Positions 1 through 64,000 are shown, counted from the stretch's first letter. The stretch: 64,000 bases of DNA from Gammaproteobacteria bacterium (GCA_965243395.1 CBDEUS010000001.1:608001-672000); one strand, 5' to 3'. The notes: generated from the sequence alone by a model not told the origin. Translations and numbers: made by a program.

Positions 1-14
1 AATGTGTAAATCAC

Positions 15-773
15 TTACTTTATGAAATGAATTTTAGTCGCAATGATCCTGGAGTTTTTAATTTCCACATAACGGTAAGCTGGAGGAGGGTCAAGTAAAC
101 ACTGCATTACTTCATTGTTCGTTTTAAATTGATGGCAAGTCGAAGGAGTTGAGATTAGATGAATATTTGATAGTTTTAGATTAATTTCCTGGTGGATGTG
201 TCCAAACATCACCAAAACATTTTTTTCATGCTGTTTAAGTAATTTCATAAATTCATCTTGATTATGCAAACTTAACTTATCTAGCCATTTGCTATTTACT
301 TTAATTGGTGGATGATGAATAGCAATAATAAATGTTTGTTTGCTTTTGCTATTTAATATTTTTTCTAGCTGATTCAGATTATATTCACTGATGAAACCAT
401 GATGCTCATTATCGACACAACTATTTATTAAAACTAGCGTAGTCTCTCCAAAATTGATCATGTTAATAGAATGAGTGGGTGAGTTTGACACACACTTTTG
501 CAATAGTTGTGGTGAATCATGATTGCCCGGGACACAATAGATTGGCACTTTAATTTCTTGAATAATTGATCTGAATATTGAGTAACTCGCGGCATTTCCT
601 GTTTGGGAAATATCGCCTGTAACTAAGATAAAACTGATATCTGGATAGGTGCTTGTGCATGCAGATAATACGGATTGCAAGCTATTCTTGGTATTTATCC
701 CGCGAAACTCGCCATTAGTATCATCTAATAAGTGTGTATCAGTGATCTGAATAAACTTTAAGTTTTCTGGCAT
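15..773 (-). CDS. cpdA: 3',5'-cyclic AMP phosphodiesterase (CpdA/Icc-type metallophosphoesterase)
   Basis: Motifs ITDTHL, TGDISQ, PGNHD, HHPP, GHIHQ, TPSTCHQF. Confidence 0.85.
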   Translation of the reverse strand: MPENLKFIQITDTHLLDDTNGEFRGINTKNSLQSVLSACTSTYPDISFILVTGDISQTGNAASYSIFRSIIQEIKVPIYCVPGNHDSPQLLQKCVSNSPTHSINMINFGETTLVLINSCVDNEHHGFISEYNLNQLEKILNSKSKQTFIIAIHHPPIKVNSKWLDKLSLHNQDEFMKLLKQHEKNVLVMFGHIHQEINLKLSNIHLISTPSTCHQFKTNNEVMQCLLDPPPAYRYVEIKNSRIIATKIHFIK

Positions 774-903
774 TATTATGAAAATCTGTATATGTATGCA
801 GATATTTAAATACTACGAATAAAAAACTCGTTGTGTATACTGTTTAGCTACACGATGAACTTAAATTGCTAGTATTGCAATTATATTAGGTGCAGATTTT
901 TCT

Positions 904-1170
904 GTGAAAAATTTTATTGATTTTCTGGTAGATGCTATAACCAAAGGTACAAGGCCTTTTCGTATCCTGTTATTTGGCGGCATATTTATGGCTTTGATTC
1001 TCATGAATGTGCTTGCATTAATATTGAATATTGATACGAAAATAGGTGGAGATGTAAATCTCGAAAATATTTTGTTAATGATTTTTTCTTTATTTTTGGG
1101 GTTTGGAATTTCTTACAGCATTATTCATTTTGCTGATGCAAGTAAGCGAAAGCGTAACAGAAATAATTAG
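904..1170 (+). CDS. Small hypothetical membrane protein (two predicted TM helices)
   Basis: GTG start after AGGTG; two hydrophobic segments; basic C-terminus. Confidence 0.6.
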   Translation: MKNFIDFLVDAITKGTRPFRILLFGGIFMALILMNVLALILNIDTKIGGDVNLENILLMIFSLFLGFGISYSIIHFADASKRKRNRNN

Positions 1171-1179
1171 TTTAATTGC

Positions 1180-1485
1180 TTATTTCCATACGAAAATATA
1201 TTCAGTATTGTCCACACTGGATTTATTAATACCAATTATTATTTCTGCGTCTTGAAGTTTTAGATTTTTGTTTATCGAAGAGCCGTAGAGAAGCTGCCGA
1301 AATTGTTTGTAATCTAAATTCTGATCAATGTAGTTATTTTCTTGTAAATACGAAAACAATTTCGGCAAAGTAAAATGCCATTTATCAAGCTCGAAGCTAA
1401 AGTAAGCGCTTTTTTTTAATTGATTGAGCTCTTTCTCATCTTTTTTTGCCACTCTTTGAAAAAAAGAAGTAAGGATTTTTTCCAT
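1180..1485 (-). CDS. Hypothetical protein downstream of cyanase
   Basis: 101-aa ORF 18 nt downstream of cynS on the same strand; no family recognised. Confidence 0.6.
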   Translation of the reverse strand: MEKILTSFFQRVAKKDEKELNQLKKSAYFSFELDKWHFTLPKLFSYLQENNYIDQNLDYKQFRQLLYGSSINKNLKLQDAEIIIGINKSSVDNTEYIFVWK

Positions 1486-1503
1486 AAGAGCTCAAAGATA
1501 AAT

Positions 1504-1947
1504 TTACCAATCTGTATATTTCAGGAATTTTCCATTCAATGTAATTACAACACGATCACCTTTAGGGTTCTCTTCTTTATCAATATCCATCGAAAAATCA
1601 ATTGCACTCATGATGCCATCGCCAAATTTTTCACCAATGATTTCTTTGATAGTTTCTCCATAAACTCCAACGATTTCGTGAAAACGATAAACAACAGGGT
1701 CAGTTGGAATCGCTTTATCCCAAGATTTATAAGGATATTCTTGTAAGCAAGTGCAAACATCTTCTCCAAGGTCTAATGCACTGCATATACTTTTTGCAAC
1801 TTCTTCTGTAGTGCTATTCATTCCAAAACAAGCAGATGTAACCCAGGTAGTACCTTTGCCTACTTTACTCGCTAAATCTTCCCAGGATATTCCTTTAGCT
1901 TTTCTTGCTGCAATAATTTGCTCTTTCATTTGTTCTTTATTCATCAA
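1504..1947 (-). CDS. cynS: Cyanase (cyanate hydratase)
   Basis: N-terminal HTH-like domain; PTDPVVYRFHE (catalytic R/E), FGDGIMSAIDF (catalytic S), GDRVVITLNGKFL. Confidence 0.97.
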   Translation of the reverse strand: MMNKEQMKEQIIAARKAKGISWEDLASKVGKGTTWVTSACFGMNSTTEEVAKSICSALDLGEDVCTCLQEYPYKSWDKAIPTDPVVYRFHEIVGVYGETIKEIIGEKFGDGIMSAIDFSMDIDKEENPKGDRVVITLNGKFLKYTDW

Positions 1948-2117
1948 TCTCTGCTCCCAGTTAATAAAATAATTTTTAATTATCTCAAGATATACAATTC
2001 AATCATTGTTTTATTTTCTATTCCAGAGAGTTGTGAAAAAAGAAAAAACATACGCGCATAGACAAAAAGCGATTGCACTTTAATCGTGCATTAAACTGAA
2101 AAAAACTATTATTAATC

Positions 2118-2148
2118 GTTATTTGCTATAAGCCTTATAACAAATAAC
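2118..2148 (-). terminator. Long hairpin between cynR and cynS (possible terminator or mRNA processing site)
   Basis: GTTATTTGCTATAAG-C-CTTATAACAAATAAC; the single mismatch is a G-U pair on the minus-strand RNA. Confidence 0.45.
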
Positions 2149-2162
2149 AATACTGAATTAAC

Positions 2163-3098
2163 TTAATTTGAAATATCAAATTCATTTTGCAGCATACGTG
2201 CAGTTATATCTGAAGCTATTTCAATAAACGCGCGACTTGAAGGGCTTTTGTATCTGCCTTTATGCCAAATTAAGCTAACTGTTTTATGAGGGATTTCGGG
2301 TATAAGTACGATTGAGTATAAATTAGTGTTTTTACGGATAATTGTTTCTGGAAGTAAAGTAGCAAGCTTACCTAGTTGAACCATTTCAATAATTACACTT
2401 AATGAGTTTGTTTCAACGGATATGCGTGGTTCAATTTGATAAGTTTGGCAATAACGGTCGATATGTCTGCGAAGGGCAAAGTTGCTATTTAATAAAGCAA
2501 GTGACTCATTGCCAAAATCTAATGCACTCATTTCTCCTGAGTTATGACGTGGATGATTCTTGCCGACTGCCAAACATAAAGATTCTTCAAATAAAATATA
2601 ATTTTCGATATCTGTAGATTCATCTTCTTCTAGAGATGGACGTGTAAACGCAATGCCAATATCAATCTTGTCTTCGCCTACAGCTATTTCTAAATCATCT
2701 TGAGACATTTCCAAGGTACTGATTTTTATTCCCGGATGAAGATTGTTGAAATGGGATAGCAATGAGCACGTAAGGTGGTCTGTAATCGGTGTCCAACCTA
2801 AACGCAATGACCCTTTGCTTAAATTTTTTACATCATGAATAGCTCTTGTGCCTGCATCGAGTTCTCCCCACGCACGACGAGCATGGAATAAATACACCTC
2901 ACCCGCATCAGTAAGGCGAACCCCCCTCCCAGTTCGATCTATAAGTGGAGACTCAAGAATCTCTTCTAAATGTTTGATTTGCTGTGAGAGCGTTGGTTGA
3001 GAAACGTGCAACGCATCTGCAGCGCGTGTATAGCTACCTTGTTCAGCAATTGCGATTAGATACTGTAATGAGCGAGGAAAAACATTTCTTTGTTTCAT
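2163..3098 (-). CDS. cynR: LysR-family regulator, CynR-like
   Basis: LysR HTH (SYTRAADALHVSQPTLSQQIKHLE), DRTGRGVRLTDAG, FALRRHID; adjacent to cynS and divergent from the scn operon. Confidence 0.85.
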   Translation of the reverse strand: MKQRNVFPRSLQYLIAIAEQGSYTRAADALHVSQPTLSQQIKHLEEILESPLIDRTGRGVRLTDAGEVYLFHARRAWGELDAGTRAIHDVKNLSKGSLRLGWTPITDHLTCSLLSHFNNLHPGIKISTLEMSQDDLEIAVGEDKIDIGIAFTRPSLEEDESTDIENYILFEESLCLAVGKNHPRHNSGEMSALDFGNESLALLNSNFALRRHIDRYCQTYQIEPRISVETNSLSVIIEMVQLGKLATLLPETIIRKNTNLYSIVLIPEIPHKTVSLIWHKGRYKSPSSRAFIEIASDITARMLQNEFDISN

Positions 3099-3161
3099 AG
3101 TAATTTCTTATAGGATTTATAACTACAAAGACTTGGACTAATAATATACCACCATTAGACT
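3096..3161 (+). promoter_or_regulatory. LysR operator pair plus sigma70 promoter of the scn operon
   Basis: ATAG-N7-TTAT (T-N11-A) at 3097-3111 overlapping the cynR start; second box 22 bp downstream (3119-3133); TTGGAC(3133-3138)-N17-TAGACT(3156-3161). Confidence 0.65.
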
Positions 3162-3291
3162 TGTCATATAGCTAATCCTATATCCCTTAAGATAAGCATA
3201 TTAGCAAATACTAAAATATAAGGGATTGCTTAGGTTTGAGCGTGGGTTAGTGGAAATAATCGAACTATAAAAAATGAAGGAGTCCGGGATT

Positions 3292-3723
3292 ATGTCAGAA
3301 GCCACACGAAAACGTGTCTTAAATCATCTGGATTATGTAGGTTTATTGCAACCTGCGATTCACACCGAAACACATGCACCGTCACCTGATGAAGTAACGG
3401 ATGATCAATATCGTGCATACACTCGTCCATCACATGATATTGGTGGAGAACGCGATGTTTCAATTCAGTGGGAAGAGAAAGAAGAAGAGATTTGGGAGCA
3501 CAATACATTTGTGACATGTGAAGTGCTGGCATGGCGTGGTGTTTGGAATGCAGAGGAGAGACGTCGTCGTCAAAATGTGGATGTAGGTCAAACTCAATAT
3601 TTGGGACTTCCTTACTACGGCCGCTGGTTACTTACAGCTGCATTAATTTTAGTAGATAAGCAATTTGTTACCCTGACTGAATTACATGAAAAGATTGACG
3701 AGGTTAGTAAGCGCTATGAGTAA
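3292..3723 (+). CDS. scnB: Thiocyanate hydrolase beta subunit
   Basis: RAYTRPSHDIGGE, EKEEEIWE, LAWRGVWNAEERRRRQN, PYYGRWLLTAA match Thiobacillus thioparus ScnB as recalled; start moved to ATG 3292 (AAGGAG at 3277-3282). Confidence 0.93.
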   Translation: MSEATRKRVLNHLDYVGLLQPAIHTETHAPSPDEVTDDQYRAYTRPSHDIGGERDVSIQWEEKEEEIWEHNTFVTCEVLAWRGVWNAEERRRRQNVDVGQTQYLGLPYYGRWLLTAALILVDKQFVTLTELHEKIDEVSKRYE

Positions 3724-4084
3724 GCCACATTATGATTTAGAACATCACGTTAAAAAAGCAACTGGGATTGGAGATCCGCAATGCTTTAAAGGTGAAGCGG
3801 GCGATCCAAGATTTAAAGTTGGGGATAAAGTTAAAATCCGTGATCTACCCGATGTCTTTTACACACGTACACAAGCTTACACGCGAGGTTGCGAGGCTAC
3901 AGTCGTAAGACTCGTTTATGAAACTCCTCCGGCAGAAGATGAAGCTTGGGATAACACTGAAAATGTAGAGTGGATGTACAGTTTACTGTTCAAACAAAAA
4001 GATCTATGGCCCGAGTATGCGGACACATTTTCGCAGGACACTCTAGAAACTGAAATTCCGGAACATTGGTTGGAACCTGCATAG
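3716..4084 (+). CDS. scnA: Thiocyanate hydrolase alpha subunit
   Basis: ATGIGDPQCFKG, FYTRTQAYTRG, QKDLWPEY, DTLETEIPE; SH3-like NHase-beta C-terminal domain; ATG 3716 overlaps the end of scnB, GAGG upstream. Confidence 0.93.
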   Translation: MSKPHYDLEHHVKKATGIGDPQCFKGEAGDPRFKVGDKVKIRDLPDVFYTRTQAYTRGCEATVVRLVYETPPAEDEAWDNTENVEWMYSLLFKQKDLWPEYADTFSQDTLETEIPEHWLEPA

Positions 4085-4134
4085 CATTACAAGGTTTATC
4101 AAAGTTTAAATAAATACTATAAGAGGAATAAAAC

Positions 4135-4830
4135 ATGGCGGATAAACATAAAGCTGCACCAATGGTAGATGAAGTCAGTGAGTTTGAAATCCTTGAAATC
4201 GCGGTTCGCGAACTTGCAATTGAAAAAGGTCTGTTTACTCAGGATGACCATAATGCCTGGACAGACTACATGCATACTTTAAGTCCGATCCCTGCCGCAC
4301 GCTTGGTGGCTAAAGCGTGGCTAGATCCAGAATATAAAAAACTTGCGATTGAGGACGGAGTTAAAGCGAGTTTAGAAGTAGGTATCGATTGGGTTAAGCA
4401 AATGCCTACTCAATTCGGTACTCCAAGTGACTACTGTAATTTACGCGTTATGGCAGACACACCAACCTTAAAACATGTAGTAGTGTGTACTTTATGTTCT
4501 TGCTACCCACGTCCAATTTTAGGTCAGTCACCTGAATGGTATCGCACACCTAATTATCGTAGACGCTTAGTAAGGTGGCCTAGGCAAGTGCTATCAGAAT
4601 TTGGCTTACAAATACCTGATGATGTTGAAGTGCGTGTAGTTGATTCTAATCAGAAAACTCGTTATATCGTTATGCCCGAGCGACCTGAAGGAACGGATGG
4701 TTGGACAGAAGATCAGCTAACTGAAATTGTTACACGCGATTGTTTAATCGGTGTGGCACTACCCAAACCAGGCAAGACTGCTAACGACCCTCGCCCGGTT
4801 CGAAAAGCACTTAAACCTTATGGCCACTAA
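4135..4830 (+). CDS. scnC: Thiocyanate hydrolase gamma subunit (Co-binding)
   Basis: VCTLCSCY cobalt-type NHase motif followed by PRPILGQSPEWYR and YRRRLVRWPRQVL, characteristic of SCNase gamma. Confidence 0.96.
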   Translation: MADKHKAAPMVDEVSEFEILEIAVRELAIEKGLFTQDDHNAWTDYMHTLSPIPAARLVAKAWLDPEYKKLAIEDGVKASLEVGIDWVKQMPTQFGTPSDYCNLRVMADTPTLKHVVVCTLCSCYPRPILGQSPEWYRTPNYRRRLVRWPRQVLSEFGLQIPDDVEVRVVDSNQKTRYIVMPERPEGTDGWTEDQLTEIVTRDCLIGVALPKPGKTANDPRPVRKALKPYGH

Positions 4831-4836
4831 TTAAGA

Positions 4837-5238
4837 ATGACTTCAATTAACCCGGAAAAAATCGAACTCGATGAGGAGATGTCCCAGCGCAATTTGGATA
4901 ATTCTCCTATTGCTGTGTTAGAAGAAATTAAACAAGAAGGTAAAGGACGCACTTGGCAAGATCTCAGTAAAAAATGGGGTGTAGAGAACCCCGACCCACC
5001 TTGGAAAGTTACATTAGAAGCGACTTGTGATGTGTTATCGGAAGTGTCATGCGCTCTGCCAGGCATAGAAAGGCGTTGGGAAGAAGATGATCTCGTCGAA
5101 GAACTTTATAAAGATGTTCCTTATCCTGAACGACAATTATTAGCCTTGGTGCATTCTATGATTCGTCGAGGATTGATTGATGAAGAAGATTTAAGAAAAC
5201 ATATGAAGGTGGTAGATAAGCGTTTGCATATGGCATAA
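4837..5238 (+). CDS. Thiocyanate hydrolase activator / cobalt-insertion protein (P15K-like)
   Basis: NHase-beta N-terminal-like fold (PPWK..., YKDVPYPERQLLAL, RGLIDEEDL); ~15 kDa; immediately after scnC. Confidence 0.75.
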   Translation: MTSINPEKIELDEEMSQRNLDNSPIAVLEEIKQEGKGRTWQDLSKKWGVENPDPPWKVTLEATCDVLSEVSCALPGIERRWEEDDLVEELYKDVPYPERQLLALVHSMIRRGLIDEEDLRKHMKVVDKRLHMA

Positions 5239-5318
5239 AAAATTCAAAATAAAAAAAGCTATTTAAATAGCTAAAGAATAAATTAAATATTTCAAAGTAT
5301 TTAGAAGCAGAGGAGCAG

Positions 5319-5681
5319 ATGTTAAAAATTTTTATGAAATCTTCTTGGGGGAGCGACGACCCAACGCGTGCTGCTATGGTTTTAGGTCATAGTCATGCCT
5401 TAGCAAGTGCAGGTCATAACGTGCGTATTTTTTTGTTAGGCGAAGCAGTTTGTTTAGCTCGAGAAGTTGTGCGTGAAAATTTGAAGCCTGTGGGTTGGCC
5501 ATCTGTTGCTGAGCAATGGAAAAATGCTTTAGACGAAGGGGTGCGAATAGAATTTTGTGGTGCTTGCTCTAGAGCCAGAGGTATTACTGAAGAAGATATG
5601 GCTAATGCCGGAGGACAGCCTGGTAATCCGGATACTTTTGTGGAAGACACTGAATGGGCAGATAGGATTATTGCGGAGTAA
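5319..5681 (+). CDS. DsrE/DsrF-like protein (putative sulfur carrier)
   Basis: DDPTRA, VRIFLLGEAV, FCGACSRARG, WADRII; GAGGAG RBS. Confidence 0.8.
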   Translation: MLKIFMKSSWGSDDPTRAAMVLGHSHALASAGHNVRIFLLGEAVCLAREVVRENLKPVGWPSVAEQWKNALDEGVRIEFCGACSRARGITEEDMANAGGQPGNPDTFVEDTEWADRIIAE

Positions 5682-5846
5682 CTCTCTTATTAATATGTAT
5701 GAAATTAAAAATAAGGAATACATTTTTAACATGGAGGAAATAAGTTGCCTATTTTTCATAATATAAAAGGAAGTTTAATTTCGTTAACAAATGCTGAACA
5801 AAATGCAAAGCATTTTGGAACTACATTTACAGATAAGGAAACAAAC

Positions 5847-6638
5847 ATGGCGGAGCGCAATGGCGTACATATTAAAGTAAAGGATTTAACTCATAGATAT
5901 GATGCAAAAAGCCCACTTACTTTCGACAAAGTAAATGTAGAAGCAGAACCAGGAGAATCAATTGTAATTATTGGGCGTTCTGGTTGTGGTAAATCAACAT
6001 TACTACACATTATCGCGGGATTGCTTGGTGGTTATACTGGAACCAACCAGATAAATAACAAAGATGTTAAAGCTGCATCATCAAAATGGATCATGATGTT
6101 CCAAGCACCACATCTATTTCCTTGGATGACGGTAGAACAAAATGTTGGGACTGGATTACGTTTTGCAGGTTGGTCGAAAGATAGGATTTCTGAACGTGTA
6201 AAAGATGCAATTAGTTTAGTGAATATGGAAGAGTTTGCGCATAAAAATACGCAAGACTTATCAGGTGGACAACAACAACGTGTGGCTTTAGCACGGTCAC
6301 TGGTGATGGAGCCAGAAATGTTGCTATTGGATGAGCCATTTTCAGCTTTGGATGCGTTTACACGTGCTGCCTTGCAAAAAGACGTGCGCGCGATATCAAA
6401 GCAACTTGGATTTAACATTGTCATGGTGACGCATGATATTGATGAAGCTGTAATCATGGCCGATCGAGCGATGATCATGGCAGGTTCGCCGGGGAAAATG
6501 ACGCACGACTTAAAGATAGATCTTCCGGATCCTCGTGATCGTGAAGATCCTGAAGTACAAAAGTTACGAGCACACGTAATGCAAGAGTTTCAGGAAGCTG
6601 CAGGCTCGCCCAAGGGCAGCGAAACAGAGGAGAGTTAA
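5847..6638 (+). CDS. ABC transporter ATP-binding protein (NrtD/SsuB type)
   Basis: Walker A GRSGCGKST, LFPWMTV, LSGGQQQR, LLLDEPFSALD; start ATG 5847 after AAGGA. Confidence 0.92.
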   Translation: MAERNGVHIKVKDLTHRYDAKSPLTFDKVNVEAEPGESIVIIGRSGCGKSTLLHIIAGLLGGYTGTNQINNKDVKAASSKWIMMFQAPHLFPWMTVEQNVGTGLRFAGWSKDRISERVKDAISLVNMEEFAHKNTQDLSGGQQQRVALARSLVMEPEMLLLDEPFSALDAFTRAALQKDVRAISKQLGFNIVMVTHDIDEAVIMADRAMIMAGSPGKMTHDLKIDLPDPRDREDPEVQKLRAHVMQEFQEAAGSPKGSETEES

Positions 6639-6745
6639 GAAAGTGCAGTTTCTACAGTCGAAAAGGTCGACAAACAATGCCTAGATACGCGGTCTAGGTA
6701 TTTTGAAGAGAAAACTACGAGAGTAACGATGAGAGGAATTCCAAT

Positions 6746-8029
6746 ATGAAGAAAATTTATCAAAAACATGGTGAGGGGATTGTTCATGATGATCCTAATC
6801 TCGCCATTGAGTATGACCCTTTGTTTAGAGGTGCTCTAGGCACGGGCTTGAACCGGCGTGAGCTGTTACAAGTGGGTGCTGCATTAGGTACTGCGGGGAT
6901 GTCAATGCCGGCATTTTCCGCAAAGAAAAAGTGGGACCCAGTTATTAAGATTGGTTACATCCCAATTACAGATGCGGCAGCATTATTAATTGCGCATGAT
7001 CAAGGTCTTTTCAAAGCTGAAGGTATTGATTCCAAAAAACCAACACTGATTCGTGGATGGTCGCCTTTAGTAGAAGCTTTTGCTGCACATCGTTTCAACC
7101 TTACCCATATGTTGATCCCAATTCCTGTGTGGATGAGATACAACAATAAATATCCGATTAAAATTACCGCATGGGACCATACAAATGGTTCCGCAATTTT
7201 GGTTGGAAAGAATAGTGGTATTAATGAACCAAAAGATTTTGGTGGTAAGCAATTTGCAGTACCTTACTGGTACTCAATTCATAACATTGTTTCTCAGCGA
7301 ATCATGAAGGCAGCTGGTATCAAACCAGTAATTAAACCTCAATCTGCCAAGCTTGCTGATGACGAATGTAACTTCCTGGTTCTTGCACCACCTTCAATGC
7401 CGCCTGCGCTTGCCGCCGGAACCATTGATGGCTATTGCGTAGCAGAACCTTTTAATGCATTAGGTGAATTAAAAGCGGGTGGTAAAGTCTTGCGCTTCAC
7501 GGGTGATGCATGGAAAGGGCATCCATGTTGTGTTGTGGTAATGCATGAAGACGATGCAATGGATCCAGATCGTGCTGCATGGGCACAAGGCATACATAAT
7601 GCTGTGGTTAAAGCACAAATTATGCTTGCTGAAAATCGTGAATCCATGGCTGAACTGCTCTCTAAGGATGGTAAAGGCTATTTACCAGTACCTAAAGAAG
7701 TTGTGAAGCGAGCAATGATGTTCTACGACCCAGCTTATTACAACAATCCGCTTGCAATTAAGCATCCTGAATGGGATCAAAATCGGATTGATTTCCAAGC
7801 ATGGCCTTATCGTTCAGCAACGGAACTTGTTGTAAATGATTTGAAAGAAACTGTTGTCACAGGTGATGCTAAATTCCTAGACACACTTACTCCACAACAT
7901 GTTGCAGATGACCTAGTCAATTACGACTTTGTTAAAACATCTTTGGAATCAAATCCTAAATGGAGAAACGATAAGAGTGTTCCACAGGAAGGCGACCCCT
8001 ATGTTCGCACGGAGACATTTGTACTTTAA
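6746..8029 (+). CDS. ABC transporter substrate-binding protein, NrtA/CmpA/CynA family, Tat signal
   Basis: LNRRELL twin-arginine motif; IGYIPITDAAAL, AEPFNALGE, HPCCVVV. Confidence 0.88.
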   Translation: MKKIYQKHGEGIVHDDPNLAIEYDPLFRGALGTGLNRRELLQVGAALGTAGMSMPAFSAKKKWDPVIKIGYIPITDAAALLIAHDQGLFKAEGIDSKKPTLIRGWSPLVEAFAAHRFNLTHMLIPIPVWMRYNNKYPIKITAWDHTNGSAILVGKNSGINEPKDFGGKQFAVPYWYSIHNIVSQRIMKAAGIKPVIKPQSAKLADDECNFLVLAPPSMPPALAAGTIDGYCVAEPFNALGELKAGGKVLRFTGDAWKGHPCCVVVMHEDDAMDPDRAAWAQGIHNAVVKAQIMLAENRESMAELLSKDGKGYLPVPKEVVKRAMMFYDPAYYNNPLAIKHPEWDQNRIDFQAWPYRSATELVVNDLKETVVTGDAKFLDTLTPQHVADDLVNYDFVKTSLESNPKWRNDKSVPQEGDPYVRTETFVL

Positions 8030-8869
8030 ATGAGCAATGGAGATGCAAAAACTGAATTGATTGATGCTGGGGCAGGAGGCGTACCCAACCCACAACAATC
8101 ACTAGCTAAATCCTTTGGAACAAGTTTGTTCTACTGGGCGGCTGGCTTATTTATTCTCTTCGTACTCTGGTGGATTGGGGGTTATCTCATTGAGATAAAC
8201 CCCAATACCACAAATTTTAAGGATTTTGGACCCATACCAACGTTCCAAGCCTTTCCAGAGTTATGGGGTGAAGGAAAAATACAAGCTGCAGTCTATACAA
8301 GTGGGTTTCGTCTAGGTGCAGGATTACTGATTGCTATAATTGTTGGAATTCCAATTGGTATTTTACTTGGCAGAAGTAAAGTATTTCGTGATTTAAGTAA
8401 TTCTCCGTTTCAGTTAATTCGTATGATTAGCCCGCTATCTTGGGAGCCAATTGCGGTAATTGTTTTTGCTACCTGGAATGGCGCAATCGTATTCTTAATC
8501 TCAATTGCGGCAGTTTGGCCCATTGTATTTGCCACCGCAGCAGGACTTGCAAAAGTAGATCCTGCTTGGTTTAAAGTCGCAAAAAATCTTGGTGCAAAAC
8601 CGTGGCATATGGTTACTCAAATAATTTTACCTGCTATCATGTTTGACATCTTGACAGGTGTTCGTCTCGCACTTGGTGTGGGATGGATTGTTTTAGTACC
8701 TGCAGAATTTTTAGGGGTGACCTCAGGTTTGGGCTATTCTATTGCAGATGCACGTGAGACTTTATCGTATGACCAGCTAACGGCTATGGTGTTAGTCATA
8801 GGTATCATGGGTTATATATTAGATAGCTCGTGTGCAATGCTTATTAAAAAATATAGTTGGCATCACTAG
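8030..8869 (+). CDS. ABC transporter permease (NrtB/SsuC type)
   Basis: Multiple TM segments; EAA-loop-like VAKNLGA; LVPAEFLGVTSGLGY. Confidence 0.9.
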   Translation: MSNGDAKTELIDAGAGGVPNPQQSLAKSFGTSLFYWAAGLFILFVLWWIGGYLIEINPNTTNFKDFGPIPTFQAFPELWGEGKIQAAVYTSGFRLGAGLLIAIIVGIPIGILLGRSKVFRDLSNSPFQLIRMISPLSWEPIAVIVFATWNGAIVFLISIAAVWPIVFATAAGLAKVDPAWFKVAKNLGAKPWHMVTQIILPAIMFDILTGVRLALGVGWIVLVPAEFLGVTSGLGYSIADARETLSYDQLTAMVLVIGIMGYILDSSCAMLIKKYSWHH

Positions 8870-8921
8870 TAATGCTAACTAATTAAAAATTGATTTAAAT
8901 TTCTATCTAGGAGAAAAAACT

Positions 8922-9116
8922 ATGCAAACTCAAACAACTACACAAAGCACTATACAAGTTGCTTCGCGTACCTCAGCATTATCGAAACCGCTACAAATTG
9001 CTTGTGCAATTTTGCTTGGTTCTGTAATTCTTTATGGTGTAGGGTTTATGAATTCTGCAGCTGTGCACAATGCAGCGCATGATATTCGTCATACGCAAGC
9101 ATTCCCTTGCCACTGA
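8922..9116 (+). CDS. cbtB: Cobalt transporter subunit CbtB
   Basis: One TM helix plus C-terminal VHNAAHDIRHTQAFPCH signature; AGGAG RBS. Confidence 0.88.
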   Translation: MQTQTTTQSTIQVASRTSALSKPLQIACAILLGSVILYGVGFMNSAAVHNAAHDIRHTQAFPCH

Positions 9117-9141
9117 TGCGTAATTAGTTAAGTATGTGAGT

Positions 9142-9175
9142 GTGATGCTTTGGATAAGCATCACTACCTTATTTT
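9142..9175 (+). terminator. Hairpin after cbtB, probable end of the scn operon
   Basis: GTGATGCTT-TGGAT-AAGCATCAC followed by an imperfect T-rich tail. Confidence 0.5.
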
Positions 9176-9239
9176 ATTCTATTGAATGGTAGTAAGCGCT
9201 ACTATAAGTTGAATACTTAACTAAAGTTGGTAACTAAAA

Positions 9240-10217
9240 TTATTCTAAATTTGTCCAGGTAGGGAATTTTTCTGTAAATTCGTTAAGAACTTTTAGATGT
9301 TCTTCAACAAATTGGGCTTGTTGAAATACATCTGCTGCAACCTTATCAGGGAATGATGTGAGCTTATACACTCTTTCTACGCCAATTTGCGAGGCAAAAT
9401 AACGTAATTCAGAGAGTATCAATGAACTTAAATCAAAAACATCTGATGTGTTTATAGGTACTTGTACATCATTGCCTAAATCCAACATGTCTATACCAGA
9501 ATCCTTAGCTATTTCCTGAATGGTGCGGAAATTTCGAAGCATAATATTGTAAGAATCAATTGGCGCGGTGCCCGCTTGATAGGCAGGCAAAGTTGGTGCG
9601 TTTAAACTCCATACAGGAGCAATTTTATCAAGAATATCAACAATATATGCGTTGGCTTGTTCGACAATAGCATAAACATCGCCTTGTTCAATGGGTTGCT
9701 CCAATATTAGATTTAACTGCCGATTAGCCTGAACAATTTGCTTGAATACATCCGTAAGAGATTTTTTAGTGTCTTTAGTGACATTTATTTGTTCTGCTGT
9801 ATCTTCCCTAATACTTAAACCTGCTTTCGCACAACGAATTTGGCTCCATGCATCATTAACAATTTCATAAACGTCTTTTGCAGTTATGTTTTTTGGTATT
9901 GAGTACTGGGCTGCAAGAGGTGGTGCAAAAAGTGATTGAATTGTTTCGTGACAAAGTCTTCCAGCCTTTTGGCGTAAAGTGAGTGCTTGAAAATAGACTT
10001 CTCGAGGATAAACATTTTCAACTGGAATACTTTCTCGAGCATCAATACTGGCTTGCTTATGTTTTCGAATAAGTTCTATTTCATGTTGTACCTGCTCAAC
10101 CATTTGATAGGCGAGAATAGGGCTGAAGTTATTTGTTGCACTTATTCCTTCGCATGGAATAAAAAATAATGTGATGGACAGAATGGCGTAGAATTTGAGA
10201 TTGTTATTGTAAAGCAC
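9240..10217 (-). CDS. Secreted hypothetical protein with internal helical repeats
   Basis: GTG start after AAGGAA; signal-peptide-like N-terminus; recurring (D/E)V(Y/F) motif. Confidence 0.75.
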   Translation of the reverse strand: MLYNNNLKFYAILSITLFFIPCEGISATNNFSPILAYQMVEQVQHEIELIRKHKQASIDARESIPVENVYPREVYFQALTLRQKAGRLCHETIQSLFAPPLAAQYSIPKNITAKDVYEIVNDAWSQIRCAKAGLSIREDTAEQINVTKDTKKSLTDVFKQIVQANRQLNLILEQPIEQGDVYAIVEQANAYIVDILDKIAPVWSLNAPTLPAYQAGTAPIDSYNIMLRNFRTIQEIAKDSGIDMLDLGNDVQVPINTSDVFDLSSLILSELRYFASQIGVERVYKLTSFPDKVAADVFQQAQFVEEHLKVLNEFTEKFPTWTNLE

Positions 10218-10613
10218 ATTTATTCCTTATCTTACTCAAAGTCTTTTCGCAACAAGTATACGAATTGTAAATTTTCAAGCCTGTATTTTTAGCAAGTAAC
10301 ATAATTTTACCAGTGCGCAATTAATGGCGCACTTAGTATTTTTTGATAAAAAATATTTAAATTTGTTATTAGTAATAATTTTATAGCCCTTATTACACTT
10401 CTAGAATTCTAAAATATAACTTAATTTTGAAATATTCCGTTTAATTGAAATAGTTAGGTTTTTTTGATTTAGCGTCTATGTTTAGGTTTTATTTAGTTTT
10501 TAAAAGTCTTGGAATTAAGGTAGAGGCGTGTCTAATCAATAAGGATATTAAACGTATAAAATCGAAAAAACCTATTTTAAGTCTGTTGCAATGCATGTGC
10601 AGACAACAGGCAT

Positions 10614-10653
10614 AAAAAAACCAGGACTGTGTTTTAATAACAGTCCTGGTTTT
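10614..10653 (-). terminator. Rho-independent terminator of the porin gene
   Basis: CCAGGACTGT/ACAGTCCTGG 10-bp stem with A7 on the plus strand (U7 on minus). Confidence 0.85.
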
Positions 10654-10668
10654 ATATTTTTAATTGAC

Positions 10669-12228
10669 TTATTTATATCTGTACTGGAAGAACACCCATA
10701 TCTTTTCAGTGTCTACTCCAAAGTCATCAGCATCATAATCAGCGTACTTGATTGCACCAAGTAAGCCATTTACGCCAAACAAATTAGGTTTACCCCATAA
10801 GAAGTTAATCTCATCACCGTAATCGTCAGGACCAAAATCATCGTCTTCTGCTTCATAGTCATGATATGCAAGGACGATTTTATTTTTACCAATGTAATCG
10901 CCAAAGAGTCCTAAAATTTGTAGGGTGATACTAGTATCCTCAAGACCTCCTACTGGTGTAGCGGAACCGCCAGGAGCTGCAACAAACACATCGGCCCATC
11001 CATTGAAAGCATGCACAGTAGCAAGAGGTGTTTGTACGGCATTTACACCATTGCCTTCTAAGACTTCACGACCCACTCTGATTTGATATGTAGGTTCACC
11101 AACTGGTAAAAATCCAATATTATCGACCCGAGTTCCTCCCCATTGAAGGCCTAATTCGAAGTTGTAGTAGTCGTTATCATCAAAATCTGCAACTTCTGCA
11201 CCGGTAACAGGGCTTTCGCCTGCATCATCAGTTGGATCTTGATTGGCCCATTCAAACTCAGTTTGTAGATCAAACGAATCACCAATTTCATGTCTACCCA
11301 CAAAACGTAACCCTAATGTGTCTGAATCAAATACATTGCCAGTTATAAATGGTGGGGCAATACCATTACCTTCTGGAAAAGGTGTTCTAGGGTTGTCATT
11401 AAAATCAAGTAAATAACCATAGGCAGTTAATTTGCCAAATTCTGGGAATGTGTATGTAAGGTTGATTAAATGGCCGTCATCAAATTTCCATTCGTTAAAG
11501 ATAGAATTCTCGCCGAATAAACGCTTAACTTTCTTAACATATGAGTAGGAAATGCCAAGATTTTTAATAGAGTTGTTATCAAACCTAAATGCATTCATGG
11601 AGACATTGTTATTACGCCATATCACATCCCCCACCCAGCGGTGATTATCGTAAATTATAGTTTGACGTCCTAGTTTAAACGACGTGTTGCCATCACAGAA
11701 TCCGGGAGTATTCGGGCAACTACCTGTACCACTGCGCCAGCCTATATAGGCTTCATTGATTTCACCAAAATCATTATCAGGAATGATGGCATGTCCCTCC
11801 GCATTTCTGTTACCAACGATTGGATTTGGCCCTGGGCCTAGTGGCGGAATCCGGAAATCATCATCAAGATTGAGTGAGTTATCGTTCCAATTCTTTGCAG
11901 CTTCTAATTCCAAACGCCCATAAAAGCCATGATAACGGGCAGTGGTAAATCCGAATTGTATTCTTGTACTGATAAGATCGGCATTTTCTGCACTAGATAA
12001 AACAGTTCCGTCTCGATCTTCATCCACATTTTCCAAACGGGTTCTGATCCAAAAATCTTCATTACCTTCAGTAAACATAGCCCCTAAACTTCCAACTTCA
12101 GGATAAAGTTTATTGTGCGGTGTAAAATGTGCATTGGGGACATCAGGGAAACCTACGGCTCCCACACTTTGTGCCAGTAAGAAAGTAACTACTGCTATGA
12201 GTAGTGAGAGTGGTTTTAAATAGACCAT
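10669..12228 (-). CDS. Outer-membrane beta-barrel, alginate-export (AlgE-like) porin family
   Basis: Signal peptide from ATG 12228 (GGGAGGAG RBS); RTRLENVD, KLGRQTI..DNHRWVG..WRNN, TPLATVHAFNGWADVF, terminal beta-strand KIWVFFQYRYK. Confidence 0.75.
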   Translation of the reverse strand: MVYLKPLSLLIAVVTFLLAQSVGAVGFPDVPNAHFTPHNKLYPEVGSLGAMFTEGNEDFWIRTRLENVDEDRDGTVLSSAENADLISTRIQFGFTTARYHGFYGRLELEAAKNWNDNSLNLDDDFRIPPLGPGPNPIVGNRNAEGHAIIPDNDFGEINEAYIGWRSGTGSCPNTPGFCDGNTSFKLGRQTIIYDNHRWVGDVIWRNNNVSMNAFRFDNNSIKNLGISYSYVKKVKRLFGENSIFNEWKFDDGHLINLTYTFPEFGKLTAYGYLLDFNDNPRTPFPEGNGIAPPFITGNVFDSDTLGLRFVGRHEIGDSFDLQTEFEWANQDPTDDAGESPVTGAEVADFDDNDYYNFELGLQWGGTRVDNIGFLPVGEPTYQIRVGREVLEGNGVNAVQTPLATVHAFNGWADVFVAAPGGSATPVGGLEDTSITLQILGLFGDYIGKNKIVLAYHDYEAEDDDFGPDDYGDEINFLWGKPNLFGVNGLLGAIKYADYDADDFGVDTEKIWVFFQYRYK

Positions 12229-12359
12229 GGTAGCTTGCTCCTCCCTTGAAAGAATTAGACCGGTCGCGCTAGGTATTCCAGTCACACAACTAAGTTATGC
12301 TTAGTTTTTATATTTCTTATATGCAAATTTTATAGGTTTTTAACACCTACTCACTTAGC

Positions 12360-12426
12360 AATATAAAAGAATGGTCGTTTACCTTCCAAGACTTTGTTGC
12401 TATTGAATCTATAGGTAAATGCTATG
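12360..12426 (-). promoter_or_regulatory. LysR operator pair plus promoter of the porin gene, similar to the scn promoter
   Basis: Perfect ATAG-N7-CTAT at 12411-12425; second box offset by 22 bp; TTGGAA-N18-TATATT; 31/43 ungapped identity with 3096-3138. Confidence 0.65.
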
Positions 12427-12747
12427 GGAAAACGAAGTTTTATGAAATTTCATTGTCCTTTACTACAAACTTAAGGGTTAATGAGATAAATAAGCTTGTA
12501 AAGACATAAATTTTGAGCAGTTTAAGTGTGCTTTTCTAAAATTACCTGCAATTTGAAGTTAATAAGCACAATGAGCGGTTAATCTGAGTATGAAAATGTC
12601 TCATTTTGGGGTATACCACATTTATTTTAGGGTTATCTTCTACACGCTCTAAAACAAGCTAGTTGTATTTCTGCTCTACATGGTTTTATAGCAGTGCAGT
12701 TAATTCCTTACCAATTGTTTTAATCTTTATCTAAAGCAAATCATTTA

Positions 12748-13353
12748 TTACTGTAATTCAATCTCATTTTCTGTCAGCTCTTGTTTCAGAGTTGCTAAAT
12801 TTTTTTCCAGTAAGACCATGGTTGTATTTTTGAATTCGATAATTTTTTCATCAAACTTGTTTGCTATATAAACGGTGTCGTTTGTGGGACCTCTTTTATT
12901 GAGCTTTTCAATTACAAGCTCAGAATATTTATAAAAACGAGTTACGCCAGCTAAAATTTCAGGGGGCGTAGTTAATAATGCTGGCGAAGATTTTAGGGAG
13001 TCCCAAACGAAGTACTCGGGGTGGTTTGACCATTGGCTATTTTTATTATAGCGGGCACCACCTTTGCGATAGTTGTTTATGATTTCTTCATATACGCTTA
13101 TATTGTAATTCAGTTCATTACGTAACGAAGTACGAACATAATAACTGTCACGATCGGCTCTTACTGACTCAAATTGAATTGCCGTTTCGAGTGCCGCATG
13201 TGCGGCTAAATAAACACCAAGTACAGTAGAAAAGACAACAAAAAAGTTACCTATCCAAAATTCCCAATTTGCTTTGCCCAGTCTCGCTTTTGCTCTGGTG
13301 AAAAATTTCGTTGGTGAGAGCAATGCTATTAAAGCCATAATTCCTTCTCCCAA
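12748..13353 (-). CDS. Hypothetical membrane-anchored helical protein
   Basis: One TM segment (FFVVFSTVLGVYLAA) followed by a helical soluble domain. Confidence 0.65.
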   Translation of the reverse strand: MGEGIMALIALLSPTKFFTRAKARLGKANWEFWIGNFFVVFSTVLGVYLAAHAALETAIQFESVRADRDSYYVRTSLRNELNYNISVYEEIINNYRKGGARYNKNSQWSNHPEYFVWDSLKSSPALLTTPPEILAGVTRFYKYSELVIEKLNKRGPTNDTVYIANKFDEKIIEFKNTTMVLLEKNLATLKQELTENEIELQ

Positions 13354-13453
13354 TGTATGGAATATTGTTTATATCTAAATATAAAAATTTAGGTCATGCT
13401 TTAATCAATATTTGCTATGTTTTAATACGACGAGCTGTAAGCTATAGTCGTTC

Positions 13454-13565
<112 letters not shown>

Positions 13566-13601
13566 CTATTATACTGAACAGATTATCAAAATAGCCCCAG
13601 A

Positions 13602-15197
13602 ATGAGTTATCAAGCACTTGCCCGAAAATGGCGTCCTAAAAACTTCACAGAAGTAATTGGCCAATCTCATGTTGTGAAGGCATTAGCCAACGCATTAGAC
13701 CAGGATAGAACTCACCATGCGTACTTATTTACAGGCACGCGTGGGGTAGGGAAAACAACCCTGGCACGAATTTTTGCTAAATGTCTGAATTGTGAAGAAG
13801 GTGTGTCATCGTCTCCTTGTGGACAATGCAGTGCATGTGAGGGGATTGATACAGGGCGTTTTATTGATTTAATTGAGGTGGATGCAGCCTCGCGAACCAA
13901 AGTGGAAGATACTCGTGAGCTTTTAGATAACGTTCAATATAGTCCTACGAGTGGACGGTTTAAAGTTTATTTGATTGATGAAGTGCATATGTTGTCAGGA
14001 CATAGTTTTAATGCCTTGTTAAAAACTTTAGAAGAACCTCCGCCGCATGTGAAATTTTTACTGGCGACTACAGACCCACAAAAACTACCGATAACTGTAT
14101 TGTCGAGATGTTTGCAATTCAATCTAAAGCGGCTTTCTAATGAGGCAATTTCTAAACAGTTGGAAAAGCTACTACAAAATGAAGAAATATCGTTTGAAAA
14201 AAATGCATTGCATGCATTAGCACGAGCTGCTGATGGAAGTATGCGTGATTCACTAAGTTTGTTAGACCAGGCAATTGCTTTTAGTGATGGGAATGTTAGT
14301 GATGAAGCAATTCACGAAATGCTAGGGACTGTGCCAAGAGAATATTTGCATCAGATTATGCAAGCATTATCTAAGTCAGATGCGTTAGAAGTAATGAAAT
14401 GTACTCAAGAATTAGCACAACTTTCAGCAGATTTTAACAGCTTGTTTGAAGACATTATTGAGGTTTTGCATCAAGTTGCTTTATCGCAAGCAGTACCAAG
14501 TATGCTTGAGACTATAGAGTTTGATGCAGAAATCGTTAAACAGTTGGTAAATAGTTTTGATCCAGAAGATGTTCAATTATGTTATCAAATTGCACTTATC
14601 GGCAAACGTGACCTTTATTTAGCTACTTCGCCTCAAAGCGCATTGGAGATGACCCTGTTGCGCATGATTTCATTTCGACCTGCACCTAGTGTTGAGAGAG
14701 ATATTAACCAGGCTAAAACGGCTGTCACTGCGCCTCAAAAAACTACAGCAACACCCCCGCAAAAAAAGCAAAAGGTAAAAAAAAATCATAAAAAGCTAAT
14801 TGAGCTTGCAGAAAATAATGAGATATGGAGTGAATTAATCGAAAATATAGATTTGCAAGGAGTATCATATTCGTTGGCTTCTAACTGTAGTGTAGATTCA
14901 GTAGACGATAATTTCGTTTGTTTACATCTAGCTAGACAGCATGAAGGAATTGCCACAGAAGGAGCTAAACAACGTTTAGAGGCAGCCTTGCGAGAATATT
15001 TTAATTGTGATTTGCGATTGAAATTCGATATATCAGATGATGAGCTCGAAACACCCGCGCGCAAAAAAGATCGTGTAAAAGAAAAAATCCAATCTCAAGC
15101 AGAGAAGAATGCAGAAGAGGACGATGCTGTAAAAGCGTTAAAAGCACAATTTGGAGCAGAAATTATTGAAGGTTCTGTCAGACCAATAGAAAATTAG
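13602..15197 (+). CDS. dnaX: DNA polymerase III subunits gamma/tau
   Basis: LARKWRP, GTRGVGKTT, IDEVHML, SRC, GSMRD; C-terminal tau domain. Confidence 0.98.
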   Translation: MSYQALARKWRPKNFTEVIGQSHVVKALANALDQDRTHHAYLFTGTRGVGKTTLARIFAKCLNCEEGVSSSPCGQCSACEGIDTGRFIDLIEVDAASRTKVEDTRELLDNVQYSPTSGRFKVYLIDEVHMLSGHSFNALLKTLEEPPPHVKFLLATTDPQKLPITVLSRCLQFNLKRLSNEAISKQLEKLLQNEEISFEKNALHALARAADGSMRDSLSLLDQAIAFSDGNVSDEAIHEMLGTVPREYLHQIMQALSKSDALEVMKCTQELAQLSADFNSLFEDIIEVLHQVALSQAVPSMLETIEFDAEIVKQLVNSFDPEDVQLCYQIALIGKRDLYLATSPQSALEMTLLRMISFRPAPSVERDINQAKTAVTAPQKTTATPPQKKQKVKKNHKKLIELAENNEIWSELIENIDLQGVSYSLASNCSVDSVDDNFVCLHLARQHEGIATEGAKQRLEAALREYFNCDLRLKFDISDDELETPARKKDRVKEKIQSQAEKNAEEDDAVKALKAQFGAEIIEGSVRPIEN

Positions 15198-15268
15198 GTG
15201 AACAGAAAAACACAATGACAAAATTGCATATTAAATTTTGTATAAATTTAGAATTTTAAGGTGAAAAA

Positions 15269-15592
15269 ATGAAAGGTGGATTAGGTAATTTGATGAAGCA
15301 AGCGCAAAAAATGCAGGAAGATATGCAAAAAGCGCAAGAAGAATTAAAAAACTTAGAGGTGGAAGGTCAAGCAGGTGGAGGGATGGTTAAAATTACAATG
15401 ACAGGGAAGTATGCCGTGCGTAAAGTGCAAATTGATGACAGCTTGTTAAATGATGATAAGGATATGCTTGAAGATCTCATTGCAGCGGCTATTAATGATG
15501 CTTCTAATAAAGTTGAGGCTCTAACTAAAGATCAAATGTCGGATTTAACAAGCGGGTTAAATTTGCCTCCTGGAATGAAATTACCTTTCTAA
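15269..15592 (+). CDS. ybaB: Nucleoid-associated protein YbaB/EbfC
   Basis: [37 protein letters not shown]; dnaX-ybaB-recR synteny. Confidence 0.96.
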
Positions 15593-15603
15593 AAATTTTA
15601 TTT

Positions 15604-16227
15604 ATGTCATTCGGTTTATCAGGTAATGGCTCGCAGCCACCGTCACTTCTCGACAGCTTAATTGAATCACTTAAATGTTTGCCAGGAGTGGGGCCAAAGT
15701 CTGCGCAAAGGATGGCTTTTCATTTATTACAGCGTAATCGCGAAGGTGCAAAAACTTTAGCGACTAATTTAGAAAGAGCAGCCAAAGAAATTGGTCATTG
15801 TGCAAGTTGTCGTACCTTTACCGAGCATGAGCTTTGTGCGATATGCAGTAATAATAGCCGTGTAAGGGAACAAATTTGTATTGTTGAAAGTCCCGCTGAT
15901 GTTTTTACAATTGAAAAAAGTACCGACTACAAAGGCTTATATTTTGTGTTAATGGGACGCCTTTCGCCATTAGATGGTATTGGTCCTAAAGAATTGGGGT
16001 TAGATATTTTAGAGAAACGTTTAGCAGAACAAGAAATAGAAGAGATGATATTAGCTACAAATTCTACTGTTGAAGGTGAAGTTACTGCGCACGTGTTAAG
16101 TGAAATGGCGCGCAAACATGAAGTTAAAACTACACGGCTTGCTCAAGGTGTTCCTGTTGGAGGCGAACTGGAATTTGTAGATCAGAATACTATTGCTCAG
16201 GCGTTTAATGCACGAAAGCATTATTAA
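15604..16227 (+). CDS. recR: Recombination mediator RecR
   Basis: [12 protein letters not shown]4 zinc finger, Toprim [18 protein letters not shown]. Confidence 0.97.
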
Positions 16228-16239
16228 TTCAGAGTTAAT

Positions 16240-17118
16240 TCAGATATAAGGTTTGATCAAATTCTGATAAGAAATATAACGTTCTTTATTAATTATATTT
16301 TTATCTACTGCTAATTTGATTGCGCAATGTGGTTCATTAATGTGTTTGCAGTCATGAAACTTACATTGACTGCTAATTTTGTCAATTTCGACAAAACCTT
16401 GAATAATTTTTCTGGCATTAAGCTCGGCTGCTGAAAAATTTCTTACGCCCGGCGAATCAATTAATTCACCACCATGTGGAAAATCATATAATGTTGTTGT
16501 GCTGGTAGTATGTTTACCTTGAGCAATTTGATCTGAAATTGACTGAGTTTCAATGTCGAGGTCAGGTATGAGTGCATTGATTAAAGTTGATTTCCCAACC
16601 CCAGATTGACCGACAAAAACACAAGTTTTGTTTTTAAGTTGATCTGCTAAATTATCTAGACTGGATAAGTCATTTTTCTTTGTCTCAATTACCGGGTAAG
16701 GGAGATCTTTATATTTAATCTGTATCATAGACGTCACTGATTTTGCATTATTTAAATCCATTTTATTAATTGCAATGAGTGTTTCAGCGGGTAGTAGTTC
16801 TGCTGCCACTATGTAATGATCGATTAACTCTGGCGATGGTTCGGGTTCAACAGCACATACAACTACTATAGTGTCAATATTCGCAGCTACAGTTTTTGTC
16901 ATATGTTCAGTTTGTCTTACTAATTCATTTTTGCGTGGTAGTTGTTCTAAGATTTGGTCTCGATCCTGCTCATTGCGATAACATAAAACATTATCACCGC
17001 ATACTACGTGACTGAACTTTTTTGTAGAAATGCATGTATGTCGTATGTTGTTCTTATCTTTTACGACAAGGTGTGCACCATGGCGACTAACAACTTTTGC
17101 AGGATATTTTTCGATGAT
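16240..17118 (-). CDS. rsgA: Ribosome small subunit-dependent GTPase A; true start uncertain (no canonical start codon)
   Basis: NKMD, GQSGVGKST, GKHTT, DSPG, CKFHDCKHINEPHCA; the frame stays open upstream of the track start (16902) through an OB domain (VVSRHGAHLVV, VVCGDNV, LPRKNELVR); first plausible starts are ATC at 17118/17115 or ATT at 17145. Confidence 0.9.
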   Translation of the reverse strand: MIEKYPAKVVSRHGAHLVVKDKNNIRHTCISTKKFSHVVCGDNVLCYRNEQDRDQILEQLPRKNELVRQTEHMTKTVAANIDTIVVVCAVEPEPSPELIDHYIVAAELLPAETLIAINKMDLNNAKSVTSMIQIKYKDLPYPVIETKKNDLSSLDNLADQLKNKTCVFVGQSGVGKSTLINALIPDLDIETQSISDQIAQGKHTTSTTTLYDFPHGGELIDSPGVRNFSAAELNARKIIQGFVEIDKISSQCKFHDCKHINEPHCAIKLAVDKNIINKERYISYQNLIKPYI

Positions 17119-17131
17119 AAATTTAGAAAAG

Positions 17132-17422
17132 TTAAAAGTTGTAATACATCTTGTTTAAGTATGATTGAACAGTATTAATTTGTTGTTCTGACCAATTTAG
17201 TTCAAGACTACTTTGGCAACGATTTACTTGTTTGGTTAATGCTTCGCTGGAAGTTACATTGCGATTTTTGCGAGTATATAAGACCGAACCATCTCCGCCA
17301 GTCATGGCCGCATGGCATGCAATACAATTTTCTTCATGCAAGAGTGAGCCATTTTCTGCGAGGGTAAGCTGCGTAGCACAGATAAATAGCAAAGGAGCAA
17401 TTAGGTGAAGTTGAATTTTCAT
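17132..17422 (-). CDS. Small monoheme c-type cytochrome, green-heme-protein-like (possible His/Cys ligation)
   Basis: Signal peptide; CIACH; LYTR...L..QV.RC...W...YLN..YY.F pattern with a distal Cys. Confidence 0.75.
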   Translation of the reverse strand: MKIQLHLIAPLLFICATQLTLAENGSLLHEENCIACHAAMTGGDGSVLYTRKNRNVTSSEALTKQVNRCQSSLELNWSEQQINTVQSYLNKMYYNF

Positions 17423-17498
17423 TTAAAATAAAAACGTATAGCTATAATAATTTGCCTTGTAGATAGGTATGATATACAAAACCAGCAGGGAAATACCA

Positions 17499-18047
17499 AT
17501 GTCTGTAGACGCTGAGAATTTAATATGGATTGATTTGGAGATGACAGGATTAGACACCATGTCTGATCAAATTATCGAAGTCGCCACTATTATTACGAAT
17601 AAAGATTTAGAGGAAATCGCAGTAGGCCCCGTCATAGCGATTCGTCAGCCAAGCACATTATTAGAGGCTATGGATGAATGGAATACTACGCAGCATACTA
17701 AATCAGGATTGATAGAAAGAGTTAAAAATAGCTCTGCAAGTGAGCAGGATGCAGAAACGGCCACAATAGATTTTTTGCAACAGTATGTTCCTGAAAATTC
17801 TTCACCCATGTGTGGAAATAGTATCTGTCAGGATCGTCGTTTTCTGGCTCGCTTAATGCCGAAACTAGAAGCGTATTTTCATTATCGCAATCTTGATGTG
17901 AGTACTTTAAAAGAGCTTGCGCAACGCTGGTACCCAGATGTGGCTAAAGGTTTTAATAAAGACTCGAAGCATCTGGCTTTGGATGATATTCGTGATTCGA
18001 TTGAAGAGCTTAGATATTATCGAAAACACTTGTTACTAAAATCATAA
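17499..18047 (+). CDS. orn: Oligoribonuclease
   Basis: [46 protein letters not shown]; likely start ATG 17499. Confidence 0.97.
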
Positions 18048-18057
18048 CAAGTCTTAA

Positions 18058-19695
18058 CTAATAAGTAGCATAAACAGGCTTGGGTAAAGTGCTCACAAGA
18101 TTAGGATCGAGAATAGTATCGATATTTTCTAAAGTTGGATCTGTATCAGGGTAATCTAATGTGTAGTGTAAACCACGGCTTTCTTTTCTTCTCAATGCGC
18201 TACGAATAATCAAATCTGCAACCAGTGTTAAATTTCTTAATTCAATAAGATCACTGCTCACACGGAAGTTACTATAGTATTCGTCAATCTCTGAGGTAAG
18301 CAGATCAACACGATGTTTAGCGCGTTGTAAGCGTTTGTTAGTGCGAACAATCCCAACATAGTCCCACATAAATCTTCGTAATTCATCCCAGTTGTGTGCA
18401 ACTACAATTTCTTCATCCGGTTCGGTTACACGGCTTTCGTCCCAATGTGGAATGTCTACGTCACTACTTACTTTAGGTCCTTTTCTATTAATTAATTCAC
18501 TTGTAGATGAAGCGAATACAAGACATTCTAAGAGCGAATTACTTGCCATGCGATTGGCCCCATGCAAACCAGTGTGAGTGGTTTCACCGATAGCATATAA
18601 GTTTTCAACATCCGTTTGACCTTTTAAATCTGTCATCACGCCACCACATGTGTAATGTGCTGCAGGTACAACTGGAACAGGATCTTTGGCCATGTCATAG
18701 CCAAGCTTTAAGCAACGCGCATAAACATTGGGGAAGTGTTTTTGGATAAAGCTCTTTGGTTTATGACTGATGTCAAGGTATACACAGTCAACGCCCATTT
18801 GTTTCATTTTATAATCTATTGCGCGTGCCACAATATCACGCGGAGCGAGCACACCGCGGGGATCAAACTCATGTGCAAACTCGCTACCATTTGGTAATAG
18901 CAATTTGCCGCCTTCACCGCGAACGGCTTCAGTAATTAAATAAGATTTAGCTGTCGGATGATATAAGCATGTTGGATGGAATTGCATGAACTCCATATTT
19001 GCAACTCGGCAGCCCGCGCGCCAAGCCATAGCAATACCATCACCGGAGGCTCCATCCGGATTGCTGGTATATAAATATACTTTACTTGCGCCACCTGTAG
19101 CTAAAACAATGTGTTTGGCTTTGAAAGTTTTAACTTTATTTTCTTCCGTGTCGAGCACATACGCGCCAACGCACTGATTAGTATTTTTTTTAGCTAAGTG
19201 TTTATGTGTTGTTATTAAATCAATGGCAATATGGTGATCGAATAACTCAATATTGTTTTTCTCTTGAGTATTTTTGATTAAAGCATTTTCTATTGCCCAA
19301 CCCGTTGCATCTGCGGCGTGCACAACTCGGCGGTGGGTATGACCGCCTTCACGCGTAAGATGCAAATATTTTTTTCCGTCTAATCCTGTTTCGTAGGTAA
19401 ATTCAACACCCAGCTCTAACAACCAAGTAATCATTTCTTTACCATGCGAGACAGTATGTAAAACAGCTGATTCATCACAAAGACCAGCACCGGCATCGAG
19501 GGTATCTGCCATGTGTTGTTCTATGGAATCATCGTCGTCCATAACGGCAGAAATTCCCCCTTGTGCCCAGGCAGTACTGCCATCATCAAGTGGACCTTTG
19601 GAAATTACCGCAACGCGATACCCATTATCCAAGCGTAATGCCAGGCTTAAGCCTGCCGCGCCACTACCAATTATTAGAGCATCAAACTCATACAT
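18058..19695 (-). CDS. nadB: L-aspartate oxidase
   Basis: IIGSGAAGL, WAQGGI, REGGH, QFHPT, HYTCGG, HGANRMASNSLLEC, ESRGLHY; real start ATG 19695 (MYEFD), not 20040. Confidence 0.97.
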   Translation of the reverse strand: MYEFDALIIGSGAAGLSLALRLDNGYRVAVISKGPLDDGSTAWAQGGISAVMDDDDSIEQHMADTLDAGAGLCDESAVLHTVSHGKEMITWLLELGVEFTYETGLDGKKYLHLTREGGHTHRRVVHAADATGWAIENALIKNTQEKNNIELFDHHIAIDLITTHKHLAKKNTNQCVGAYVLDTEENKVKTFKAKHIVLATGGASKVYLYTSNPDGASGDGIAMAWRAGCRVANMEFMQFHPTCLYHPTAKSYLITEAVRGEGGKLLLPNGSEFAHEFDPRGVLAPRDIVARAIDYKMKQMGVDCVYLDISHKPKSFIQKHFPNVYARCLKLGYDMAKDPVPVVPAAHYTCGGVMTDLKGQTDVENLYAIGETTHTGLHGANRMASNSLLECLVFASSTSELINRKGPKVSSDVDIPHWDESRVTEPDEEIVVAHNWDELRRFMWDYVGIVRTNKRLQRAKHRVDLLTSEIDEYYSNFRVSSDLIELRNLTLVADLIIRSALRRKESRGLHYTLDYPDTDPTLENIDTILDPNLVSTLPKPVYATY

Positions 19696-19813
19696 ATAAT
19701 GTAAATATAGGCATTTCTTACTTATTCGTCTGACATTGTGGCATATAAGGCGTGATCTGGTTAACAAAATCCTACCACTTAGCGGTAGAATCCATCCCAG
19801 AGTAGGGGAAGTA

Positions 19814-19840
19814 GAACTCTTAACCGATAACATTGTCATA
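19814..19840 (+). promoter_or_regulatory. Candidate sigmaE-dependent autoregulatory promoter of rpoE
   Basis: GAACTC-N16-TCATA resembles the sigmaE/AlgU consensus GAACTT-N16-TCnnA. Confidence 0.55.
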
Positions 19841-19886
19841 CAGCTACGGATAGTTAAAAATCCGTACTTACAGGAGTTTAGCCCTG

Positions 19887-20462
19887 ATGGGCGAGAATAA
19901 TAACGATAAGGAGCTTGTGAAGCGGGCTCAAAAGGGGGACAAAGTAGCGTTTGATACGCTGGTAACCAAATATCACTTAAAGGTAGTGAATTTGGTGACT
20001 CGCTTCGTGAAAGATGCTGATGATGCTCAAGATGTTGCACAGGAAGCTTTCATTAAGGCATACCGCGGTCTTAAAAATTTTCGAGGCGACAGCGCTTTCT
20101 ATACATGGTTGTATAGAATTGCGATTAACTCTGCGAAGAACTATTTAGTGTCGCAGAGTCGGAAGACACCTGCATTTGCAGTAGATGTTGATGATGCTGA
20201 ACACATGGAATCAGCAACTAATTTGAAAGAGTATGACACGCCAGAAGGCAACATGCTCACAAATGAAATTGAAGAGACAGTTTATAAAGCGATCAAGGAG
20301 TTGCCAGAAGATTTGAAAACTGCAATAACATTACGCGAGTTAGAAGGCATGACTTATGATGAGATTGCAAATGTAATGGAATGTCCAATTGGAACTGTGA
20401 GATCAAGGATATTTCGCGCACGAGAAGCAATCGATAAACACCTTAAACCGCTATTAAGTTAA
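19887..20462 (+). CDS. rpoE: RNA polymerase sigma factor RpoE (AlgU)
   Basis: DVAQEAFIKAYR, FRGDSAFYTWLYRIAIN, CPIGTVRSRIFRAREAI. Confidence 0.97.
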   Translation: MGENNNDKELVKRAQKGDKVAFDTLVTKYHLKVVNLVTRFVKDADDAQDVAQEAFIKAYRGLKNFRGDSAFYTWLYRIAINSAKNYLVSQSRKTPAFAVDVDDAEHMESATNLKEYDTPEGNMLTNEIEETVYKAIKELPEDLKTAITLRELEGMTYDEIANVMECPIGTVRSRIFRAREAIDKHLKPLLS

Positions 20463-20502
20463 ATGAGGCTGTTAATCTTGTATTACAAGGAATGAATTAA
20501 AC

Positions 20503-21078
20503 ATGAAGGAAACAAATCAAGAGTTATTATCAAAAATATTAGATGAAGATATTTCTGAGTTTGAAGCGCAACGCATCTTGAAAGAAATAAAAACGGACGA
20601 TGAGCTTCGTTCGACATTGCAACGTTATGACTTGATTGGTCATGTAATGCGTAAAGAATTGCCTAAAGGATATAACCAAAACTTTGTGCATAATGTAATG
20701 AGTCAACTCGAACGAGAAGAAATGGATGCACCTGATCCAGAGTTAAATGAAGTTAATACAGAAAGTAAATTTAAAACATTTATTGGTCTAGCCATCGCTG
20801 CATCCGTTGCCGTATTTTCATTTATTGCCTTCCAAAATTTTTTACAGCCAGAGACTGACACTAAACCACCAGCAATTGTTGCTGATCGTGTGGTTGAAGA
20901 AAGTGATATACAGCGTGTAAGCAGTGAAGATTTGCAAAATTTTATATCTAATCCTGAAGCTGCCGCGAGTTTCAATAGTTATATAATGAATCATGCTGAA
21001 TATGCGTCACCACGTGTTTCCGTTCCACATGTGAGAATTGTAGGATACGGAAAAGATGAAATAGAAAAAAACAATTAA
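20503..21078 (+). CDS. rseA: Anti-sigma factor RseA/MucA
   Basis: LSKILDED, RYDLIGHVMR, TM LAIAASVAV, YIMNH; follows rpoE. Confidence 0.88.
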   Translation: MKETNQELLSKILDEDISEFEAQRILKEIKTDDELRSTLQRYDLIGHVMRKELPKGYNQNFVHNVMSQLEREEMDAPDPELNEVNTESKFKTFIGLAIAASVAVFSFIAFQNFLQPETDTKPPAIVADRVVEESDIQRVSSEDLQNFISNPEAAASFNSYIMNHAEYASPRVSVPHVRIVGYGKDEIEKNN

Positions 21079-21085
21079 GCTGCTA

Positions 21086-22066
21086 ATGAATTTATTTCGA
21101 CTGCCCATAATTCTTTTAATTACGTGCAGCCTTTCTCTTGCATCAGTTTCTATTTTTGCTGAAGAGAACAGTCTTCAGCATATACTTGGAAAAATGAATC
21201 AAACTCTAGAGAGAGGAAATTACGAAGGTACATTTGTATTCATGCACAATGGCAATGTTGAAACCATGCGTATCGTACATGGCTATTCTGAAAATGGAGT
21301 GCGTGAAAAACTAGTTTCTCTCACTGGTGATGCACGGGAAGTGATACGTGATCAAGATATATTAACTTGTATTTGGCCGCGCGATAAACTTGTAGTGATC
21401 GAAACGGCAAGCACTACCCATGGTTTACCATCATCTTTGCCTACAGATCTAAATGATTTAGCCTTTCATTACAAATTGACAGAAGTTGGGCAAGCAAGGA
21501 TAGCGGGTCATGATTGTATGATTGTTCGTTTTGAACCTCTCGATGAGTTTCGTTATGGGCATGAATTGTGTGTAGAAGCTCAACAAGGAATGCTTTTGGA
21601 GTCAAAAACGTTTGATACTTCAGGTAAGACTATAGAGAAAATGATGTTTACTAGTTTTCGTATGCGTGATTCGGCTCCTGAAAAGCTATTCGAACCTAGT
21701 GTTGAATTAAATGATTACACCTGGAAAACAGCAAGCGTTGAATTAAATGGTGAACTACAGCCCGACCAAGCATGGAAAATAGAAAATCTTCCGCCAGGAT
21801 TTTCGCTTCAGAGTGTTTCTCGCAGATTGATGAGTGCGAGTAATAATCCGGTACAACATATGGTTTTAACAGATGGCTTAGCTTCGGTGTCGGTATTCAT
21901 TAGTAAAGTTGATAATCCTGAACAGGTTTATAAAGGTGCGCATAAACAGGGTGTGATTAACGCGTATGCAAGAGATCTTAATCAACATCAAATAACGGTG
22001 GTTGGCGAAGTGCCTGAGGGAACAGTTAAAATGATTGGCACGTCGGTATTTTATTCGAATCCTTAA
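21086..22066 (+). CDS. rseB: Periplasmic negative regulator RseB/MucB
   Basis: Signal peptide; NYEGTFV, LPPGF, TDGLASVSVFI, ITVVGEVP. Confidence 0.93.
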   Translation: MNLFRLPIILLITCSLSLASVSIFAEENSLQHILGKMNQTLERGNYEGTFVFMHNGNVETMRIVHGYSENGVREKLVSLTGDAREVIRDQDILTCIWPRDKLVVIETASTTHGLPSSLPTDLNDLAFHYKLTEVGQARIAGHDCMIVRFEPLDEFRYGHELCVEAQQGMLLESKTFDTSGKTIEKMMFTSFRMRDSAPEKLFEPSVELNDYTWKTASVELNGELQPDQAWKIENLPPGFSLQSVSRRLMSASNNPVQHMVLTDGLASVSVFISKVDNPEQVYKGAHKQGVINAYARDLNQHQITVVGEVPEGTVKMIGTSVFYSNP

Positions 22067-22201
22067 AAAATAATAAAAATTATATTTATATTAAACTTTT
22101 TGCTTTTTTTAAATGTCTATCTAGACATTGCTAACATGTGATCATGTTAGTGAAAGACTTCGTTATTAAAAGTAAATCACTAGCCAGAATGGAGTGAGGG
22201 T

Positions 22202-23638
22202 ATGAAGAATAGGAATGTTTTTGCTAGTTTATTAATTAGTTTTGCAATTCTAGTAACTTTAACAGTAAATAACGCAGCTGCACGGTATAACCTACCTGAT
22301 TTCACTGAACTAGTTGAAGAACATGCTGATGCAGTTGTTAATATTAGCACGAGCAAACAAACAGAAGTTAGACGGGGTTTGCCGCCAGGGATGGATATAC
22401 CCGAGTTACCGGAGGGCAGCCCATTTGGTGATTTATTTGAAAAGTTTTTTGGTGAACATGGCGGCAATGGTGAAGAGTTTTTCAATTCACGCTCATTAGG
22501 CTCAGGTTTTATTATTTCGCAAGACGGATATGTGATAACAAATCACCATGTTGTTAAGGGTGCCGATGAAATTATTGTTAAACTTAGCGATCGTAGACAA
22601 TTAGTAGCTGAAATCATCGGCAGTGATCCCCGCAGTGATATCGCTTTACTTAAACTTGAAGGAAATGATTTTCCAAGCGTCAAACTTGGTGACTCAGATG
22701 CAATAAAAGTTGGGCAGTGGGTCTTAGCTATTGGTTCTCCATTTGGGTTTGATGCATCCGTGACTGCTGGAATTGTTAGTGCTAAGGGTAGAAGTCTTCC
22801 AAGCGAAAACTATGTTCCTTTTATTCAAACTGACGTGGCGATCAATCCTGGAAATTCTGGTGGACCATTGTTTGATTTAGATGGCAAAGTTGTAGGAATT
22901 AATTCGCAAATTTACACCCGTTCTGGTGGTTTTATGGGTCTTTCATTTGCAATTCCAATTGAAGATGCTATGGATGTTGTTGAACAACTGAAAACGCATG
23001 GATATGTATCGCGCGGATGGTTAGGTGTTTATATCCAGGAAGTGACACGTGAATTAGCGGAATCATTTGGAATGGAAAAACCAACAGGGGCTTTGGTTGC
23101 AAAAATTCTGGAAGATAGTCCTGCCCAGGATACGGATATACAAATTGGCGATATTATTCTTGATTATAATGGAAAAGAAGTTAAGAACTCCGCCTCACTC
23201 CCGCCTATGGTAGGACGCACACGTGTAGGTGAAGTTGTTAAATTAAAAATAATGCGCGATGGAAAAACTAAAACGGTTAAGTTAAAAATTGGGCAATTGC
23301 CAGAGAAAGGGCAAACGTTAGCAGGAAAGAAAGACCTTAAAGACGAGACTGAAGATACTGTTTTTGGCTTGTCTTTACGTCCATTAACTGAAGAAGAGAT
23401 GGAAAATCTGGAACTAGAAAATAATGGGCTATTAGTACTTGATGTGCTAAACGGAGCAGCAAAATCCGCAGGTATACGCAAAGGTGATGTGATTCAGATG
23501 ATCAATGGTGAACCGGTAGACAGTGTAAAAGCGTTTAGCAAGCTCATCGATGATCTTCCAGAAGGAAAATTTGTTTCTATGCTAGTACAACGCTCACATG
23601 GCCCGGAGTTTTTAGCGATGAGAATTCCAGAAAAGTAG
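22202..23638 (+). CDS. mucD: DegP/MucD-type periplasmic serine protease with two PDZ domains
   Basis: TNHHVV, SDIALL, INPGNSGGPL catalytic triad; rpoE-rseAB-mucD-lepA synteny. Confidence 0.9.
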   Translation: MKNRNVFASLLISFAILVTLTVNNAAARYNLPDFTELVEEHADAVVNISTSKQTEVRRGLPPGMDIPELPEGSPFGDLFEKFFGEHGGNGEEFFNSRSLGSGFIISQDGYVITNHHVVKGADEIIVKLSDRRQLVAEIIGSDPRSDIALLKLEGNDFPSVKLGDSDAIKVGQWVLAIGSPFGFDASVTAGIVSAKGRSLPSENYVPFIQTDVAINPGNSGGPLFDLDGKVVGINSQIYTRSGGFMGLSFAIPIEDAMDVVEQLKTHGYVSRGWLGVYIQEVTRELAESFGMEKPTGALVAKILEDSPAQDTDIQIGDIILDYNGKEVKNSASLPPMVGRTRVGEVVKLKIMRDGKTKTVKLKIGQLPEKGQTLAGKKDLKDETEDTVFGLSLRPLTEEEMENLELENNGLLVLDVLNGAAKSAGIRKGDVIQMINGEPVDSVKAFSKLIDDLPEGKFVSMLVQRSHGPEFLAMRIPEK

Positions 23639-23778
23639 CTTGCTCTAAAGGGATAAGTTACAAGGAAAAGTTAGTAATAACGATTGAAAATAAGCGATAA
23701 TCAGGCCTGCTCGATTAACTAAATAGAAGACTGACAGGCCTAGAGGGGAACTTCATAAAGTATTCCCTAAAATATTTT

Positions 23779-25569
23779 ATGAAGCACATTCGCAACTTTT
23801 CTATTATTGCGCATATTGACCACGGAAAATCTACCTTAGCGGATCGTTTTATCCAGCATTGTGGCGGCTTGTCTGAGCGTGAGATGAGCGAGCAAGTATT
23901 GGATTCAATGGATCTTGAACGTGAACGTGGTATCACCATCAAAGCTCAAAGTGTTTCTTTGCAATATAAGGCAAGCGATGGCGAAACATACCAACTCAAT
24001 ATAATTGATACCCCTGGGCATGTTGATTTTTCATATGAGGTTTCACGTTCTTTGGCTGCTTGTGAAGGTGCATTATTGGTAGTAGATGCCTCACAAGGGG
24101 TGGAAGCCCAAAGTGTGGCAAATTGCTACACAGCTATTGACCTCGGTTTAGAAATTCTTCCTGTTTTAAATAAAATGGATTTAGCGTCTGCAGATCCTGA
24201 TCGTGTTGCTGAAGAAATTGAAGAAGTAATTGGAATTGATGCAACGGATCCTTTACTTGTAAGTGCAAAAACAGGATTGGGTGTTGAAGATACGCTTGAT
24301 GCAATCATAAAACATTTTCCAGCTCCAGGCGGAGATGAAAATGCTCCGCTGAAAGCTTTAATTGTTGATTCATGGTTTGATAGTTATGTAGGTGTTATTT
24401 CTCTAGTACGTGTGATGGATGGTGAAATAAAACCGAAGCAAAAAGTCACTGCCATCTCATCAGGTCGAAGTTATCAAGTTGAAAAAGTTGGAATTTTTAC
24501 ACCCAAACGTACTGAAAGTGAAAGTTTAAAAACTGGTCAGGTTGGTTACATAATTTGTGGTATCAAAGATATTAATGCTGCAAAAGTTGGTGATACGTTT
24601 ACCAGTACGTCAAATTCAGCAGAACAAGCCTTAGAAGGATTTAAAGAAGTACAGCCAAATGTTTTTGCGGGCATGTTCCCAGTAAGTTCAGATGATTATG
24701 AATCATTTCGCGATGCACTGGATAAGTTAAGTTTAAACGATGCCGCATTTAGTTATGAACCGGAAACATCTGATGCTCTTGGGTTCGGTTTCCGTTGCGG
24801 TTTTCTCGGAATGTTGCATATGGAAATCGTTCAAGAACGTTTGGAGCGTGAGTACAGTTTAGATCTCATAACGACTGCACCAACTGTTATCTATGAAGTG
24901 CATAAAAATGATGGTGAAGTTCTGCAAATACATAACCCATCAGATTTACCTGAAACCAGTAAAATAAAAGAAATACGTGAACCTATTATTCATGCTTCGA
25001 TATTAGTGCCACATGATTATGTAGGTAATGTAATTACTTTATGTATTGAGAAACGAGGTGTACAGAAGAATCTTACATATCATGGAAATCAAGTATCAAT
25101 TAATTTCGAAATACCGCTAAGTGAAGTCGTTTTAGACTTTTTTGATAAATTAAAATCAGTGAGCAGAGGTTACGCATCATTTGATTATTATCAGTCCAAA
25201 TTTGAAGGCGCACCATTAGTTAAGCTGGATATTTTGATTAATGGTGAGCGAGTAGATGCTTTATCTGTAATCGTACACAAAGAACAAGCTGCAAATTACG
25301 GTAGAGACTTGGCAGTAAAAATGAAAGATATCATTCCAAGGCAGATGTATGATGTTGCTATTCAAGCTGCGATCGGATCAAAAATTATTGCAAGAACCAC
25401 TACAAAAGCGTTGCGTAAAAATGTAACTGCAAAATGTTATGGCGGTGATGTAACTAGAAAGAAAAAGCTGTTAGAAAAACAAAAAGCTGGGAAAAAGCGC
25501 ATGAAGCAAATTGGTAAAGTTGAAATTCCGCAAGAAGCTTTTTTAGCAGTATTGCGCGTAGAGAAATAA
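23779..25569 (+). CDS. lepA: Elongation factor 4
   Basis: [49 protein letters not shown]. Confidence 0.98.
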
Positions 25570-25580
25570 GTAACCAATTT

Positions 25581-26498
25581 ATGAATCTTAAAGGAATAAT
25601 AATATGTTTGATGCTTGTTACATATGCATCGGTATCGAACGCAGATTTCCTTAAGGTTACTTTATTGGGCACCGGAAGCCCCAGGCCCAGTGTTGATCGT
25701 TATGGCCCAGCTGTATTGGTAGAAGTGGGCGGTAAAAATTTGTTGTTTGATACAGGTAGGGGCGTAGTGCAGCGATTACGAATGCTCGATGTGTCTATTT
25801 CAGGCATTCAGCAGGTCTTTTTTACCCATCTCCATTCCGATCACATTTCTGCTTTAGACGATGTTTGGCTCACAGGCTGGATTTATCAACGTAAAAATCC
25901 ATTACATGTTTATGGTCCGGATGGTACCCAGTCATTCGTAAAGAATATGCAACAAGCATATGAGTTTGATGCAAATCTACGTCATCAATATGCAGGTTTA
26001 GAATCTAATGCTGCAAAAGTGGTTGCGACGAATATAAAACCTGGTGTGATTTTTTCAGAAAATGGAGTCAAGGTAACTGCATTTTTAGTAGATCATAAAC
26101 CTGTTGACCCGGCATATGGGTATCGAATAGATTTTGGTGATCGCTCCGTCGTAATTTCTGGTGATACAACTTATTCACAGAGTTTAGTCGATCATTCTAT
26201 GGGGGTTGATTTATTGGTACATGAAATTATTGCAATAAAAAATGAAATTCTTGATAAAAATCCCCGTTTGCAGAAAATCGAACGCTATCATACTGACCCG
26301 AAGCAACTGATTAAGGTATTAAATGCAGTAAAACCGCGTGTTGCTGTCATGACGCATGTGATAGTGGTTGGAATATCTGAAGACGAAGTGGTTGAACAAA
26401 TAAATAACAGCTATGAAGGTGAGATATATATGGGTGAAGATTTAATGAGTTTCGAAATTGGCAGTAGTATAAAAGTGATACCATACTCAAAAAATTAA
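25581..26498 (+). CDS. Secreted metallo-beta-lactamase-fold hydrolase (RNase Z / type III sulfatase family)
   Basis: Signal peptide; LLGTGSP, THLHSDH, VDHKPV, SGDT, HE, YHT, MTH. Confidence 0.82.
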   Translation: MNLKGIIICLMLVTYASVSNADFLKVTLLGTGSPRPSVDRYGPAVLVEVGGKNLLFDTGRGVVQRLRMLDVSISGIQQVFFTHLHSDHISALDDVWLTGWIYQRKNPLHVYGPDGTQSFVKNMQQAYEFDANLRHQYAGLESNAAKVVATNIKPGVIFSENGVKVTAFLVDHKPVDPAYGYRIDFGDRSVVISGDTTYSQSLVDHSMGVDLLVHEIIAIKNEILDKNPRLQKIERYHTDPKQLIKVLNAVKPRVAVMTHVIVVGISEDEVVEQINNSYEGEIYMGEDLMSFEIGSSIKVIPYSKN

Positions 26499-26508
26499 TT
26501 TACAACTT

Positions 26509-27327
26509 ATGCAGCTTGATTATTCAAAACCATTATTGATGGGTGTGTTAAATGTCACCCCAGATAGCTTTTCTGATGGGGGCATGTATCCTTCATCCAA
26601 AGATGCAATTACACGTGGATTGGAAATGGTTGAGCAGGGCGCCGATATTATCGATATTGGTGGGGAGTCAACACGGCCGGGAGCAGAACGAATTGATGCT
26701 ACCGAACAAAAACGCAGAGTACTGGATGTAATCGCAGGCTTACGCAAAGAACTTGCCGATACGATTCATATCAGTATCGATACGACACTTTCTGAAGTGG
26801 CTGCTGCGGCACTTGATTCAGGTGCAACGATGCTAAATGATGTCAGTGCGGGTGCTGAAGATGAGGCGATGTTAAATCTTGCGGCTGATGTAAGTGTTCC
26901 AATATGTTTAATGCATATGCAAGGTGAGCCGGGCACAATGCAGGATAATCCAAGCTATGATGATGTCACGCGTGAAGTAGCAGATTATTTACGCCAGCGA
27001 GCTCATTATGCTGAAAGTATAGGTATAAAAAAAGAAAATATTATTCTTGATCCGGGGATTGGTTTTGGTAAGCGTACTCAGCATAATCTTGAATTATTGC
27101 GTAATCTAGAAAATATTGTTGAGATTGGTTATCCCGTGTTGCTTGGAACTAGTCGCAAGCGATTTATGGGCGAACTTGCGCGAGAGGATGACCCGCGAAA
27201 AAGAATGCCTGCTACCTGCGCAACAACCGCTTTAGGTGTTGTTGCGGGGGCAAAAATTTTTCGTGTCCACGATGTTTGGCAAAATCGCCAGGCATTAGAT
27301 GTTACTTGGGGAATTTATAATAGTTAA
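26509..27327 (+). CDS. folP: Dihydropteroate synthase
   Basis: MGVLNVTPDSFSDGG, IGGESTRPGA, LDPGIGFGK, SRKRF, RVHDV. Confidence 0.96.
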   Translation: MQLDYSKPLLMGVLNVTPDSFSDGGMYPSSKDAITRGLEMVEQGADIIDIGGESTRPGAERIDATEQKRRVLDVIAGLRKELADTIHISIDTTLSEVAAAALDSGATMLNDVSAGAEDEAMLNLAADVSVPICLMHMQGEPGTMQDNPSYDDVTREVADYLRQRAHYAESIGIKKENIILDPGIGFGKRTQHNLELLRNLENIVEIGYPVLLGTSRKRFMGELAREDDPRKRMPATCATTALGVVAGAKIFRVHDVWQNRQALDVTWGIYNS

Positions 27328-27587
27328 TTTTTTGATTTGTTTTGAAGTTTTAGTACAGTTTTTTCTTTTTGGTTGTGGCTTAAACGCTTAATTTCAATTT
27401 CTCGAATAGTAGCGCTGCTGCGAGTATGTCCACCTTCGCTATATACAACTCTTAATGGTTTGCGACTTGAAAAAAATTTAGCGCCCCTACCATTGAGATG
27501 TTGTTTAAATCGTCTTTCCACATCAGTGGAGATGCCAGTGTAGTAATAATGATCTTCAGTTTCGATTATGTACACATACCAATTCAT
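27324..27587 (-). CDS. Small GIY-YIG nuclease family protein (YhbQ-like)
   Basis: WYVYII...YYTGISTDVERRFKQH..GRGAKF, RE..IKRL. Confidence 0.88.
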   Translation of the reverse strand: MNWYVYIIETEDHYYYTGISTDVERRFKQHLNGRGAKFFSSRKPLRVVYSEGGHTRSSATIREIEIKRLSHNQKEKTVLKLQNKSKN

Positions 27588-27590
27588 AGA

Positions 27591-28229
27591 TTATTCAATT
27601 GTTTGCAATTTTTGATCTAATACGGGCCATACATTTTCAAGAATAATTTTTTGAGCCTCTGCAGTTGGGTGTAAACCATCTTTTTGCATATAATCTATTT
27701 TTAGCGCAACACCATCTAAAATAAAGGGAACGAATGGAATATCATAATCAGTTGCAAGATCCGTAAAGACCTGCTCAAAGCTCTGTGTATATTTTTGCCC
27801 ATAGTTGGGAGGTAGTTTTATTCCCAACAATAACGAGGAACCTACTTCATTACATAAATTTAATATTTGGTCCAGATGCTGCTTCATAAGTTGTGTTGAC
27901 TGACCGCGTAAGCCATTGTTTGCCCCTAATTCAATAATGCATAGTACAGGCTCATGGGTTTCTAATAAATTAGGTAGGCGGGCTAATCCACCTGCGGTAG
28001 TCTCACCACTTACTGATGCGTTAACAACATGCCACTTATTATCTTTTGGATACTTCTCATTTATGCGTTGTTGTAATAAATTTACCCAACCATGTTCGAT
28101 ATCTATCCCATATGCAGCACTTAAGCTGTCCCCAAGAACCAGGATCGTGTTCTCGCGTACATTTTCGTTGGCATAACAATAAGTGAAGCTAACAATATAA
28201 ATAAGAAATACAAAACGGAGTAATATCAT
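27591..28229 (-). CDS. tesA: Arylesterase / acyl-CoA thioesterase I (SGNH)
   Basis: GDSLSAAYG, NASVSGETT, ELGANNGLRG, DGLHP. Confidence 0.93.
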   Translation of the reverse strand: MILLRFVFLIYIVSFTYCYANENVRENTILVLGDSLSAAYGIDIEHGWVNLLQQRINEKYPKDNKWHVVNASVSGETTAGGLARLPNLLETHEPVLCIIELGANNGLRGQSTQLMKQHLDQILNLCNEVGSSLLLGIKLPPNYGQKYTQSFEQVFTDLATDYDIPFVPFILDGVALKIDYMQKDGLHPTAEAQKIILENVWPVLDQKLQTIE

Positions 28230-28905
28230 TTCAGTAACAAGTGTAATTAGTTGTAGTCAGGTTAGTAAAGTTGTCGAATCAGAGGAAGGGCCAATTTCAA
28301 TTCTTGAAGAAATTAACCTTCAAGTCAACGAGGCACAAACTGTCGCAGTAGTAGGGCAATCCGGTTCTGGTAAAACAACCTTGTTAAGTTTATTAGCAGG
28401 ACTAGATATTCCGACCACAGGAAGTATCGAATTGTTCCGACAAACGATTGAAAAACTAAGTGAAGATGAACGTGCAGCGTTACGTAATCAGTATATTGGC
28501 TTTGTTTTTCAAGCTTTTCATTTGGTGCCAGGTTTTACAGCACTAGAAAATGTTATGTTGCCATTAGAAATTAATGACAATAAACAATCAAAAGATATAG
28601 CTAGCACTTTATTAGATCGTGTAGGAATGGAGCATCGAACAAATCATTTTCCAACAACATTATCAGGTGGTGAGCAACAACGTGTTGCCATTGCGCGAGC
28701 GTTTGCCACGACACCGCCTTTATTGTTAGCAGATGAGCCTACTGGCAATTTAGATGCTAATACTGGTAAAAAAATTATTGATTTATTATTTGAATTGAAT
28801 GAAGAAAAAGGTACAGCATTAGTATTGGTTACACACGACCCATCATTAACGGAAAGATGTGATCGCTGTTTTAATTTAGAGTATGGCAAACTAGTTGAGC
28901 TCTAA
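28228..28905 (+). CDS. ybbA: ABC ATP-binding protein YbbA; probable ATT start
   Basis: Walker A GQSGSGKTT lies upstream of the track start (28381); in-frame TAA at 28198-28200; GGAG 28217-28220 is 7 nt before ATT 28228; LSGGEQQR, ADEPTGNLD. Confidence 0.88.
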   Translation: MSVTSVISCSQVSKVVESEEGPISILEEINLQVNEAQTVAVVGQSGSGKTTLLSLLAGLDIPTTGSIELFRQTIEKLSEDERAALRNQYIGFVFQAFHLVPGFTALENVMLPLEINDNKQSKDIASTLLDRVGMEHRTNHFPTTLSGGEQQRVAIARAFATTPPLLLADEPTGNLDANTGKKIIDLLFELNEEKGTALVLVTHDPSLTERCDRCFNLEYGKLVEL

Positions 28906-28907
28906 GT

Positions 28908-31394
28908 ATGTTTAATTTTTATCGTAAACTTATCGCCAGACAATTGCGTTTGAGTTCAATGCGATTGTTTTGTTTAGCTGTGGCAATTTCTTGTGCGGTT
29001 ACATTCAGTATTACTTTATTAGGTGATCGACTAGAGCAGTTATTTAATCAACAAGCAAAAGAAGTGATCGCCGCAGATCTTGCTCTACAATCTACAACAG
29101 AGCTAAGCAAAGAACAAAAAACTATCATTTCTGAATTTTCACTACAGACTGCTATAACTCTAAGTTTTCAAACAATGTCTAACGCTGGCGACGAATTTTT
29201 GCTTTCAAGCGTTAAAGCAGTTTCCAATGAGTATCCTTTATTAGGGCAATTACAGGTAGCAGACCAACTATATGGAGAAACTATAGCAACTCAAGATGTG
29301 CCTATACCCGGTAATGTTTGGGTTGAAGATCGGGTGCTGAATGAACTTGGGTTGGCTCTCGGCGAGAAAATAAATATTGGAGAGCATAAATTTACCATCA
29401 CTCGTATTCTAGTTTATGAGCCAGATCGAGGAAATAGTTTTTATAGTTTTACACCTCGTGTCATGATGAATATTAGTGATTTAGATGCAACGCAAATTGT
29501 TAAACCAGGTAGCCGAGTTAATTTTCGTTATCTTTTCAGTGGTCAAGTAAATGACTTGTCTGCTTTGCAAAATAAGTTGCAGCCTACGCTACAACTTAAT
29601 CAAGAATTTATAAGTATAGATTCAGCTAATCAAACTTTGGCAGCAACTTTAAATCGAGCATATCGATTTTTACACGTTACTGCACTGATTGCTGTATTAC
29701 TAGGTGCGGTGGCTGCAGCATTAGTAAGTTACCAATATGCAAATGAAATGACCTACCATTATGCATTATTGAGATGCTTAGGATTGCAAGGGAAAAGAAT
29801 GAAGGCCGCTGTGGTATTGCCATTAATTGTATTTAGTCTGATTGCAATTATTTTTGGTTTATTGCTGGGTGCGCTGACACATTTATTGATCCTGAGAAAT
29901 CTAACTGAACTCATTCCGGAGTCATTACCATCTGCAACTAGCAAACCTTATTTACTCAGTATACTTACAGCAGGTCTCGTGGTTGCTAGTTTTGCTTTAC
30001 CATTTTTATACAAATTATTAAATACCGCACCAAAGTTGTTACTAAACCGTGTTGAAGAACAAAAACGCTCCATCCTTGTGAGCATGATTATTATGTTTAT
30101 CGGTTTGATTGTGCTTATTTATATTAGCACTCAGGATGTGAAAATAAGTGTATATATCTTATTTATATTATGCATGTTCATGTTGATTGCGTATGTATTA
30201 ACCAAAGTAGCTATTGGTTGGTTAGTAAAACAAAGTAATGTTTCAAATGTTAAACTAAAATTAACTGCACGAAATTTAAATGCTAACCGCAGAATGGTTG
30301 TAATACAGGTAATAGCAATAGCCATCACATTTTTTTCTTTAGCACTGATTACGACTATTAGAGATGATTTACTAGCATCGTGGCAATCTAAAGTACCTGA
30401 TAATGCTCCTAATATCTTTGTAATTAATCTTTTTGAAAAAGATAAGCAAGAATTTCAAAATACTTTGAATCAATATGAATTAGCACACAGTCCCTTATAC
30501 CCTATAGTTAGAGGACGTCTTAGTGCAGTAAATGGCCGACCCATTCGTGAATATGCAAGCAAAGAGGATGATCGAGACGATGAGTCATTAGGACGTGATT
30601 TGGCACTTACGTGGAATATGCAATTACCACGCGATAATCAGATATTACAAGGCATTTGGCATAGTGAAAATTTAGATAATAATTTTGCAACTGTTTCTGT
30701 CGAACAAGGATTAGCTGAAAATTTAGATATTCAACTCGATGATACTCTAGCGTTTACTGTAGATACGCACACAGTAGAAGCGAAAGTAACAAGTATTCGT
30801 TCCGTAGAGTGGCAGTCTTTCACCCCAAATTTTTATATGATTTTCTATCCTGGTGCGTTAGATGGATTGCCGCTTACCTATATGGGAAGTATACATTTGA
30901 GCCAGCATCAGCGATCTCTTTTGCGTGAGTTTGTGCAAAAATTTCCAAGTGCCACATTTTTTGATGTTGATTTTCTATTAAATCGAATTCGTGGCATCTC
31001 GCAAAAAATTAGTTATGCAATAGAAACGGTCTTGTATTTTGCTTTGTTTGCTAGTGTGCTTGTGTTTATATCAATTGAAATGATATTGCGTAAAAATCGT
31101 ATTTACAGTACTGCAATCTTTAAGGCGGTAGGTGCAAATACCAAACTGATACAAAGCATATTTCGTAGTCAATTTTTACTAATTGGGCTAATTGCTGGGG
31201 CGATAGCCTATACTTTAAATCTTTTGATTAGCTTTATATTATCTAATTATATAATTGAAGGTAACTTTATCGTAAATCCTAAAACAGCTGTATTGTGTTT
31301 AGTCATTACACCTTTATTAGTTTTGTTAGCTGGATATATCTCAATTCAACGCACTAAACAAGTGCCTGTAAAAGAGTTACTTACAGAAATGTGA
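28908..31394 (+). CDS. ybbP: FtsX-like ABC permease YbbP
   Basis: 828 aa with two FtsX-type halves; VSNEYPLLG, EPDRG, APNIFVIN, PIVRGRL, PNFYMIF; tesA-ybbAP synteny. Confidence 0.9.
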   Translation: MFNFYRKLIARQLRLSSMRLFCLAVAISCAVTFSITLLGDRLEQLFNQQAKEVIAADLALQSTTELSKEQKTIISEFSLQTAITLSFQTMSNAGDEFLLSSVKAVSNEYPLLGQLQVADQLYGETIATQDVPIPGNVWVEDRVLNELGLALGEKINIGEHKFTITRILVYEPDRGNSFYSFTPRVMMNISDLDATQIVKPGSRVNFRYLFSGQVNDLSALQNKLQPTLQLNQEFISIDSANQTLAATLNRAYRFLHVTALIAVLLGAVAAALVSYQYANEMTYHYALLRCLGLQGKRMKAAVVLPLIVFSLIAIIFGLLLGALTHLLILRNLTELIPESLPSATSKPYLLSILTAGLVVASFALPFLYKLLNTAPKLLLNRVEEQKRSILVSMIIMFIGLIVLIYISTQDVKISVYILFILCMFMLIAYVLTKVAIGWLVKQSNVSNVKLKLTARNLNANRRMVVIQVIAIAITFFSLALITTIRDDLLASWQSKVPDNAPNIFVINLFEKDKQEFQNTLNQYELAHSPLYPIVRGRLSAVNGRPIREYASKEDDRDDESLGRDLALTWNMQLPRDNQILQGIWHSENLDNNFATVSVEQGLAENLDIQLDDTLAFTVDTHTVEAKVTSIRSVEWQSFTPNFYMIFYPGALDGLPLTYMGSIHLSQHQRSLLREFVQKFPSATFFDVDFLLNRIRGISQKISYAIETVLYFALFASVLVFISIEMILRKNRIYSTAIFKAVGANTKLIQSIFRSQFLLIGLIAGAIAYTLNLLISFILSNYIIEGNFIVNPKTAVLCLVITPLLVLLAGYISIQRTKQVPVKELLTEM

Positions 31395-31485
31395 TCCGAC
31401 TAAGCTTAAATATTTTGTTATTGAGCTTGAATTTCATAATTTTGGCTACATATTAATAAAATGTAGAATATTTAAGGTAGTTTAA

Positions 31486-31659
31486 ATGGACATTAACCAG
31501 CTTTTGTTTTTTGGAAACCATAACGCAACCAATCAATATTGCACAGTGATCAATGAGCATGGTCTGGTGTATTATTGTGAAACAGATGATGAGAAACACC
31601 CCGAAGGGGAATGGAAGCTCGTCAATTTAGATTTACATGCTATGAGCGTATTACATTAA
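31486..31659 (+). CDS. Small hypothetical protein (57 aa), absent from the ORF track
   Basis: MDINQLLFFGNHNATNQYCTVINEHGLVYYCETDDEKHPEGEWKLVNLDLHAMSVLH; TAAGGT upstream. Confidence 0.55.
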   Translation: MDINQLLFFGNHNATNQYCTVINEHGLVYYCETDDEKHPEGEWKLVNLDLHAMSVLH

Positions 31660-31679
31660 TCATATTCAATAGAATAATT

Positions 31680-31805
31680 ATGAACAGGAGATTAATCATC
31701 GCAATTATAATTGCTGTATTTGCTGCTGCGGTTTATTTTTTTGAAACTGGAGAAAAAGATCAGGCGGTTACTCCTGTCGAAGCCCCAAATCATGTAAAAG
31801 GTTGA
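31680..31805 (+). CDS. Small single-TM protein (41 aa)
   Basis: MNRRLIIAIIIAVFAAAVYFF... from ATG 31680. Confidence 0.5.
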   Translation: MNRRLIIAIIIAVFAAAVYFFETGEKDQAVTPVEAPNHVKG

Positions 31806-31815
31806 TGGATATTAT

Positions 31816-32160
31816 ATGCAGATTGAAAATTTTCTTTCGAAACTGAATTCTTCTCCAGACACCATAGAATTCAATGAAACGATGGCTGTAATTGACGTTA
31901 ATTACAACTACACGCCTACTATATTTACAAATGGTACGATATTAAACCAAGCTGGCGAAAATGAAGGTTCTTGCAAACTTTTTGCATTCGCGCAACTGCA
32001 TTATTTGAATAAGTTGCAAACTCTCGCGTGTTTTGGAACTTATTATCGGGATGAAGTATTAAAAAATCCTGAAGGGGATAATCATCAAAATATTCGAAAC
32101 TTTATGCAAACAGGGTGGCATAGTATTGAATTTGAAGGGACTGCGCTAAGACTAAAATAA
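31816..32160 (+). CDS. HopJ-family protein
   Basis: YNYTPT.F.NG, NQAGENEGSCKLFAFA, FGTYYR, HQNIRNFM..GW. Confidence 0.9.
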   Translation: MQIENFLSKLNSSPDTIEFNETMAVIDVNYNYTPTIFTNGTILNQAGENEGSCKLFAFAQLHYLNKLQTLACFGTYYRDEVLKNPEGDNHQNIRNFMQTGWHSIEFEGTALRLK

Positions 32161-32177
32161 AATATTTTAAAAATAAC

Positions 32178-32780
32178 ATGCTATCTAAGCGCAAATTTTC
32201 AGAGGCCTCAGAACAAAATAAAATTCCCATATTAGAAGTGCTGAATGAAGCATTTAGTGATTGCTATTCAGTTCTAGAGATTGGCAGTGGGTCAGGCCAA
32301 CATGCAGTATATTTTGCCAAACATCTTAAACATTTAAGTTGGCAGCCTAGCGATTTGGCAGAGAATCTCAGTAGTATTCAAGCATGGATGGATGAAGAAT
32401 TACTGGATAATATTTTCCCACCTATTGAATTAGATGTGAGATTACATCCTTGGCCTGTGAATAAGGTTGATGCTATTTATACAGCGAATACCTTTCATAT
32501 TATGTCCTGGAAGACGATTGAAGACTTTTTCCGGGGTGTAGGCGTATTATTAAAATCTCAAGGAAAGTTATTAGTATATGGACCATTTAGTTATCATGGG
32601 GAGCACACCAGCCCAAGTAATCAGCAATTTGATAGTCACCTGAAGCAAAGAGACCCATTAAGTGGAGTTCGGGATTTTGTTGAGCTGGATAAGCTAGCCC
32701 AGGCGCAAGGGCTAAAGTGTATTGAAGATTTTGCTATGCCAGCAAACAATCGATGCTTGTTATGGCAAAACATCGAATAA
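32178..32780 (+). CDS. DUF938-family SAM-dependent methyltransferase-like protein
   Basis: VLEIGSGSGQHA, WQPSD, YGPF, SNQQFD..L, GVRD, MPANN. Confidence 0.9.
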   Translation: MLSKRKFSEASEQNKIPILEVLNEAFSDCYSVLEIGSGSGQHAVYFAKHLKHLSWQPSDLAENLSSIQAWMDEELLDNIFPPIELDVRLHPWPVNKVDAIYTANTFHIMSWKTIEDFFRGVGVLLKSQGKLLVYGPFSYHGEHTSPSNQQFDSHLKQRDPLSGVRDFVELDKLAQAQGLKCIEDFAMPANNRCLLWQNIE

Positions 32781-32911
32781 TCAAGTTTACCGCTTATCGT
32801 GAAATTTTAACCTATTGTCTCGAATAGAGAAATGTGACCCAGTTCACATAGATAATAACCCTTCCCTAATTAATCTTATTGAGAGTATTTTAATCTTACC
32901 TGGAGTTGGAA

Positions 32912-33034
32912 ATGGAAGCATTAATAATCATAGCAATACAGTTTGTAGTAGTAGGAGTTACATTAGTTGGTATGTGGCGCTTACTAAAAGAGCGAGACTA
33001 TTATCACGATAGTGAACTTAGACGTCATCACTAA
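32912..33034 (+). CDS. Small single-TM protein (40 aa), absent from the ORF track
   Basis: GGAG 6 nt before ATG; MEALIIIAIQFVVVGVTLVGMWRLLKERDYYHDSELRRHH; terminator immediately downstream. Confidence 0.7.
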   Translation: MEALIIIAIQFVVVGVTLVGMWRLLKERDYYHDSELRRHH

Positions 33035-33060
33035 AATTAGAACTACTTATTCCAAACTGC

Positions 33061-33087
33061 AAAGCCCGGCAATAGCCGGGCTTTTTT
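33061..33087 (+). terminator. Rho-independent terminator
   Basis: AAAGCCCGGC-AATA-GCCGGGCTTTTTT. Confidence 0.9.
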
Positions 33088-33344
33088 ATATGTGTTTAAA
33101 ATAATGATTCTGTATATTTTGCTTGTTCATTGATAAATACTTCTTTGTGCCATCTAGCTAATGTGGTTCATCAATAACGAGACTAATTTTTATTATTAAG
33201 TGGTTGTTGCAATGTATAAGCTCTAATCATTCTATGAAGTTAGCTCTCATTTATATTCTAAATTATTAAAAATTTTCTACTAAAAAGTTTGCTGCACTTC
33301 GCATGCTAAAATAAGAATGAAGATTTAGTGATACTGGAGGGTTT

Positions 33345-34190
33345 ATGGCTAATAATATTGCAGTTTTAACTATCCACGGTATGGGCGATACCAAAAAAGG
33401 CTATTCGGATAATTTAAGAAAAATTTTAAGTCGGTCACTTGGTGGTAAATGGGGGCATGTACATTTTGGTGAAATATATTACCAAGATGTATTTCAAGAT
33501 CATCAAGTTAAGTTATTAGATCGATTCAAGAAAAATGACGATATTGATTTGATAAAGTTGCGAAGATTTCTATTATATGGTTTTTCTGATGCTGCTGGAT
33601 TAGAGCGTAAAGCTAATTTGCCTAATAGTGCTTATGAGCAAGTGCAAAATAATGTTCTAGATGAAATTGATGCTGCCTATGATGAGATAGGTGGTAAAGG
33701 CAAGGTAGTAATAGTCGCTCATTCGCTAGGGTGCCATGTAATTTCTAATTATATATGGGATGCACAATGTAAAATTGCATCACATGGTGCATGGTGTGAT
33801 GGTGGATTTGAAGATTCTCCAGCAGGTTCAGATTTGGATAAATTTCGACGCTTGAAAACTTTAAAATACTTATATTTTTCTGGTTGTAATATTCCAGTAT
33901 TTATAGCTGGGATTCCACAAGCAAAAATTCGATCCATTACTTCATCGAGTAAGGGCTATTCCTTTAAGTGGAAAAACTTTTATGATCCTGACGATGTCTT
34001 AGGCTGGCCGTTGAAAAATTTAAACACAAGAATGGGTAAACAAAGCTACAAAACCGAAGTAGATGAAGATAATGCGATTAACGTTGGAAATTTGATCACC
34101 ATGTGGAATCCACTAAGCCATACTGCTTATTGGAAAGATAAAGACTTCACAAACCCTTTGGCAAATGATATTGAGCGGTTAATTGGCTGA
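33345..34190 (+). CDS. Alpha/beta-hydrolase-fold protein
   Basis: TIHGMG, AHSLG nucleophile elbow, NFYDPDDVLGWPL, SHTAYW. Confidence 0.75.
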   Translation: MANNIAVLTIHGMGDTKKGYSDNLRKILSRSLGGKWGHVHFGEIYYQDVFQDHQVKLLDRFKKNDDIDLIKLRRFLLYGFSDAAGLERKANLPNSAYEQVQNNVLDEIDAAYDEIGGKGKVVIVAHSLGCHVISNYIWDAQCKIASHGAWCDGGFEDSPAGSDLDKFRRLKTLKYLYFSGCNIPVFIAGIPQAKIRSITSSSKGYSFKWKNFYDPDDVLGWPLKNLNTRMGKQSYKTEVDEDNAINVGNLITMWNPLSHTAYWKDKDFTNPLANDIERLIG

Positions 34191-34316
34191 TCCATAGGCC
34201 ACAATATTATTATGAAATATTAGAACACATTTTAAAGTGGCAATTACAATTTAAAAATACTGATTTTTAAACAAATTTTGATAAGCAATTAATTTGGTTC
34301 TTTTAAATTTCGCGAT

Positions 34317-35486
34317 TTAATTAACGAGATCCTTGGCTACTTCTTCCCGAAAATGAAAATTAACCGCTTGATTAATCATTATTGCGAAAGGAGACCATTG
34401 ATTATCTCGATTAATATAGCCTGCATAAGTGCTTACATTTTCTAAAGTTCCTGATTTGGCGAATATATTAGGTGTTTGGTTTGGCATAAGATATCTATAA
34501 GGCTCAAATTTTTGTAATACATCGATAAGTTGTTTTGCGCTCAAACGATTTTTTCTAGATAAACCGGCACCTTCAACCATAATATAGTTTGACCAATTAA
34601 AGTTATTATCAATATATTGATTAATGGCTTTTTGAGATTTTTCAAGATTTGCAGGTGCACCAAATTGTTTAGCGCCTAAATTTAAAAATAGTTGATTGGC
34701 TATAAAATTGTTTGAGTATTCAAGCATGGAAGCAATAATTTGTTCCAGGGTCTTACTATTTTGGTGTGTAAATAATAATTTTGCAGACTTAGGCACATCA
34801 CCACTTAAAAATAATGCATCCGTTGGAATTTCAGATCGGTTTAGTTTAGCTTTTAGTAGCTCATAAAAATATTGTGGACCATGTTCAGCTTTTCCAAGAT
34901 TAATACGATGAGTGCCAATGGTAAGTCCTTGAGCTAATTCACTAGCAAGCGGTGTTAGCGGCGTTTGTGTTTCACTACTACTAATACTGTCGTCGTATAC
35001 ACGTACATTGATGGTATTAAAGTTTGCAGCTATAGCCCCAACCGTTGCATCGTAAGGATTTAGAGAGCTACCTTGTCCATCTATAGAAATAGTTTTACTG
35101 AAATAACTAGTATCTAATCCAATCGTATCTAACTCGGTAATTTTCTGAGATGAAAATTTTTTAACGATAAGATCTAGTTCTTCCGAAGTGAGATAAGGGT
35201 CGCCGTATCCTTTGATCCACAAACTCTTTGCGTTAGGATCATAGAAAAAATCGGTTTTAAAATGATATTTGGGTCCCCAATAATCAAGTGCTATGAGCGA
35301 GGTTAAAACTTTTACAGTAGAAGCAGGTATATAAAGCTCATTTGGGTTTTTGGTTTGTAATACATTTTTATCTTTATCAATTAACAATAATGAAGAGGAT
35401 GGCAGATTTTTTAGAGTGTCAACCGGGCTTGCTGCAATACAATTTGTACAAAGCAAGAGGAATAGTATTAAGAGTGGAATGCGCAT
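34317..35486 (-). CDS. dacB: D-Ala-D-Ala carboxypeptidase/endopeptidase (PBP4, peptidase S13)
   Basis: PASTVK (SxxK), GYGDPYL, YSNNF (SxN), GAGLSR, KSGTL. Confidence 0.88.
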   Translation of the reverse strand: MRIPLLILFLLLCTNCIAASPVDTLKNLPSSSLLLIDKDKNVLQTKNPNELYIPASTVKVLTSLIALDYWGPKYHFKTDFFYDPNAKSLWIKGYGDPYLTSEELDLIVKKFSSQKITELDTIGLDTSYFSKTISIDGQGSSLNPYDATVGAIAANFNTINVRVYDDSISSSETQTPLTPLASELAQGLTIGTHRINLGKAEHGPQYFYELLKAKLNRSEIPTDALFLSGDVPKSAKLLFTHQNSKTLEQIIASMLEYSNNFIANQLFLNLGAKQFGAPANLEKSQKAINQYIDNNFNWSNYIMVEGAGLSRKNRLSAKQLIDVLQKFEPYRYLMPNQTPNIFAKSGTLENVSTYAGYINRDNQWSPFAIMINQAVNFHFREEVAKDLVN

Positions 35487-35497
35487 AAGCTTGCGTG

Positions 35498-35800
35498 TTA
35501 TAGCTCGACTTCAAATCCTTCAAATTCGGGCTTACCGAGATATACCGGTTTAGCATCTCCAGCATTAGCATGTGCTTTTCTAAAAGCTTCAGATTTTGTC
35601 CAATCTTCAAACGCTTGTTTAGATTCCCAAATAGAGTGAGAAGCAAATAAACTATATTCATCAGTTTTGGGCCCACGTAATAAATTGAATTGTTTAAATC
35701 CGGGAACTTCGTCCAAGAATGTTTCTCGATTCCTCCAAATATCTAAGAAATCTTCTTCATTACCCGGAATAATTTTGAATCGGTTCATAGCTATAAACAT
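35498..35800 (-). CDS. ABM-domain monooxygenase (IsdG/HmoA-like)
   Basis: MFIAMNRF, VPGF..F.LL, WESKQAFEDWTKSEAFRKAH. Confidence 0.88.
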   Translation of the reverse strand: MFIAMNRFKIIPGNEEDFLDIWRNRETFLDEVPGFKQFNLLRGPKTDEYSLFASHSIWESKQAFEDWTKSEAFRKAHANAGDAKPVYLGKPEFEGFEVEL

Positions 35801-35854
35801 ATTTCACCTAAGTTAGGTAGATAAAAAAATTAGATAAATTATTTCTCGAATAGT

Positions 35855-36385
35855 TCAGGCTGAGATGAGCACCTCATCATCACAATTAAAGTTTTCATCT
35901 GTGAATGCTTTTATTAAATAATATATTGTCGATACAAGCCCCCAAACTAGTCCAAGTACTACCCCAAAATCTAATAAGCCTTTCCAGGGTTGAGGAATAA
36001 GTCGAAAAGCAAATATAAAAGCTATAATCATGACAGTAAGTGCAAAGGTTGCAAACACACGTTTTTTGGGCGCATGAAAATAAGCCATGCAAAATAGTGG
36101 AGCTAATAATGTTTGTAACCACGTTGCATTGGACAACAAGTATTTACATCTTGCAGCAAATCGTGGAGAAAATTTTAATTGAAACCCTTTGTAACCTTCG
36201 CCATGCGCCATGAAGATTGCCCAACCTATGAACACTAACCAGTGCAACCAGTTGAGTGGCATAGTAAAGGATTCAATCGTATATAGTGACAAACGCCAGC
36301 TAGCAAAAACAAGTAATACAACTAAGCCAAAGATTGCCCATATAACAGCAAATATCCTTTTAATAGTGATATGTTCAAACTCCAT
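35855..36385 (-). CDS. Hypothetical membrane protein
   Basis: About five hydrophobic segments; EGYKGFQ..FSPR, LAPLFCM, QPWKG..D.GV. Confidence 0.75.
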   Translation of the reverse strand: MEFEHITIKRIFAVIWAIFGLVVLLVFASWRLSLYTIESFTMPLNWLHWLVFIGWAIFMAHGEGYKGFQLKFSPRFAARCKYLLSNATWLQTLLAPLFCMAYFHAPKKRVFATFALTVMIIAFIFAFRLIPQPWKGLLDFGVVLGLVWGLVSTIYYLIKAFTDENFNCDDEVLISA

Positions 36386-36535
36386 TTTATATATAAGTCA
36401 ATTAAATTGGTTGAGGAAGTTGATTGTAGTCTAAATCAAATTATTCATTTCAGGTTATAATGTTTTCTTCAAACTGAACTACAATCCTGATTAAAAGCAT
36501 ATTTACTATATTAGTTAAAAATAAGGAGATAAATC

Positions 36536-36937
36536 ATGAAACTAATATTAACCTTTTTCTTGGTGTCATTGACCTCTTTGTCTTATGCAAACCAAGAAAT
36601 GAGTGAAGAACAAATGCAACAAATGATGCAGCAGGCTCAAGCTGCTCAAGAATGTTTTGCAAAGATAGATCCGGCTAAATTTGAAGCGCTTGAAGCTAGG
36701 GGTAGGGAAATGGAAAGCGAAATTCAAGGCTTGTGTGCAGCGGGCAAGCGCGATGAAGCTATGAAAACAGCTATGAAATATGGTAAAGAATTTAGCACCT
36801 CAGAAGATATGAAAGAAATACGTAAATGCAGTGAATTAATGCAAGGCATGATGGCAAATATGCCTATGCCAACGCCTTATATGCCACCAGAAGTGGATGA
36901 GGATAGCGAAAGCGAACATATCTGTGATGGCATGTAA
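36536..36937 (+). CDS. Secreted Met/Gln-rich helical hypothetical protein
   Basis: AAGGAG RBS; signal peptide; four Cys; ends HICDGM. Confidence 0.75.
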   Translation: MKLILTFFLVSLTSLSYANQEMSEEQMQQMMQQAQAAQECFAKIDPAKFEALEARGREMESEIQGLCAAGKRDEAMKTAMKYGKEFSTSEDMKEIRKCSELMQGMMANMPMPTPYMPPEVDEDSESEHICDGM

Positions 36938-36988
36938 AAAAATATTCGTTCAGAAGTAAAATCAGAACATTTTTTACAAGAGATATTA

Positions 36989-39076
36989 CTATTTCTTTGC
37001 TTCTGCGCGTTCTTTTGCTTCTTTAATTACTTCGTCTGCTACATTTTTAGGGCAAGGAAGGTAGTGTGAGAATTCCATTGAGAATTGTCCACGTCCAGAA
37101 GTCATGGTACGTAAATCACCGATATAGCCAAACATTTCGGATAACGGTACATCTGCTTTAACACGTGTGCCAGTAGCTCCGGCATCTTGTGATTTGATCA
37201 TGCCGCGGCGGCGATTAAGATCACCAATGACATCACCCACGTGATCTTCTGGGGTAAACACATCGACTTTCATAATCGGTTCTAGTAATTGTGGTCCTGC
37301 TTTAGGCATGCTTTGTCTATATGCTGCTTTAGAAGCGAGTTCGAAAGCTACTGCAGAAGAGTCGACAGCATGGAATGCACCATCAGTTAAGGTTACCTTT
37401 ACATCTAGGCACGGATATCCAGCAAGAACACCTTCGTCCATCATATCACCAAAGGCTTTTTGAATAGCTGGCCAGTATTCACGTGGGACATTACCTCCCG
37501 TTACAGAAGATTCAAATTCATAACCACTGTTTTGTTCACCTGGTTCAATAATGTAATCAATTTTACCAAACTGTCCTGCACCACCAGATTGTTTCTTATG
37601 TGTATAGGTATCTTCAACACGTTGTGTAATCGTTTCTCGATATGCAACTTGCGGTGCACCCGCTATTACTTCTACACCATGTGTACGTTTTAAAATATCG
37701 ATCTTAATGTCAAGGTGTAACTCACCCATACCTTTTAAGATCGTTTCGCCACTATCTTCATCGGTTGAAACCCTGAATGATGGGTCTTCTGCAACCATTT
37801 TACTTAACGCAACACCCATCTTTTCAGAAGCGCCTTTATCTTTTGGCGATATGGCCATTGAGATAACAGGATCAGGGAATACCATGGGTTCTAAAGTGGC
37901 AGGGTTATTTGGATCACAGAGTGTGTGACCTGTTTGCACATTCTTCATACCCAGAACCGCCACAATGTCGCCTGCTTGTGCAGAATCTAATTCTTCACGA
38001 GAGTCGGCATGCATTTCAACAATACGACCAATGCGTTCTGTTTTGCCGGTAAAGCTATTTAGTACAGTTGTTCCCTTATCTAATTTGCCCGAATAAATTC
38101 GAATGAAGGTGAGCGCTCCGTAACGGTCATCCATGATTTTAAACGCTAGTGCTCGCAATGGCTTGCCAGGATCAACTTCAGCAAACTCACCTGTTTCATT
38201 ACCTTCTAAGTCTACTTCGGGTTGTGGGGGCACTTCCGTAGGGGCAGGTAAGTAATCTACTACTGCATCTAAAACAAGTTGGATACCTTTATTTTTAAAT
38301 GCCGAACCGCAGTATGTTGGGAAAAAATCTAGTGCAATGGTTCCAGTGCGAATACATTGTTTTAAAGTATCAATGTCAGGTTCTTCACCATCTAAATATT
38401 TTTCCATTGCATCGTCATCATGTTCGAGAGCCGTTTCAACAAGCTCTTCACGATATTGTTCCACTTTGTCTTTAAACTCTTCAGGAACGTCTTGTTCTTT
38501 ATAGTTCATGGGATCGTCAGAACCTTCCCATATCCATGCTTTGCGTGTAAGTAAATCGATTACACCTGTGAAGTTATCTTCAGTTCCAATTGGTAAGGTC
38601 ATCACTAATGGTTTTGCACCCAATACTTTTTTAATTTGATCAACAACACTGTAAAAATCAGCGCCTAATCGATCTAATTTATTTACAAATATAATGCGTG
38701 CAACTTTAGACTCATTTGCGTAACGCCAGTTGGTCTCTGACTGAGGTTCAACACCACCAGACCCGCAAAATACACCAACACCGCCATCCAGAACCTTAAG
38801 CGAACGGTATACCTCAATAGTGAAATCGACGTGCCCGGGCGTGTCGATAATATTCAAACGATGGTCTTTCCAGAAAGTACTGGTGGCAGCTGATTGGATC
38901 GTAATGCCGCGCTCTCGCTCTTGATCCATAAAGTCTGTCGTGGCCTCGCCATCGTGCACTTCGCCAATTTTATGAATTTTTCCGGTTAGGCTGAGGATAC
39001 GCTCAGATGTAGTGGTTTTACCTGCGTCCACATGTGCGAAGATGCCAATGTTTCTATAATTTGATAGATCGCTCAT
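36989..39076 (-). CDS. fusA: Elongation factor G (outside the str operon)
   Basis: [57 protein letters not shown]. Confidence 0.97.
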
Positions 39077-39221
39077 TACCGTAACCTTTGTGTAATATAT
39101 TCAATAAGTTCTATGCTAAATTTGAAGTGTATTAATAGGGGCGCAAGTCTACTTGATTACGCGTGTAGGGGAAGCCCAAAGTGCTTCCATTCGTCCATTA
39201 AATCCTTCGAAAATTGAGAAA

Positions 39222-39257
39222 GCGGCGGATTCTGGCCTATATAAGAGAATGCTTCAA
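39222..39257 (-). promoter_or_regulatory. sigma70 promoter with GC-rich discriminator upstream of fusA
   Basis: TTGAAG-N17-CAGAAT-CCGCCGC; a second -10 plus discriminator TAGACT-TGCGCCCC at 39151-39138. Confidence 0.6.
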
Positions 39258-39320
39258 TAGGGCGTAGGGGGTAAACCGCCAAACATCAGTGAATTTGAGA
39301 CACTTAAAAAATTAATGTGT

Positions 39321-42077
39321 TCAAGCGGCTTCTAATTTTAGTGCGCAGAATTTAAATTCTGGTATTTTCCCAAACGGGTCCAAAGCTTCATTTGTGAGAA
39401 GATTAGCTGCCGCTTCACGGTAGCAAAATGGCATGTAGACTTGGCCTGGGTTTACACCATGTTCTTCTCGAGCAAAACATTCCACTTCACCGCGCCTTGA
39501 GGAAAGTTTAATTTTATCGCCTACTTTCAGGCCAAGCTTTGCTAAATCACTTGGATTGATACTTGCAACGGGCACAGGTTCTATTGCATCTAACATACTT
39601 GCGCGACGCGTCATCGCACCAGTATGCCAATGTTCTAACTGACGCCCTGTAACTAATACGAAAGGAAACTCTTCATCTGGTAACTCATCAGCATTAGTGA
39701 ATTCCGCAGGGACAAATTTTCCGCGACCATTCTCGGTAGGGAAATCTTCCGTAAAAATGACGCTTTGGCCTGGATCATTTTCCTCTTCACAAGGATAGGT
39801 GATGGAGTGTTGCTGCTCTAAGCGGTCCCAAGTCATGCCTTTTATGCTGTCCATTCCCTGGCGCATTTCATCAAACACTTCTGATGGATAGTGATATTTC
39901 CAATCCGTTAATCCCATTCGAAGCGCAATTTCCTGAATAATCCACAAGTCTTGCTTGGCTTCTCCAGGTGGCATCAGCGCTTGCCTGCCTAATTGCACGC
40001 GTCGATCTGTATTGGTGAAGGTTCCGGTTTTTTCTGGAAATGCCGAGGCGGGTAATATGACATCAGCAAACCAGGCGGTTTCGGTCATAAAAATTTCTTG
40101 AACGACTAAGTGTTTGAGTGAAGCTAACGCTTTGCGTGCATGATTCAAATTGGGATCAGACATAGCCGGGTTTTCACCCATAACATACATACCGTGTAAT
40201 TTATCATCTGAAATAGCGTGCATGATTTCAACTACTGTTAAACCTGGCTTATCATCTAGTTCAGTATCCCAAAGCTTTTCGAAGCGAGCATGTGCTTCAG
40301 GACTATCTACGCGCTGATAGTCAGGAAATACCATAGGAATAAGTCCAACGTCTGAAGCACCTTGAACATTATTTTGGCCACGCAAAGGGTGTAATCCAGT
40401 TCCAGGTTTGCCAATTTGCCCTGTCATCATTGATAGCGCGATTAAACATCGTGCATTGTCGGTACCGTGAATATGTTGAGAAACGCCCATACCCCAAAAT
40501 ATTATCGATGCTTTAGAGCTTGCATATATTTTTGCTACTTCATGCAGTGTTGCCGCAGGGATACCGCAAATGTTTTCTACTTTTTCTGGTGAATATTTAA
40601 GAATGTGTTTTGCAAATGGCGCAAATTCCTCGGTACGATTTTTTATGAAGTCTTTATCAAGCAAGTCTTGTTTGATGATGGAATGCATAATGCCATTTAG
40701 CATGGCAACATCGGTATCCGGTTTAAACTGTAAGAAATAATCGGCATGTCGCGCTAAATCGGTACGGCGTGGATCCATGACAATGAGTTTTGCACCATTA
40801 TGTTTTGCATTTTTCATGAAGGTGGCTGCAACAGGATGATTTTCTGTTGCATTGGACCCAATTACGACGATTACTTCTGCTTGGGCTACATCTTCAACCG
40901 GGTTAGATACGGCACCTGAACCAATGCCTTCTAATAAAGCAACAACAGATGATGCGTGACATAATCGTGTGCAGTGATCAACGTTATTTGTTTTGAATCC
41001 TGTACGAACGAGCTTTTGGAATAAATAAGCTTCTTCATTAGAACCTTTTGCCGAACCAAAACCAGCAAGTGCGTTGGGCCCATGTTCATCGCGTATATTA
41101 GATAAACCTTTTGCAGCAAAATCTAATGCTTTCTCCCATGTGACTTTATGAAAATATTTATCGATGTCTTTGTAAGTAAGTTTGTCTAAATTATCTAAAT
41201 ATTTTGGTGTACCTTCCTTGCGAATTAATGGTGTTGTTAATCGTCCCGCATGATGAACATAATCAAAACCATATCGACCTTTTACACATAAGCGACTTTT
41301 ATTTGCGGGACCGTCACGACCGTCCACATAAATAATTTTTTCATCCTTGATGTTGTAGGTAAGCAAACAACCTACGCCACAGTATGGACATGTTGATTCA
41401 ACTTGACGGTCCGGTTGTAACATCCCTAGCTGGTTTGATGGCATTAGTGCGCCAGTAGGGCAGGCTTGAACGCATTCGCCACAGGCTACGCAAGTGCTAT
41501 CGCCCATTGGGTCTTGTATATCAAATACAATTTCTGAATGAGAACCGCGATTCGCGTAACCGATGACATCGTTATTTTGCACTTCTCTGCAAGCGCGCAC
41601 ACAACGTGTACATTGAATACATGCATCTAGATTGACTGCAATAGCTGGGTGAGATAAATCTTGCTCAGGGTTTTCGCGAGATTCAAATCTCGGCAATCCG
41701 ATTTCAAGTTTTTTTGACCAAAGATCTAATTCACTATTTAGCGTGTACTCACTCTCGGCCATATCTGACTGCAGTAGTTCTAACACCATCTTTTGTGAGT
41801 GTGTTACACGATCATTTTCAGTATGAACTACCATGCCTTCTGTTGGCGTGCGAACGCACGAAGGTTGTAAAACACGTTCACCTTCAATTTCAACCATGCA
41901 TGCACGACAATTGCCATCAGCACGCATACCAGGTTTATAGCACAAGTGAGGAATATCAATACCGTGCTGTTTGGCAGCTTCTAGAATACTTTCATTTTCA
42001 TATGCAGTAATTTCTTCACCATTAAGTGAAAATTTTACAGTTTTGAATTCTTGTAATTGTTCTGGATTTGCAGCCAT
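39321..42077 (-). CDS. NAD-dependent formate dehydrogenase alpha subunit (Mo/W-bis-PGD, Cys ligand)
   Basis: N-terminal 2Fe-2S and 4Fe-4S motifs, CPYCGVGC, DHCTRLCHASS, PLRGQNNVQG, TGRQLEHWH, PEFKFCA. Confidence 0.95.
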   Translation of the reverse strand: MAANPEQLQEFKTVKFSLNGEEITAYENESILEAAKQHGIDIPHLCYKPGMRADGNCRACMVEIEGERVLQPSCVRTPTEGMVVHTENDRVTHSQKMVLELLQSDMAESEYTLNSELDLWSKKLEIGLPRFESRENPEQDLSHPAIAVNLDACIQCTRCVRACREVQNNDVIGYANRGSHSEIVFDIQDPMGDSTCVACGECVQACPTGALMPSNQLGMLQPDRQVESTCPYCGVGCLLTYNIKDEKIIYVDGRDGPANKSRLCVKGRYGFDYVHHAGRLTTPLIRKEGTPKYLDNLDKLTYKDIDKYFHKVTWEKALDFAAKGLSNIRDEHGPNALAGFGSAKGSNEEAYLFQKLVRTGFKTNNVDHCTRLCHASSVVALLEGIGSGAVSNPVEDVAQAEVIVVIGSNATENHPVAATFMKNAKHNGAKLIVMDPRRTDLARHADYFLQFKPDTDVAMLNGIMHSIIKQDLLDKDFIKNRTEEFAPFAKHILKYSPEKVENICGIPAATLHEVAKIYASSKASIIFWGMGVSQHIHGTDNARCLIALSMMTGQIGKPGTGLHPLRGQNNVQGASDVGLIPMVFPDYQRVDSPEAHARFEKLWDTELDDKPGLTVVEIMHAISDDKLHGMYVMGENPAMSDPNLNHARKALASLKHLVVQEIFMTETAWFADVILPASAFPEKTGTFTNTDRRVQLGRQALMPPGEAKQDLWIIQEIALRMGLTDWKYHYPSEVFDEMRQGMDSIKGMTWDRLEQQHSITYPCEEENDPGQSVIFTEDFPTENGRGKFVPAEFTNADELPDEEFPFVLVTGRQLEHWHTGAMTRRASMLDAIEPVPVASINPSDLAKLGLKVGDKIKLSSRRGEVECFAREEHGVNPGQVYMPFCYREAAANLLTNEALDPFGKIPEFKFCALKLEAA

Positions 42078-42127
42078 CTATATGTACTCCAACATTCCTT
42101 ATTTGTTTAGCCTATATTTAAATACTT

Positions 42128-43804
42128 CTAATTTAATTCTTCTGGAAAATATTTCATAACACATGTCATAGGATTTGAGGCTGCTTGGCCAAGACCGCAA
42201 ATAGATGCATCAGACATTGTTTGTGAAAGTTCTTGCATTAGCGGTTGGTCCCAACTGGATTTTTTCATCAACATGGCCGCTTTCGAAGTGCCTACTCGAC
42301 ACGGAGTACACTTTCCACATGATTCGTGCGCAAAAAATTCCATTGCATTGCGTGCAAGGCCTCTTGCATTATCTTTGTCAGAAAAAATAATAATCGCTGC
42401 AGAGCCTATAAAACATCCATATTCATTTAAGGTATCAAAATCTAAGGGAATGTCTCCCATAGATGCAGGCAAAATACCTCCAGAAGCGCCGCCAGGAAAA
42501 TAGCCATAAAACTCATGGCCGTCTAACATTCCTCCGCAATGCTCATCAATTAACTCTTTTATTGTAATACCAGCATCTGTTACATAAACACCAGGTTTTT
42601 TCACGCGCCCACTTACTGAAAATGAACGCAGTCCTTTTCTTTCGTTACGTCCGTGAGAAGTAAACCAGTCTGCACCTTTTTCAATAATGTCACGCACCCA
42701 AAATAATGTCTCAAGGTTATGTTCGAGAGTGGGGCGTCCAAAAACGCCTACTTCAGCCACAAATGGTGGGCGTAAACGTGGCATGCCTCGTTTGCCTTCA
42801 ATGGATTCAATCATTGCCGACTCTTCACCACATATATAGGCGCCCGCTCCACGTCGTAATTCTATATGCGGTAATCGTAGTGGAGGATCTTTTTTCAATT
42901 CGTCTAATTCATGCAACAGCATTGTGTAACAGCCTTGATATTCATCTCGAAGATAAATATATATTTCATCAATACCGACAACTTGAGCTGCAATTAATGC
43001 GCCTTCTATAAAACGATGCGGGTCTTTTTCTAAAAAATATCGGTCTTTAAATGTACCTGGTTCACCTTCATCGATATTCACGGCAAGTACACGAGGTCCG
43101 GGATAGCTTTTAACAATTTCCCATTTTTGTCCTGCGGGAAAACCGGCTCCTCCTAATCCACGAAGACCCGAGTCCTTCATTATCGAAATAATTTTTTCAG
43201 CAGAATCGGAACTATCAAAAGATCGTTTAAGTAATTCATACCCACCACTGTTTACATATTTGTTATAAGTAATGTAATCAGATACTGGGGCTTCAATTTC
43301 GCCTTTATCTACAGCTTCACAAACAGTTTCTAAGGTTGCATTTGAAATTGGGTTTTTACCAACAACTGCGATCGGTGCTTCCGCGCATCTCCCTACACAT
43401 GGCACACGTTGTATACGTACATCTTTTTTATAAAAATTTTGTAACTCGCGCACTAAGGTTTCTGCATTATTCATTTCGCAACTAATCGAGTCACAAACAC
43501 GAACAGTCAGGTTTTCGGGAGGAGATTGATTTTCTTTTATGACATCAAAATGGTGATAGAACGTAGCGACCTCAAATATTTCTGTTGTGGATAACTTCAT
43601 TTCACTCGCAAGTGCAGTGATATGTTCGGCAGAAATATGACCATATTTATCTTGTATTAAATGCAAGTACTCAATTAACAAGTCTCGTCTCAGAGGCAAT
43701 GGTGCAATTAATTCACGAATTTGGTTCAAAGCTTCCAGGTCAACACGCCGACCACGCTTTTCACCTCGCATCTTATTGCGTTTACGTGAAACTGTTTTTT
43801 CCAT
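42128..43804 (-). CDS. Formate dehydrogenase beta subunit (NuoE-NuoF fusion, FMN/NAD-binding; Fdh1B-like)
   Basis: EVATFY, CDSISC, CVGRC, GLRGLGGAGFPAG, DEGEPGTFKDR, GAYICGEE, ESCGKCTPCR, CGLGQ. Confidence 0.92.
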   Translation of the reverse strand: MEKTVSRKRNKMRGEKRGRRVDLEALNQIRELIAPLPLRRDLLIEYLHLIQDKYGHISAEHITALASEMKLSTTEIFEVATFYHHFDVIKENQSPPENLTVRVCDSISCEMNNAETLVRELQNFYKKDVRIQRVPCVGRCAEAPIAVVGKNPISNATLETVCEAVDKGEIEAPVSDYITYNKYVNSGGYELLKRSFDSSDSAEKIISIMKDSGLRGLGGAGFPAGQKWEIVKSYPGPRVLAVNIDEGEPGTFKDRYFLEKDPHRFIEGALIAAQVVGIDEIYIYLRDEYQGCYTMLLHELDELKKDPPLRLPHIELRRGAGAYICGEESAMIESIEGKRGMPRLRPPFVAEVGVFGRPTLEHNLETLFWVRDIIEKGADWFTSHGRNERKGLRSFSVSGRVKKPGVYVTDAGITIKELIDEHCGGMLDGHEFYGYFPGGASGGILPASMGDIPLDFDTLNEYGCFIGSAAIIIFSDKDNARGLARNAMEFFAHESCGKCTPCRVGTSKAAMLMKKSSWDQPLMQELSQTMSDASICGLGQAASNPMTCVMKYFPEELN

Positions 43805-43897
43805 TTTTTCAAAAAATCCTAAATATTTATGCTGAATATAGTTTAAGGGCTGAGCTAAAAAAAGCGTATATACCTAAATATTAATGATTATTCTTAT

Positions 43898-44734
43898 TTA
43901 CCCAATCCAAATTAGCATTTCCCCTTGTCCACCTACCGCTGTATCCCCTAAGTATCGTTGCACTCTACGTCGCATTGGGTGTAAGGATTGAAAAGTACTT
44001 TCGAAACTCCTCAATTCATGGAGTAAAAGAGTCAAATAACCTAAATTATGACGCCCACAATCTCTGAACCCTGAAATTACATCTTTTGGCTTATGAGGTA
44101 GCAAAATAGTACCTCTGCGCATACCTACACCTACTTGTTTGCCAATGGTGCCTAAATTGGCAATCGTGCCCGCAATCATCCTGCTCGCACAGTAATCGCC
44201 AATATTTCCCACTACCATTATGATTCCGCGTCGTAACAAGTCGCCAGTAAAATTGTTGCTATTACCATGAACAAGGATTGTTCCTCCTGACATGCCTTTT
44301 TTATTGCCAGCTTTAGCTCCTCCTAAGTAATCACCCGCATTTTTACTTATCTCAATTGTCCCACTCGACATTTCACAACCTGCAAAATCTTTAACATTAC
44401 CTTGGATATTTAATTTTCCACCTTTCAATTCCGAACCAGCATAGTGTCCAACATCACCCTCAACAATAAGTTGAACGTTTTTAGGTAAGGCAGTACCCAT
44501 GTAATCCATTTTAGAATTTGAATTTTCAAATTTAATGACCTGGTTAGAAAATTTTCCCTCGATAGTAAACAATTCACCGACTGTTGATACTTCGCTACCA
44601 ATATTCAGAGGTAAGTTTTTAGTTTCTTCGTCACTGCTCGCATCGAATATTGCTTTGCTGAGCCAACGCATATCTAAACGTTGAGACAAATTTGTATTCG
44701 AAGTGTCTTTAAATGTAACGGTTGTATGATTCAT
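43898..44734 (-). CDS. fhcC: Formyltransferase/hydrolase complex subunit C
   Basis: GXGXG beta-helix repeats; RMIAGT, GMRRGT, GDTAVGGQGE. Confidence 0.9.
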   Translation of the reverse strand: MNHTTVTFKDTSNTNLSQRLDMRWLSKAIFDASSDEETKNLPLNIGSEVSTVGELFTIEGKFSNQVIKFENSNSKMDYMGTALPKNVQLIVEGDVGHYAGSELKGGKLNIQGNVKDFAGCEMSSGTIEISKNAGDYLGGAKAGNKKGMSGGTILVHGNSNNFTGDLLRRGIIMVVGNIGDYCASRMIAGTIANLGTIGKQVGVGMRRGTILLPHKPKDVISGFRDCGRHNLGYLTLLLHELRSFESTFQSLHPMRRRVQRYLGDTAVGGQGEMLIWIG

Positions 44735-45626
44735 TCATTATTTCTCTTAAATGAAAATGATGTGGTCCTAACTTGCCTCCATAATTACCACCGGTAATTT
44801 TCTCGATACCCTGAGATTTGCCGAGGTCGCAAATTGCTTCAATGCCGCGATACATAGCTAACGTGACATCTTCTTTTGTTAAACCATCTATAACTATTTC
44901 CATTGCTGCTTCTATATTTTTACCTAAGACATTGTCAGGGCGGCCTTTTAGTGTGGGGCAGTAAGGATGATTTGTAGATGCATTCAAAAATTTGTATTTA
45001 GATCCCACTTTAGATCCCGAACGAACACCGCCTCCAGGGAAAGGCATAATAATATTGGGCAACATGCTGATCGCATCAATTGCAGCTTCGCATGCGAGCA
45101 AAGCATGAGATATCCCGCGCGCAAAAACTAAAATGTTTCCCCCGCCGATTGCTTTTTGATATCCAGTGCTTTCTGCACATAAAAATTCGCCATCCATTAC
45201 AGGGATGCGCCAAAATCTTTTATCACCAATTTTCTTAGAAGTTTGAAAACCGTCACCGAAATAGCGGATATTGGTTCCTAATGCAATTTGATCATCACCT
45301 TCCATGCCAGAAAAAACTGCAGTGGTGGGGCAGGTAAGCACACATTGACCTATGCGCGTTTGTAATTGTTTTTCGAGTGTTTTTTTATCCGTTGAAAAAA
45401 GTAACACTGAAACACCAGGTCTGCCATCAGGTGTTTCATGATTACCAATGACTTTTTCGATTCCCGCTTCTACGCCACACCCGATTACAGAAGTCGCAAA
45501 CCCGGTCATGGTTTCGGCAGCATGTCGTGCCCATTTGTAGTTAATGGCCGTGATAATCACGCGTGTTGCACGCATAGAAAATGCTTCAGCAAAGGTATCT
45601 TCTATTTCTACACCATTAATTATCAT
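44709..45626 (-). CDS. fhcD: Formylmethanofuran:H4MPT formyltransferase
   Basis: IEDTFAEAF, GFATSVIGCG.EAG, TPDGRPG, QCVLTCPTT, RSGSK, GNYGGKLG. Confidence 0.96.
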   Translation of the reverse strand: MIINGVEIEDTFAEAFSMRATRVIITAINYKWARHAAETMTGFATSVIGCGVEAGIEKVIGNHETPDGRPGVSVLLFSTDKKTLEKQLQTRIGQCVLTCPTTAVFSGMEGDDQIALGTNIRYFGDGFQTSKKIGDKRFWRIPVMDGEFLCAESTGYQKAIGGGNILVFARGISHALLACEAAIDAISMLPNIIMPFPGGGVRSGSKVGSKYKFLNASTNHPYCPTLKGRPDNVLGKNIEAAMEIVIDGLTKEDVTLAMYRGIEAICDLGKSQGIEKITGGNYGGKLGPHHFHLREIMNESYNRYI

Positions 45627-45643
45627 TTTTATTATTAGGCTTT

Positions 45644-47287
45644 TTAGTCTATTTCTATTTCACTACCGATGCATTCTACCATTTCATCATTTGAGATCTT
45701 AAAGTTATCTAAAGAAATTGTCTGATAATCATCAAAATATTTTTTTAAGGGTTTTTCGATAGCCTGGTCATATTCCGGTTTAGCTACATGTGTTACGCCT
45801 TGTACGGTTTTGACAATTTCTCCATCTTTTACAATTAATGTTCCGTTTTTAAACACATATGCAGGCTTGGCAAACATTTGTTCTATGTCGTCTTGTTTGC
45901 GATAAACTGTGATATTGGCATTTGCTCCTTCACCCAGATGCCCATGATTCTTAAGCCCTAGTATTTTGGCGGGCGCAGCGCGTGTCATGATGGCAATTTC
46001 GTAAAGCGAATACTCGCGATCCATTGATTTTAAATTTGAAACTTGTTGTGCATCGGAATGGACGATATTGAAAACATCATTTCGAAAAGAGCGATTCATT
46101 AAAAGTTTGATTAAATGCGGGTAACTCGAAAAAGGCGCCCCGTTAGGATGGTCAGTGGTTAAGAATACTCGCCATGGATCATCGACTTGTAGAAATATCT
46201 CTAACCCAATTGCCCATTGCAATGCATTTACAAAACTTTTATCGCGATACTTAAATGGGGTCACTCCACAACCGGCTTCACATTCGATATCCATCACTGT
46301 CCATTTTTTAGGGGATGCATGATCATGCCCAAAATACTGCATCATGGTATCGCCAGAGGTGGTAATAGTTTGTCCAAACATAATTTGACCAACATCCGCC
46401 GTTACATTTTTATTTTTATTTATGGCGTCAGCAATTTCACAAGCTGCAGATGAAAATTTGTGATCACCTTCGGTTCCATAACTATGAAACTGTATATGTG
46501 TAATATGTACGGGTAGTCCATCTGCTGCCGAAATGGTTGCTAAGGTAGATTCAAAGTTGCCGGGAACGCCTAAATTACTAGCATGCACATGGAGTGGATG
46601 TGCAATACCGAGATCATGCACTGCTTTACTTAATTTCGTAATAATATCTCGTGGTTTGATACCAGTTGGACCTGTTTCATCAACATCGAGGCGACGTTGA
46701 TTATATTTAAATGCATGAATCCCTCCTGCATTCACGACTTTTATGCCAATACATTGAGTAGCATCTAGTATCCATGCAACGTAATCATTAATTGCGCTCT
46801 GAGTAGCACCTTCATGAATCATATTTAATAAAAAATCATCGTTACCTAGAAGTACGTAACCTCCTTTGTCCACCATGGGAGTATCGGCCATTTCCATATG
46901 TGCTTGCCTTGCATTAACAGCAAGCACGGCAGGTTCAAAACAAGCGGTGTAACCCATTTCTGCGTAACGATAACCTGTAGTGAAAGATGAAGGTACGATA
47001 TGGCCATTGCCCGTGCGACATATTTCAGAGCCACCATCTGGGTGCAGATGTGCATCTTCCAACATCATAGTTCGGGCAATATTAACTTTGCCGCCACCAA
47101 TATGTGTATGTATATCAATTGCACCAGCCATAACGATGCAGTCATCAAGCTTATAGGTTTGTTCTAACTTATCGTTATCCGATAAATTATTTTTAATTTT
47201 TTCATCGACAATATATAGATCTTTTCTTTCACCATTTATTTGATGAGCCGGATCATAAATTTCAGCGCCAGAAAGTTTAATAGCCAT
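45644..47287 (-). CDS. fhcA: Formyltransferase/hydrolase complex subunit A (amidohydrolase)
   Basis: DIHTHIGGGK, IKVVNAGG, HVHASNLG, HIQFHSYG, TTDHPNG, MTRAAPA. Confidence 0.95.
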   Translation of the reverse strand: MAIKLSGAEIYDPAHQINGERKDLYIVDEKIKNNLSDNDKLEQTYKLDDCIVMAGAIDIHTHIGGGKVNIARTMMLEDAHLHPDGGSEICRTGNGHIVPSSFTTGYRYAEMGYTACFEPAVLAVNARQAHMEMADTPMVDKGGYVLLGNDDFLLNMIHEGATQSAINDYVAWILDATQCIGIKVVNAGGIHAFKYNQRRLDVDETGPTGIKPRDIITKLSKAVHDLGIAHPLHVHASNLGVPGNFESTLATISAADGLPVHITHIQFHSYGTEGDHKFSSAACEIADAINKNKNVTADVGQIMFGQTITTSGDTMMQYFGHDHASPKKWTVMDIECEAGCGVTPFKYRDKSFVNALQWAIGLEIFLQVDDPWRVFLTTDHPNGAPFSSYPHLIKLLMNRSFRNDVFNIVHSDAQQVSNLKSMDREYSLYEIAIMTRAAPAKILGLKNHGHLGEGANANITVYRKQDDIEQMFAKPAYVFKNGTLIVKDGEIVKTVQGVTHVAKPEYDQAIEKPLKKYFDDYQTISLDNFKISNDEMVECIGSEIEID

Positions 47288-47291
47288 TTGA

Positions 47292-48542
47292 TCAAATAAG
47301 TTTGTATAGTTTTTTTACGAGCACGCTAGCAGAGGATAGTTTGCTATCTCGTAATTTTTTTAATGGTAAGGTGGCTACGCTGTCTGTCCGACAAGCTAAA
47401 CCTCGATGATCAATTCCTGGCACACCCACTGGAATGTAAACATCAGCCTGTTCAAAATTCATTTTTGGATGACCTAAGACTATGGTTGGAATATCAGTAT
47501 CAGGAGGTGCATTATTTGGATTATATGTAGCGATCCACAACAGACAGTCAGTCTCTTGCTTAAGTATCATTTTATTACCATCATAGATAACGGGATCATG
47601 TATAGGTACGCCTTGTGTAAATGAAACAGGCAAAGGTACTCCTGTTTGCCAGGTTGCGACATGATTTGCGGTTACTTCAGCTTTTGAACCACTTAGCGGC
47701 AAACCGATACAACGAACTTGTTTCATTAATAATTTAATTATTTCAGTAAGTGCTTGTACAGTGTGTTCAGCAGATTCCAGTTTAAATTCACTGGTTGTCC
47801 AAATAAGGGTTGTATATTGACTGGAAGAAATTACTTTAAATAATTTTAATAGTTCTTCACTTTCTTTATCGTGATTGGAAATATTTTCTTTTGTAATGAT
47901 CTCTTGGAAGTGATAGATAATTGATTCAAGTAATGGATAATTAAAAAACATATACGTGATGTTTTCTTTTTGTTCACATCTTGTTTTTCCGTCTTCAGAA
48001 ATATCAATTATAAAAATCTTTTTTGACTTAGTGTTTTCATTGCCTAATGTTTTTTCAGGACTTAACACACGCTGTAGTAAACGAGGAAATTTAGTCGTTA
48101 CATTTTTCCCAAAAATAACTACGCAATCGGCTCGGTTCCTAACTTCAGCTAGTGTAGTTCGTACTTCACCAATGCGTTGCATGACTGATGAACTTTTTCG
48201 CATTAATGAGCCACTAGCATGATCAATCACACCGCCCAACTTTTCTGTTAAGGCAAGGGCTTCTCTACAAGTTTGAATGTCAGCAATCAGTCCATTAACC
48301 AATGGTAATTGAGCAGTTTTCAATAGCTCAGCTGCCTTTTCGAGAGCTTGTTCTTCAGAAGCTGGCCTCCCGGCAATCATGGGCTTAGGCAGGTACTCAT
48401 CGTCTAGTGAAGCCTCGGAATAGGCTTGTTTACAAATAGGATCTGCAGGGGTTTTAAGCTGAACAGATAGCCCTGTAACTTCAACAGATAGGTCATCACA
48501 CATCAAACCACAGTGTGGGCAGGTTACCGTTTGAAATTGCAT
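47292..48542 (-). CDS. fhcB: Formyltransferase/hydrolase complex subunit B (degenerate FwdB homologue)
   Basis: CPHCGLMCDDL, TTLAEVRNRAD, WQTGVP, PGIDH; DHASGS where FwdB has the metal-ligand motif TTSVCHG. Confidence 0.9.
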   Translation of the reverse strand: MQFQTVTCPHCGLMCDDLSVEVTGLSVQLKTPADPICKQAYSEASLDDEYLPKPMIAGRPASEEQALEKAAELLKTAQLPLVNGLIADIQTCREALALTEKLGGVIDHASGSLMRKSSSVMQRIGEVRTTLAEVRNRADCVVIFGKNVTTKFPRLLQRVLSPEKTLGNENTKSKKIFIIDISEDGKTRCEQKENITYMFFNYPLLESIIYHFQEIITKENISNHDKESEELLKLFKVISSSQYTTLIWTTSEFKLESAEHTVQALTEIIKLLMKQVRCIGLPLSGSKAEVTANHVATWQTGVPLPVSFTQGVPIHDPVIYDGNKMILKQETDCLLWIATYNPNNAPPDTDIPTIVLGHPKMNFEQADVYIPVGVPGIDHRGLACRTDSVATLPLKKLRDSKLSSASVLVKKLYKLI

Positions 48543-48799
48543 ATCAAATTACATACCTAGCTTAAATCAGGGCAAATGAAAGTGTAGAACAGAATGGATG
48601 GTTTCAGTGTCTAAAATCGCATGATATGCCTTCAGCATACAACCCACACATGCTATATAAATCTGTTATCAAATATACTGTACTAAGAGATGTATCGTCT
48701 GTATCTCAAATTTGACAGATAAAATGATAATTATGAGAAAAATCAATCAAATAGGATGCACTACAAAATGATTAATTACTTATCTAGGAGTCGTTCAGT

Positions 48800-49183
48800 A
48801 TGGCTAAATGGCGAGAAATAAAACCAGAACAAACTTATACGGAAGAACAAATTGAGCAACGCTTAGCCGAAGAGTTACCCAACTGGTATTACGAAAACGG
48901 GTGGATTCGGCGCAAATATAAGACACATAGTTGGAAAGGCACGTTAATCGTGGTGAATACCATCGGTCATTTGGCGGAAGCAGCGTGGCATCATCCAGAT
49001 TTGACTGTTTCCTATGCTTTTGTGATTTGCAAATTGATGAACCACGCAGCAAAAGGTGTGACTAACAAAGATTTCGAATTAGCTCAGAAAATAGAAGAAG
49101 TGGTGATGTGGCAGCCCGGTAAACAAGAGAATGATTTGGAAGGTACGCCAAAAGACCCACGTTTTGCATACATTCAATACTAA
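48800..49183 (+). CDS. Pterin-4a-carbinolamine dehydratase family protein
   Basis: LAEAAWHHPDL, NHAAKGVTNKDFELA; divergent from fhcB. Confidence 0.88.
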   Translation: MAKWREIKPEQTYTEEQIEQRLAEELPNWYYENGWIRRKYKTHSWKGTLIVVNTIGHLAEAAWHHPDLTVSYAFVICKLMNHAAKGVTNKDFELAQKIEEVVMWQPGKQENDLEGTPKDPRFAYIQY

Positions 49184-49228
49184 GTTACAGTATTGCTAAT
49201 GTTTACATAACCTTTTAAATAAAAATTG

Positions 49229-49798
49229 TTAAGTTTTTATTTCAACTAACTGTTTTTGAACTGCTTCAGTAATCACCTTAGGCGGTAAGCCATAGGGAAT
49301 GATATTGGTTACTTCACCTGAAGTGCCGATAACATATAAATTTGAAGTATGGTCCACTGAATAGTGGCCTTCTGAAACATTTCCTTCATAAGAATAAAAT
49401 CCATTAAATTGCTTAACTACTTCATCTATTTCTTTAGATGTTCCTGTTAAGCCAATAAAATTATTACCGAAATATTTCAAGTAGTTGCGTAATATCTCAG
49501 GAGTGTCACGTTCTGGATCTACAGAAATAAAAATGGGTTGTACATGCTTGGCATCTTCATTTAGTTGGGCTAATGCAGTTTGTACGGCGCTTAGAGTATT
49601 TGGGCAAATATCGGGACAATGTGTGAAACCAAAAAATAGCAATATGACTTTGCCGCGCGCATCAACGGATGAATAGGGCTCATTTAATTGAGACGTGAGC
49701 TTAAAATCACCGCCAATTTTGCTTTCCTCTGAAGAAGACAATGCAGGAAGCAAGCCTATTAATAGCAGTAAAACGAGTTGGCGAATTGAATTAATCAT
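49229..49798 (-). CDS. SCO1/SenC copper chaperone
   Basis: FGFTHCPDICP, SVDPERDT, YSVDHT. Confidence 0.93.
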   Translation of the reverse strand: MINSIRQLVLLLLIGLLPALSSSEESKIGGDFKLTSQLNEPYSSVDARGKVILLFFGFTHCPDICPNTLSAVQTALAQLNEDAKHVQPIFISVDPERDTPEILRNYLKYFGNNFIGLTGTSKEIDEVVKQFNGFYSYEGNVSEGHYSVDHTSNLYVIGTSGEVTNIIPYGLPPKVITEAVQKQLVEIKT

Positions 49799-50182
49799 AT
49801 CGAGATTGTTATGTGATCCTTATTTAGTTTGAGCTTCAACCATACTGGCAGTTCCCTTATATATGGTGGCTTTATGCCAATTTTCAATAACAAATACAGT
49901 AACTTATCTAATATTTTACTGAACAAGATAATATGCACCATATTGGGGAGTATTTTCGTCTAGTTTATGTCTAATTAAGTGAGTAGTGCATTGATTTTTA
50001 TGCAAATTAATGTGCAATGATAATTCTTTGATTGGATAACTAGATGCGGCATAATGTCACAATCTATTTTTAACTGATTTGGGTCATTACAAATAATGAG
50101 TCATGAGGCTAGTATGCTTCAAGTTTGAGGATTTTCACGCTAACTATTCAAATCAAATCTATAAATACGGAGTTATAAGATA

Positions 50183-51562
50183 ATGAAGAAAATGGCAGTA
50201 ATAAAAGCCAAGTGGATGAAAAGCATTGCTACATTAACGTGTGTATTGTTTGCTTCCGTAATTGGTTTCCAATCTACCGCAATGGCAGATGAGACATGTA
50301 TGTCGCCATACATGGCTAAAATTGTTGGTCAAGAAGATTATGTCTATGTTTGGACCCTAGGTGTTGAAGGCATGGGTGACGAGCAAGACAAACTCGTTAC
50401 CATTTCTGTAAATCCTGAAGCGGATACATACGGCAAAGTTGTAAATGTATTATCTGTAGGTGGGCGCAATGAAGCTCATCATTCAGGTTTAACGGATGAC
50501 CGCAAATATCTTTTTGCTGGTGGTTTAGATAGCAATAAGATTTTTATCTTTGATGTATACAGCAATCCAGCAAAACCTAAATTACACAAAGTTATTACTG
50601 ACTTTGTAGAACAAACAGGCGGAATGGTTGGACCTCACACTATGTATGCATTACCAGGTCGCATCATGGTAAGCGCACTTTCTAATAACGTTGATCATGG
50701 TGGTCGCACCGGACTAGCAGAATATACGAATGAAGGTGATTTTGTAGCTGCACACTGGATGCCTACTGACGAAGACCTTCGTGGTGCTGAAAAAGTGGGT
50801 AACGTAGCTGATGGCTATGGATATGATATACGTGCATTACCTCGACGAAATGTGATGGTGACTTCATCATTTACCGGATGGTCAAATTACATGATGGACT
50901 TTGGTCAAATGCTAGCGGACCCTGAAGCCATGAAGCGCTTTGGAAATACCGTTGTTGTTTGGGATTTGCACACACGCAAACCTAAAAAAGTATTTGAAGT
51001 TCCTGGTGCACCTTTAGAGATTCGTTGTGCATGGGGATCACAAAATAACTATTGCTTCACCACAACAGCACTTACTTCAAAAATCTGGTTGATTTATGAA
51101 GATGATGCCGGCGAATGGCAAGCTGCGGACGTGGGCGAAATAGGTGATCCTTCTAAAGTACCACTACCTGTAGACATTTCTATCACAGCAGATGATCAAG
51201 GCCTTTGGGTGCAAACTTTCATGGATGGTAAGACACGTTACTTTGATATCTCTGATCCACACGCTCCTAAGCAAACTTATGAGCACGTTATTGGATCTCA
51301 AGTGAATATGATTTCACAAAGCTGGGATGGAAAGCGTACTTACTTTACATCTTCTTTGCTTGGTAATTGGGATAAGACAGGTGAAGCTGATGAGCAGTAC
51401 TTCAAGCTATTTACTTGGAATGGTAAGAAGCTGTCACATGAGTTCACAGTAGATTTCTATGAGCTTAAGTTAGGTCGTGCGCATCAAATGCGTTTTGGCG
51501 CTTACTCATTGTACGGCCAAGCACCGAACTCTAAGGACAAAATGCTGTCTCAAGTTAAGTAA
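50183..51562 (+). CDS. mtoX: Methanethiol oxidase (selenium-binding protein SBP56 family), periplasmic
   Basis: Signal peptide then DETCMSPY; NEAHHSG, GPHTMY, SFTGWSNY and SQSWDGKR (candidate TTQ tryptophans), GRAHQM; followed by SCO and MauG-like genes as in described mtoX operons. Confidence 0.92.
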   Translation: MKKMAVIKAKWMKSIATLTCVLFASVIGFQSTAMADETCMSPYMAKIVGQEDYVYVWTLGVEGMGDEQDKLVTISVNPEADTYGKVVNVLSVGGRNEAHHSGLTDDRKYLFAGGLDSNKIFIFDVYSNPAKPKLHKVITDFVEQTGGMVGPHTMYALPGRIMVSALSNNVDHGGRTGLAEYTNEGDFVAAHWMPTDEDLRGAEKVGNVADGYGYDIRALPRRNVMVTSSFTGWSNYMMDFGQMLADPEAMKRFGNTVVVWDLHTRKPKKVFEVPGAPLEIRCAWGSQNNYCFTTTALTSKIWLIYEDDAGEWQAADVGEIGDPSKVPLPVDISITADDQGLWVQTFMDGKTRYFDISDPHAPKQTYEHVIGSQVNMISQSWDGKRTYFTSSLLGNWDKTGEADEQYFKLFTWNGKKLSHEFTVDFYELKLGRAHQMRFGAYSLYGQAPNSKDKMLSQVK

Positions 51563-51604
51563 GATAGGTGCGGTTACTAATGTAACGGCAAATTTAGTTA
51601 CTTA

Positions 51605-51640
51605 AACAAGGCCGCCCACTGAGGCGGCCTTGTTATTTTT
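51605..51640 (+). terminator. Terminator-like hairpin between mtoX and its maturation genes
   Basis: AACAAGGCCGCC-CACTGA-GGCGGCCTTGTT-ATTTTT. Confidence 0.75.
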
Positions 51641-51668
51641 GGAGACAGTAATACTTGTAATTTCATAG

Positions 51669-52427
51669 ATGAAAATTAAAAACATTAAAAACTTAATATA
51701 CATACTGATCATTTGCATGCTTATGTCATGTGATCGCACAATGGATGAAGATGCGCCATTGCCTGGCTCTCATGCAGCTGTTGCTGCTTCTGAGGTTCAA
51801 GTTGTCGCAGACGGCTGGGTGGCCGAACTTCCGTTTGAAGTACCACAACCTGGCACCTACACCCTCTCGAAAATTAACAAAGCAGCAGGTGGTATTGTAT
51901 TAGATGTCGATGGTCAGGAGTTTGACCTAGATAATTTATACGGGGACAAAATTGTACTACTTACTTTTATTTATAGTAGTTGCAAAGATCTAAACGGTTG
52001 TCCACTAGCAACTGCGGTTTTTTATAAAGTAAAAGAAAAGTTCAAAGATGATCCTAAGCTTGCAGACAAGATTCGATTAATTAGTGTAAGTTTTGACCCT
52101 GAGCATGATACACCGGAAGTTATGAAATTATATGGTGCTGGTTTTGAAGGAGGTCAACCAGAATGGCATTTCCTAACCACAACTTCTGAAGAAGCTCTAT
52201 TGCCGATTACAAGCAAGTTTGGTCAGATGGTGATAAAGCAATATGACGAATCAGGAAACTATACTGGCACTATGTCACATGTCTTGCGTGCATTTTTAAT
52301 TGATAAGAACAAAAATATCAGACAAGAGTACAGTGTTTCGTTTTTACATGATCAACTTGTTACTGCAGATATAAAAACTCTTTTAATCGAAGATGGGTTA
52401 TTAACCGCTGATGCAATAATTGAATGA
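51669..52427 (+). CDS. SCO-family lipoprotein (MtoX maturation)
   Basis: Lipobox-like LMSC; YSSCKDLNGCP, SFDPEHDTP, WHFLT, MSHVL. Confidence 0.88.
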   Translation: MKIKNIKNLIYILIICMLMSCDRTMDEDAPLPGSHAAVAASEVQVVADGWVAELPFEVPQPGTYTLSKINKAAGGIVLDVDGQEFDLDNLYGDKIVLLTFIYSSCKDLNGCPLATAVFYKVKEKFKDDPKLADKIRLISVSFDPEHDTPEVMKLYGAGFEGGQPEWHFLTTTSEEALLPITSKFGQMVIKQYDESGNYTGTMSHVLRAFLIDKNKNIRQEYSVSFLHDQLVTADIKTLLIEDGLLTADAIIE

Positions 52428-53782
52428 ACGATAAACGGAGAAAAATTTTATATTCTGTGAACGCCGGTCTGTTATTTGGTGTTCTAGTTTTGTTACTTGC
52501 TTCTAATTATCTTTACAGTTCTACCGAAAAAGAACCTGTTTCAGATGCGAATAGCAATAAACATATATTTGGGCCCGGAGATAACAAGGAGGGTTATGAC
52601 TCTATAGATTACACAACGAATACATTAGATTTGCAGAGGCGTATTGGCAAAGAAGCCGATCTTATGGAATTCGTTGATAATCCGCCATTAGGCTTGCCTG
52701 TTGTTCCAGTCCCTGACGATAACCCTATAACGAAAGAGAAGATTTTATTAGGTAGAAAGTTATTTTTTGATCGTCGACTTTCCATTAATGACACTTTTTC
52801 TTGTGCAATTTGCCATATACCTGAACAAGGTTTTACTAATAATGAAATTCAAACAGCCGTAGGGGTTGAAGGCCGATCTGGTAAACGCAATTCTCCGACC
52901 GTATATAACACTGCATATTTAGAAAAGATTTTTCACGATGGTAGGGAATCAACATTAGAACAGCAGGTTTGGGCGCCTCTATTAGCACATAATGAGATGG
53001 CGAATCCTTCAATTGGTTATGTGATAAATAAAATTAAAGCCATTCCAGACTATGATGGTTTATTTGAAAGTGCATTTAATGGTCGAGGCCCCACGATGGA
53101 AACAGTTGGAATGGCATTGGCTGATTATCAACGAGCCTTAAACTCTGCGGACTCTCCATTTGATCGGTGGTATTTCGGTAAACAAGAAGATGCGGTAAGT
53201 GAACAAGTAAAACGTGGATTTGAAATTTTCAGCGGAAAAGGGCAGTGCACAACTTGTCATTTGGTGCATGAGGATTATGCACTCTTTACAGATCATGAGT
53301 TGCATAACACGGGCTTAGGATATTTAGCATCTATGGGCACAACTTCTGAAACTACACGTGTGCAGTTAGCGCCCGGTATTTTTGCAGATGTAGATAATGA
53401 AATTATCGAGAGAGTATCAAGACCTAAAGAAAATGATTTAGGTCGGTATGAAGTTACAGAGAATCCTCATGACCGTTGGAAATTTCGTACACCACAGCTC
53501 AGGAATGTGGCTTTAACTTCTCCTTACATGCATGATGGGTCGATGCAAACGTTGCGTGAAGTTATGGAATTTTATAATCAAGGTGGCATACCAAATGAAA
53601 TATTAAGTCCATTGATTAAACCACTTGGTTTGACGAATGAAGAGATGGATGACGTAGTCGCATTTATGGAATCTCTTACAGGCAGTAATGTAGCAATTTT
53701 GGTTGCGGATGCTTTTGCAGCACCAATCGGTGATATCAGCGCGGATGATCCAAATTGGGCACATGAAAACAAAATAAAGTAG
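52424..53782 (+). CDS. MauG/di-heme cytochrome c peroxidase family (putative TTQ maturase)
   Basis: LFFDRRLS, CAICH, RNSPTVYN, CTTCH, FRTPQLRNV, PYMHDG. Confidence 0.9.
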   Translation: MNDKRRKILYSVNAGLLFGVLVLLLASNYLYSSTEKEPVSDANSNKHIFGPGDNKEGYDSIDYTTNTLDLQRRIGKEADLMEFVDNPPLGLPVVPVPDDNPITKEKILLGRKLFFDRRLSINDTFSCAICHIPEQGFTNNEIQTAVGVEGRSGKRNSPTVYNTAYLEKIFHDGRESTLEQQVWAPLLAHNEMANPSIGYVINKIKAIPDYDGLFESAFNGRGPTMETVGMALADYQRALNSADSPFDRWYFGKQEDAVSEQVKRGFEIFSGKGQCTTCHLVHEDYALFTDHELHNTGLGYLASMGTTSETTRVQLAPGIFADVDNEIIERVSRPKENDLGRYEVTENPHDRWKFRTPQLRNVALTSPYMHDGSMQTLREVMEFYNQGGIPNEILSPLIKPLGLTNEEMDDVVAFMESLTGSNVAILVADAFAAPIGDISADDPNWAHENKIK

Positions 53783-53842
53783 CATGCTTGACTCTCCAAG
53801 AATCCCAGGGTACATGATAATAAAATCAAGTGATGTAAAAAC

Positions 53843-54418
53843 ATGAAAAATTATCCACATAATTTAATTTTCTGTTTCGTAATTAATTTAGTGTTTATGC
53901 TCCCATTGAGTGCAGACGATGGACGTTTAATGGATTCTTATCCACCAAATGTGAGTGCAGAGAATTTTGAATTACCAGATTTAAATGGTGATCAGCATCA
54001 ATTAGAAGAATTTCGCGGAAAATATGTTTTAGTCAATTTTTGGGCCATGTCCTGCAATGTGTGTAAAAGCGAAATGACGACATTACAAAGCGCTTATGAG
54101 TTACTGGGAAGCGATAATATTGCAATCATCTCTATCCACGCAGGCACAAATTACGATGGGGTTGATGAGGTATTGAAAATTAACAATGTCACTTATACTG
54201 TGCTGCTTGATATAGATTTAGAATTAGGAGCGTGGGGTATACCTATACTACCCACCACTTTTATAGTAAGTCCTGAAGGCGATATTCGATACAGAGCGGT
54301 TGGCACACGCGTATGGAATTCACCATTCATGATTGATTTTATCCAAAACTTACTTGATAGTGATGAATCACAATATTCTTCGCCGCAAGCTTCATGGAAT
54401 GACCGAACTTATCTTTAG
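53843..54418 (+). CDS. TlpA-like thioredoxin
   Basis: VNFWAMSCNVC..EM, LPTTF. Confidence 0.85.
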   Translation: MKNYPHNLIFCFVINLVFMLPLSADDGRLMDSYPPNVSAENFELPDLNGDQHQLEEFRGKYVLVNFWAMSCNVCKSEMTTLQSAYELLGSDNIAIISIHAGTNYDGVDEVLKINNVTYTVLLDIDLELGAWGIPILPTTFIVSPEGDIRYRAVGTRVWNSPFMIDFIQNLLDSDESQYSSPQASWNDRTYL

Positions 54419-54470
54419 GGAGCTTATCTAAGCCTTGTTCAATCTTGTAAATGTGGAAAATAGAAGCTTA

Positions 54471-55109
54471 ATGTACAGATCGTTATTTGTTGTTATATAT
54501 TTTTTAGCGGTAGGCAGCCATGTATGGGCTGGTGGTTTAATGGACCCAATTAGTGGCAAACCTAAATCAGCTGGTTTTAACCTGGAAGATACGAAGGGAA
54601 GCAAAGTCAGCTTAGACGACTATCGTGGGAAATTTGTTCTACTCAATTTCTGGGCAACTTGGTGTGCGCCATGTCGTAAAGAAATGCCAGCAATGAGCAA
54701 TCTGCACGATGAATTTAATGGCGAGAGTTTAGAAGTCGTAGGAGTTCATGTAGGGCCCAGTTTGGCGGGCGTAAAAAAATTCTTAGAGGCTGTGCCTGTC
54801 TCATTTACTATTTTAATTGATAAAGATATGAGTTTAGCTAATTGGGGTGTGCAAGGCCTGCCTACTACTTTCTTAATTAATCCTGAAGGCAAACTAGTAT
54901 ATAAAGCAGTTGGAGAGCGTGAATGGGATTCTCCCGAAATGGTTTCTTTTTTAAAAAATATGGTAGCTAAGTACGAGCGTATGGCCGATAGTGATCAACC
55001 CGTTGAAGAATATATTCCTAAAAAGAAATCATTCTTCGCAAACTTTATGGAAAAAACATTTGGTTGGTCTAATGATCAGTGTGATACGACGAATTTAGTT
55101 CCTAATTAA
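54471..55109 (+). CDS. TlpA-like thioredoxin
   Basis: LNFWATWCAPCRKEMP, GLPTTFLI, GEREW; start is ATG 54471 or TTG 54435. Confidence 0.9.
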   Translation: MYRSLFVVIYFLAVGSHVWAGGLMDPISGKPKSAGFNLEDTKGSKVSLDDYRGKFVLLNFWATWCAPCRKEMPAMSNLHDEFNGESLEVVGVHVGPSLAGVKKFLEAVPVSFTILIDKDMSLANWGVQGLPTTFLINPEGKLVYKAVGEREWDSPEMVSFLKNMVAKYERMADSDQPVEEYIPKKKSFFANFMEKTFGWSNDQCDTTNLVPN

Positions 55110-55112
55110 AAA

Positions 55113-55403
55113 ATGTTTAATCGCTCAGCTTTTGCTGAATATGTTATTGAATATATTTCTGAATACTTCCCAGATGCAAATATTGAAGAATGGGAACATG
55201 AAAAAAATGAGTCTTTAAACTTTAATGTTGTCGAAAATGAAACAACATACATTTTACGAGTAATGGATGAATGTTTGCTTGATATTGAAGTAAATGAAGT
55301 TAAGGAATTATTAACGAGTTACAATGTAGCGCAGGTAATGCGTGATATTAGAGATTTTCCTATTGTAGTAACGAATTCCGGATGTATATTCGGCTCTCCT
55401 TAA
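55113..55403 (+). CDS. Acidic hypothetical protein
   Basis: 96-aa ORF 3 nt after the TlpA gene; no family recognised. Confidence 0.6.
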   Translation: MFNRSAFAEYVIEYISEYFPDANIEEWEHEKNESLNFNVVENETTYILRVMDECLLDIEVNEVKELLTSYNVAQVMRDIRDFPIVVTNSGCIFGSP

Positions 55404-55500
55404 ATTGCGAGATTATTTACCCCAATTCTTTGTTGGCTGAAAGGTATTCCTTTAGCCTTACATTTCCGCCATCCTTGGCGGTCATAATAAAAAATTAAAC

Positions 55501-55773
55501 CTATTCGGAAGTTGTGGGATCTATCATTCCTCTAACTTGTGAAATTTTATTTGCAGGGAAACCACCTTCTTCTGCGTGTTTGCGAATTTCATCTTCATTT
55601 GGGGCAATATATGTGCAATACACTTTGTCATCCGTTACAACACTCTCTACCCATTGAATCTGTGGGCCCATATTATTCAGAATGCTACAAGATTTTTGTG
55701 AAATTCCTTGTAGCTCTGCAGCGGTCAAATTACCGGCGCCTGGTATTTCACGTTCAATAATATATTTTGGCAT
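55501..55773 (-). CDS. DUF4242-family protein
   Basis: MPKYIIER.IPG, W.ESVV..DKVYC.Y.AP, HA..GGFPA; AGGAG RBS. Confidence 0.88.
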   Translation of the reverse strand: MPKYIIEREIPGAGNLTAAELQGISQKSCSILNNMGPQIQWVESVVTDDKVYCTYIAPNEDEIRKHAEEGGFPANKISQVRGMIDPTTSE

Positions 55774-56117
55774 GTCGGGGTCTCCTGGACGTTAATCGTT
55801 ATTATGTAATTTTTAAAAATTAGTGTATCGAATTTTGGCCTATACACGCTAGCCATTAACTTGTTGATAGTGCTTATTTATTGCTCAGCTAACTGACTAT
55901 TATGGCAGCTTACTAAGCCTAAAGCGGGTGTATAATTTGCAAAATATGCTAACATTCTATCCCTGCAGAGTTAGCACACACTACCTCATCACATTAAATA
56001 TGGGGTAGATACTGGCAGGTTCCACCAATAATCATGTCTGATAGGTGGTATCGGTTCGAATCTATTTTCTCTCGCTTTAATAAATTTGATTACTTTATGA
56101 ATTTAAAGGAATTTTAA

Positions 56118-56462
56118 ATGGCGGAGACCATGATACTAGTTCCCGGTAGATCCCAAAGCCAAGGAACCTCACTGAATGAAGGCAAACTCAAAGATGAGTA
56201 TAAGAAGGTCACTTCTACGGCTGAGTTGAATGAAAAAGACATGAAGCGACTCAAATTAAAGGATGGCGATAAGATTCGTTTGAAGTCCGATGTTGGGCAG
56301 ACAGTGGTGACTTGCAAAAGCAAAAAAGATGAGGACCTACCGACGGGAATGATATTTATTCCATATGGACCACCATCCAGTGAGCTAATGGCCGCTGATA
56401 CAGCGGGTAGTGGAATGCCTCTGTCAAAACATATGGAAGTTACTGTCACAAAGGCAAGGTAA
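56118..56462 (+). CDS. fwdD: Formylmethanofuran dehydrogenase subunit D (molybdopterin dinucleotide-binding)
   Basis: PGRSQSQG, GMIFIPYGP, DTAGSGMPLSK; AAGGA RBS. Confidence 0.88.
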   Translation: MAETMILVPGRSQSQGTSLNEGKLKDEYKKVTSTAELNEKDMKRLKLKDGDKIRLKSDVGQTVVTCKSKKDEDLPTGMIFIPYGPPSSELMAADTAGSGMPLSKHMEVTVTKAR

Positions 56463-56494
56463 ATTTTTCAAAGCAACTATTTGGAATTCTTGAT

Positions 56495-57868
56495 ATGAGT
56501 GAAACAGCACCAGCGAAAGCACCCGTAAAATCTAAAGAAGAAAATAAAAATATAAAAATTGTTAAAGATGCAACGTGCACTTTTTGTGGTTGTGTTTGTG
56601 ATGATATGGAACTTACGGTAGATCTTGATCAGCATAAAATAACCAAAGCAAAAAAAGCATGTGTGCTAGGTCGAGCATGGTTTTATGAACATACACTAGA
56701 TACTCGACCAGAAGTTTTAATCGATGGCAAAAAAGCTAGTTTTGAGGATGGCGTTGAGGCTGCGGCAAAAATATTAGTTGATGCCAAGTTCCCAATTACT
56801 TATGGCATGAGTGACTCAACGTGTGAAGCACAACGTGTCACTGTAGATATTATGGATACGATTAATGGCAATGTTGATACCACTACTTCAGTTTGTCATG
56901 GCCCATCAGGTATGGCGTTTCAGGGAGTAGGAGAGAGTACTGCTACACTTGGTGAAATTAAAAATCGTGCAGACCTCGTGATCTACTGGGGCGGAAACCC
57001 TGCTGAATCACATCCGCGCCACTTCACTCGCTATGCGGTAACACCTAAAGGGATGTACATTCCAAATGGAAAGAAAGATCGTACTGTAGTGTTATTCGAT
57101 GTGCGTAAAACACCAAGCACACCTGTTGCAGATATTTTCGTGCAAGTTAAACCCGGGAAAGATTTTGAAGTTTTGTGGGCACTGCGCGCGCTTGTTAAAG
57201 GTAAAAAAATCAGTGCAGATATTGAAGAACAAACAGGCGTATCACGTGAAGTGCTGGACGATTTAGTTGATCGCATGAAGAATTGTCAGTTTGGCGTATT
57301 GTTCTTTGGTATGGGTCTTACTATGACAAGAGGCCGTCATTTTAATTCTGGTGCATTATTGTCGCTTGCAGCAGATCTTAATGAATATACTCATTTTGTT
57401 GCCAAGCCAGTACGTGGTCACGGTAATGTAACCGGTGCAGATAATGTTGTTTCATGGCAAACAGGCTATCCGTTTGGTGTGAACTTTAATCGTGGTTATC
57501 CACGTTTTAATCCCGGAGAGTTTACTACTACAGACTTGTTATCAAGAGGTGAGGCTGATGCGGCGATGATAATTGCATCAGACCCTGCATCAAACTTTCC
57601 TAAAGCAGCTATTGAGCATCTGAAAAAAATTCCAATTATTTCATTAGATACTAAAGATACTGTCACCAGCAGTATTGCTAAAGTGCGGTTTGCGGTTTCG
57701 ACTTACGGAATTAACACCGGTGGAACAGTGTACAGAATGGATGATGTCCCTATTTCATTACGACCTGCATTTGAATCGACGTATCCGTCTGACCAGGAAG
57801 TATTGGAAGCAATACGTAAGCGGGTTAAACAAATGCTTAAGGGGGATAAGGCGCGCGTTGCAGCTTAG
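56495..57868 (+). CDS. fwdB: Formylmethanofuran dehydrogenase catalytic subunit B (Mo/W)
   Basis: CTFCGCVCDD..ACVLG 4Fe-4S ligands; TTSVCHGP metal-ligand Cys/His; TLGEIKNRAD, WGGNPAESHPRH, RGHGNV, WQTGYPF, YRMD. Confidence 0.93.
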   Translation: MSETAPAKAPVKSKEENKNIKIVKDATCTFCGCVCDDMELTVDLDQHKITKAKKACVLGRAWFYEHTLDTRPEVLIDGKKASFEDGVEAAAKILVDAKFPITYGMSDSTCEAQRVTVDIMDTINGNVDTTTSVCHGPSGMAFQGVGESTATLGEIKNRADLVIYWGGNPAESHPRHFTRYAVTPKGMYIPNGKKDRTVVLFDVRKTPSTPVADIFVQVKPGKDFEVLWALRALVKGKKISADIEEQTGVSREVLDDLVDRMKNCQFGVLFFGMGLTMTRGRHFNSGALLSLAADLNEYTHFVAKPVRGHGNVTGADNVVSWQTGYPFGVNFNRGYPRFNPGEFTTTDLLSRGEADAAMIIASDPASNFPKAAIEHLKKIPIISLDTKDTVTSSIAKVRFAVSTYGINTGGTVYRMDDVPISLRPAFESTYPSDQEVLEAIRKRVKQMLKGDKARVAA

Positions 57869-57947
57869 TATACAAGTCAAATTAATTATAAATATAGTCT
57901 TAAAAATGGTGTGATGATGCTGTGTTTTGAGACTTAAGAATAAAAAT

Positions 57948-59594
57948 ATGTCTTCAGAATTAAAAATAGTGAATGGTCGAGTCTACGACCCCGCAAATAA
58001 TATTGATGGAAAAGTTCAAGACGTCTATGTAAAGGACGGCAAGATCGTAGACTCTGTTTCAGGCTCGGCTAGCAAAATAGATGCTCACGGTATGGTGGTG
58101 ATGCCGGGTGCGGTAGATATTCATTGTCATATTGCGGGCGCAAAAGTAAATTTAGCTCGAAAGCTACAGCCCGAAGATCATCGTTTAGATGCACATCCAA
58201 AAACAGCAATCACTCGTTCAGGTACCGGGGGGATTGTGCCTTCAACATTTGCGACAGGTTATCGCTATGCAACCATGGGTTATACAACTGCGATGGAAGC
58301 AGCCGTCCCACCTATTTCTGCTAGACACACATTAGAAGAGTTAGATGACACACCTGTTATTGATAAAGGGTTTTACGTTTTACTTGGAAACAATGCATTT
58401 TTATATAAGCTGCTAAAAGAAGAACGAAAAAATGAGTTTAAAGAAGCGATAGCATGGTGGATTAATTCAGTACATGCGCACACTCTTAAACTAGTGAATG
58501 TTGGTAGTGACGAATTATGGAAAGGCCGCAAGAATGCCAATATCACTAATGTTAATGAGAAAATTGATCACTACGAAATCACACCTAATCATGTGATTGA
58601 AAGTTTTATTGAAGCAGCTCACGAACTGGGTTTGCCGCATCCTCCCCATGTGCATTGCAACAACTTAGGGCACAGTGGGAATATCAGTACTACATTGGAT
58701 ACCATGAAAGCCGCACAAGGTCGCCGTGTACATATGGCGCATATTCAATTTCACAGTTTAGGTGGCGAGCTTAATAAAAACCCTATATCAGGCGTTAAAG
58801 AAATCATTGATTATGTGAACGATAACGAAAACATTACATGTGATGTGGGCCAAGTCATGTTTGGTAAAGCAACTGCTATGACAGCCGATGCACCGTTGGC
58901 GTGGATGCTTCGAAACGTAAAGCCTGCAAAATGGGTCAATGCAGATACGGAATGTGAAAGCGGCTGTGGAATTATTCCTTTTTCATATCAAGAAAGCGTT
59001 TACACACATGCTTTGCAGTGGGCAATGGGTTTAGAATTATTTTTGCAATCAAAAGATCCTTGGCGTGTGTTGCTATCAACGGATCATCCGAACGGCGGCT
59101 CTTTTATGAGTTATCCTAAACTCATCAAATTGTTAATGGATAGTGGTTATCGAAAAGAAGCATTGCAACGTGTCAATCAAAAAGCAATTAATGCAACATG
59201 TTTAAAAGACCTTGAGCGCGAATACACATTATATGAAATTGCAATCATTACTCGAGCTGGCCCTGCACGAGCACTGGGGTTAACAAGTAAGGGGCATTTA
59301 GGTAATGGCGCAGATGCTGACATAACAATTTATACTGAAGAAGATGACAAAGAGGCGATGTTTAATGCGCCGCGTTATGTAATTAAAGATGGCGTCACGG
59401 TAATTAAAGATCATGAATTCGCGACAGATCACAAGGGAAAACTATTGCATTCAAAGCCCGGGTATAACGAAGATATAGCGGGAGAAATTGAACCATTCTT
59501 TGAAGATTATTATTCGGTTAAGTTTAGTAACTATGCTATTGGGGAAGAATATCTACATAAACACGAAGTCGTTCCAGTGATCCCGAAAGCATAA
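57948..59594 (+). CDS. fwdA: Formylmethanofuran dehydrogenase subunit A (amidohydrolase)
   Basis: DIHCHIAG, LKLVN, HVHCNNLG, HIQFHS, STDHPNG, ITRAGPARALG; likely start ATG 57948. Confidence 0.93.
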   Translation: MSSELKIVNGRVYDPANNIDGKVQDVYVKDGKIVDSVSGSASKIDAHGMVVMPGAVDIHCHIAGAKVNLARKLQPEDHRLDAHPKTAITRSGTGGIVPSTFATGYRYATMGYTTAMEAAVPPISARHTLEELDDTPVIDKGFYVLLGNNAFLYKLLKEERKNEFKEAIAWWINSVHAHTLKLVNVGSDELWKGRKNANITNVNEKIDHYEITPNHVIESFIEAAHELGLPHPPHVHCNNLGHSGNISTTLDTMKAAQGRRVHMAHIQFHSLGGELNKNPISGVKEIIDYVNDNENITCDVGQVMFGKATAMTADAPLAWMLRNVKPAKWVNADTECESGCGIIPFSYQESVYTHALQWAMGLELFLQSKDPWRVLLSTDHPNGGSFMSYPKLIKLLMDSGYRKEALQRVNQKAINATCLKDLEREYTLYEIAIITRAGPARALGLTSKGHLGNGADADITIYTEEDDKEAMFNAPRYVIKDGVTVIKDHEFATDHKGKLLHSKPGYNEDIAGEIEPFFEDYYSVKFSNYAIGEEYLHKHEVVPVIPKA

Positions 59595-59605
59595 GTTGTA
59601 ATTAG

Positions 59606-60490
59606 ATGAAAATTGGTAAAACTGAAATCGTAGACACCTTTGCTGAAGCATTCGAAATGTGTGGCTCACGTGTAATTATTACTGCTGATACAAAGCAGTG
59701 GGCACGTGCTGCGGCAGCATCCATGACCGGTTTTGCAACTTCGGTTATTCGCTGCAAACTAGAAGCAGCTGTTGAAAATGAAATACCAGAATCTGATACA
59801 CCGGATGGACGACCTGGAATAAGTGTTTTGCTATTTACCATGAGCTCTAAAACTATTGCCGGTCAATTGATAGATCGTATTGGCCAATGTGTGATGACCT
59901 GTCCCACTTCTGCTTGTTTTAACGGGTTGGAGTCTGATCGCTCTGTTTCAGTTGGTGGTAAGTTACGGTTTTTTGGAGATGGATATCAAATTAGCAAACT
60001 CGTTGATGGAATACGTATGTGGCGCATTCCCGTAATGTCCGGTGAATTTTTAATTGATGATCAATTCGGCATTCAACCTGCAGTAGGTGGCGGTAATTTA
60101 ATAATCTTTGGTTCAACAAGGGGCATTGCATTGCGTGCCTCTATCGCCGCAACACATGCTATGCGTGAAGTAGGTGGTGTATTTTTACCATTTCCACAAG
60201 GAGTAGTGCGCTCAGGAAGTAAAGTGGGCGCAAAGTATAAAGGCATGATTGCATCAACAAATGATGCCTATTGTCCAACGCTTCGATCTATTAGTGATCA
60301 TTCAGTTGTGCCTGAAAATGTAGAAGCGATTTACGAAATTGTCATAGATGGTCTCTCTGAAGAGGCAGTTAAAGAAGCCATGCGGCGAGGTCTACACGCA
60401 GCTGCTGAAAAGGGAGCTACGATGATTTCGGCTGGTAACTATGGGGGAGAATTAGGTAAGTATAAATTTCACCTCAACGAGTTAATTTGA
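59606..60490 (+). CDS. ftr: Second formylmethanofuran:H4MPT formyltransferase
   Basis: IVDTFAEAF, GFATSVI, TPDGRPG, QCVMTCPT, RSGSK, GNYGGELG. Confidence 0.94.
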   Translation: MKIGKTEIVDTFAEAFEMCGSRVIITADTKQWARAAAASMTGFATSVIRCKLEAAVENEIPESDTPDGRPGISVLLFTMSSKTIAGQLIDRIGQCVMTCPTSACFNGLESDRSVSVGGKLRFFGDGYQISKLVDGIRMWRIPVMSGEFLIDDQFGIQPAVGGGNLIIFGSTRGIALRASIAATHAMREVGGVFLPFPQGVVRSGSKVGAKYKGMIASTNDAYCPTLRSISDHSVVPENVEAIYEIVIDGLSEEAVKEAMRRGLHAAAEKGATMISAGNYGGELGKYKFHLNELI

Positions 60491-60546
60491 AATTGAATAA
60501 TTCATAAAATACAGATACATATAGAATAAATATAAAGTAACTTTCC

Positions 60547-61365
60547 ATGTCAACTGCACATTTAAAATTGCATACACAACCTGAGGTGCCGTTAGAAGCA
60601 GAGGTGCTTAGTACTGCCAAGTTATCGGGCTTATCGCAGTCTGGAATTGAGCACCTGCCTGTATTGCATGGCAATGTAAAAGCAAGTGTTGGCGATTTCT
60701 TCAAAGTTACCGGTAAAGGTAATTCAGAAATTTTGCTCGAGGGGGATTTATCGAACATAAAAATGATTGGTGCCGGCATGTCAGACGGCAAAATAATCAT
60801 TGATGGTGATGTGGGCATGCACCTTGGAATCGGCATGTCGGGCGGAGAAATAGTCGTAGAAGGTAATGCTGGAGATTGGGTGGGTCCTGAAATGTCAGGT
60901 GGTCGTATCACAGTTAAAAAAAATGCTGGCCACATGGTGGGTGCAGCCTATCGCGGCCATACAACTGGAATAACAGGTGGCGAAATATTTGTACATGGTG
61001 ATGCTAAAAATGAAATTGGCAGTGCAATGCGCCGAGGTTTTATTGCAATAGGCGGCAATGCAGGAGATTTTACAGGGGTAAATATGTTAGCGGGTACTAT
61101 TGTCGTATTGGGAGAGTTAGGCATTCGCACGGGTGCAGGTATGCGACGAGGCACTATCGCCTCCTTAGAAGATGCACCAATGTTGCCTAGTTTTGAATAT
61201 GCCTGTACATATCGCCCACTATTTTTAAGATTTTATCTCAGGAAGTTGCAAGAAAATGGCTTCAAGAGGAAAATTCAGGAAAAACACCTAAATGGTATTT
61301 ACAAACGTTATAGCGGAGACGGGATTGAACTCAATCGTGGCGAGGTTTTATTGTTTTCAAAATAA
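60547..61365 (+). CDS. fwdC: Formylmethanofuran dehydrogenase subunit C
   Basis: VPLEAEVL, GXGXG repeats, archaeal-like GAAYRG, GMRRGT. Confidence 0.92.
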   Translation: MSTAHLKLHTQPEVPLEAEVLSTAKLSGLSQSGIEHLPVLHGNVKASVGDFFKVTGKGNSEILLEGDLSNIKMIGAGMSDGKIIIDGDVGMHLGIGMSGGEIVVEGNAGDWVGPEMSGGRITVKKNAGHMVGAAYRGHTTGITGGEIFVHGDAKNEIGSAMRRGFIAIGGNAGDFTGVNMLAGTIVVLGELGIRTGAGMRRGTIASLEDAPMLPSFEYACTYRPLFLRFYLRKLQENGFKRKIQEKHLNGIYKRYSGDGIELNRGEVLLFSK

Positions 61366-61452
61366 TTCTTGATAACTTAACTTGCTTCGGAACACTCATC
61401 GCGTTTTCTATATTTGTAGTTAAATAATGTTAACAATATAGGAGACAAACTC

Positions 61453-61758
61453 ATGACTACAGTTGTAACTGAGAATTGCAAAGGCTGTCGATTTACTGAC
61501 TGCGTGTCTGTATGTCCAGTCGCATGTTTTCACTATGATGATGAAATGCTTTATATCGACCCAGATGTCTGTATTGATTGCAGCGCATGCATACCAGAAT
61601 GTCCAGTTGAAGCCATCTATGAAGAAGATGACATCCCTGAGGGTCAAGAGGGATGGGTGGAGATCAATGCAGAAAAAGCTCCTGATTTACCTTTAATCGA
61701 AGAGCCCATGGATCCATTGCCCGGTGCCGAGGATCGTAAATCAGAATTAGGATTCTAA
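61453..61758 (+). CDS. fdxA: 7Fe ferredoxin (Azotobacter FdI/FdxA type)
   Basis: VVTENCKGCRFTDCVSVCPVACF...CIDCSACIPECPVEAI with an acidic C-terminal extension; AGGAG RBS. Confidence 0.9.
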   Translation: MTTVVTENCKGCRFTDCVSVCPVACFHYDDEMLYIDPDVCIDCSACIPECPVEAIYEEDDIPEGQEGWVEINAEKAPDLPLIEEPMDPLPGAEDRKSELGF

Positions 61759-61782
61759 ACTTACTAAATTTAAAAAATGAGA

Positions 61783-61809
61783 GCGCACAGTCAAAAGGCT
61801 GTGCGTTTT
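61783..61809 (+). terminator. Terminator-like hairpin after the ferredoxin gene
   Basis: GCGCACAGTC-AAAA-GGCTGTGCGT-TTT. Confidence 0.55.
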
Positions 61810-61845
61810 ACGTTTTGAATAGAATAATAAAAATAGGTATCGCTC

Positions 61846-63222
61846 ATGAGTATTGGAACTGAATCGAATCCCTTAAAAGTAGCTATTGTGGGTAGTGGCC
61901 CAAGTGGTTTCTATGCAACCGAAGCATTAATCAAATCGGATCTTAATGTTGAAATTGATTTAATTGAAAGATTGCCTGCACCTTTTGGTTTAGTTCGTAA
62001 TGGTGTAGCCCCTGACCACCCTAAACTTAAACAAGCTATTGAAGTTTACAAAAAGATTGCACAAAGCCCTGAATTTAATTTTATTGGTAATGTAACGGTG
62101 GGCCAAGATGTTACAGCTGAAGATTTACAAAATACGCATCATGCCGTCATCTATACATGTGGTGCAGAGACTGATCGTAAACTGGGTATCCCAGGAGAAG
62201 ACCTGCAAGGTAGCTACACGGCAACAGAATTTGTAGGTTGGTACAACGGTCATCCGGATTATCGAGATCGTACATTTGACCTCTCTCATGAAACCGCCAT
62301 TGTAATTGGGCAAGGTAATGTGGCAGCAGATGTATCACGGATACTGGCAAAGTCTGTTGACGAATTAAAGCATACAGATATTTCTCAACATGCCTTGGAC
62401 GCTTTAGCAGACAGTAAAATTAAAACAATCTATGTAGTAGGACGTCGTGGCCCCGCGCAGGCAAAGTTTGCTTCAAAAGAACTAAAAGAGTTTTTAGAAA
62501 TAGAAAATTGTCGACCTTACATAGATCCTAAAGAACTAGAGCTTAATGAAACCAGTCAGCAAGAACTGGAAATGAAAGAAGGTCGTGGTAATAAAAAGAA
62601 TGTTGAAATCTTTCAAAAGTTTGCTGAATCCGAAGATGCTGGTAAACCGCGTACATGTATTTCTACATTTCTAAAAAGCCCTGTTCGTTTAGAAGGAGAA
62701 GGGCGTTTACAAAAAGCCGTGTTTGAAATTAACGAACTCTCAGGTGAGCCCTTCAAGCAATCTGCAAAAGGTACGGGTGAAACTATGGAAATTGAATGTG
62801 GAATATTATTTCGTAGTATTGGTTACAACGGTGTTCCCATACCAGGTGTACCTTTTTATGATCGATGGGGCACCATCCCAAATGAGAATGGACGCATAAC
62901 AACAGAACAAGGTGGCGATGTAGTGCTGGGATTGTATACAGCAGGTTGGATTAAACGTGGTCCATCTGGAATTATCGGAACCAATCGTGCTTGTGCTGTG
63001 GAGTCCGTAGATATGTTATTGGAAGACGTATCTAAATTATCTACAGACAAACCAGGCCGTGAAGCGTTGTATAAAATTCTAGATGCAAATAATGTTCAAT
63101 TCATCAATTATGATCAATGGATGAAAATTGATGCAGCGGAAGTGGCGGCAGGCGAATCTAAAGGTAAGCCACGCGAAAAATTCACTCGTCGTGAAGAAAT
63201 GTTAGCGATAGCAAATGGATAA
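61846..63222 (+). CDS. Ferredoxin-NADP+ reductase, FprA/adrenodoxin-reductase type
   Basis: VAIVGSGPSGFY, GVAPDHP, FVGWYNGHP, IGQGNVAADV, GRRGPAQ, GWIKRGPSGIIGTN, PREKF. Confidence 0.92.
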   Translation: MSIGTESNPLKVAIVGSGPSGFYATEALIKSDLNVEIDLIERLPAPFGLVRNGVAPDHPKLKQAIEVYKKIAQSPEFNFIGNVTVGQDVTAEDLQNTHHAVIYTCGAETDRKLGIPGEDLQGSYTATEFVGWYNGHPDYRDRTFDLSHETAIVIGQGNVAADVSRILAKSVDELKHTDISQHALDALADSKIKTIYVVGRRGPAQAKFASKELKEFLEIENCRPYIDPKELELNETSQQELEMKEGRGNKKNVEIFQKFAESEDAGKPRTCISTFLKSPVRLEGEGRLQKAVFEINELSGEPFKQSAKGTGETMEIECGILFRSIGYNGVPIPGVPFYDRWGTIPNENGRITTEQGGDVVLGLYTAGWIKRGPSGIIGTNRACAVESVDMLLEDVSKLSTDKPGREALYKILDANNVQFINYDQWMKIDAAEVAAGESKGKPREKFTRREEMLAIANG

Positions 63223-63350
63223 AAAACTATTCCACTTTATCCGTTTTTATGCTACTTGCATCAGATAGATAATTTGTAAAGTTTTATAAATATAATATTG
63301 TTTTACTTAATTAAAGTGAAATTTTATTAATTTATAAAAAGGGGACAAAT

Positions 63351-63848
63351 ATGCTCTCTATGCGAAATATTACTGGGATATCTATCATTTTGTCTGCAAT
63401 CATCCTTACTGGTTGCGGTACTGCTAAAACTGTTGTACTTGAAGCACCTGATGTATCAACAAAATTCAATGAAGTTGAACTCGTAGCAAACAATCCTACT
63501 GTTAATGTTCCTGAGGAAGTAGATGTATTACTTCGGACTACAATAGAAAAAGGTCTCATTGAAGAAGGAAGTTTTGTTAAAGGTAATGATTTACAAATTC
63601 AATATACATTTGTAAATCATGATGAAGGCAGTCGTGCAGCGAGATGGTTCTGGGGTGGCTTAGGTAATGCAGGTGAAGGTACTGTTACAGTCATGGTGGT
63701 GTATCTTGATAAAGATCAAAAAGAACTGGCCAAGACTCAAGTAGAAGGTAAAATTGGTAGTGGTTTTTTTGGAGGTTCAATGAATGAAGCAATAGTAAAA
63801 GCTGGAGAAGATATTGTAGAATTTACCAAACAAAACTTTTCTGAGTAA
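63351..63848 (+). CDS. Lipoprotein, DUF4410-like
   Basis: Lipobox LTGC; DEGSRAARWFWGGLGNAG, GFFGGS. Confidence 0.75.
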   Translation: MLSMRNITGISIILSAIILTGCGTAKTVVLEAPDVSTKFNEVELVANNPTVNVPEEVDVLLRTTIEKGLIEEGSFVKGNDLQIQYTFVNHDEGSRAARWFWGGLGNAGEGTVTVMVVYLDKDQKELAKTQVEGKIGSGFFGGSMNEAIVKAGEDIVEFTKQNFSE

Positions 63849-63870
63849 ATATATTAACTATTATCATTTA

Positions 63871-63899
63871 AAAAGGCAGCCTAGTGGCTGCCTTTTTTT
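63871..63899 (+). terminator. Rho-independent terminator
   Basis: AAAAGGCAGCC-TAGT-GGCTGCCTTTTTTT. Confidence 0.9.
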
Positions 63900-64000
63900 A
63901 TGCCTAAAACATCATTAAAAAATTAAAAAATCACGGTATAGACGTTAGTGAATTTAAGAAAAACTTTTGAGTAATTCACGAGTCGAGGCGAATGCAAGCT

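Follow-up and report, generated by a model that had tools for sequence, protein, structure and literature searches.

A Gammaproteobacterial fwdDBA-ftr-fwdC Cluster Linked to a 7Fe Ferredoxin and an FprA-Type Reductase: A Candidate Formyl-Methanofuran Dehydrogenase Module

Introduction

Where could a bacterial formyl-methanofuran dehydrogenase (Fwd) deliver its electrons if no polyferredoxin is encoded beside it? An uncultured marine gammaproteobacterium raises this question. It carries seven genes, fwdD, fwdB, fwdA, ftr, fwdC, a gene for a 7Fe FdI-type ferredoxin (fdx), and a gene for an FprA-type ferredoxin-NADP+ reductase (fnr), at 56118-63222 on the + strand of the window, that is, the whole 64-kb stretch of DNA analyzed here. 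We consider it slightly better than an even bet (about 0.55) that the module is a redox-competent dehydrogenase on the plan of the bacterial Fhc complex, equipped with its own electron outlet, and that it oxidizes formyl-methanofuran to CO2 and reduces NADP+.

Gene Organization

ORF reading gave the coordinates and the + strand of all seven genes exactly as in the original prediction. fwdD (56118..56462) encodes a stand-alone molybdopterin-dinucleotide-binding "fourth domain", which would cap the pterin site (PF01568, 48.8 bits; NF042908 FwdD, 84 bits). fwdB (56495..57868) encodes the catalytic subunit, predicted to bind a Mo/W-bis-pterin and carrying a [4Fe-4S] motif near its N-terminus (TIGR03129, 508 bits; cut-off 328). 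fwdA (57927..59594) encodes the amidohydrolase subunit for formyl-methanofuran hydrolysis/synthesis (TIGR03121, 695 bits, above the cut-off). Its true start is probably the ATG at 57948, giving a protein of 548 aa. ftr (59606..60490) encodes formylmethanofuran:H4MPT formyltransferase (PF01913, PF02741, and TIGR03119 with 410 bits), and fwdC (60547..61365) the beta-helix scaffold subunit (TIGR03122, 252 bits, above the cut-off).

Redox Sites of FwdB and FwdD

In Fhc as described in PMC6926001, the B subunit has neither the cluster domain nor the catalytic residues, a D subunit is missing, and the complex releases formate. FwdB of the window is different. It matches the archaeal FwdB structures 9sfi_Q, 8rja_B, and 5t5i_B with 394, 381, and 375 bits, versus 54 bits for the pterin-less FhcB of Methylorubrum extorquens (6s6y_B), where the match is restricted to residues 254-446. 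The [4Fe-4S] ligands C28, C31, C35, and C56 align with the cysteines of FwdB from M. wolfeii. The motifs TTSVCHGP and RGHGNV, both pointed out in the original prediction, supply C134, H135, and R307, the counterparts of Cys118, His119, and Arg288 in the alignment with the M. wolfeii protein; the roles of these three residues are taken from PMC6926001. All seven residues are invariant in 81/81 sequences, as is an additional cysteine, C33. The catalytic position is always Cys and never Sec (81/81).

FwdD chains in the PDB match FwdD of the window at E-values of 1e-18 to 2e-7 (1.1e-18 for FwdD-2, 2ki8; 3.3e-11 for 5t5i_D). fwdD lies upstream of fwdB in 79 of the 80 related loci described below, and the remaining locus begins at fwdB. 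A scaffold-only B subunit of the Fhc kind is recognized by its missing cluster domain, catalytic residues, and D partner; the B/D pair of the module retains all three. These sequence features support the predicted assignment of FwdB and FwdD to the pterin-bearing kind, not to the FhcB-like kind, and the cofactor would presumably be loaded.

It is very improbable that FwdB and FwdD carry no cofactor and serve as a scaffold, on the model of Fhc, with the complex just releasing formate. The operon layout is Fhc-like, but the residues by whose absence FhcB is recognized are all retained, and so is FwdD. The same genome illustrates what relaxed selection can do. An fhcB-like paralogue at 47292-48542 on the - strand (TIGR03129, 234 bits, below the cut-off) encodes a protein with Leu/Met/Ser at the Cys118/His119/Arg288 positions, with the N-terminal Cys motif retained.

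This gene is the first of a degenerate fhcB-A-D-C set, and the genes for an NAD-type formate dehydrogenase come next; the two groups together span 39321-48542 on the - strand, 8 kb from fwd. They were absent from the original prediction. The other paralogues are fhcA (45644-47287; nearest to 6s6y_A, 400 bits), fhcD/ftr (44709-45626), and fhcC (43898-44734). Identities between the fhc and fwd sets are 25% (B), 43% (A), 53% (ftr), and 34% (C). Directly downstream of fhcC is a NuoE/F-like fusion gene of the formate dehydrogenase (42128-43804; TIGR01959, 371 bits), and FdhA is encoded at 39321-42077 (TIGR01591, 773 bits; cut-off 666). All of these genes are on the - strand. Because Fhc and NAD-type formate dehydrogenase are encoded in the same window, Fwd would be a second, parallel route and not a replacement. 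A formate dehydrogenase alpha subunit of equivalog rank also implies that the organism probably makes the bis-MGD cofactor.

Hybrid Features of FwdA, Ftr, and FwdC

The remaining subunits do not all point to the same relatives. FwdA scores 473 bits against archaeal FwdA (9sw6_I) versus 347 bits against FhcA of M. extorquens. Ftr is nearest to FhcD (6s6y_D, 303 bits, versus 297 bits for archaeal 1ftr). ftr is placed between fwdA and fwdC, as in fhcBADC, a gene order given in the cited part of PMC6926001. The sequence match of FwdC to FhcC (6s6y_C) covers residues 14-268, while archaeal matches end at 163-223. The AF2 model of FwdC (pLDDT 95) has C-terminal helices at 225-239 and 245-248. In FhcC, the formyltransferase is docked by a C-terminal helix-loop-helix. 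The TMq of the model is 0.91 to 6s6y_C versus 0.86-0.87 to chains of 5t5i, 5t61, and 8rja; by E-value, the archaeal chains match better.

The original prediction called the cluster archaeal-type. This label is too simple: the B-A-ftr-C layout is that of Fhc, and the modeled shape of FwdC is nearest to FhcC by TMq. With ftr in the operon and an apparently FhcC-like C-terminus in the FwdC model, the cluster is better described as a Fwd/Fhc hybrid than as purely archaeal-type. It shares with FhcABCD (6S6Y; PMC6926001) the bacterial H4MPT pathway context as well. It differs in having the cluster motif, the catalytic residues, and the D subunit, which are all missing from Fhc.

The archaeal W/Mo enzyme FwdABCDFG of M. 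wolfeii (PDB 5T5I) has homologues of its A, B, C, and D subunits in the module, and about half of the FwdB residues are identical by eye. Unlike that system, the window has no FwdF/FwdG, its fwd operon includes ftr and is followed by genes for a 7Fe ferredoxin and a flavoprotein reductase, and it comes from a bacterium, probably an aerobe.

Ferredoxin and Reductase

A six-frame scan of the 64-kb window for CxxCxxCxxxC gave three matches, two in FdhA and one in the ferredoxin of the module. No polyferredoxin of the FwdF/G type was found, in agreement with the original prediction that the window holds no fwdF/G/H gene. Therefore, the adjacent ferredoxin is the sole Fe-S carrier at hand.

The ferredoxin gene (61453..61758, + strand) encodes a 7Fe protein of the FdI/FdxA type, with an E-value of 2e-28 to FdI of A. 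vinelandii (1axq). It aligns with 1axq and its mutants over residues 4-95, with every Cys matched. Nine cysteines are invariant in 60/60 sequences, in a pattern for one [3Fe-4S] and one [4Fe-4S] cluster. The NF045490 score is 114.8 bits, below the cut-off of 135, and the protein is thus no FdxA equivalog by the rule of NCBI. Its likeness to FwdG/F is limited to the generic cluster motif.

The reductase gene (61846..63222, + strand) encodes a protein of the FprA/adrenodoxin-reductase type, which aligns at full length with FprA of M. tuberculosis (1lqt_A, E 2.9e-108 over 9-456) and with bovine adrenodoxin reductase (1cjc_A, E 7e-100). Both identities, FdI-type ferredoxin and adrenodoxin-reductase-type FNR, had been predicted. 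The motifs GxGxxG (16-21, FAD) and GRRGP (199-203) are invariant in 54/54 sequences. The Arg pair in GRRGP belongs to the NADP site of FprA/adrenodoxin-reductase-type enzymes. By their sequences, the ferredoxin and the reductase look like a cognate pair. The relation is similar to that of FprA and FdxA in M. tuberculosis, where FprA carries the PDB label NADPH-ferredoxin reductase. In the FprA/FdxA and adrenodoxin systems, electrons run from NADPH to P450s and other acceptors. The flow proposed for the module is reversed, from the dehydrogenase to NADP+.

Conservation of the Linkage

Are fdx and fnr only neighbors of fwd? The 80 related loci form a single FwdB clade (74-94% identity), all from metagenome bins and none from cultured organisms. 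Sixty-one of the 80 have the whole of fwdC with 450 nt or more after it and can be judged. After fwdC, 57 of them have fdx and fnr, one has fdx and then the contig end, and three have neither. Put differently, fdx directly follows fwdC in 58/61, and fnr follows in 57 of these 58; the 58th contig ends 312 nt past fdx. Median gaps are 78 nt for fwdC-fdx and 67 nt for fdx-fnr, and the latter is often 13 nt. In the three exceptions (L053, L075, and L079), H4MPT genes come after fwdC instead, so the pair is not obligatory. One further locus, L052, has 1.3 kb past fwdA without an ftr match.

The flanks are variable on both sides. Of the 55 loci that have both fwdD and a complete fnr, 13 have fhcB as the downstream neighbor and one has fdhB; 34 have no gene of the window there, and seven reach the contig end. 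At the upstream side of the same 55 loci, an SCO4226-like gene is seen in 21 and an fdx-like fragment in one, while 27 have no gene of the window and six reach the contig end. The DUF4410 gene downstream of the module in the window is seen at 0/80 related loci. At least five distinct contexts are present among six related loci sampled with Pfam. The seven-gene block is retained while its surroundings change. A lack of conservation of fdx and fnr beside fwd in relatives had been named in the original prediction as a refuting observation; the loci instead favor linkage.

These facts bear on the idea that fdx and fnr serve general redox housekeeping and are merely adjacent to fwd, the true electron partner of FwdB having its gene elsewhere. 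Ferredoxins of the FdxA type are common across Proteobacteria, and an NCBIfam model exists for them. Moreover, since all loci belong to a single FwdB clade, a part of the synteny may be inheritance and not selection. Against it stand the retention of the block between changing flanks, the short spacers, and the lack of another Fe-S carrier within the 64-kb window. The ferredoxin score below the FdxA equivalog cut-off also argues against it, as a specialized paralogue might score so. We regard this idea as unlikely.

A hairpin with a 12-bp stem and a T-rich tail lies between fdx and fnr at 61781..61816 (+ strand) and is terminator- or attenuator-like. Comparable hairpins occur in 11 of 58 relatives, nine of these 11 being close ones, with different stem sequences. 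They are absent where the fdx-fnr gap is 9-40 nt. In the clade of the window, the hairpin with its T-run could uncouple the expression levels of the two genes. The ferredoxin is also the best-conserved of the seven proteins (median identity 82% among relatives), versus 67% for the reductase. Together with the three loci lacking both genes, these observations would fit a ferredoxin that accepts Fwd electrons with NADP+ not as the main sink. It would feed other low-potential reactions, and the reductase would poise the pool or keep the enzyme reduced and active. The near-constant succession of fnr after fdx, the gap of often just 13 nt, and the invariance of the NADP-type GRRGP speak against this, and it is improbable to about the same degree as mere adjacency.

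Proposed Route and Direction of Electrons

Under the preferred reading, oxidation coupled to NADP+, Ftr would use formyl-H4MPT to formylate the furan cofactor, and FwdA would hydrolyze formyl-methanofuran to formate. The formate would be kept, unlike in Fhc, and oxidized to CO2 at the Mo/W-pterin of FwdB/FwdD. Electrons could then pass from the [4Fe-4S] cluster of FwdB to the 7Fe ferredoxin, and the FprA-type reductase would hand them to NADP+. The net reaction would be formyl-H4MPT + NADP+ + H2O -> CO2 + H4MPT + NADPH, parallel to the route through Fhc and NAD-type formate dehydrogenase. The potential of the CO2/formyl-methanofuran couple is about -530 mV and that of NADP+ is -320 mV; therefore, oxidation by NADP+ runs downhill. 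The original prediction of a redox-active Fwd passing electrons through ferredoxin to NADP+ is strengthened by the intact FwdB/FwdD residues and the conserved fdx/fnr linkage, while the electron path and its direction are what we infer.

The original prediction had also allowed the module to run reductively, from NADPH through the reductase and ferredoxin to Fwd, fixing CO2 to formyl-methanofuran for C1 assimilation. The potentials disfavor this, as NADPH at -320 mV cannot drive a couple at -530 mV without bifurcation or another energy input, and the cluster contains no bifurcating module. FprA-type reductases, in aerobes, usually carry electrons from NADPH to ferredoxin, which suits the reductive direction and counts against the proposed one. 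Archaeal Fwd is reversible, the pterin site looks alike in CO2-fixing and CO2-releasing enzymes, and the electron partner sets the direction, according to the cited part of PMC11493965. The context is oxidative, however. Upstream of fwd is a methanethiol oxidase operon (50183..55403, + strand) composed of mtoX, SCO1, a MauG-like gene, two TlpA/ResA-like genes, and orf96 (NF052453 MtoX, 762 bits; cut-off 650), which is a likely formaldehyde source. Close relatives (L002-L023 and L026) have the same arrangement upstream of fwd. Fae, mch, and mtdB-like genes adjoin the fwd cluster in relatives, and Fhc with formate dehydrogenase lies in parallel. The reductive direction is thus quite improbable, less probable than either reading of fdx and fnr weighed above.

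Other points count against oxidation with NADP+ as well. The 4Fe-4S cluster of FdI is of very low potential, and archaeal Fwd is oxygen-sensitive. Three of the 61 loci are without fdx and fnr, and the hairpin separates the two genes in the window and 11 relatives. The ferredoxin is below the FdxA cut-off of NCBI, and a free ferredoxin would have to dock to FwdB without FwdG.

Precedents and Significance

A partial precedent is FwdABCDGI of Ca. Ethanoperedens thermophilum (PDB 8RJA). In the cited part of PMC11493965, FwdF is replaced by a flavin module and F420 is reduced during formyl-methanofuran oxidation. It is an oxidative Fwd with a flavin reductase in place of the polyferredoxin and a mid-potential acceptor. 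There, FwdI is built into the complex and carries clusters of its own, FwdG is retained, and electrons go to F420. The module offers as candidates a 7Fe ferredoxin that stands alone and an FAD enzyme of the FprA type, with NADP+ as the putative acceptor, and the two reductases are not homologous.

The fwdDBA-ftr-fwdC layout without fwdF/G is already reported, which the original prediction missed. Actinobacterial single-cell genomes from Hakuba contain an operon of the same gene order, without fwdE/F/G and with the N-terminal [4Fe-4S] domain and Cys118 (PMC7325909). The Hakuba host is an anaerobe with a Wood-Ljungdahl metabolism, no methanopterin synthesis genes were seen in it, and the authors of that study propose CO2 or CO metabolism; the cited part of the report mentions no ferredoxin/reductase pair. 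No link of such a ferredoxin/reductase pair to fwd is described in the literature searched, consistent with the earlier statement that no Fwd-FdI-FprA module is characterized.

It can be speculated, at somewhat less than even odds, that the module is a self-contained three-part formyl-methanofuran:NADP+ oxidoreductase and, at the same time, a living link between the archaeal Fwd and the bacterial Fhc. If so, the formyltransferase would already be part of the complex with the dehydrogenase still in place, and a 7Fe ferredoxin with an FprA-type reductase would have taken over from the polyferredoxin in the wiring of the enzyme. Sulfur- and C1-oxidizing aerobes among the Gammaproteobacteria, sponge symbionts and an upland-soil-cluster-gamma bin included, could then gain NADPH by taking C1 units all the way to CO2, with no formate set free.

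Other Features of the Window

A typical rpoE-rseAB-degP-lepA stretch in the window supports the assignment to Gammaproteobacteria. The 64-kb window contains no rRNA or tRNA genes.

Gene Content of the Cluster

Seven ORFs on the forward strand occupy positions 56118–63222 of the window, at the coordinates of the original prediction. Matches to family models and solved structures identify them as fwdD, fwdB, fwdA, ftr, fwdC, a ferredoxin gene (fdx) and a reductase gene (fnr), in this order. The product of the first gene, FwdD, matches PF01568, NF042908 (84 bits) and the FwdD chains in the PDB (E-values from 1e-18 to 2e-7). FwdB reaches 508 bits on TIGR03129 (cut-off 328), FwdA 695 bits on TIGR03121, Ftr 410 bits on TIGR03119, and FwdC 252 bits on TIGR03122. 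The ferredoxin has 101 aa, and its residues 4–95 align to FdI of Azotobacter vinelandii (E = 2e-28). The reductase is a 458-aa flavoprotein, aligned end to end with FprA of M. tuberculosis (E = 2.9e-108) and bovine adrenodoxin reductase (E = 7e-100). This gene set is genuine. The start of fwdA is most likely the ATG at 57948, not the TTG at 57927, because it yields 548 aa, the commonest orthologue length, and alignments with homologues begin at this position.

The motifs TTSVCHGP and RGHGNV are present in FwdB as had been claimed, and the window has no polyferredoxin gene: a six-frame scan for CxxCxxCxxxC gives three matches, two in FdhA and one in the module ferredoxin. The N-terminus of FwdB bears a Lys/Ala/Pro-rich extension of about 20 residues before the start of archaeal FwdB (window 56495–56560).

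Relatives and the Type of FwdB

A FwdB scan of species-representative genomes found 478 relatives, and the best 80 (74–94% identity) were retained. Their loci, here numbered L001–L080, were mapped by tblastn with the proteins of the window. These best 80 of 478 are all metagenome bins, include no cultured strain and represent one FwdB clade. Some of them are complete chromosomes (for example OZ241890.1, OZ244982.1 and OZ242174.1). According to the record titles, 71 of them are gammaproteobacterial (including six "Porisulfidus"), three are labelled only Proteobacteria or Pseudomonadota, and six carry unverified bin labels of other phyla. The gammaproteobacterial labels include Ca. Oxydemutator(aceae), Thiotrichales, Chromatiales and the bin USCg_Taylor.

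As described in PMC6926001, FhcB, the corresponding subunit of the formate-releasing complex Fhc, has no Cys118 (Ser in FhcB), His119, Arg288 or the "fourth domain" supplied by FwdD (M. wolfeii FwdB numbering). In the FwdB of the window, C134, H135 and R307 align to these three residues, and C28, C31, C35 and C56 align to the cluster cysteines of archaeal FwdB. All seven are invariant in 81/81 sequences (the window protein and 80 orthologues), and none of the 81 is a selenocysteine variant. fwdD stands before fwdB in 79/80 loci; the contig of the 80th begins at fwdB. FwdB scores 394, 381 and 375 bits against the archaeal chains 9sfi_Q, 8rja_B (Ca. Ethanoperedens) and 5t5i_B (M. wolfeii), and only 54 bits, over residues 254–446, against M. 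extorquens FhcB (6s6y_B). The assignment to the pterin-bearing type had been made subject to a preset check, whether FwdB groups with pterin-less FhcB, and it stands because of the archaeal-like scores, the invariant residues and the retention of fwdD. The predicted redox competence of this Fwd is thus well supported by sequence. An FhcB-like nature of the protein was rejected at 375–394 bits versus 54. An extra cysteine inside the cluster motif, Cys33, is also invariant (81/81).

Linkage of the Ferredoxin and the Reductase to fwd

Loci were considered judgeable if fwdC is complete and followed by 450 nt or more, which applies to 61/80; the other 19 either have no complete fwdC (16) or end within 450 nt (3). 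fdx and then fnr follow fwdC in 57 of the 61 judgeable loci. One has fdx only, and its contig ends 312 nt later. Three (L053, L075 and L079) have neither gene and continue with genes of the H4MPT pathway: mch, an mtdB-like gene and an ATP-grasp gene. In L007, one of the 16 loci with no complete fwdC, a fragmented fwdC is followed by fdx and fnr. The median spacers are 78 nt between fwdC and fdx and 67 nt between fdx and fnr, and in many loci the latter gap is 13 nt.

The surroundings of the block are variable. Where fwdD and a full-length fnr are both present (55 loci), fnr is followed by fhcB (13 loci), fdhB (1), none of the window's genes (34) or the contig end (7). fwdD is preceded by an SCO4226-like gene (21), an fdx-like fragment (1), none of the window's genes (27) or the contig end (6). 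The DUF4410 gene downstream of the cluster in the window is found in 0/80 loci. Pfam annotation of 60 ORFs around six loci picked from the 80 distinguishes at least five settings. L062 and L071 have an H4MPT island upstream (GHMP-kinase-like, Mpt_N, ATP-grasp, MCH and RimK, with Fae in L062). L025 has sugar-nucleotide genes upstream and psd downstream, L036 a Calx-beta protein upstream and an Xre/RES pair downstream, L049 unnamed ORFs, and L013 the mtoX operon upstream and cysS downstream. These varying flanks indicate that the seven genes travel as a unit. Conservation of fdx and fnr beside fwd, for which relatives were the preset check, is therefore borne out within this one FwdB clade, and the linkage is strongly supported by comparative genomics.

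In the window, the mtoX operon (50183–55403, forward strand) lies directly upstream of fwd, as in the close relatives L002–L023 and L026. It contains mtoX, SCO1, a MauG-like di-haem peroxidase, two TlpA/ResA-like thiol-disulfide proteins and a 96-aa ORF. The methanethiol oxidase MtoX scores 762 bits (cut-off 650), and the operon is a likely source of formaldehyde.

Several loci have peculiarities. L048 (MUGK01000048.1, "Chromatiales bacterium USCg_Taylor") has fwdD-fwdB-fwdA, with FwdB 75% identical, and its contig ends before fwdC. In L052 about 1.3 kb after fwdA (12346–13661) has no ftr match, unlike other loci. L076 has, besides the fdx after fwdC, a second ferredoxin-like fragment at the start of the contig (2–160), upstream of fwdD; it covers half of the window's ferredoxin at 66% identity. 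L026 (10001–13065) is the nearest relative by flanking genes (93–99% protein identity). Identity to the window is 94–99% for FwdD, Ftr, FwdC, the ferredoxin and the reductase, but falls to 77% for FwdB and 66% for FwdA (window 56495–59594). Either recombination replaced the B-A pair as a whole, or this is a chimeric bin. In L001, FwdB is 94% but FwdA 71% identical.

The Ferredoxin, the Reductase and Transcription Signals

The ferredoxin is the best conserved of the seven proteins, with a median identity of 82%, followed by FwdB (77%), FwdA (69%), FwdD (68%), Ftr and the reductase (67% each), and FwdC (63%). Its nine cysteines are invariant in 60/60 sequences. The NCBI model of proteobacterial FdxA gives it 114.8 bits (cut-off 135), a shortfall consistent with a specialised paralogue. 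Homology of this ferredoxin to FwdG was rejected, as the match (E = 1.3e-4) covers the generic motif only. In the reductase, the FAD motif GxGxxG and the motif GRRGP are invariant in 54/54 sequences. In adrenodoxin reductase and FprA, the 2'-phosphate of NADP(H) is bound by the Arg pair of GRRGP. Complex prediction for FwdB and the ferredoxin, run without controls, stayed below the mark of 0.32 (scores 0.06 and 0.19) and speaks neither for nor against binding.

A 12-bp hairpin with a T-rich tail lies between fdx and fnr (window 61781–61816). Comparable hairpins are found in 11/58 relatives, mostly the closest ones, and their stem sequences differ but retain base pairing. No such hairpin occurs in the remaining 47, where the gap often leaves no room for it. 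The hairpin may lower the expression of the reductase relative to the ferredoxin, or may stabilise the upstream message. It counts against strict co-transcription only in the clade of the window. A promoter scan of 55000–64000 was uninformative, with 14 promoter-like sites versus 28.4 expected from shuffles; none of these sites falls between 55773 and 56118. A perfect TATAAT at 55931–55936 was noted by eye.

A Second Set of Genes for Fhc

The window also contains a second set on the reverse strand, which was absent from the original prediction. It consists of an fhcB-like gene (47292–48542; 234 bits on TIGR03129, below the cut-off), fhcA (nearest to M. extorquens FhcA, 400 bits), fhcD/ftr between fhcA and fhcC, and fhcC, which ends the set (43898–44734). 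Directly after it are the genes of an NAD-type formate dehydrogenase, a NuoE/F-like fusion (42128–43804) and FdhA (39321–42077; 773 bits on TIGR01591). The identities between the fwd and fhc sets are 25% for B, 43% for A, 53% for ftr and 34% for C. The FhcB-like protein has Leu, Met and Ser at the positions of Cys118, His119 and Arg288. It keeps an N-terminal CxxCxxxC...C (C8, C11, C15 and C37), absent from M. extorquens FhcB, and may be a scaffold still binding an Fe-S cluster.

These genes indicate that the organism has the standard route, from Fhc through formate to the NAD-type dehydrogenase, plus an intact Fwd 8 kb away. The two routes could be retained for their different yields (NADPH versus NADH), for the avoidance of free formate or for differing metal needs. 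In 13 loci (L033, L035, L039, L043–L046, L058, L059, L061, L064, L072 and L073), fhcB-A-D-C directly follows fnr on the same strand, as an 11-gene fwd-fdx-fnr-fhc supercluster. In L074, genes of the NAD-type dehydrogenase, not fhc, follow fnr. In L063, L075 and L078, fhc genes are upstream of fwdD.

Hybrid Character of the Cluster

The description of the cluster as archaeal-type holds for FwdB and FwdA, but not for the gene order, which is Fhc-like, and perhaps not for the C-terminus of FwdC. FwdA is nearest to archaeal FwdA (473 bits, versus 347 for M. extorquens FhcA). The genes follow one another as B-A-ftr-C, like the fhcBADC genes of Fhc (PMC6926001). Ftr matches FhcD marginally best (303 bits versus 297 for archaeal Ftr). 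Archaeal matches to FwdC stop at residues 163–223, while the FhcC match reaches residue 268. An AlphaFold2 model of FwdC (64 sequences, pLDDT 95) has C-terminal helices at 225–239 and 245–248. In FhcC, the docking platform for Ftr, a helix-loop-helix replaces the archaeal beta-hairpin, as described in PMC6926001. The Foldseek TM-score of the model, normalised by the query, is 0.91 to 6s6y_C and 0.86–0.87 to archaeal FwdC, whereas the better E-values belong to the archaeal chains, and the likeness of the model to FhcC is suggestive only. The complex probably contains Ftr as in Fhc, yet retains the dehydrogenase as in Fwd.

PMC6926001 proposes that Fhc arose from Fwd in three steps: the dehydrogenase was lost, Ftr came to dock on FhcC, and a new site for binding the furan formed. 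The module looks like a form with the second step but without the first. The FhcB-like protein of the second set, with the cluster motif kept and the catalytic residues lost, looks like another intermediate.

Possible Electron Flow and Its Direction

By the known chemistry of Ftr, the formyl group would be transferred from H4MPT to the furan cofactor, and by that of FwdA and FhcA it would be hydrolysed to formate on FwdA. The intact residues suggest that formate would then not be released but oxidised, at the Mo/W-pterin of FwdB/D. The linkage and the lack of another carrier in the window suggest that electrons would leave the FwdB cluster for the 7Fe ferredoxin, and then move through the FAD of the reductase to NADP+. 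The potentials are about -530 mV for CO2/formyl-MFR and -320 mV for NADP+, so the oxidative direction would be strongly downhill. The reductive direction would require an input of energy, for which the cluster has no genes.

The Fwd of Ca. Ethanoperedens is a precedent for an oxidative Fwd with a flavin outlet. In it, a flavin-dependent module replaces FwdF and F420 is reduced as formyl-MFR is oxidised, and the authors conclude that the electron partner and not the active site sets the direction (PMC11493965). The acceptor there is F420, while NADP+ is proposed here. If the proposal is true, this would be the second case, after the F420-reducing archaeal Fwd, in which the partner sets the direction.

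Relation to Previous Reports

The textbook view is that bacteria retained only a hydrolytic remnant, Fhc, of the methanogen enzyme. The literature search found no account in which a bacterial Fwd runs in parallel with Fhc in aerobic Gammaproteobacteria, and none of the papers listed for the combination has both formylmethanofuran dehydrogenase and fdxA. Nor did it find, in main texts, any report linking bacterial Fwd to an FdI-type ferredoxin and an FprA-type reductase, in agreement with the original prediction. Trees of the H4MPT branch by Adam et al. in 2019 may already show these bacterial Fwd clades. A superfamily survey has 149 bacterial FwdB representatives, attributed to transfer from Archaea (PMC10100899), and an actinobacterial single-cell genome has fwdDBA-ftr-fwdC without fwdE/F/G and with Cys118 and the cluster domain (PMC7325909). 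A paper on a Methylobacter bin lists "fwdABCDE" without analysis (PMC13322032).

If the Fwd is redox-active with its own ferredoxin and NADP+ outlet, it would be a second finish of C1 oxidation, giving CO2 and NADPH instead of formate and then NADH. This would alter the metabolic models of uncultured marine, sponge-associated and soil lineages.

Other Genes in the Window

A cyanate/thiocyanate island is seen at 1504–8869. It includes a cyanase (1504–1947) and a CynR-like LysR regulator (2163–3098), both on the reverse strand, thiocyanate hydrolase subunits (3274–4830; gamma subunit 380 bits on TIGR03887), a DsrE-like protein (5319–5681) and an NrtA/SsuA-type ABC transporter (5745–8869). A 114-aa ORF at 31816–32160 (forward strand) matches Pfam HopJ (PF08888, 167 bits), and the next ORF (32178–32780) has a DUF938/methyltransferase match.
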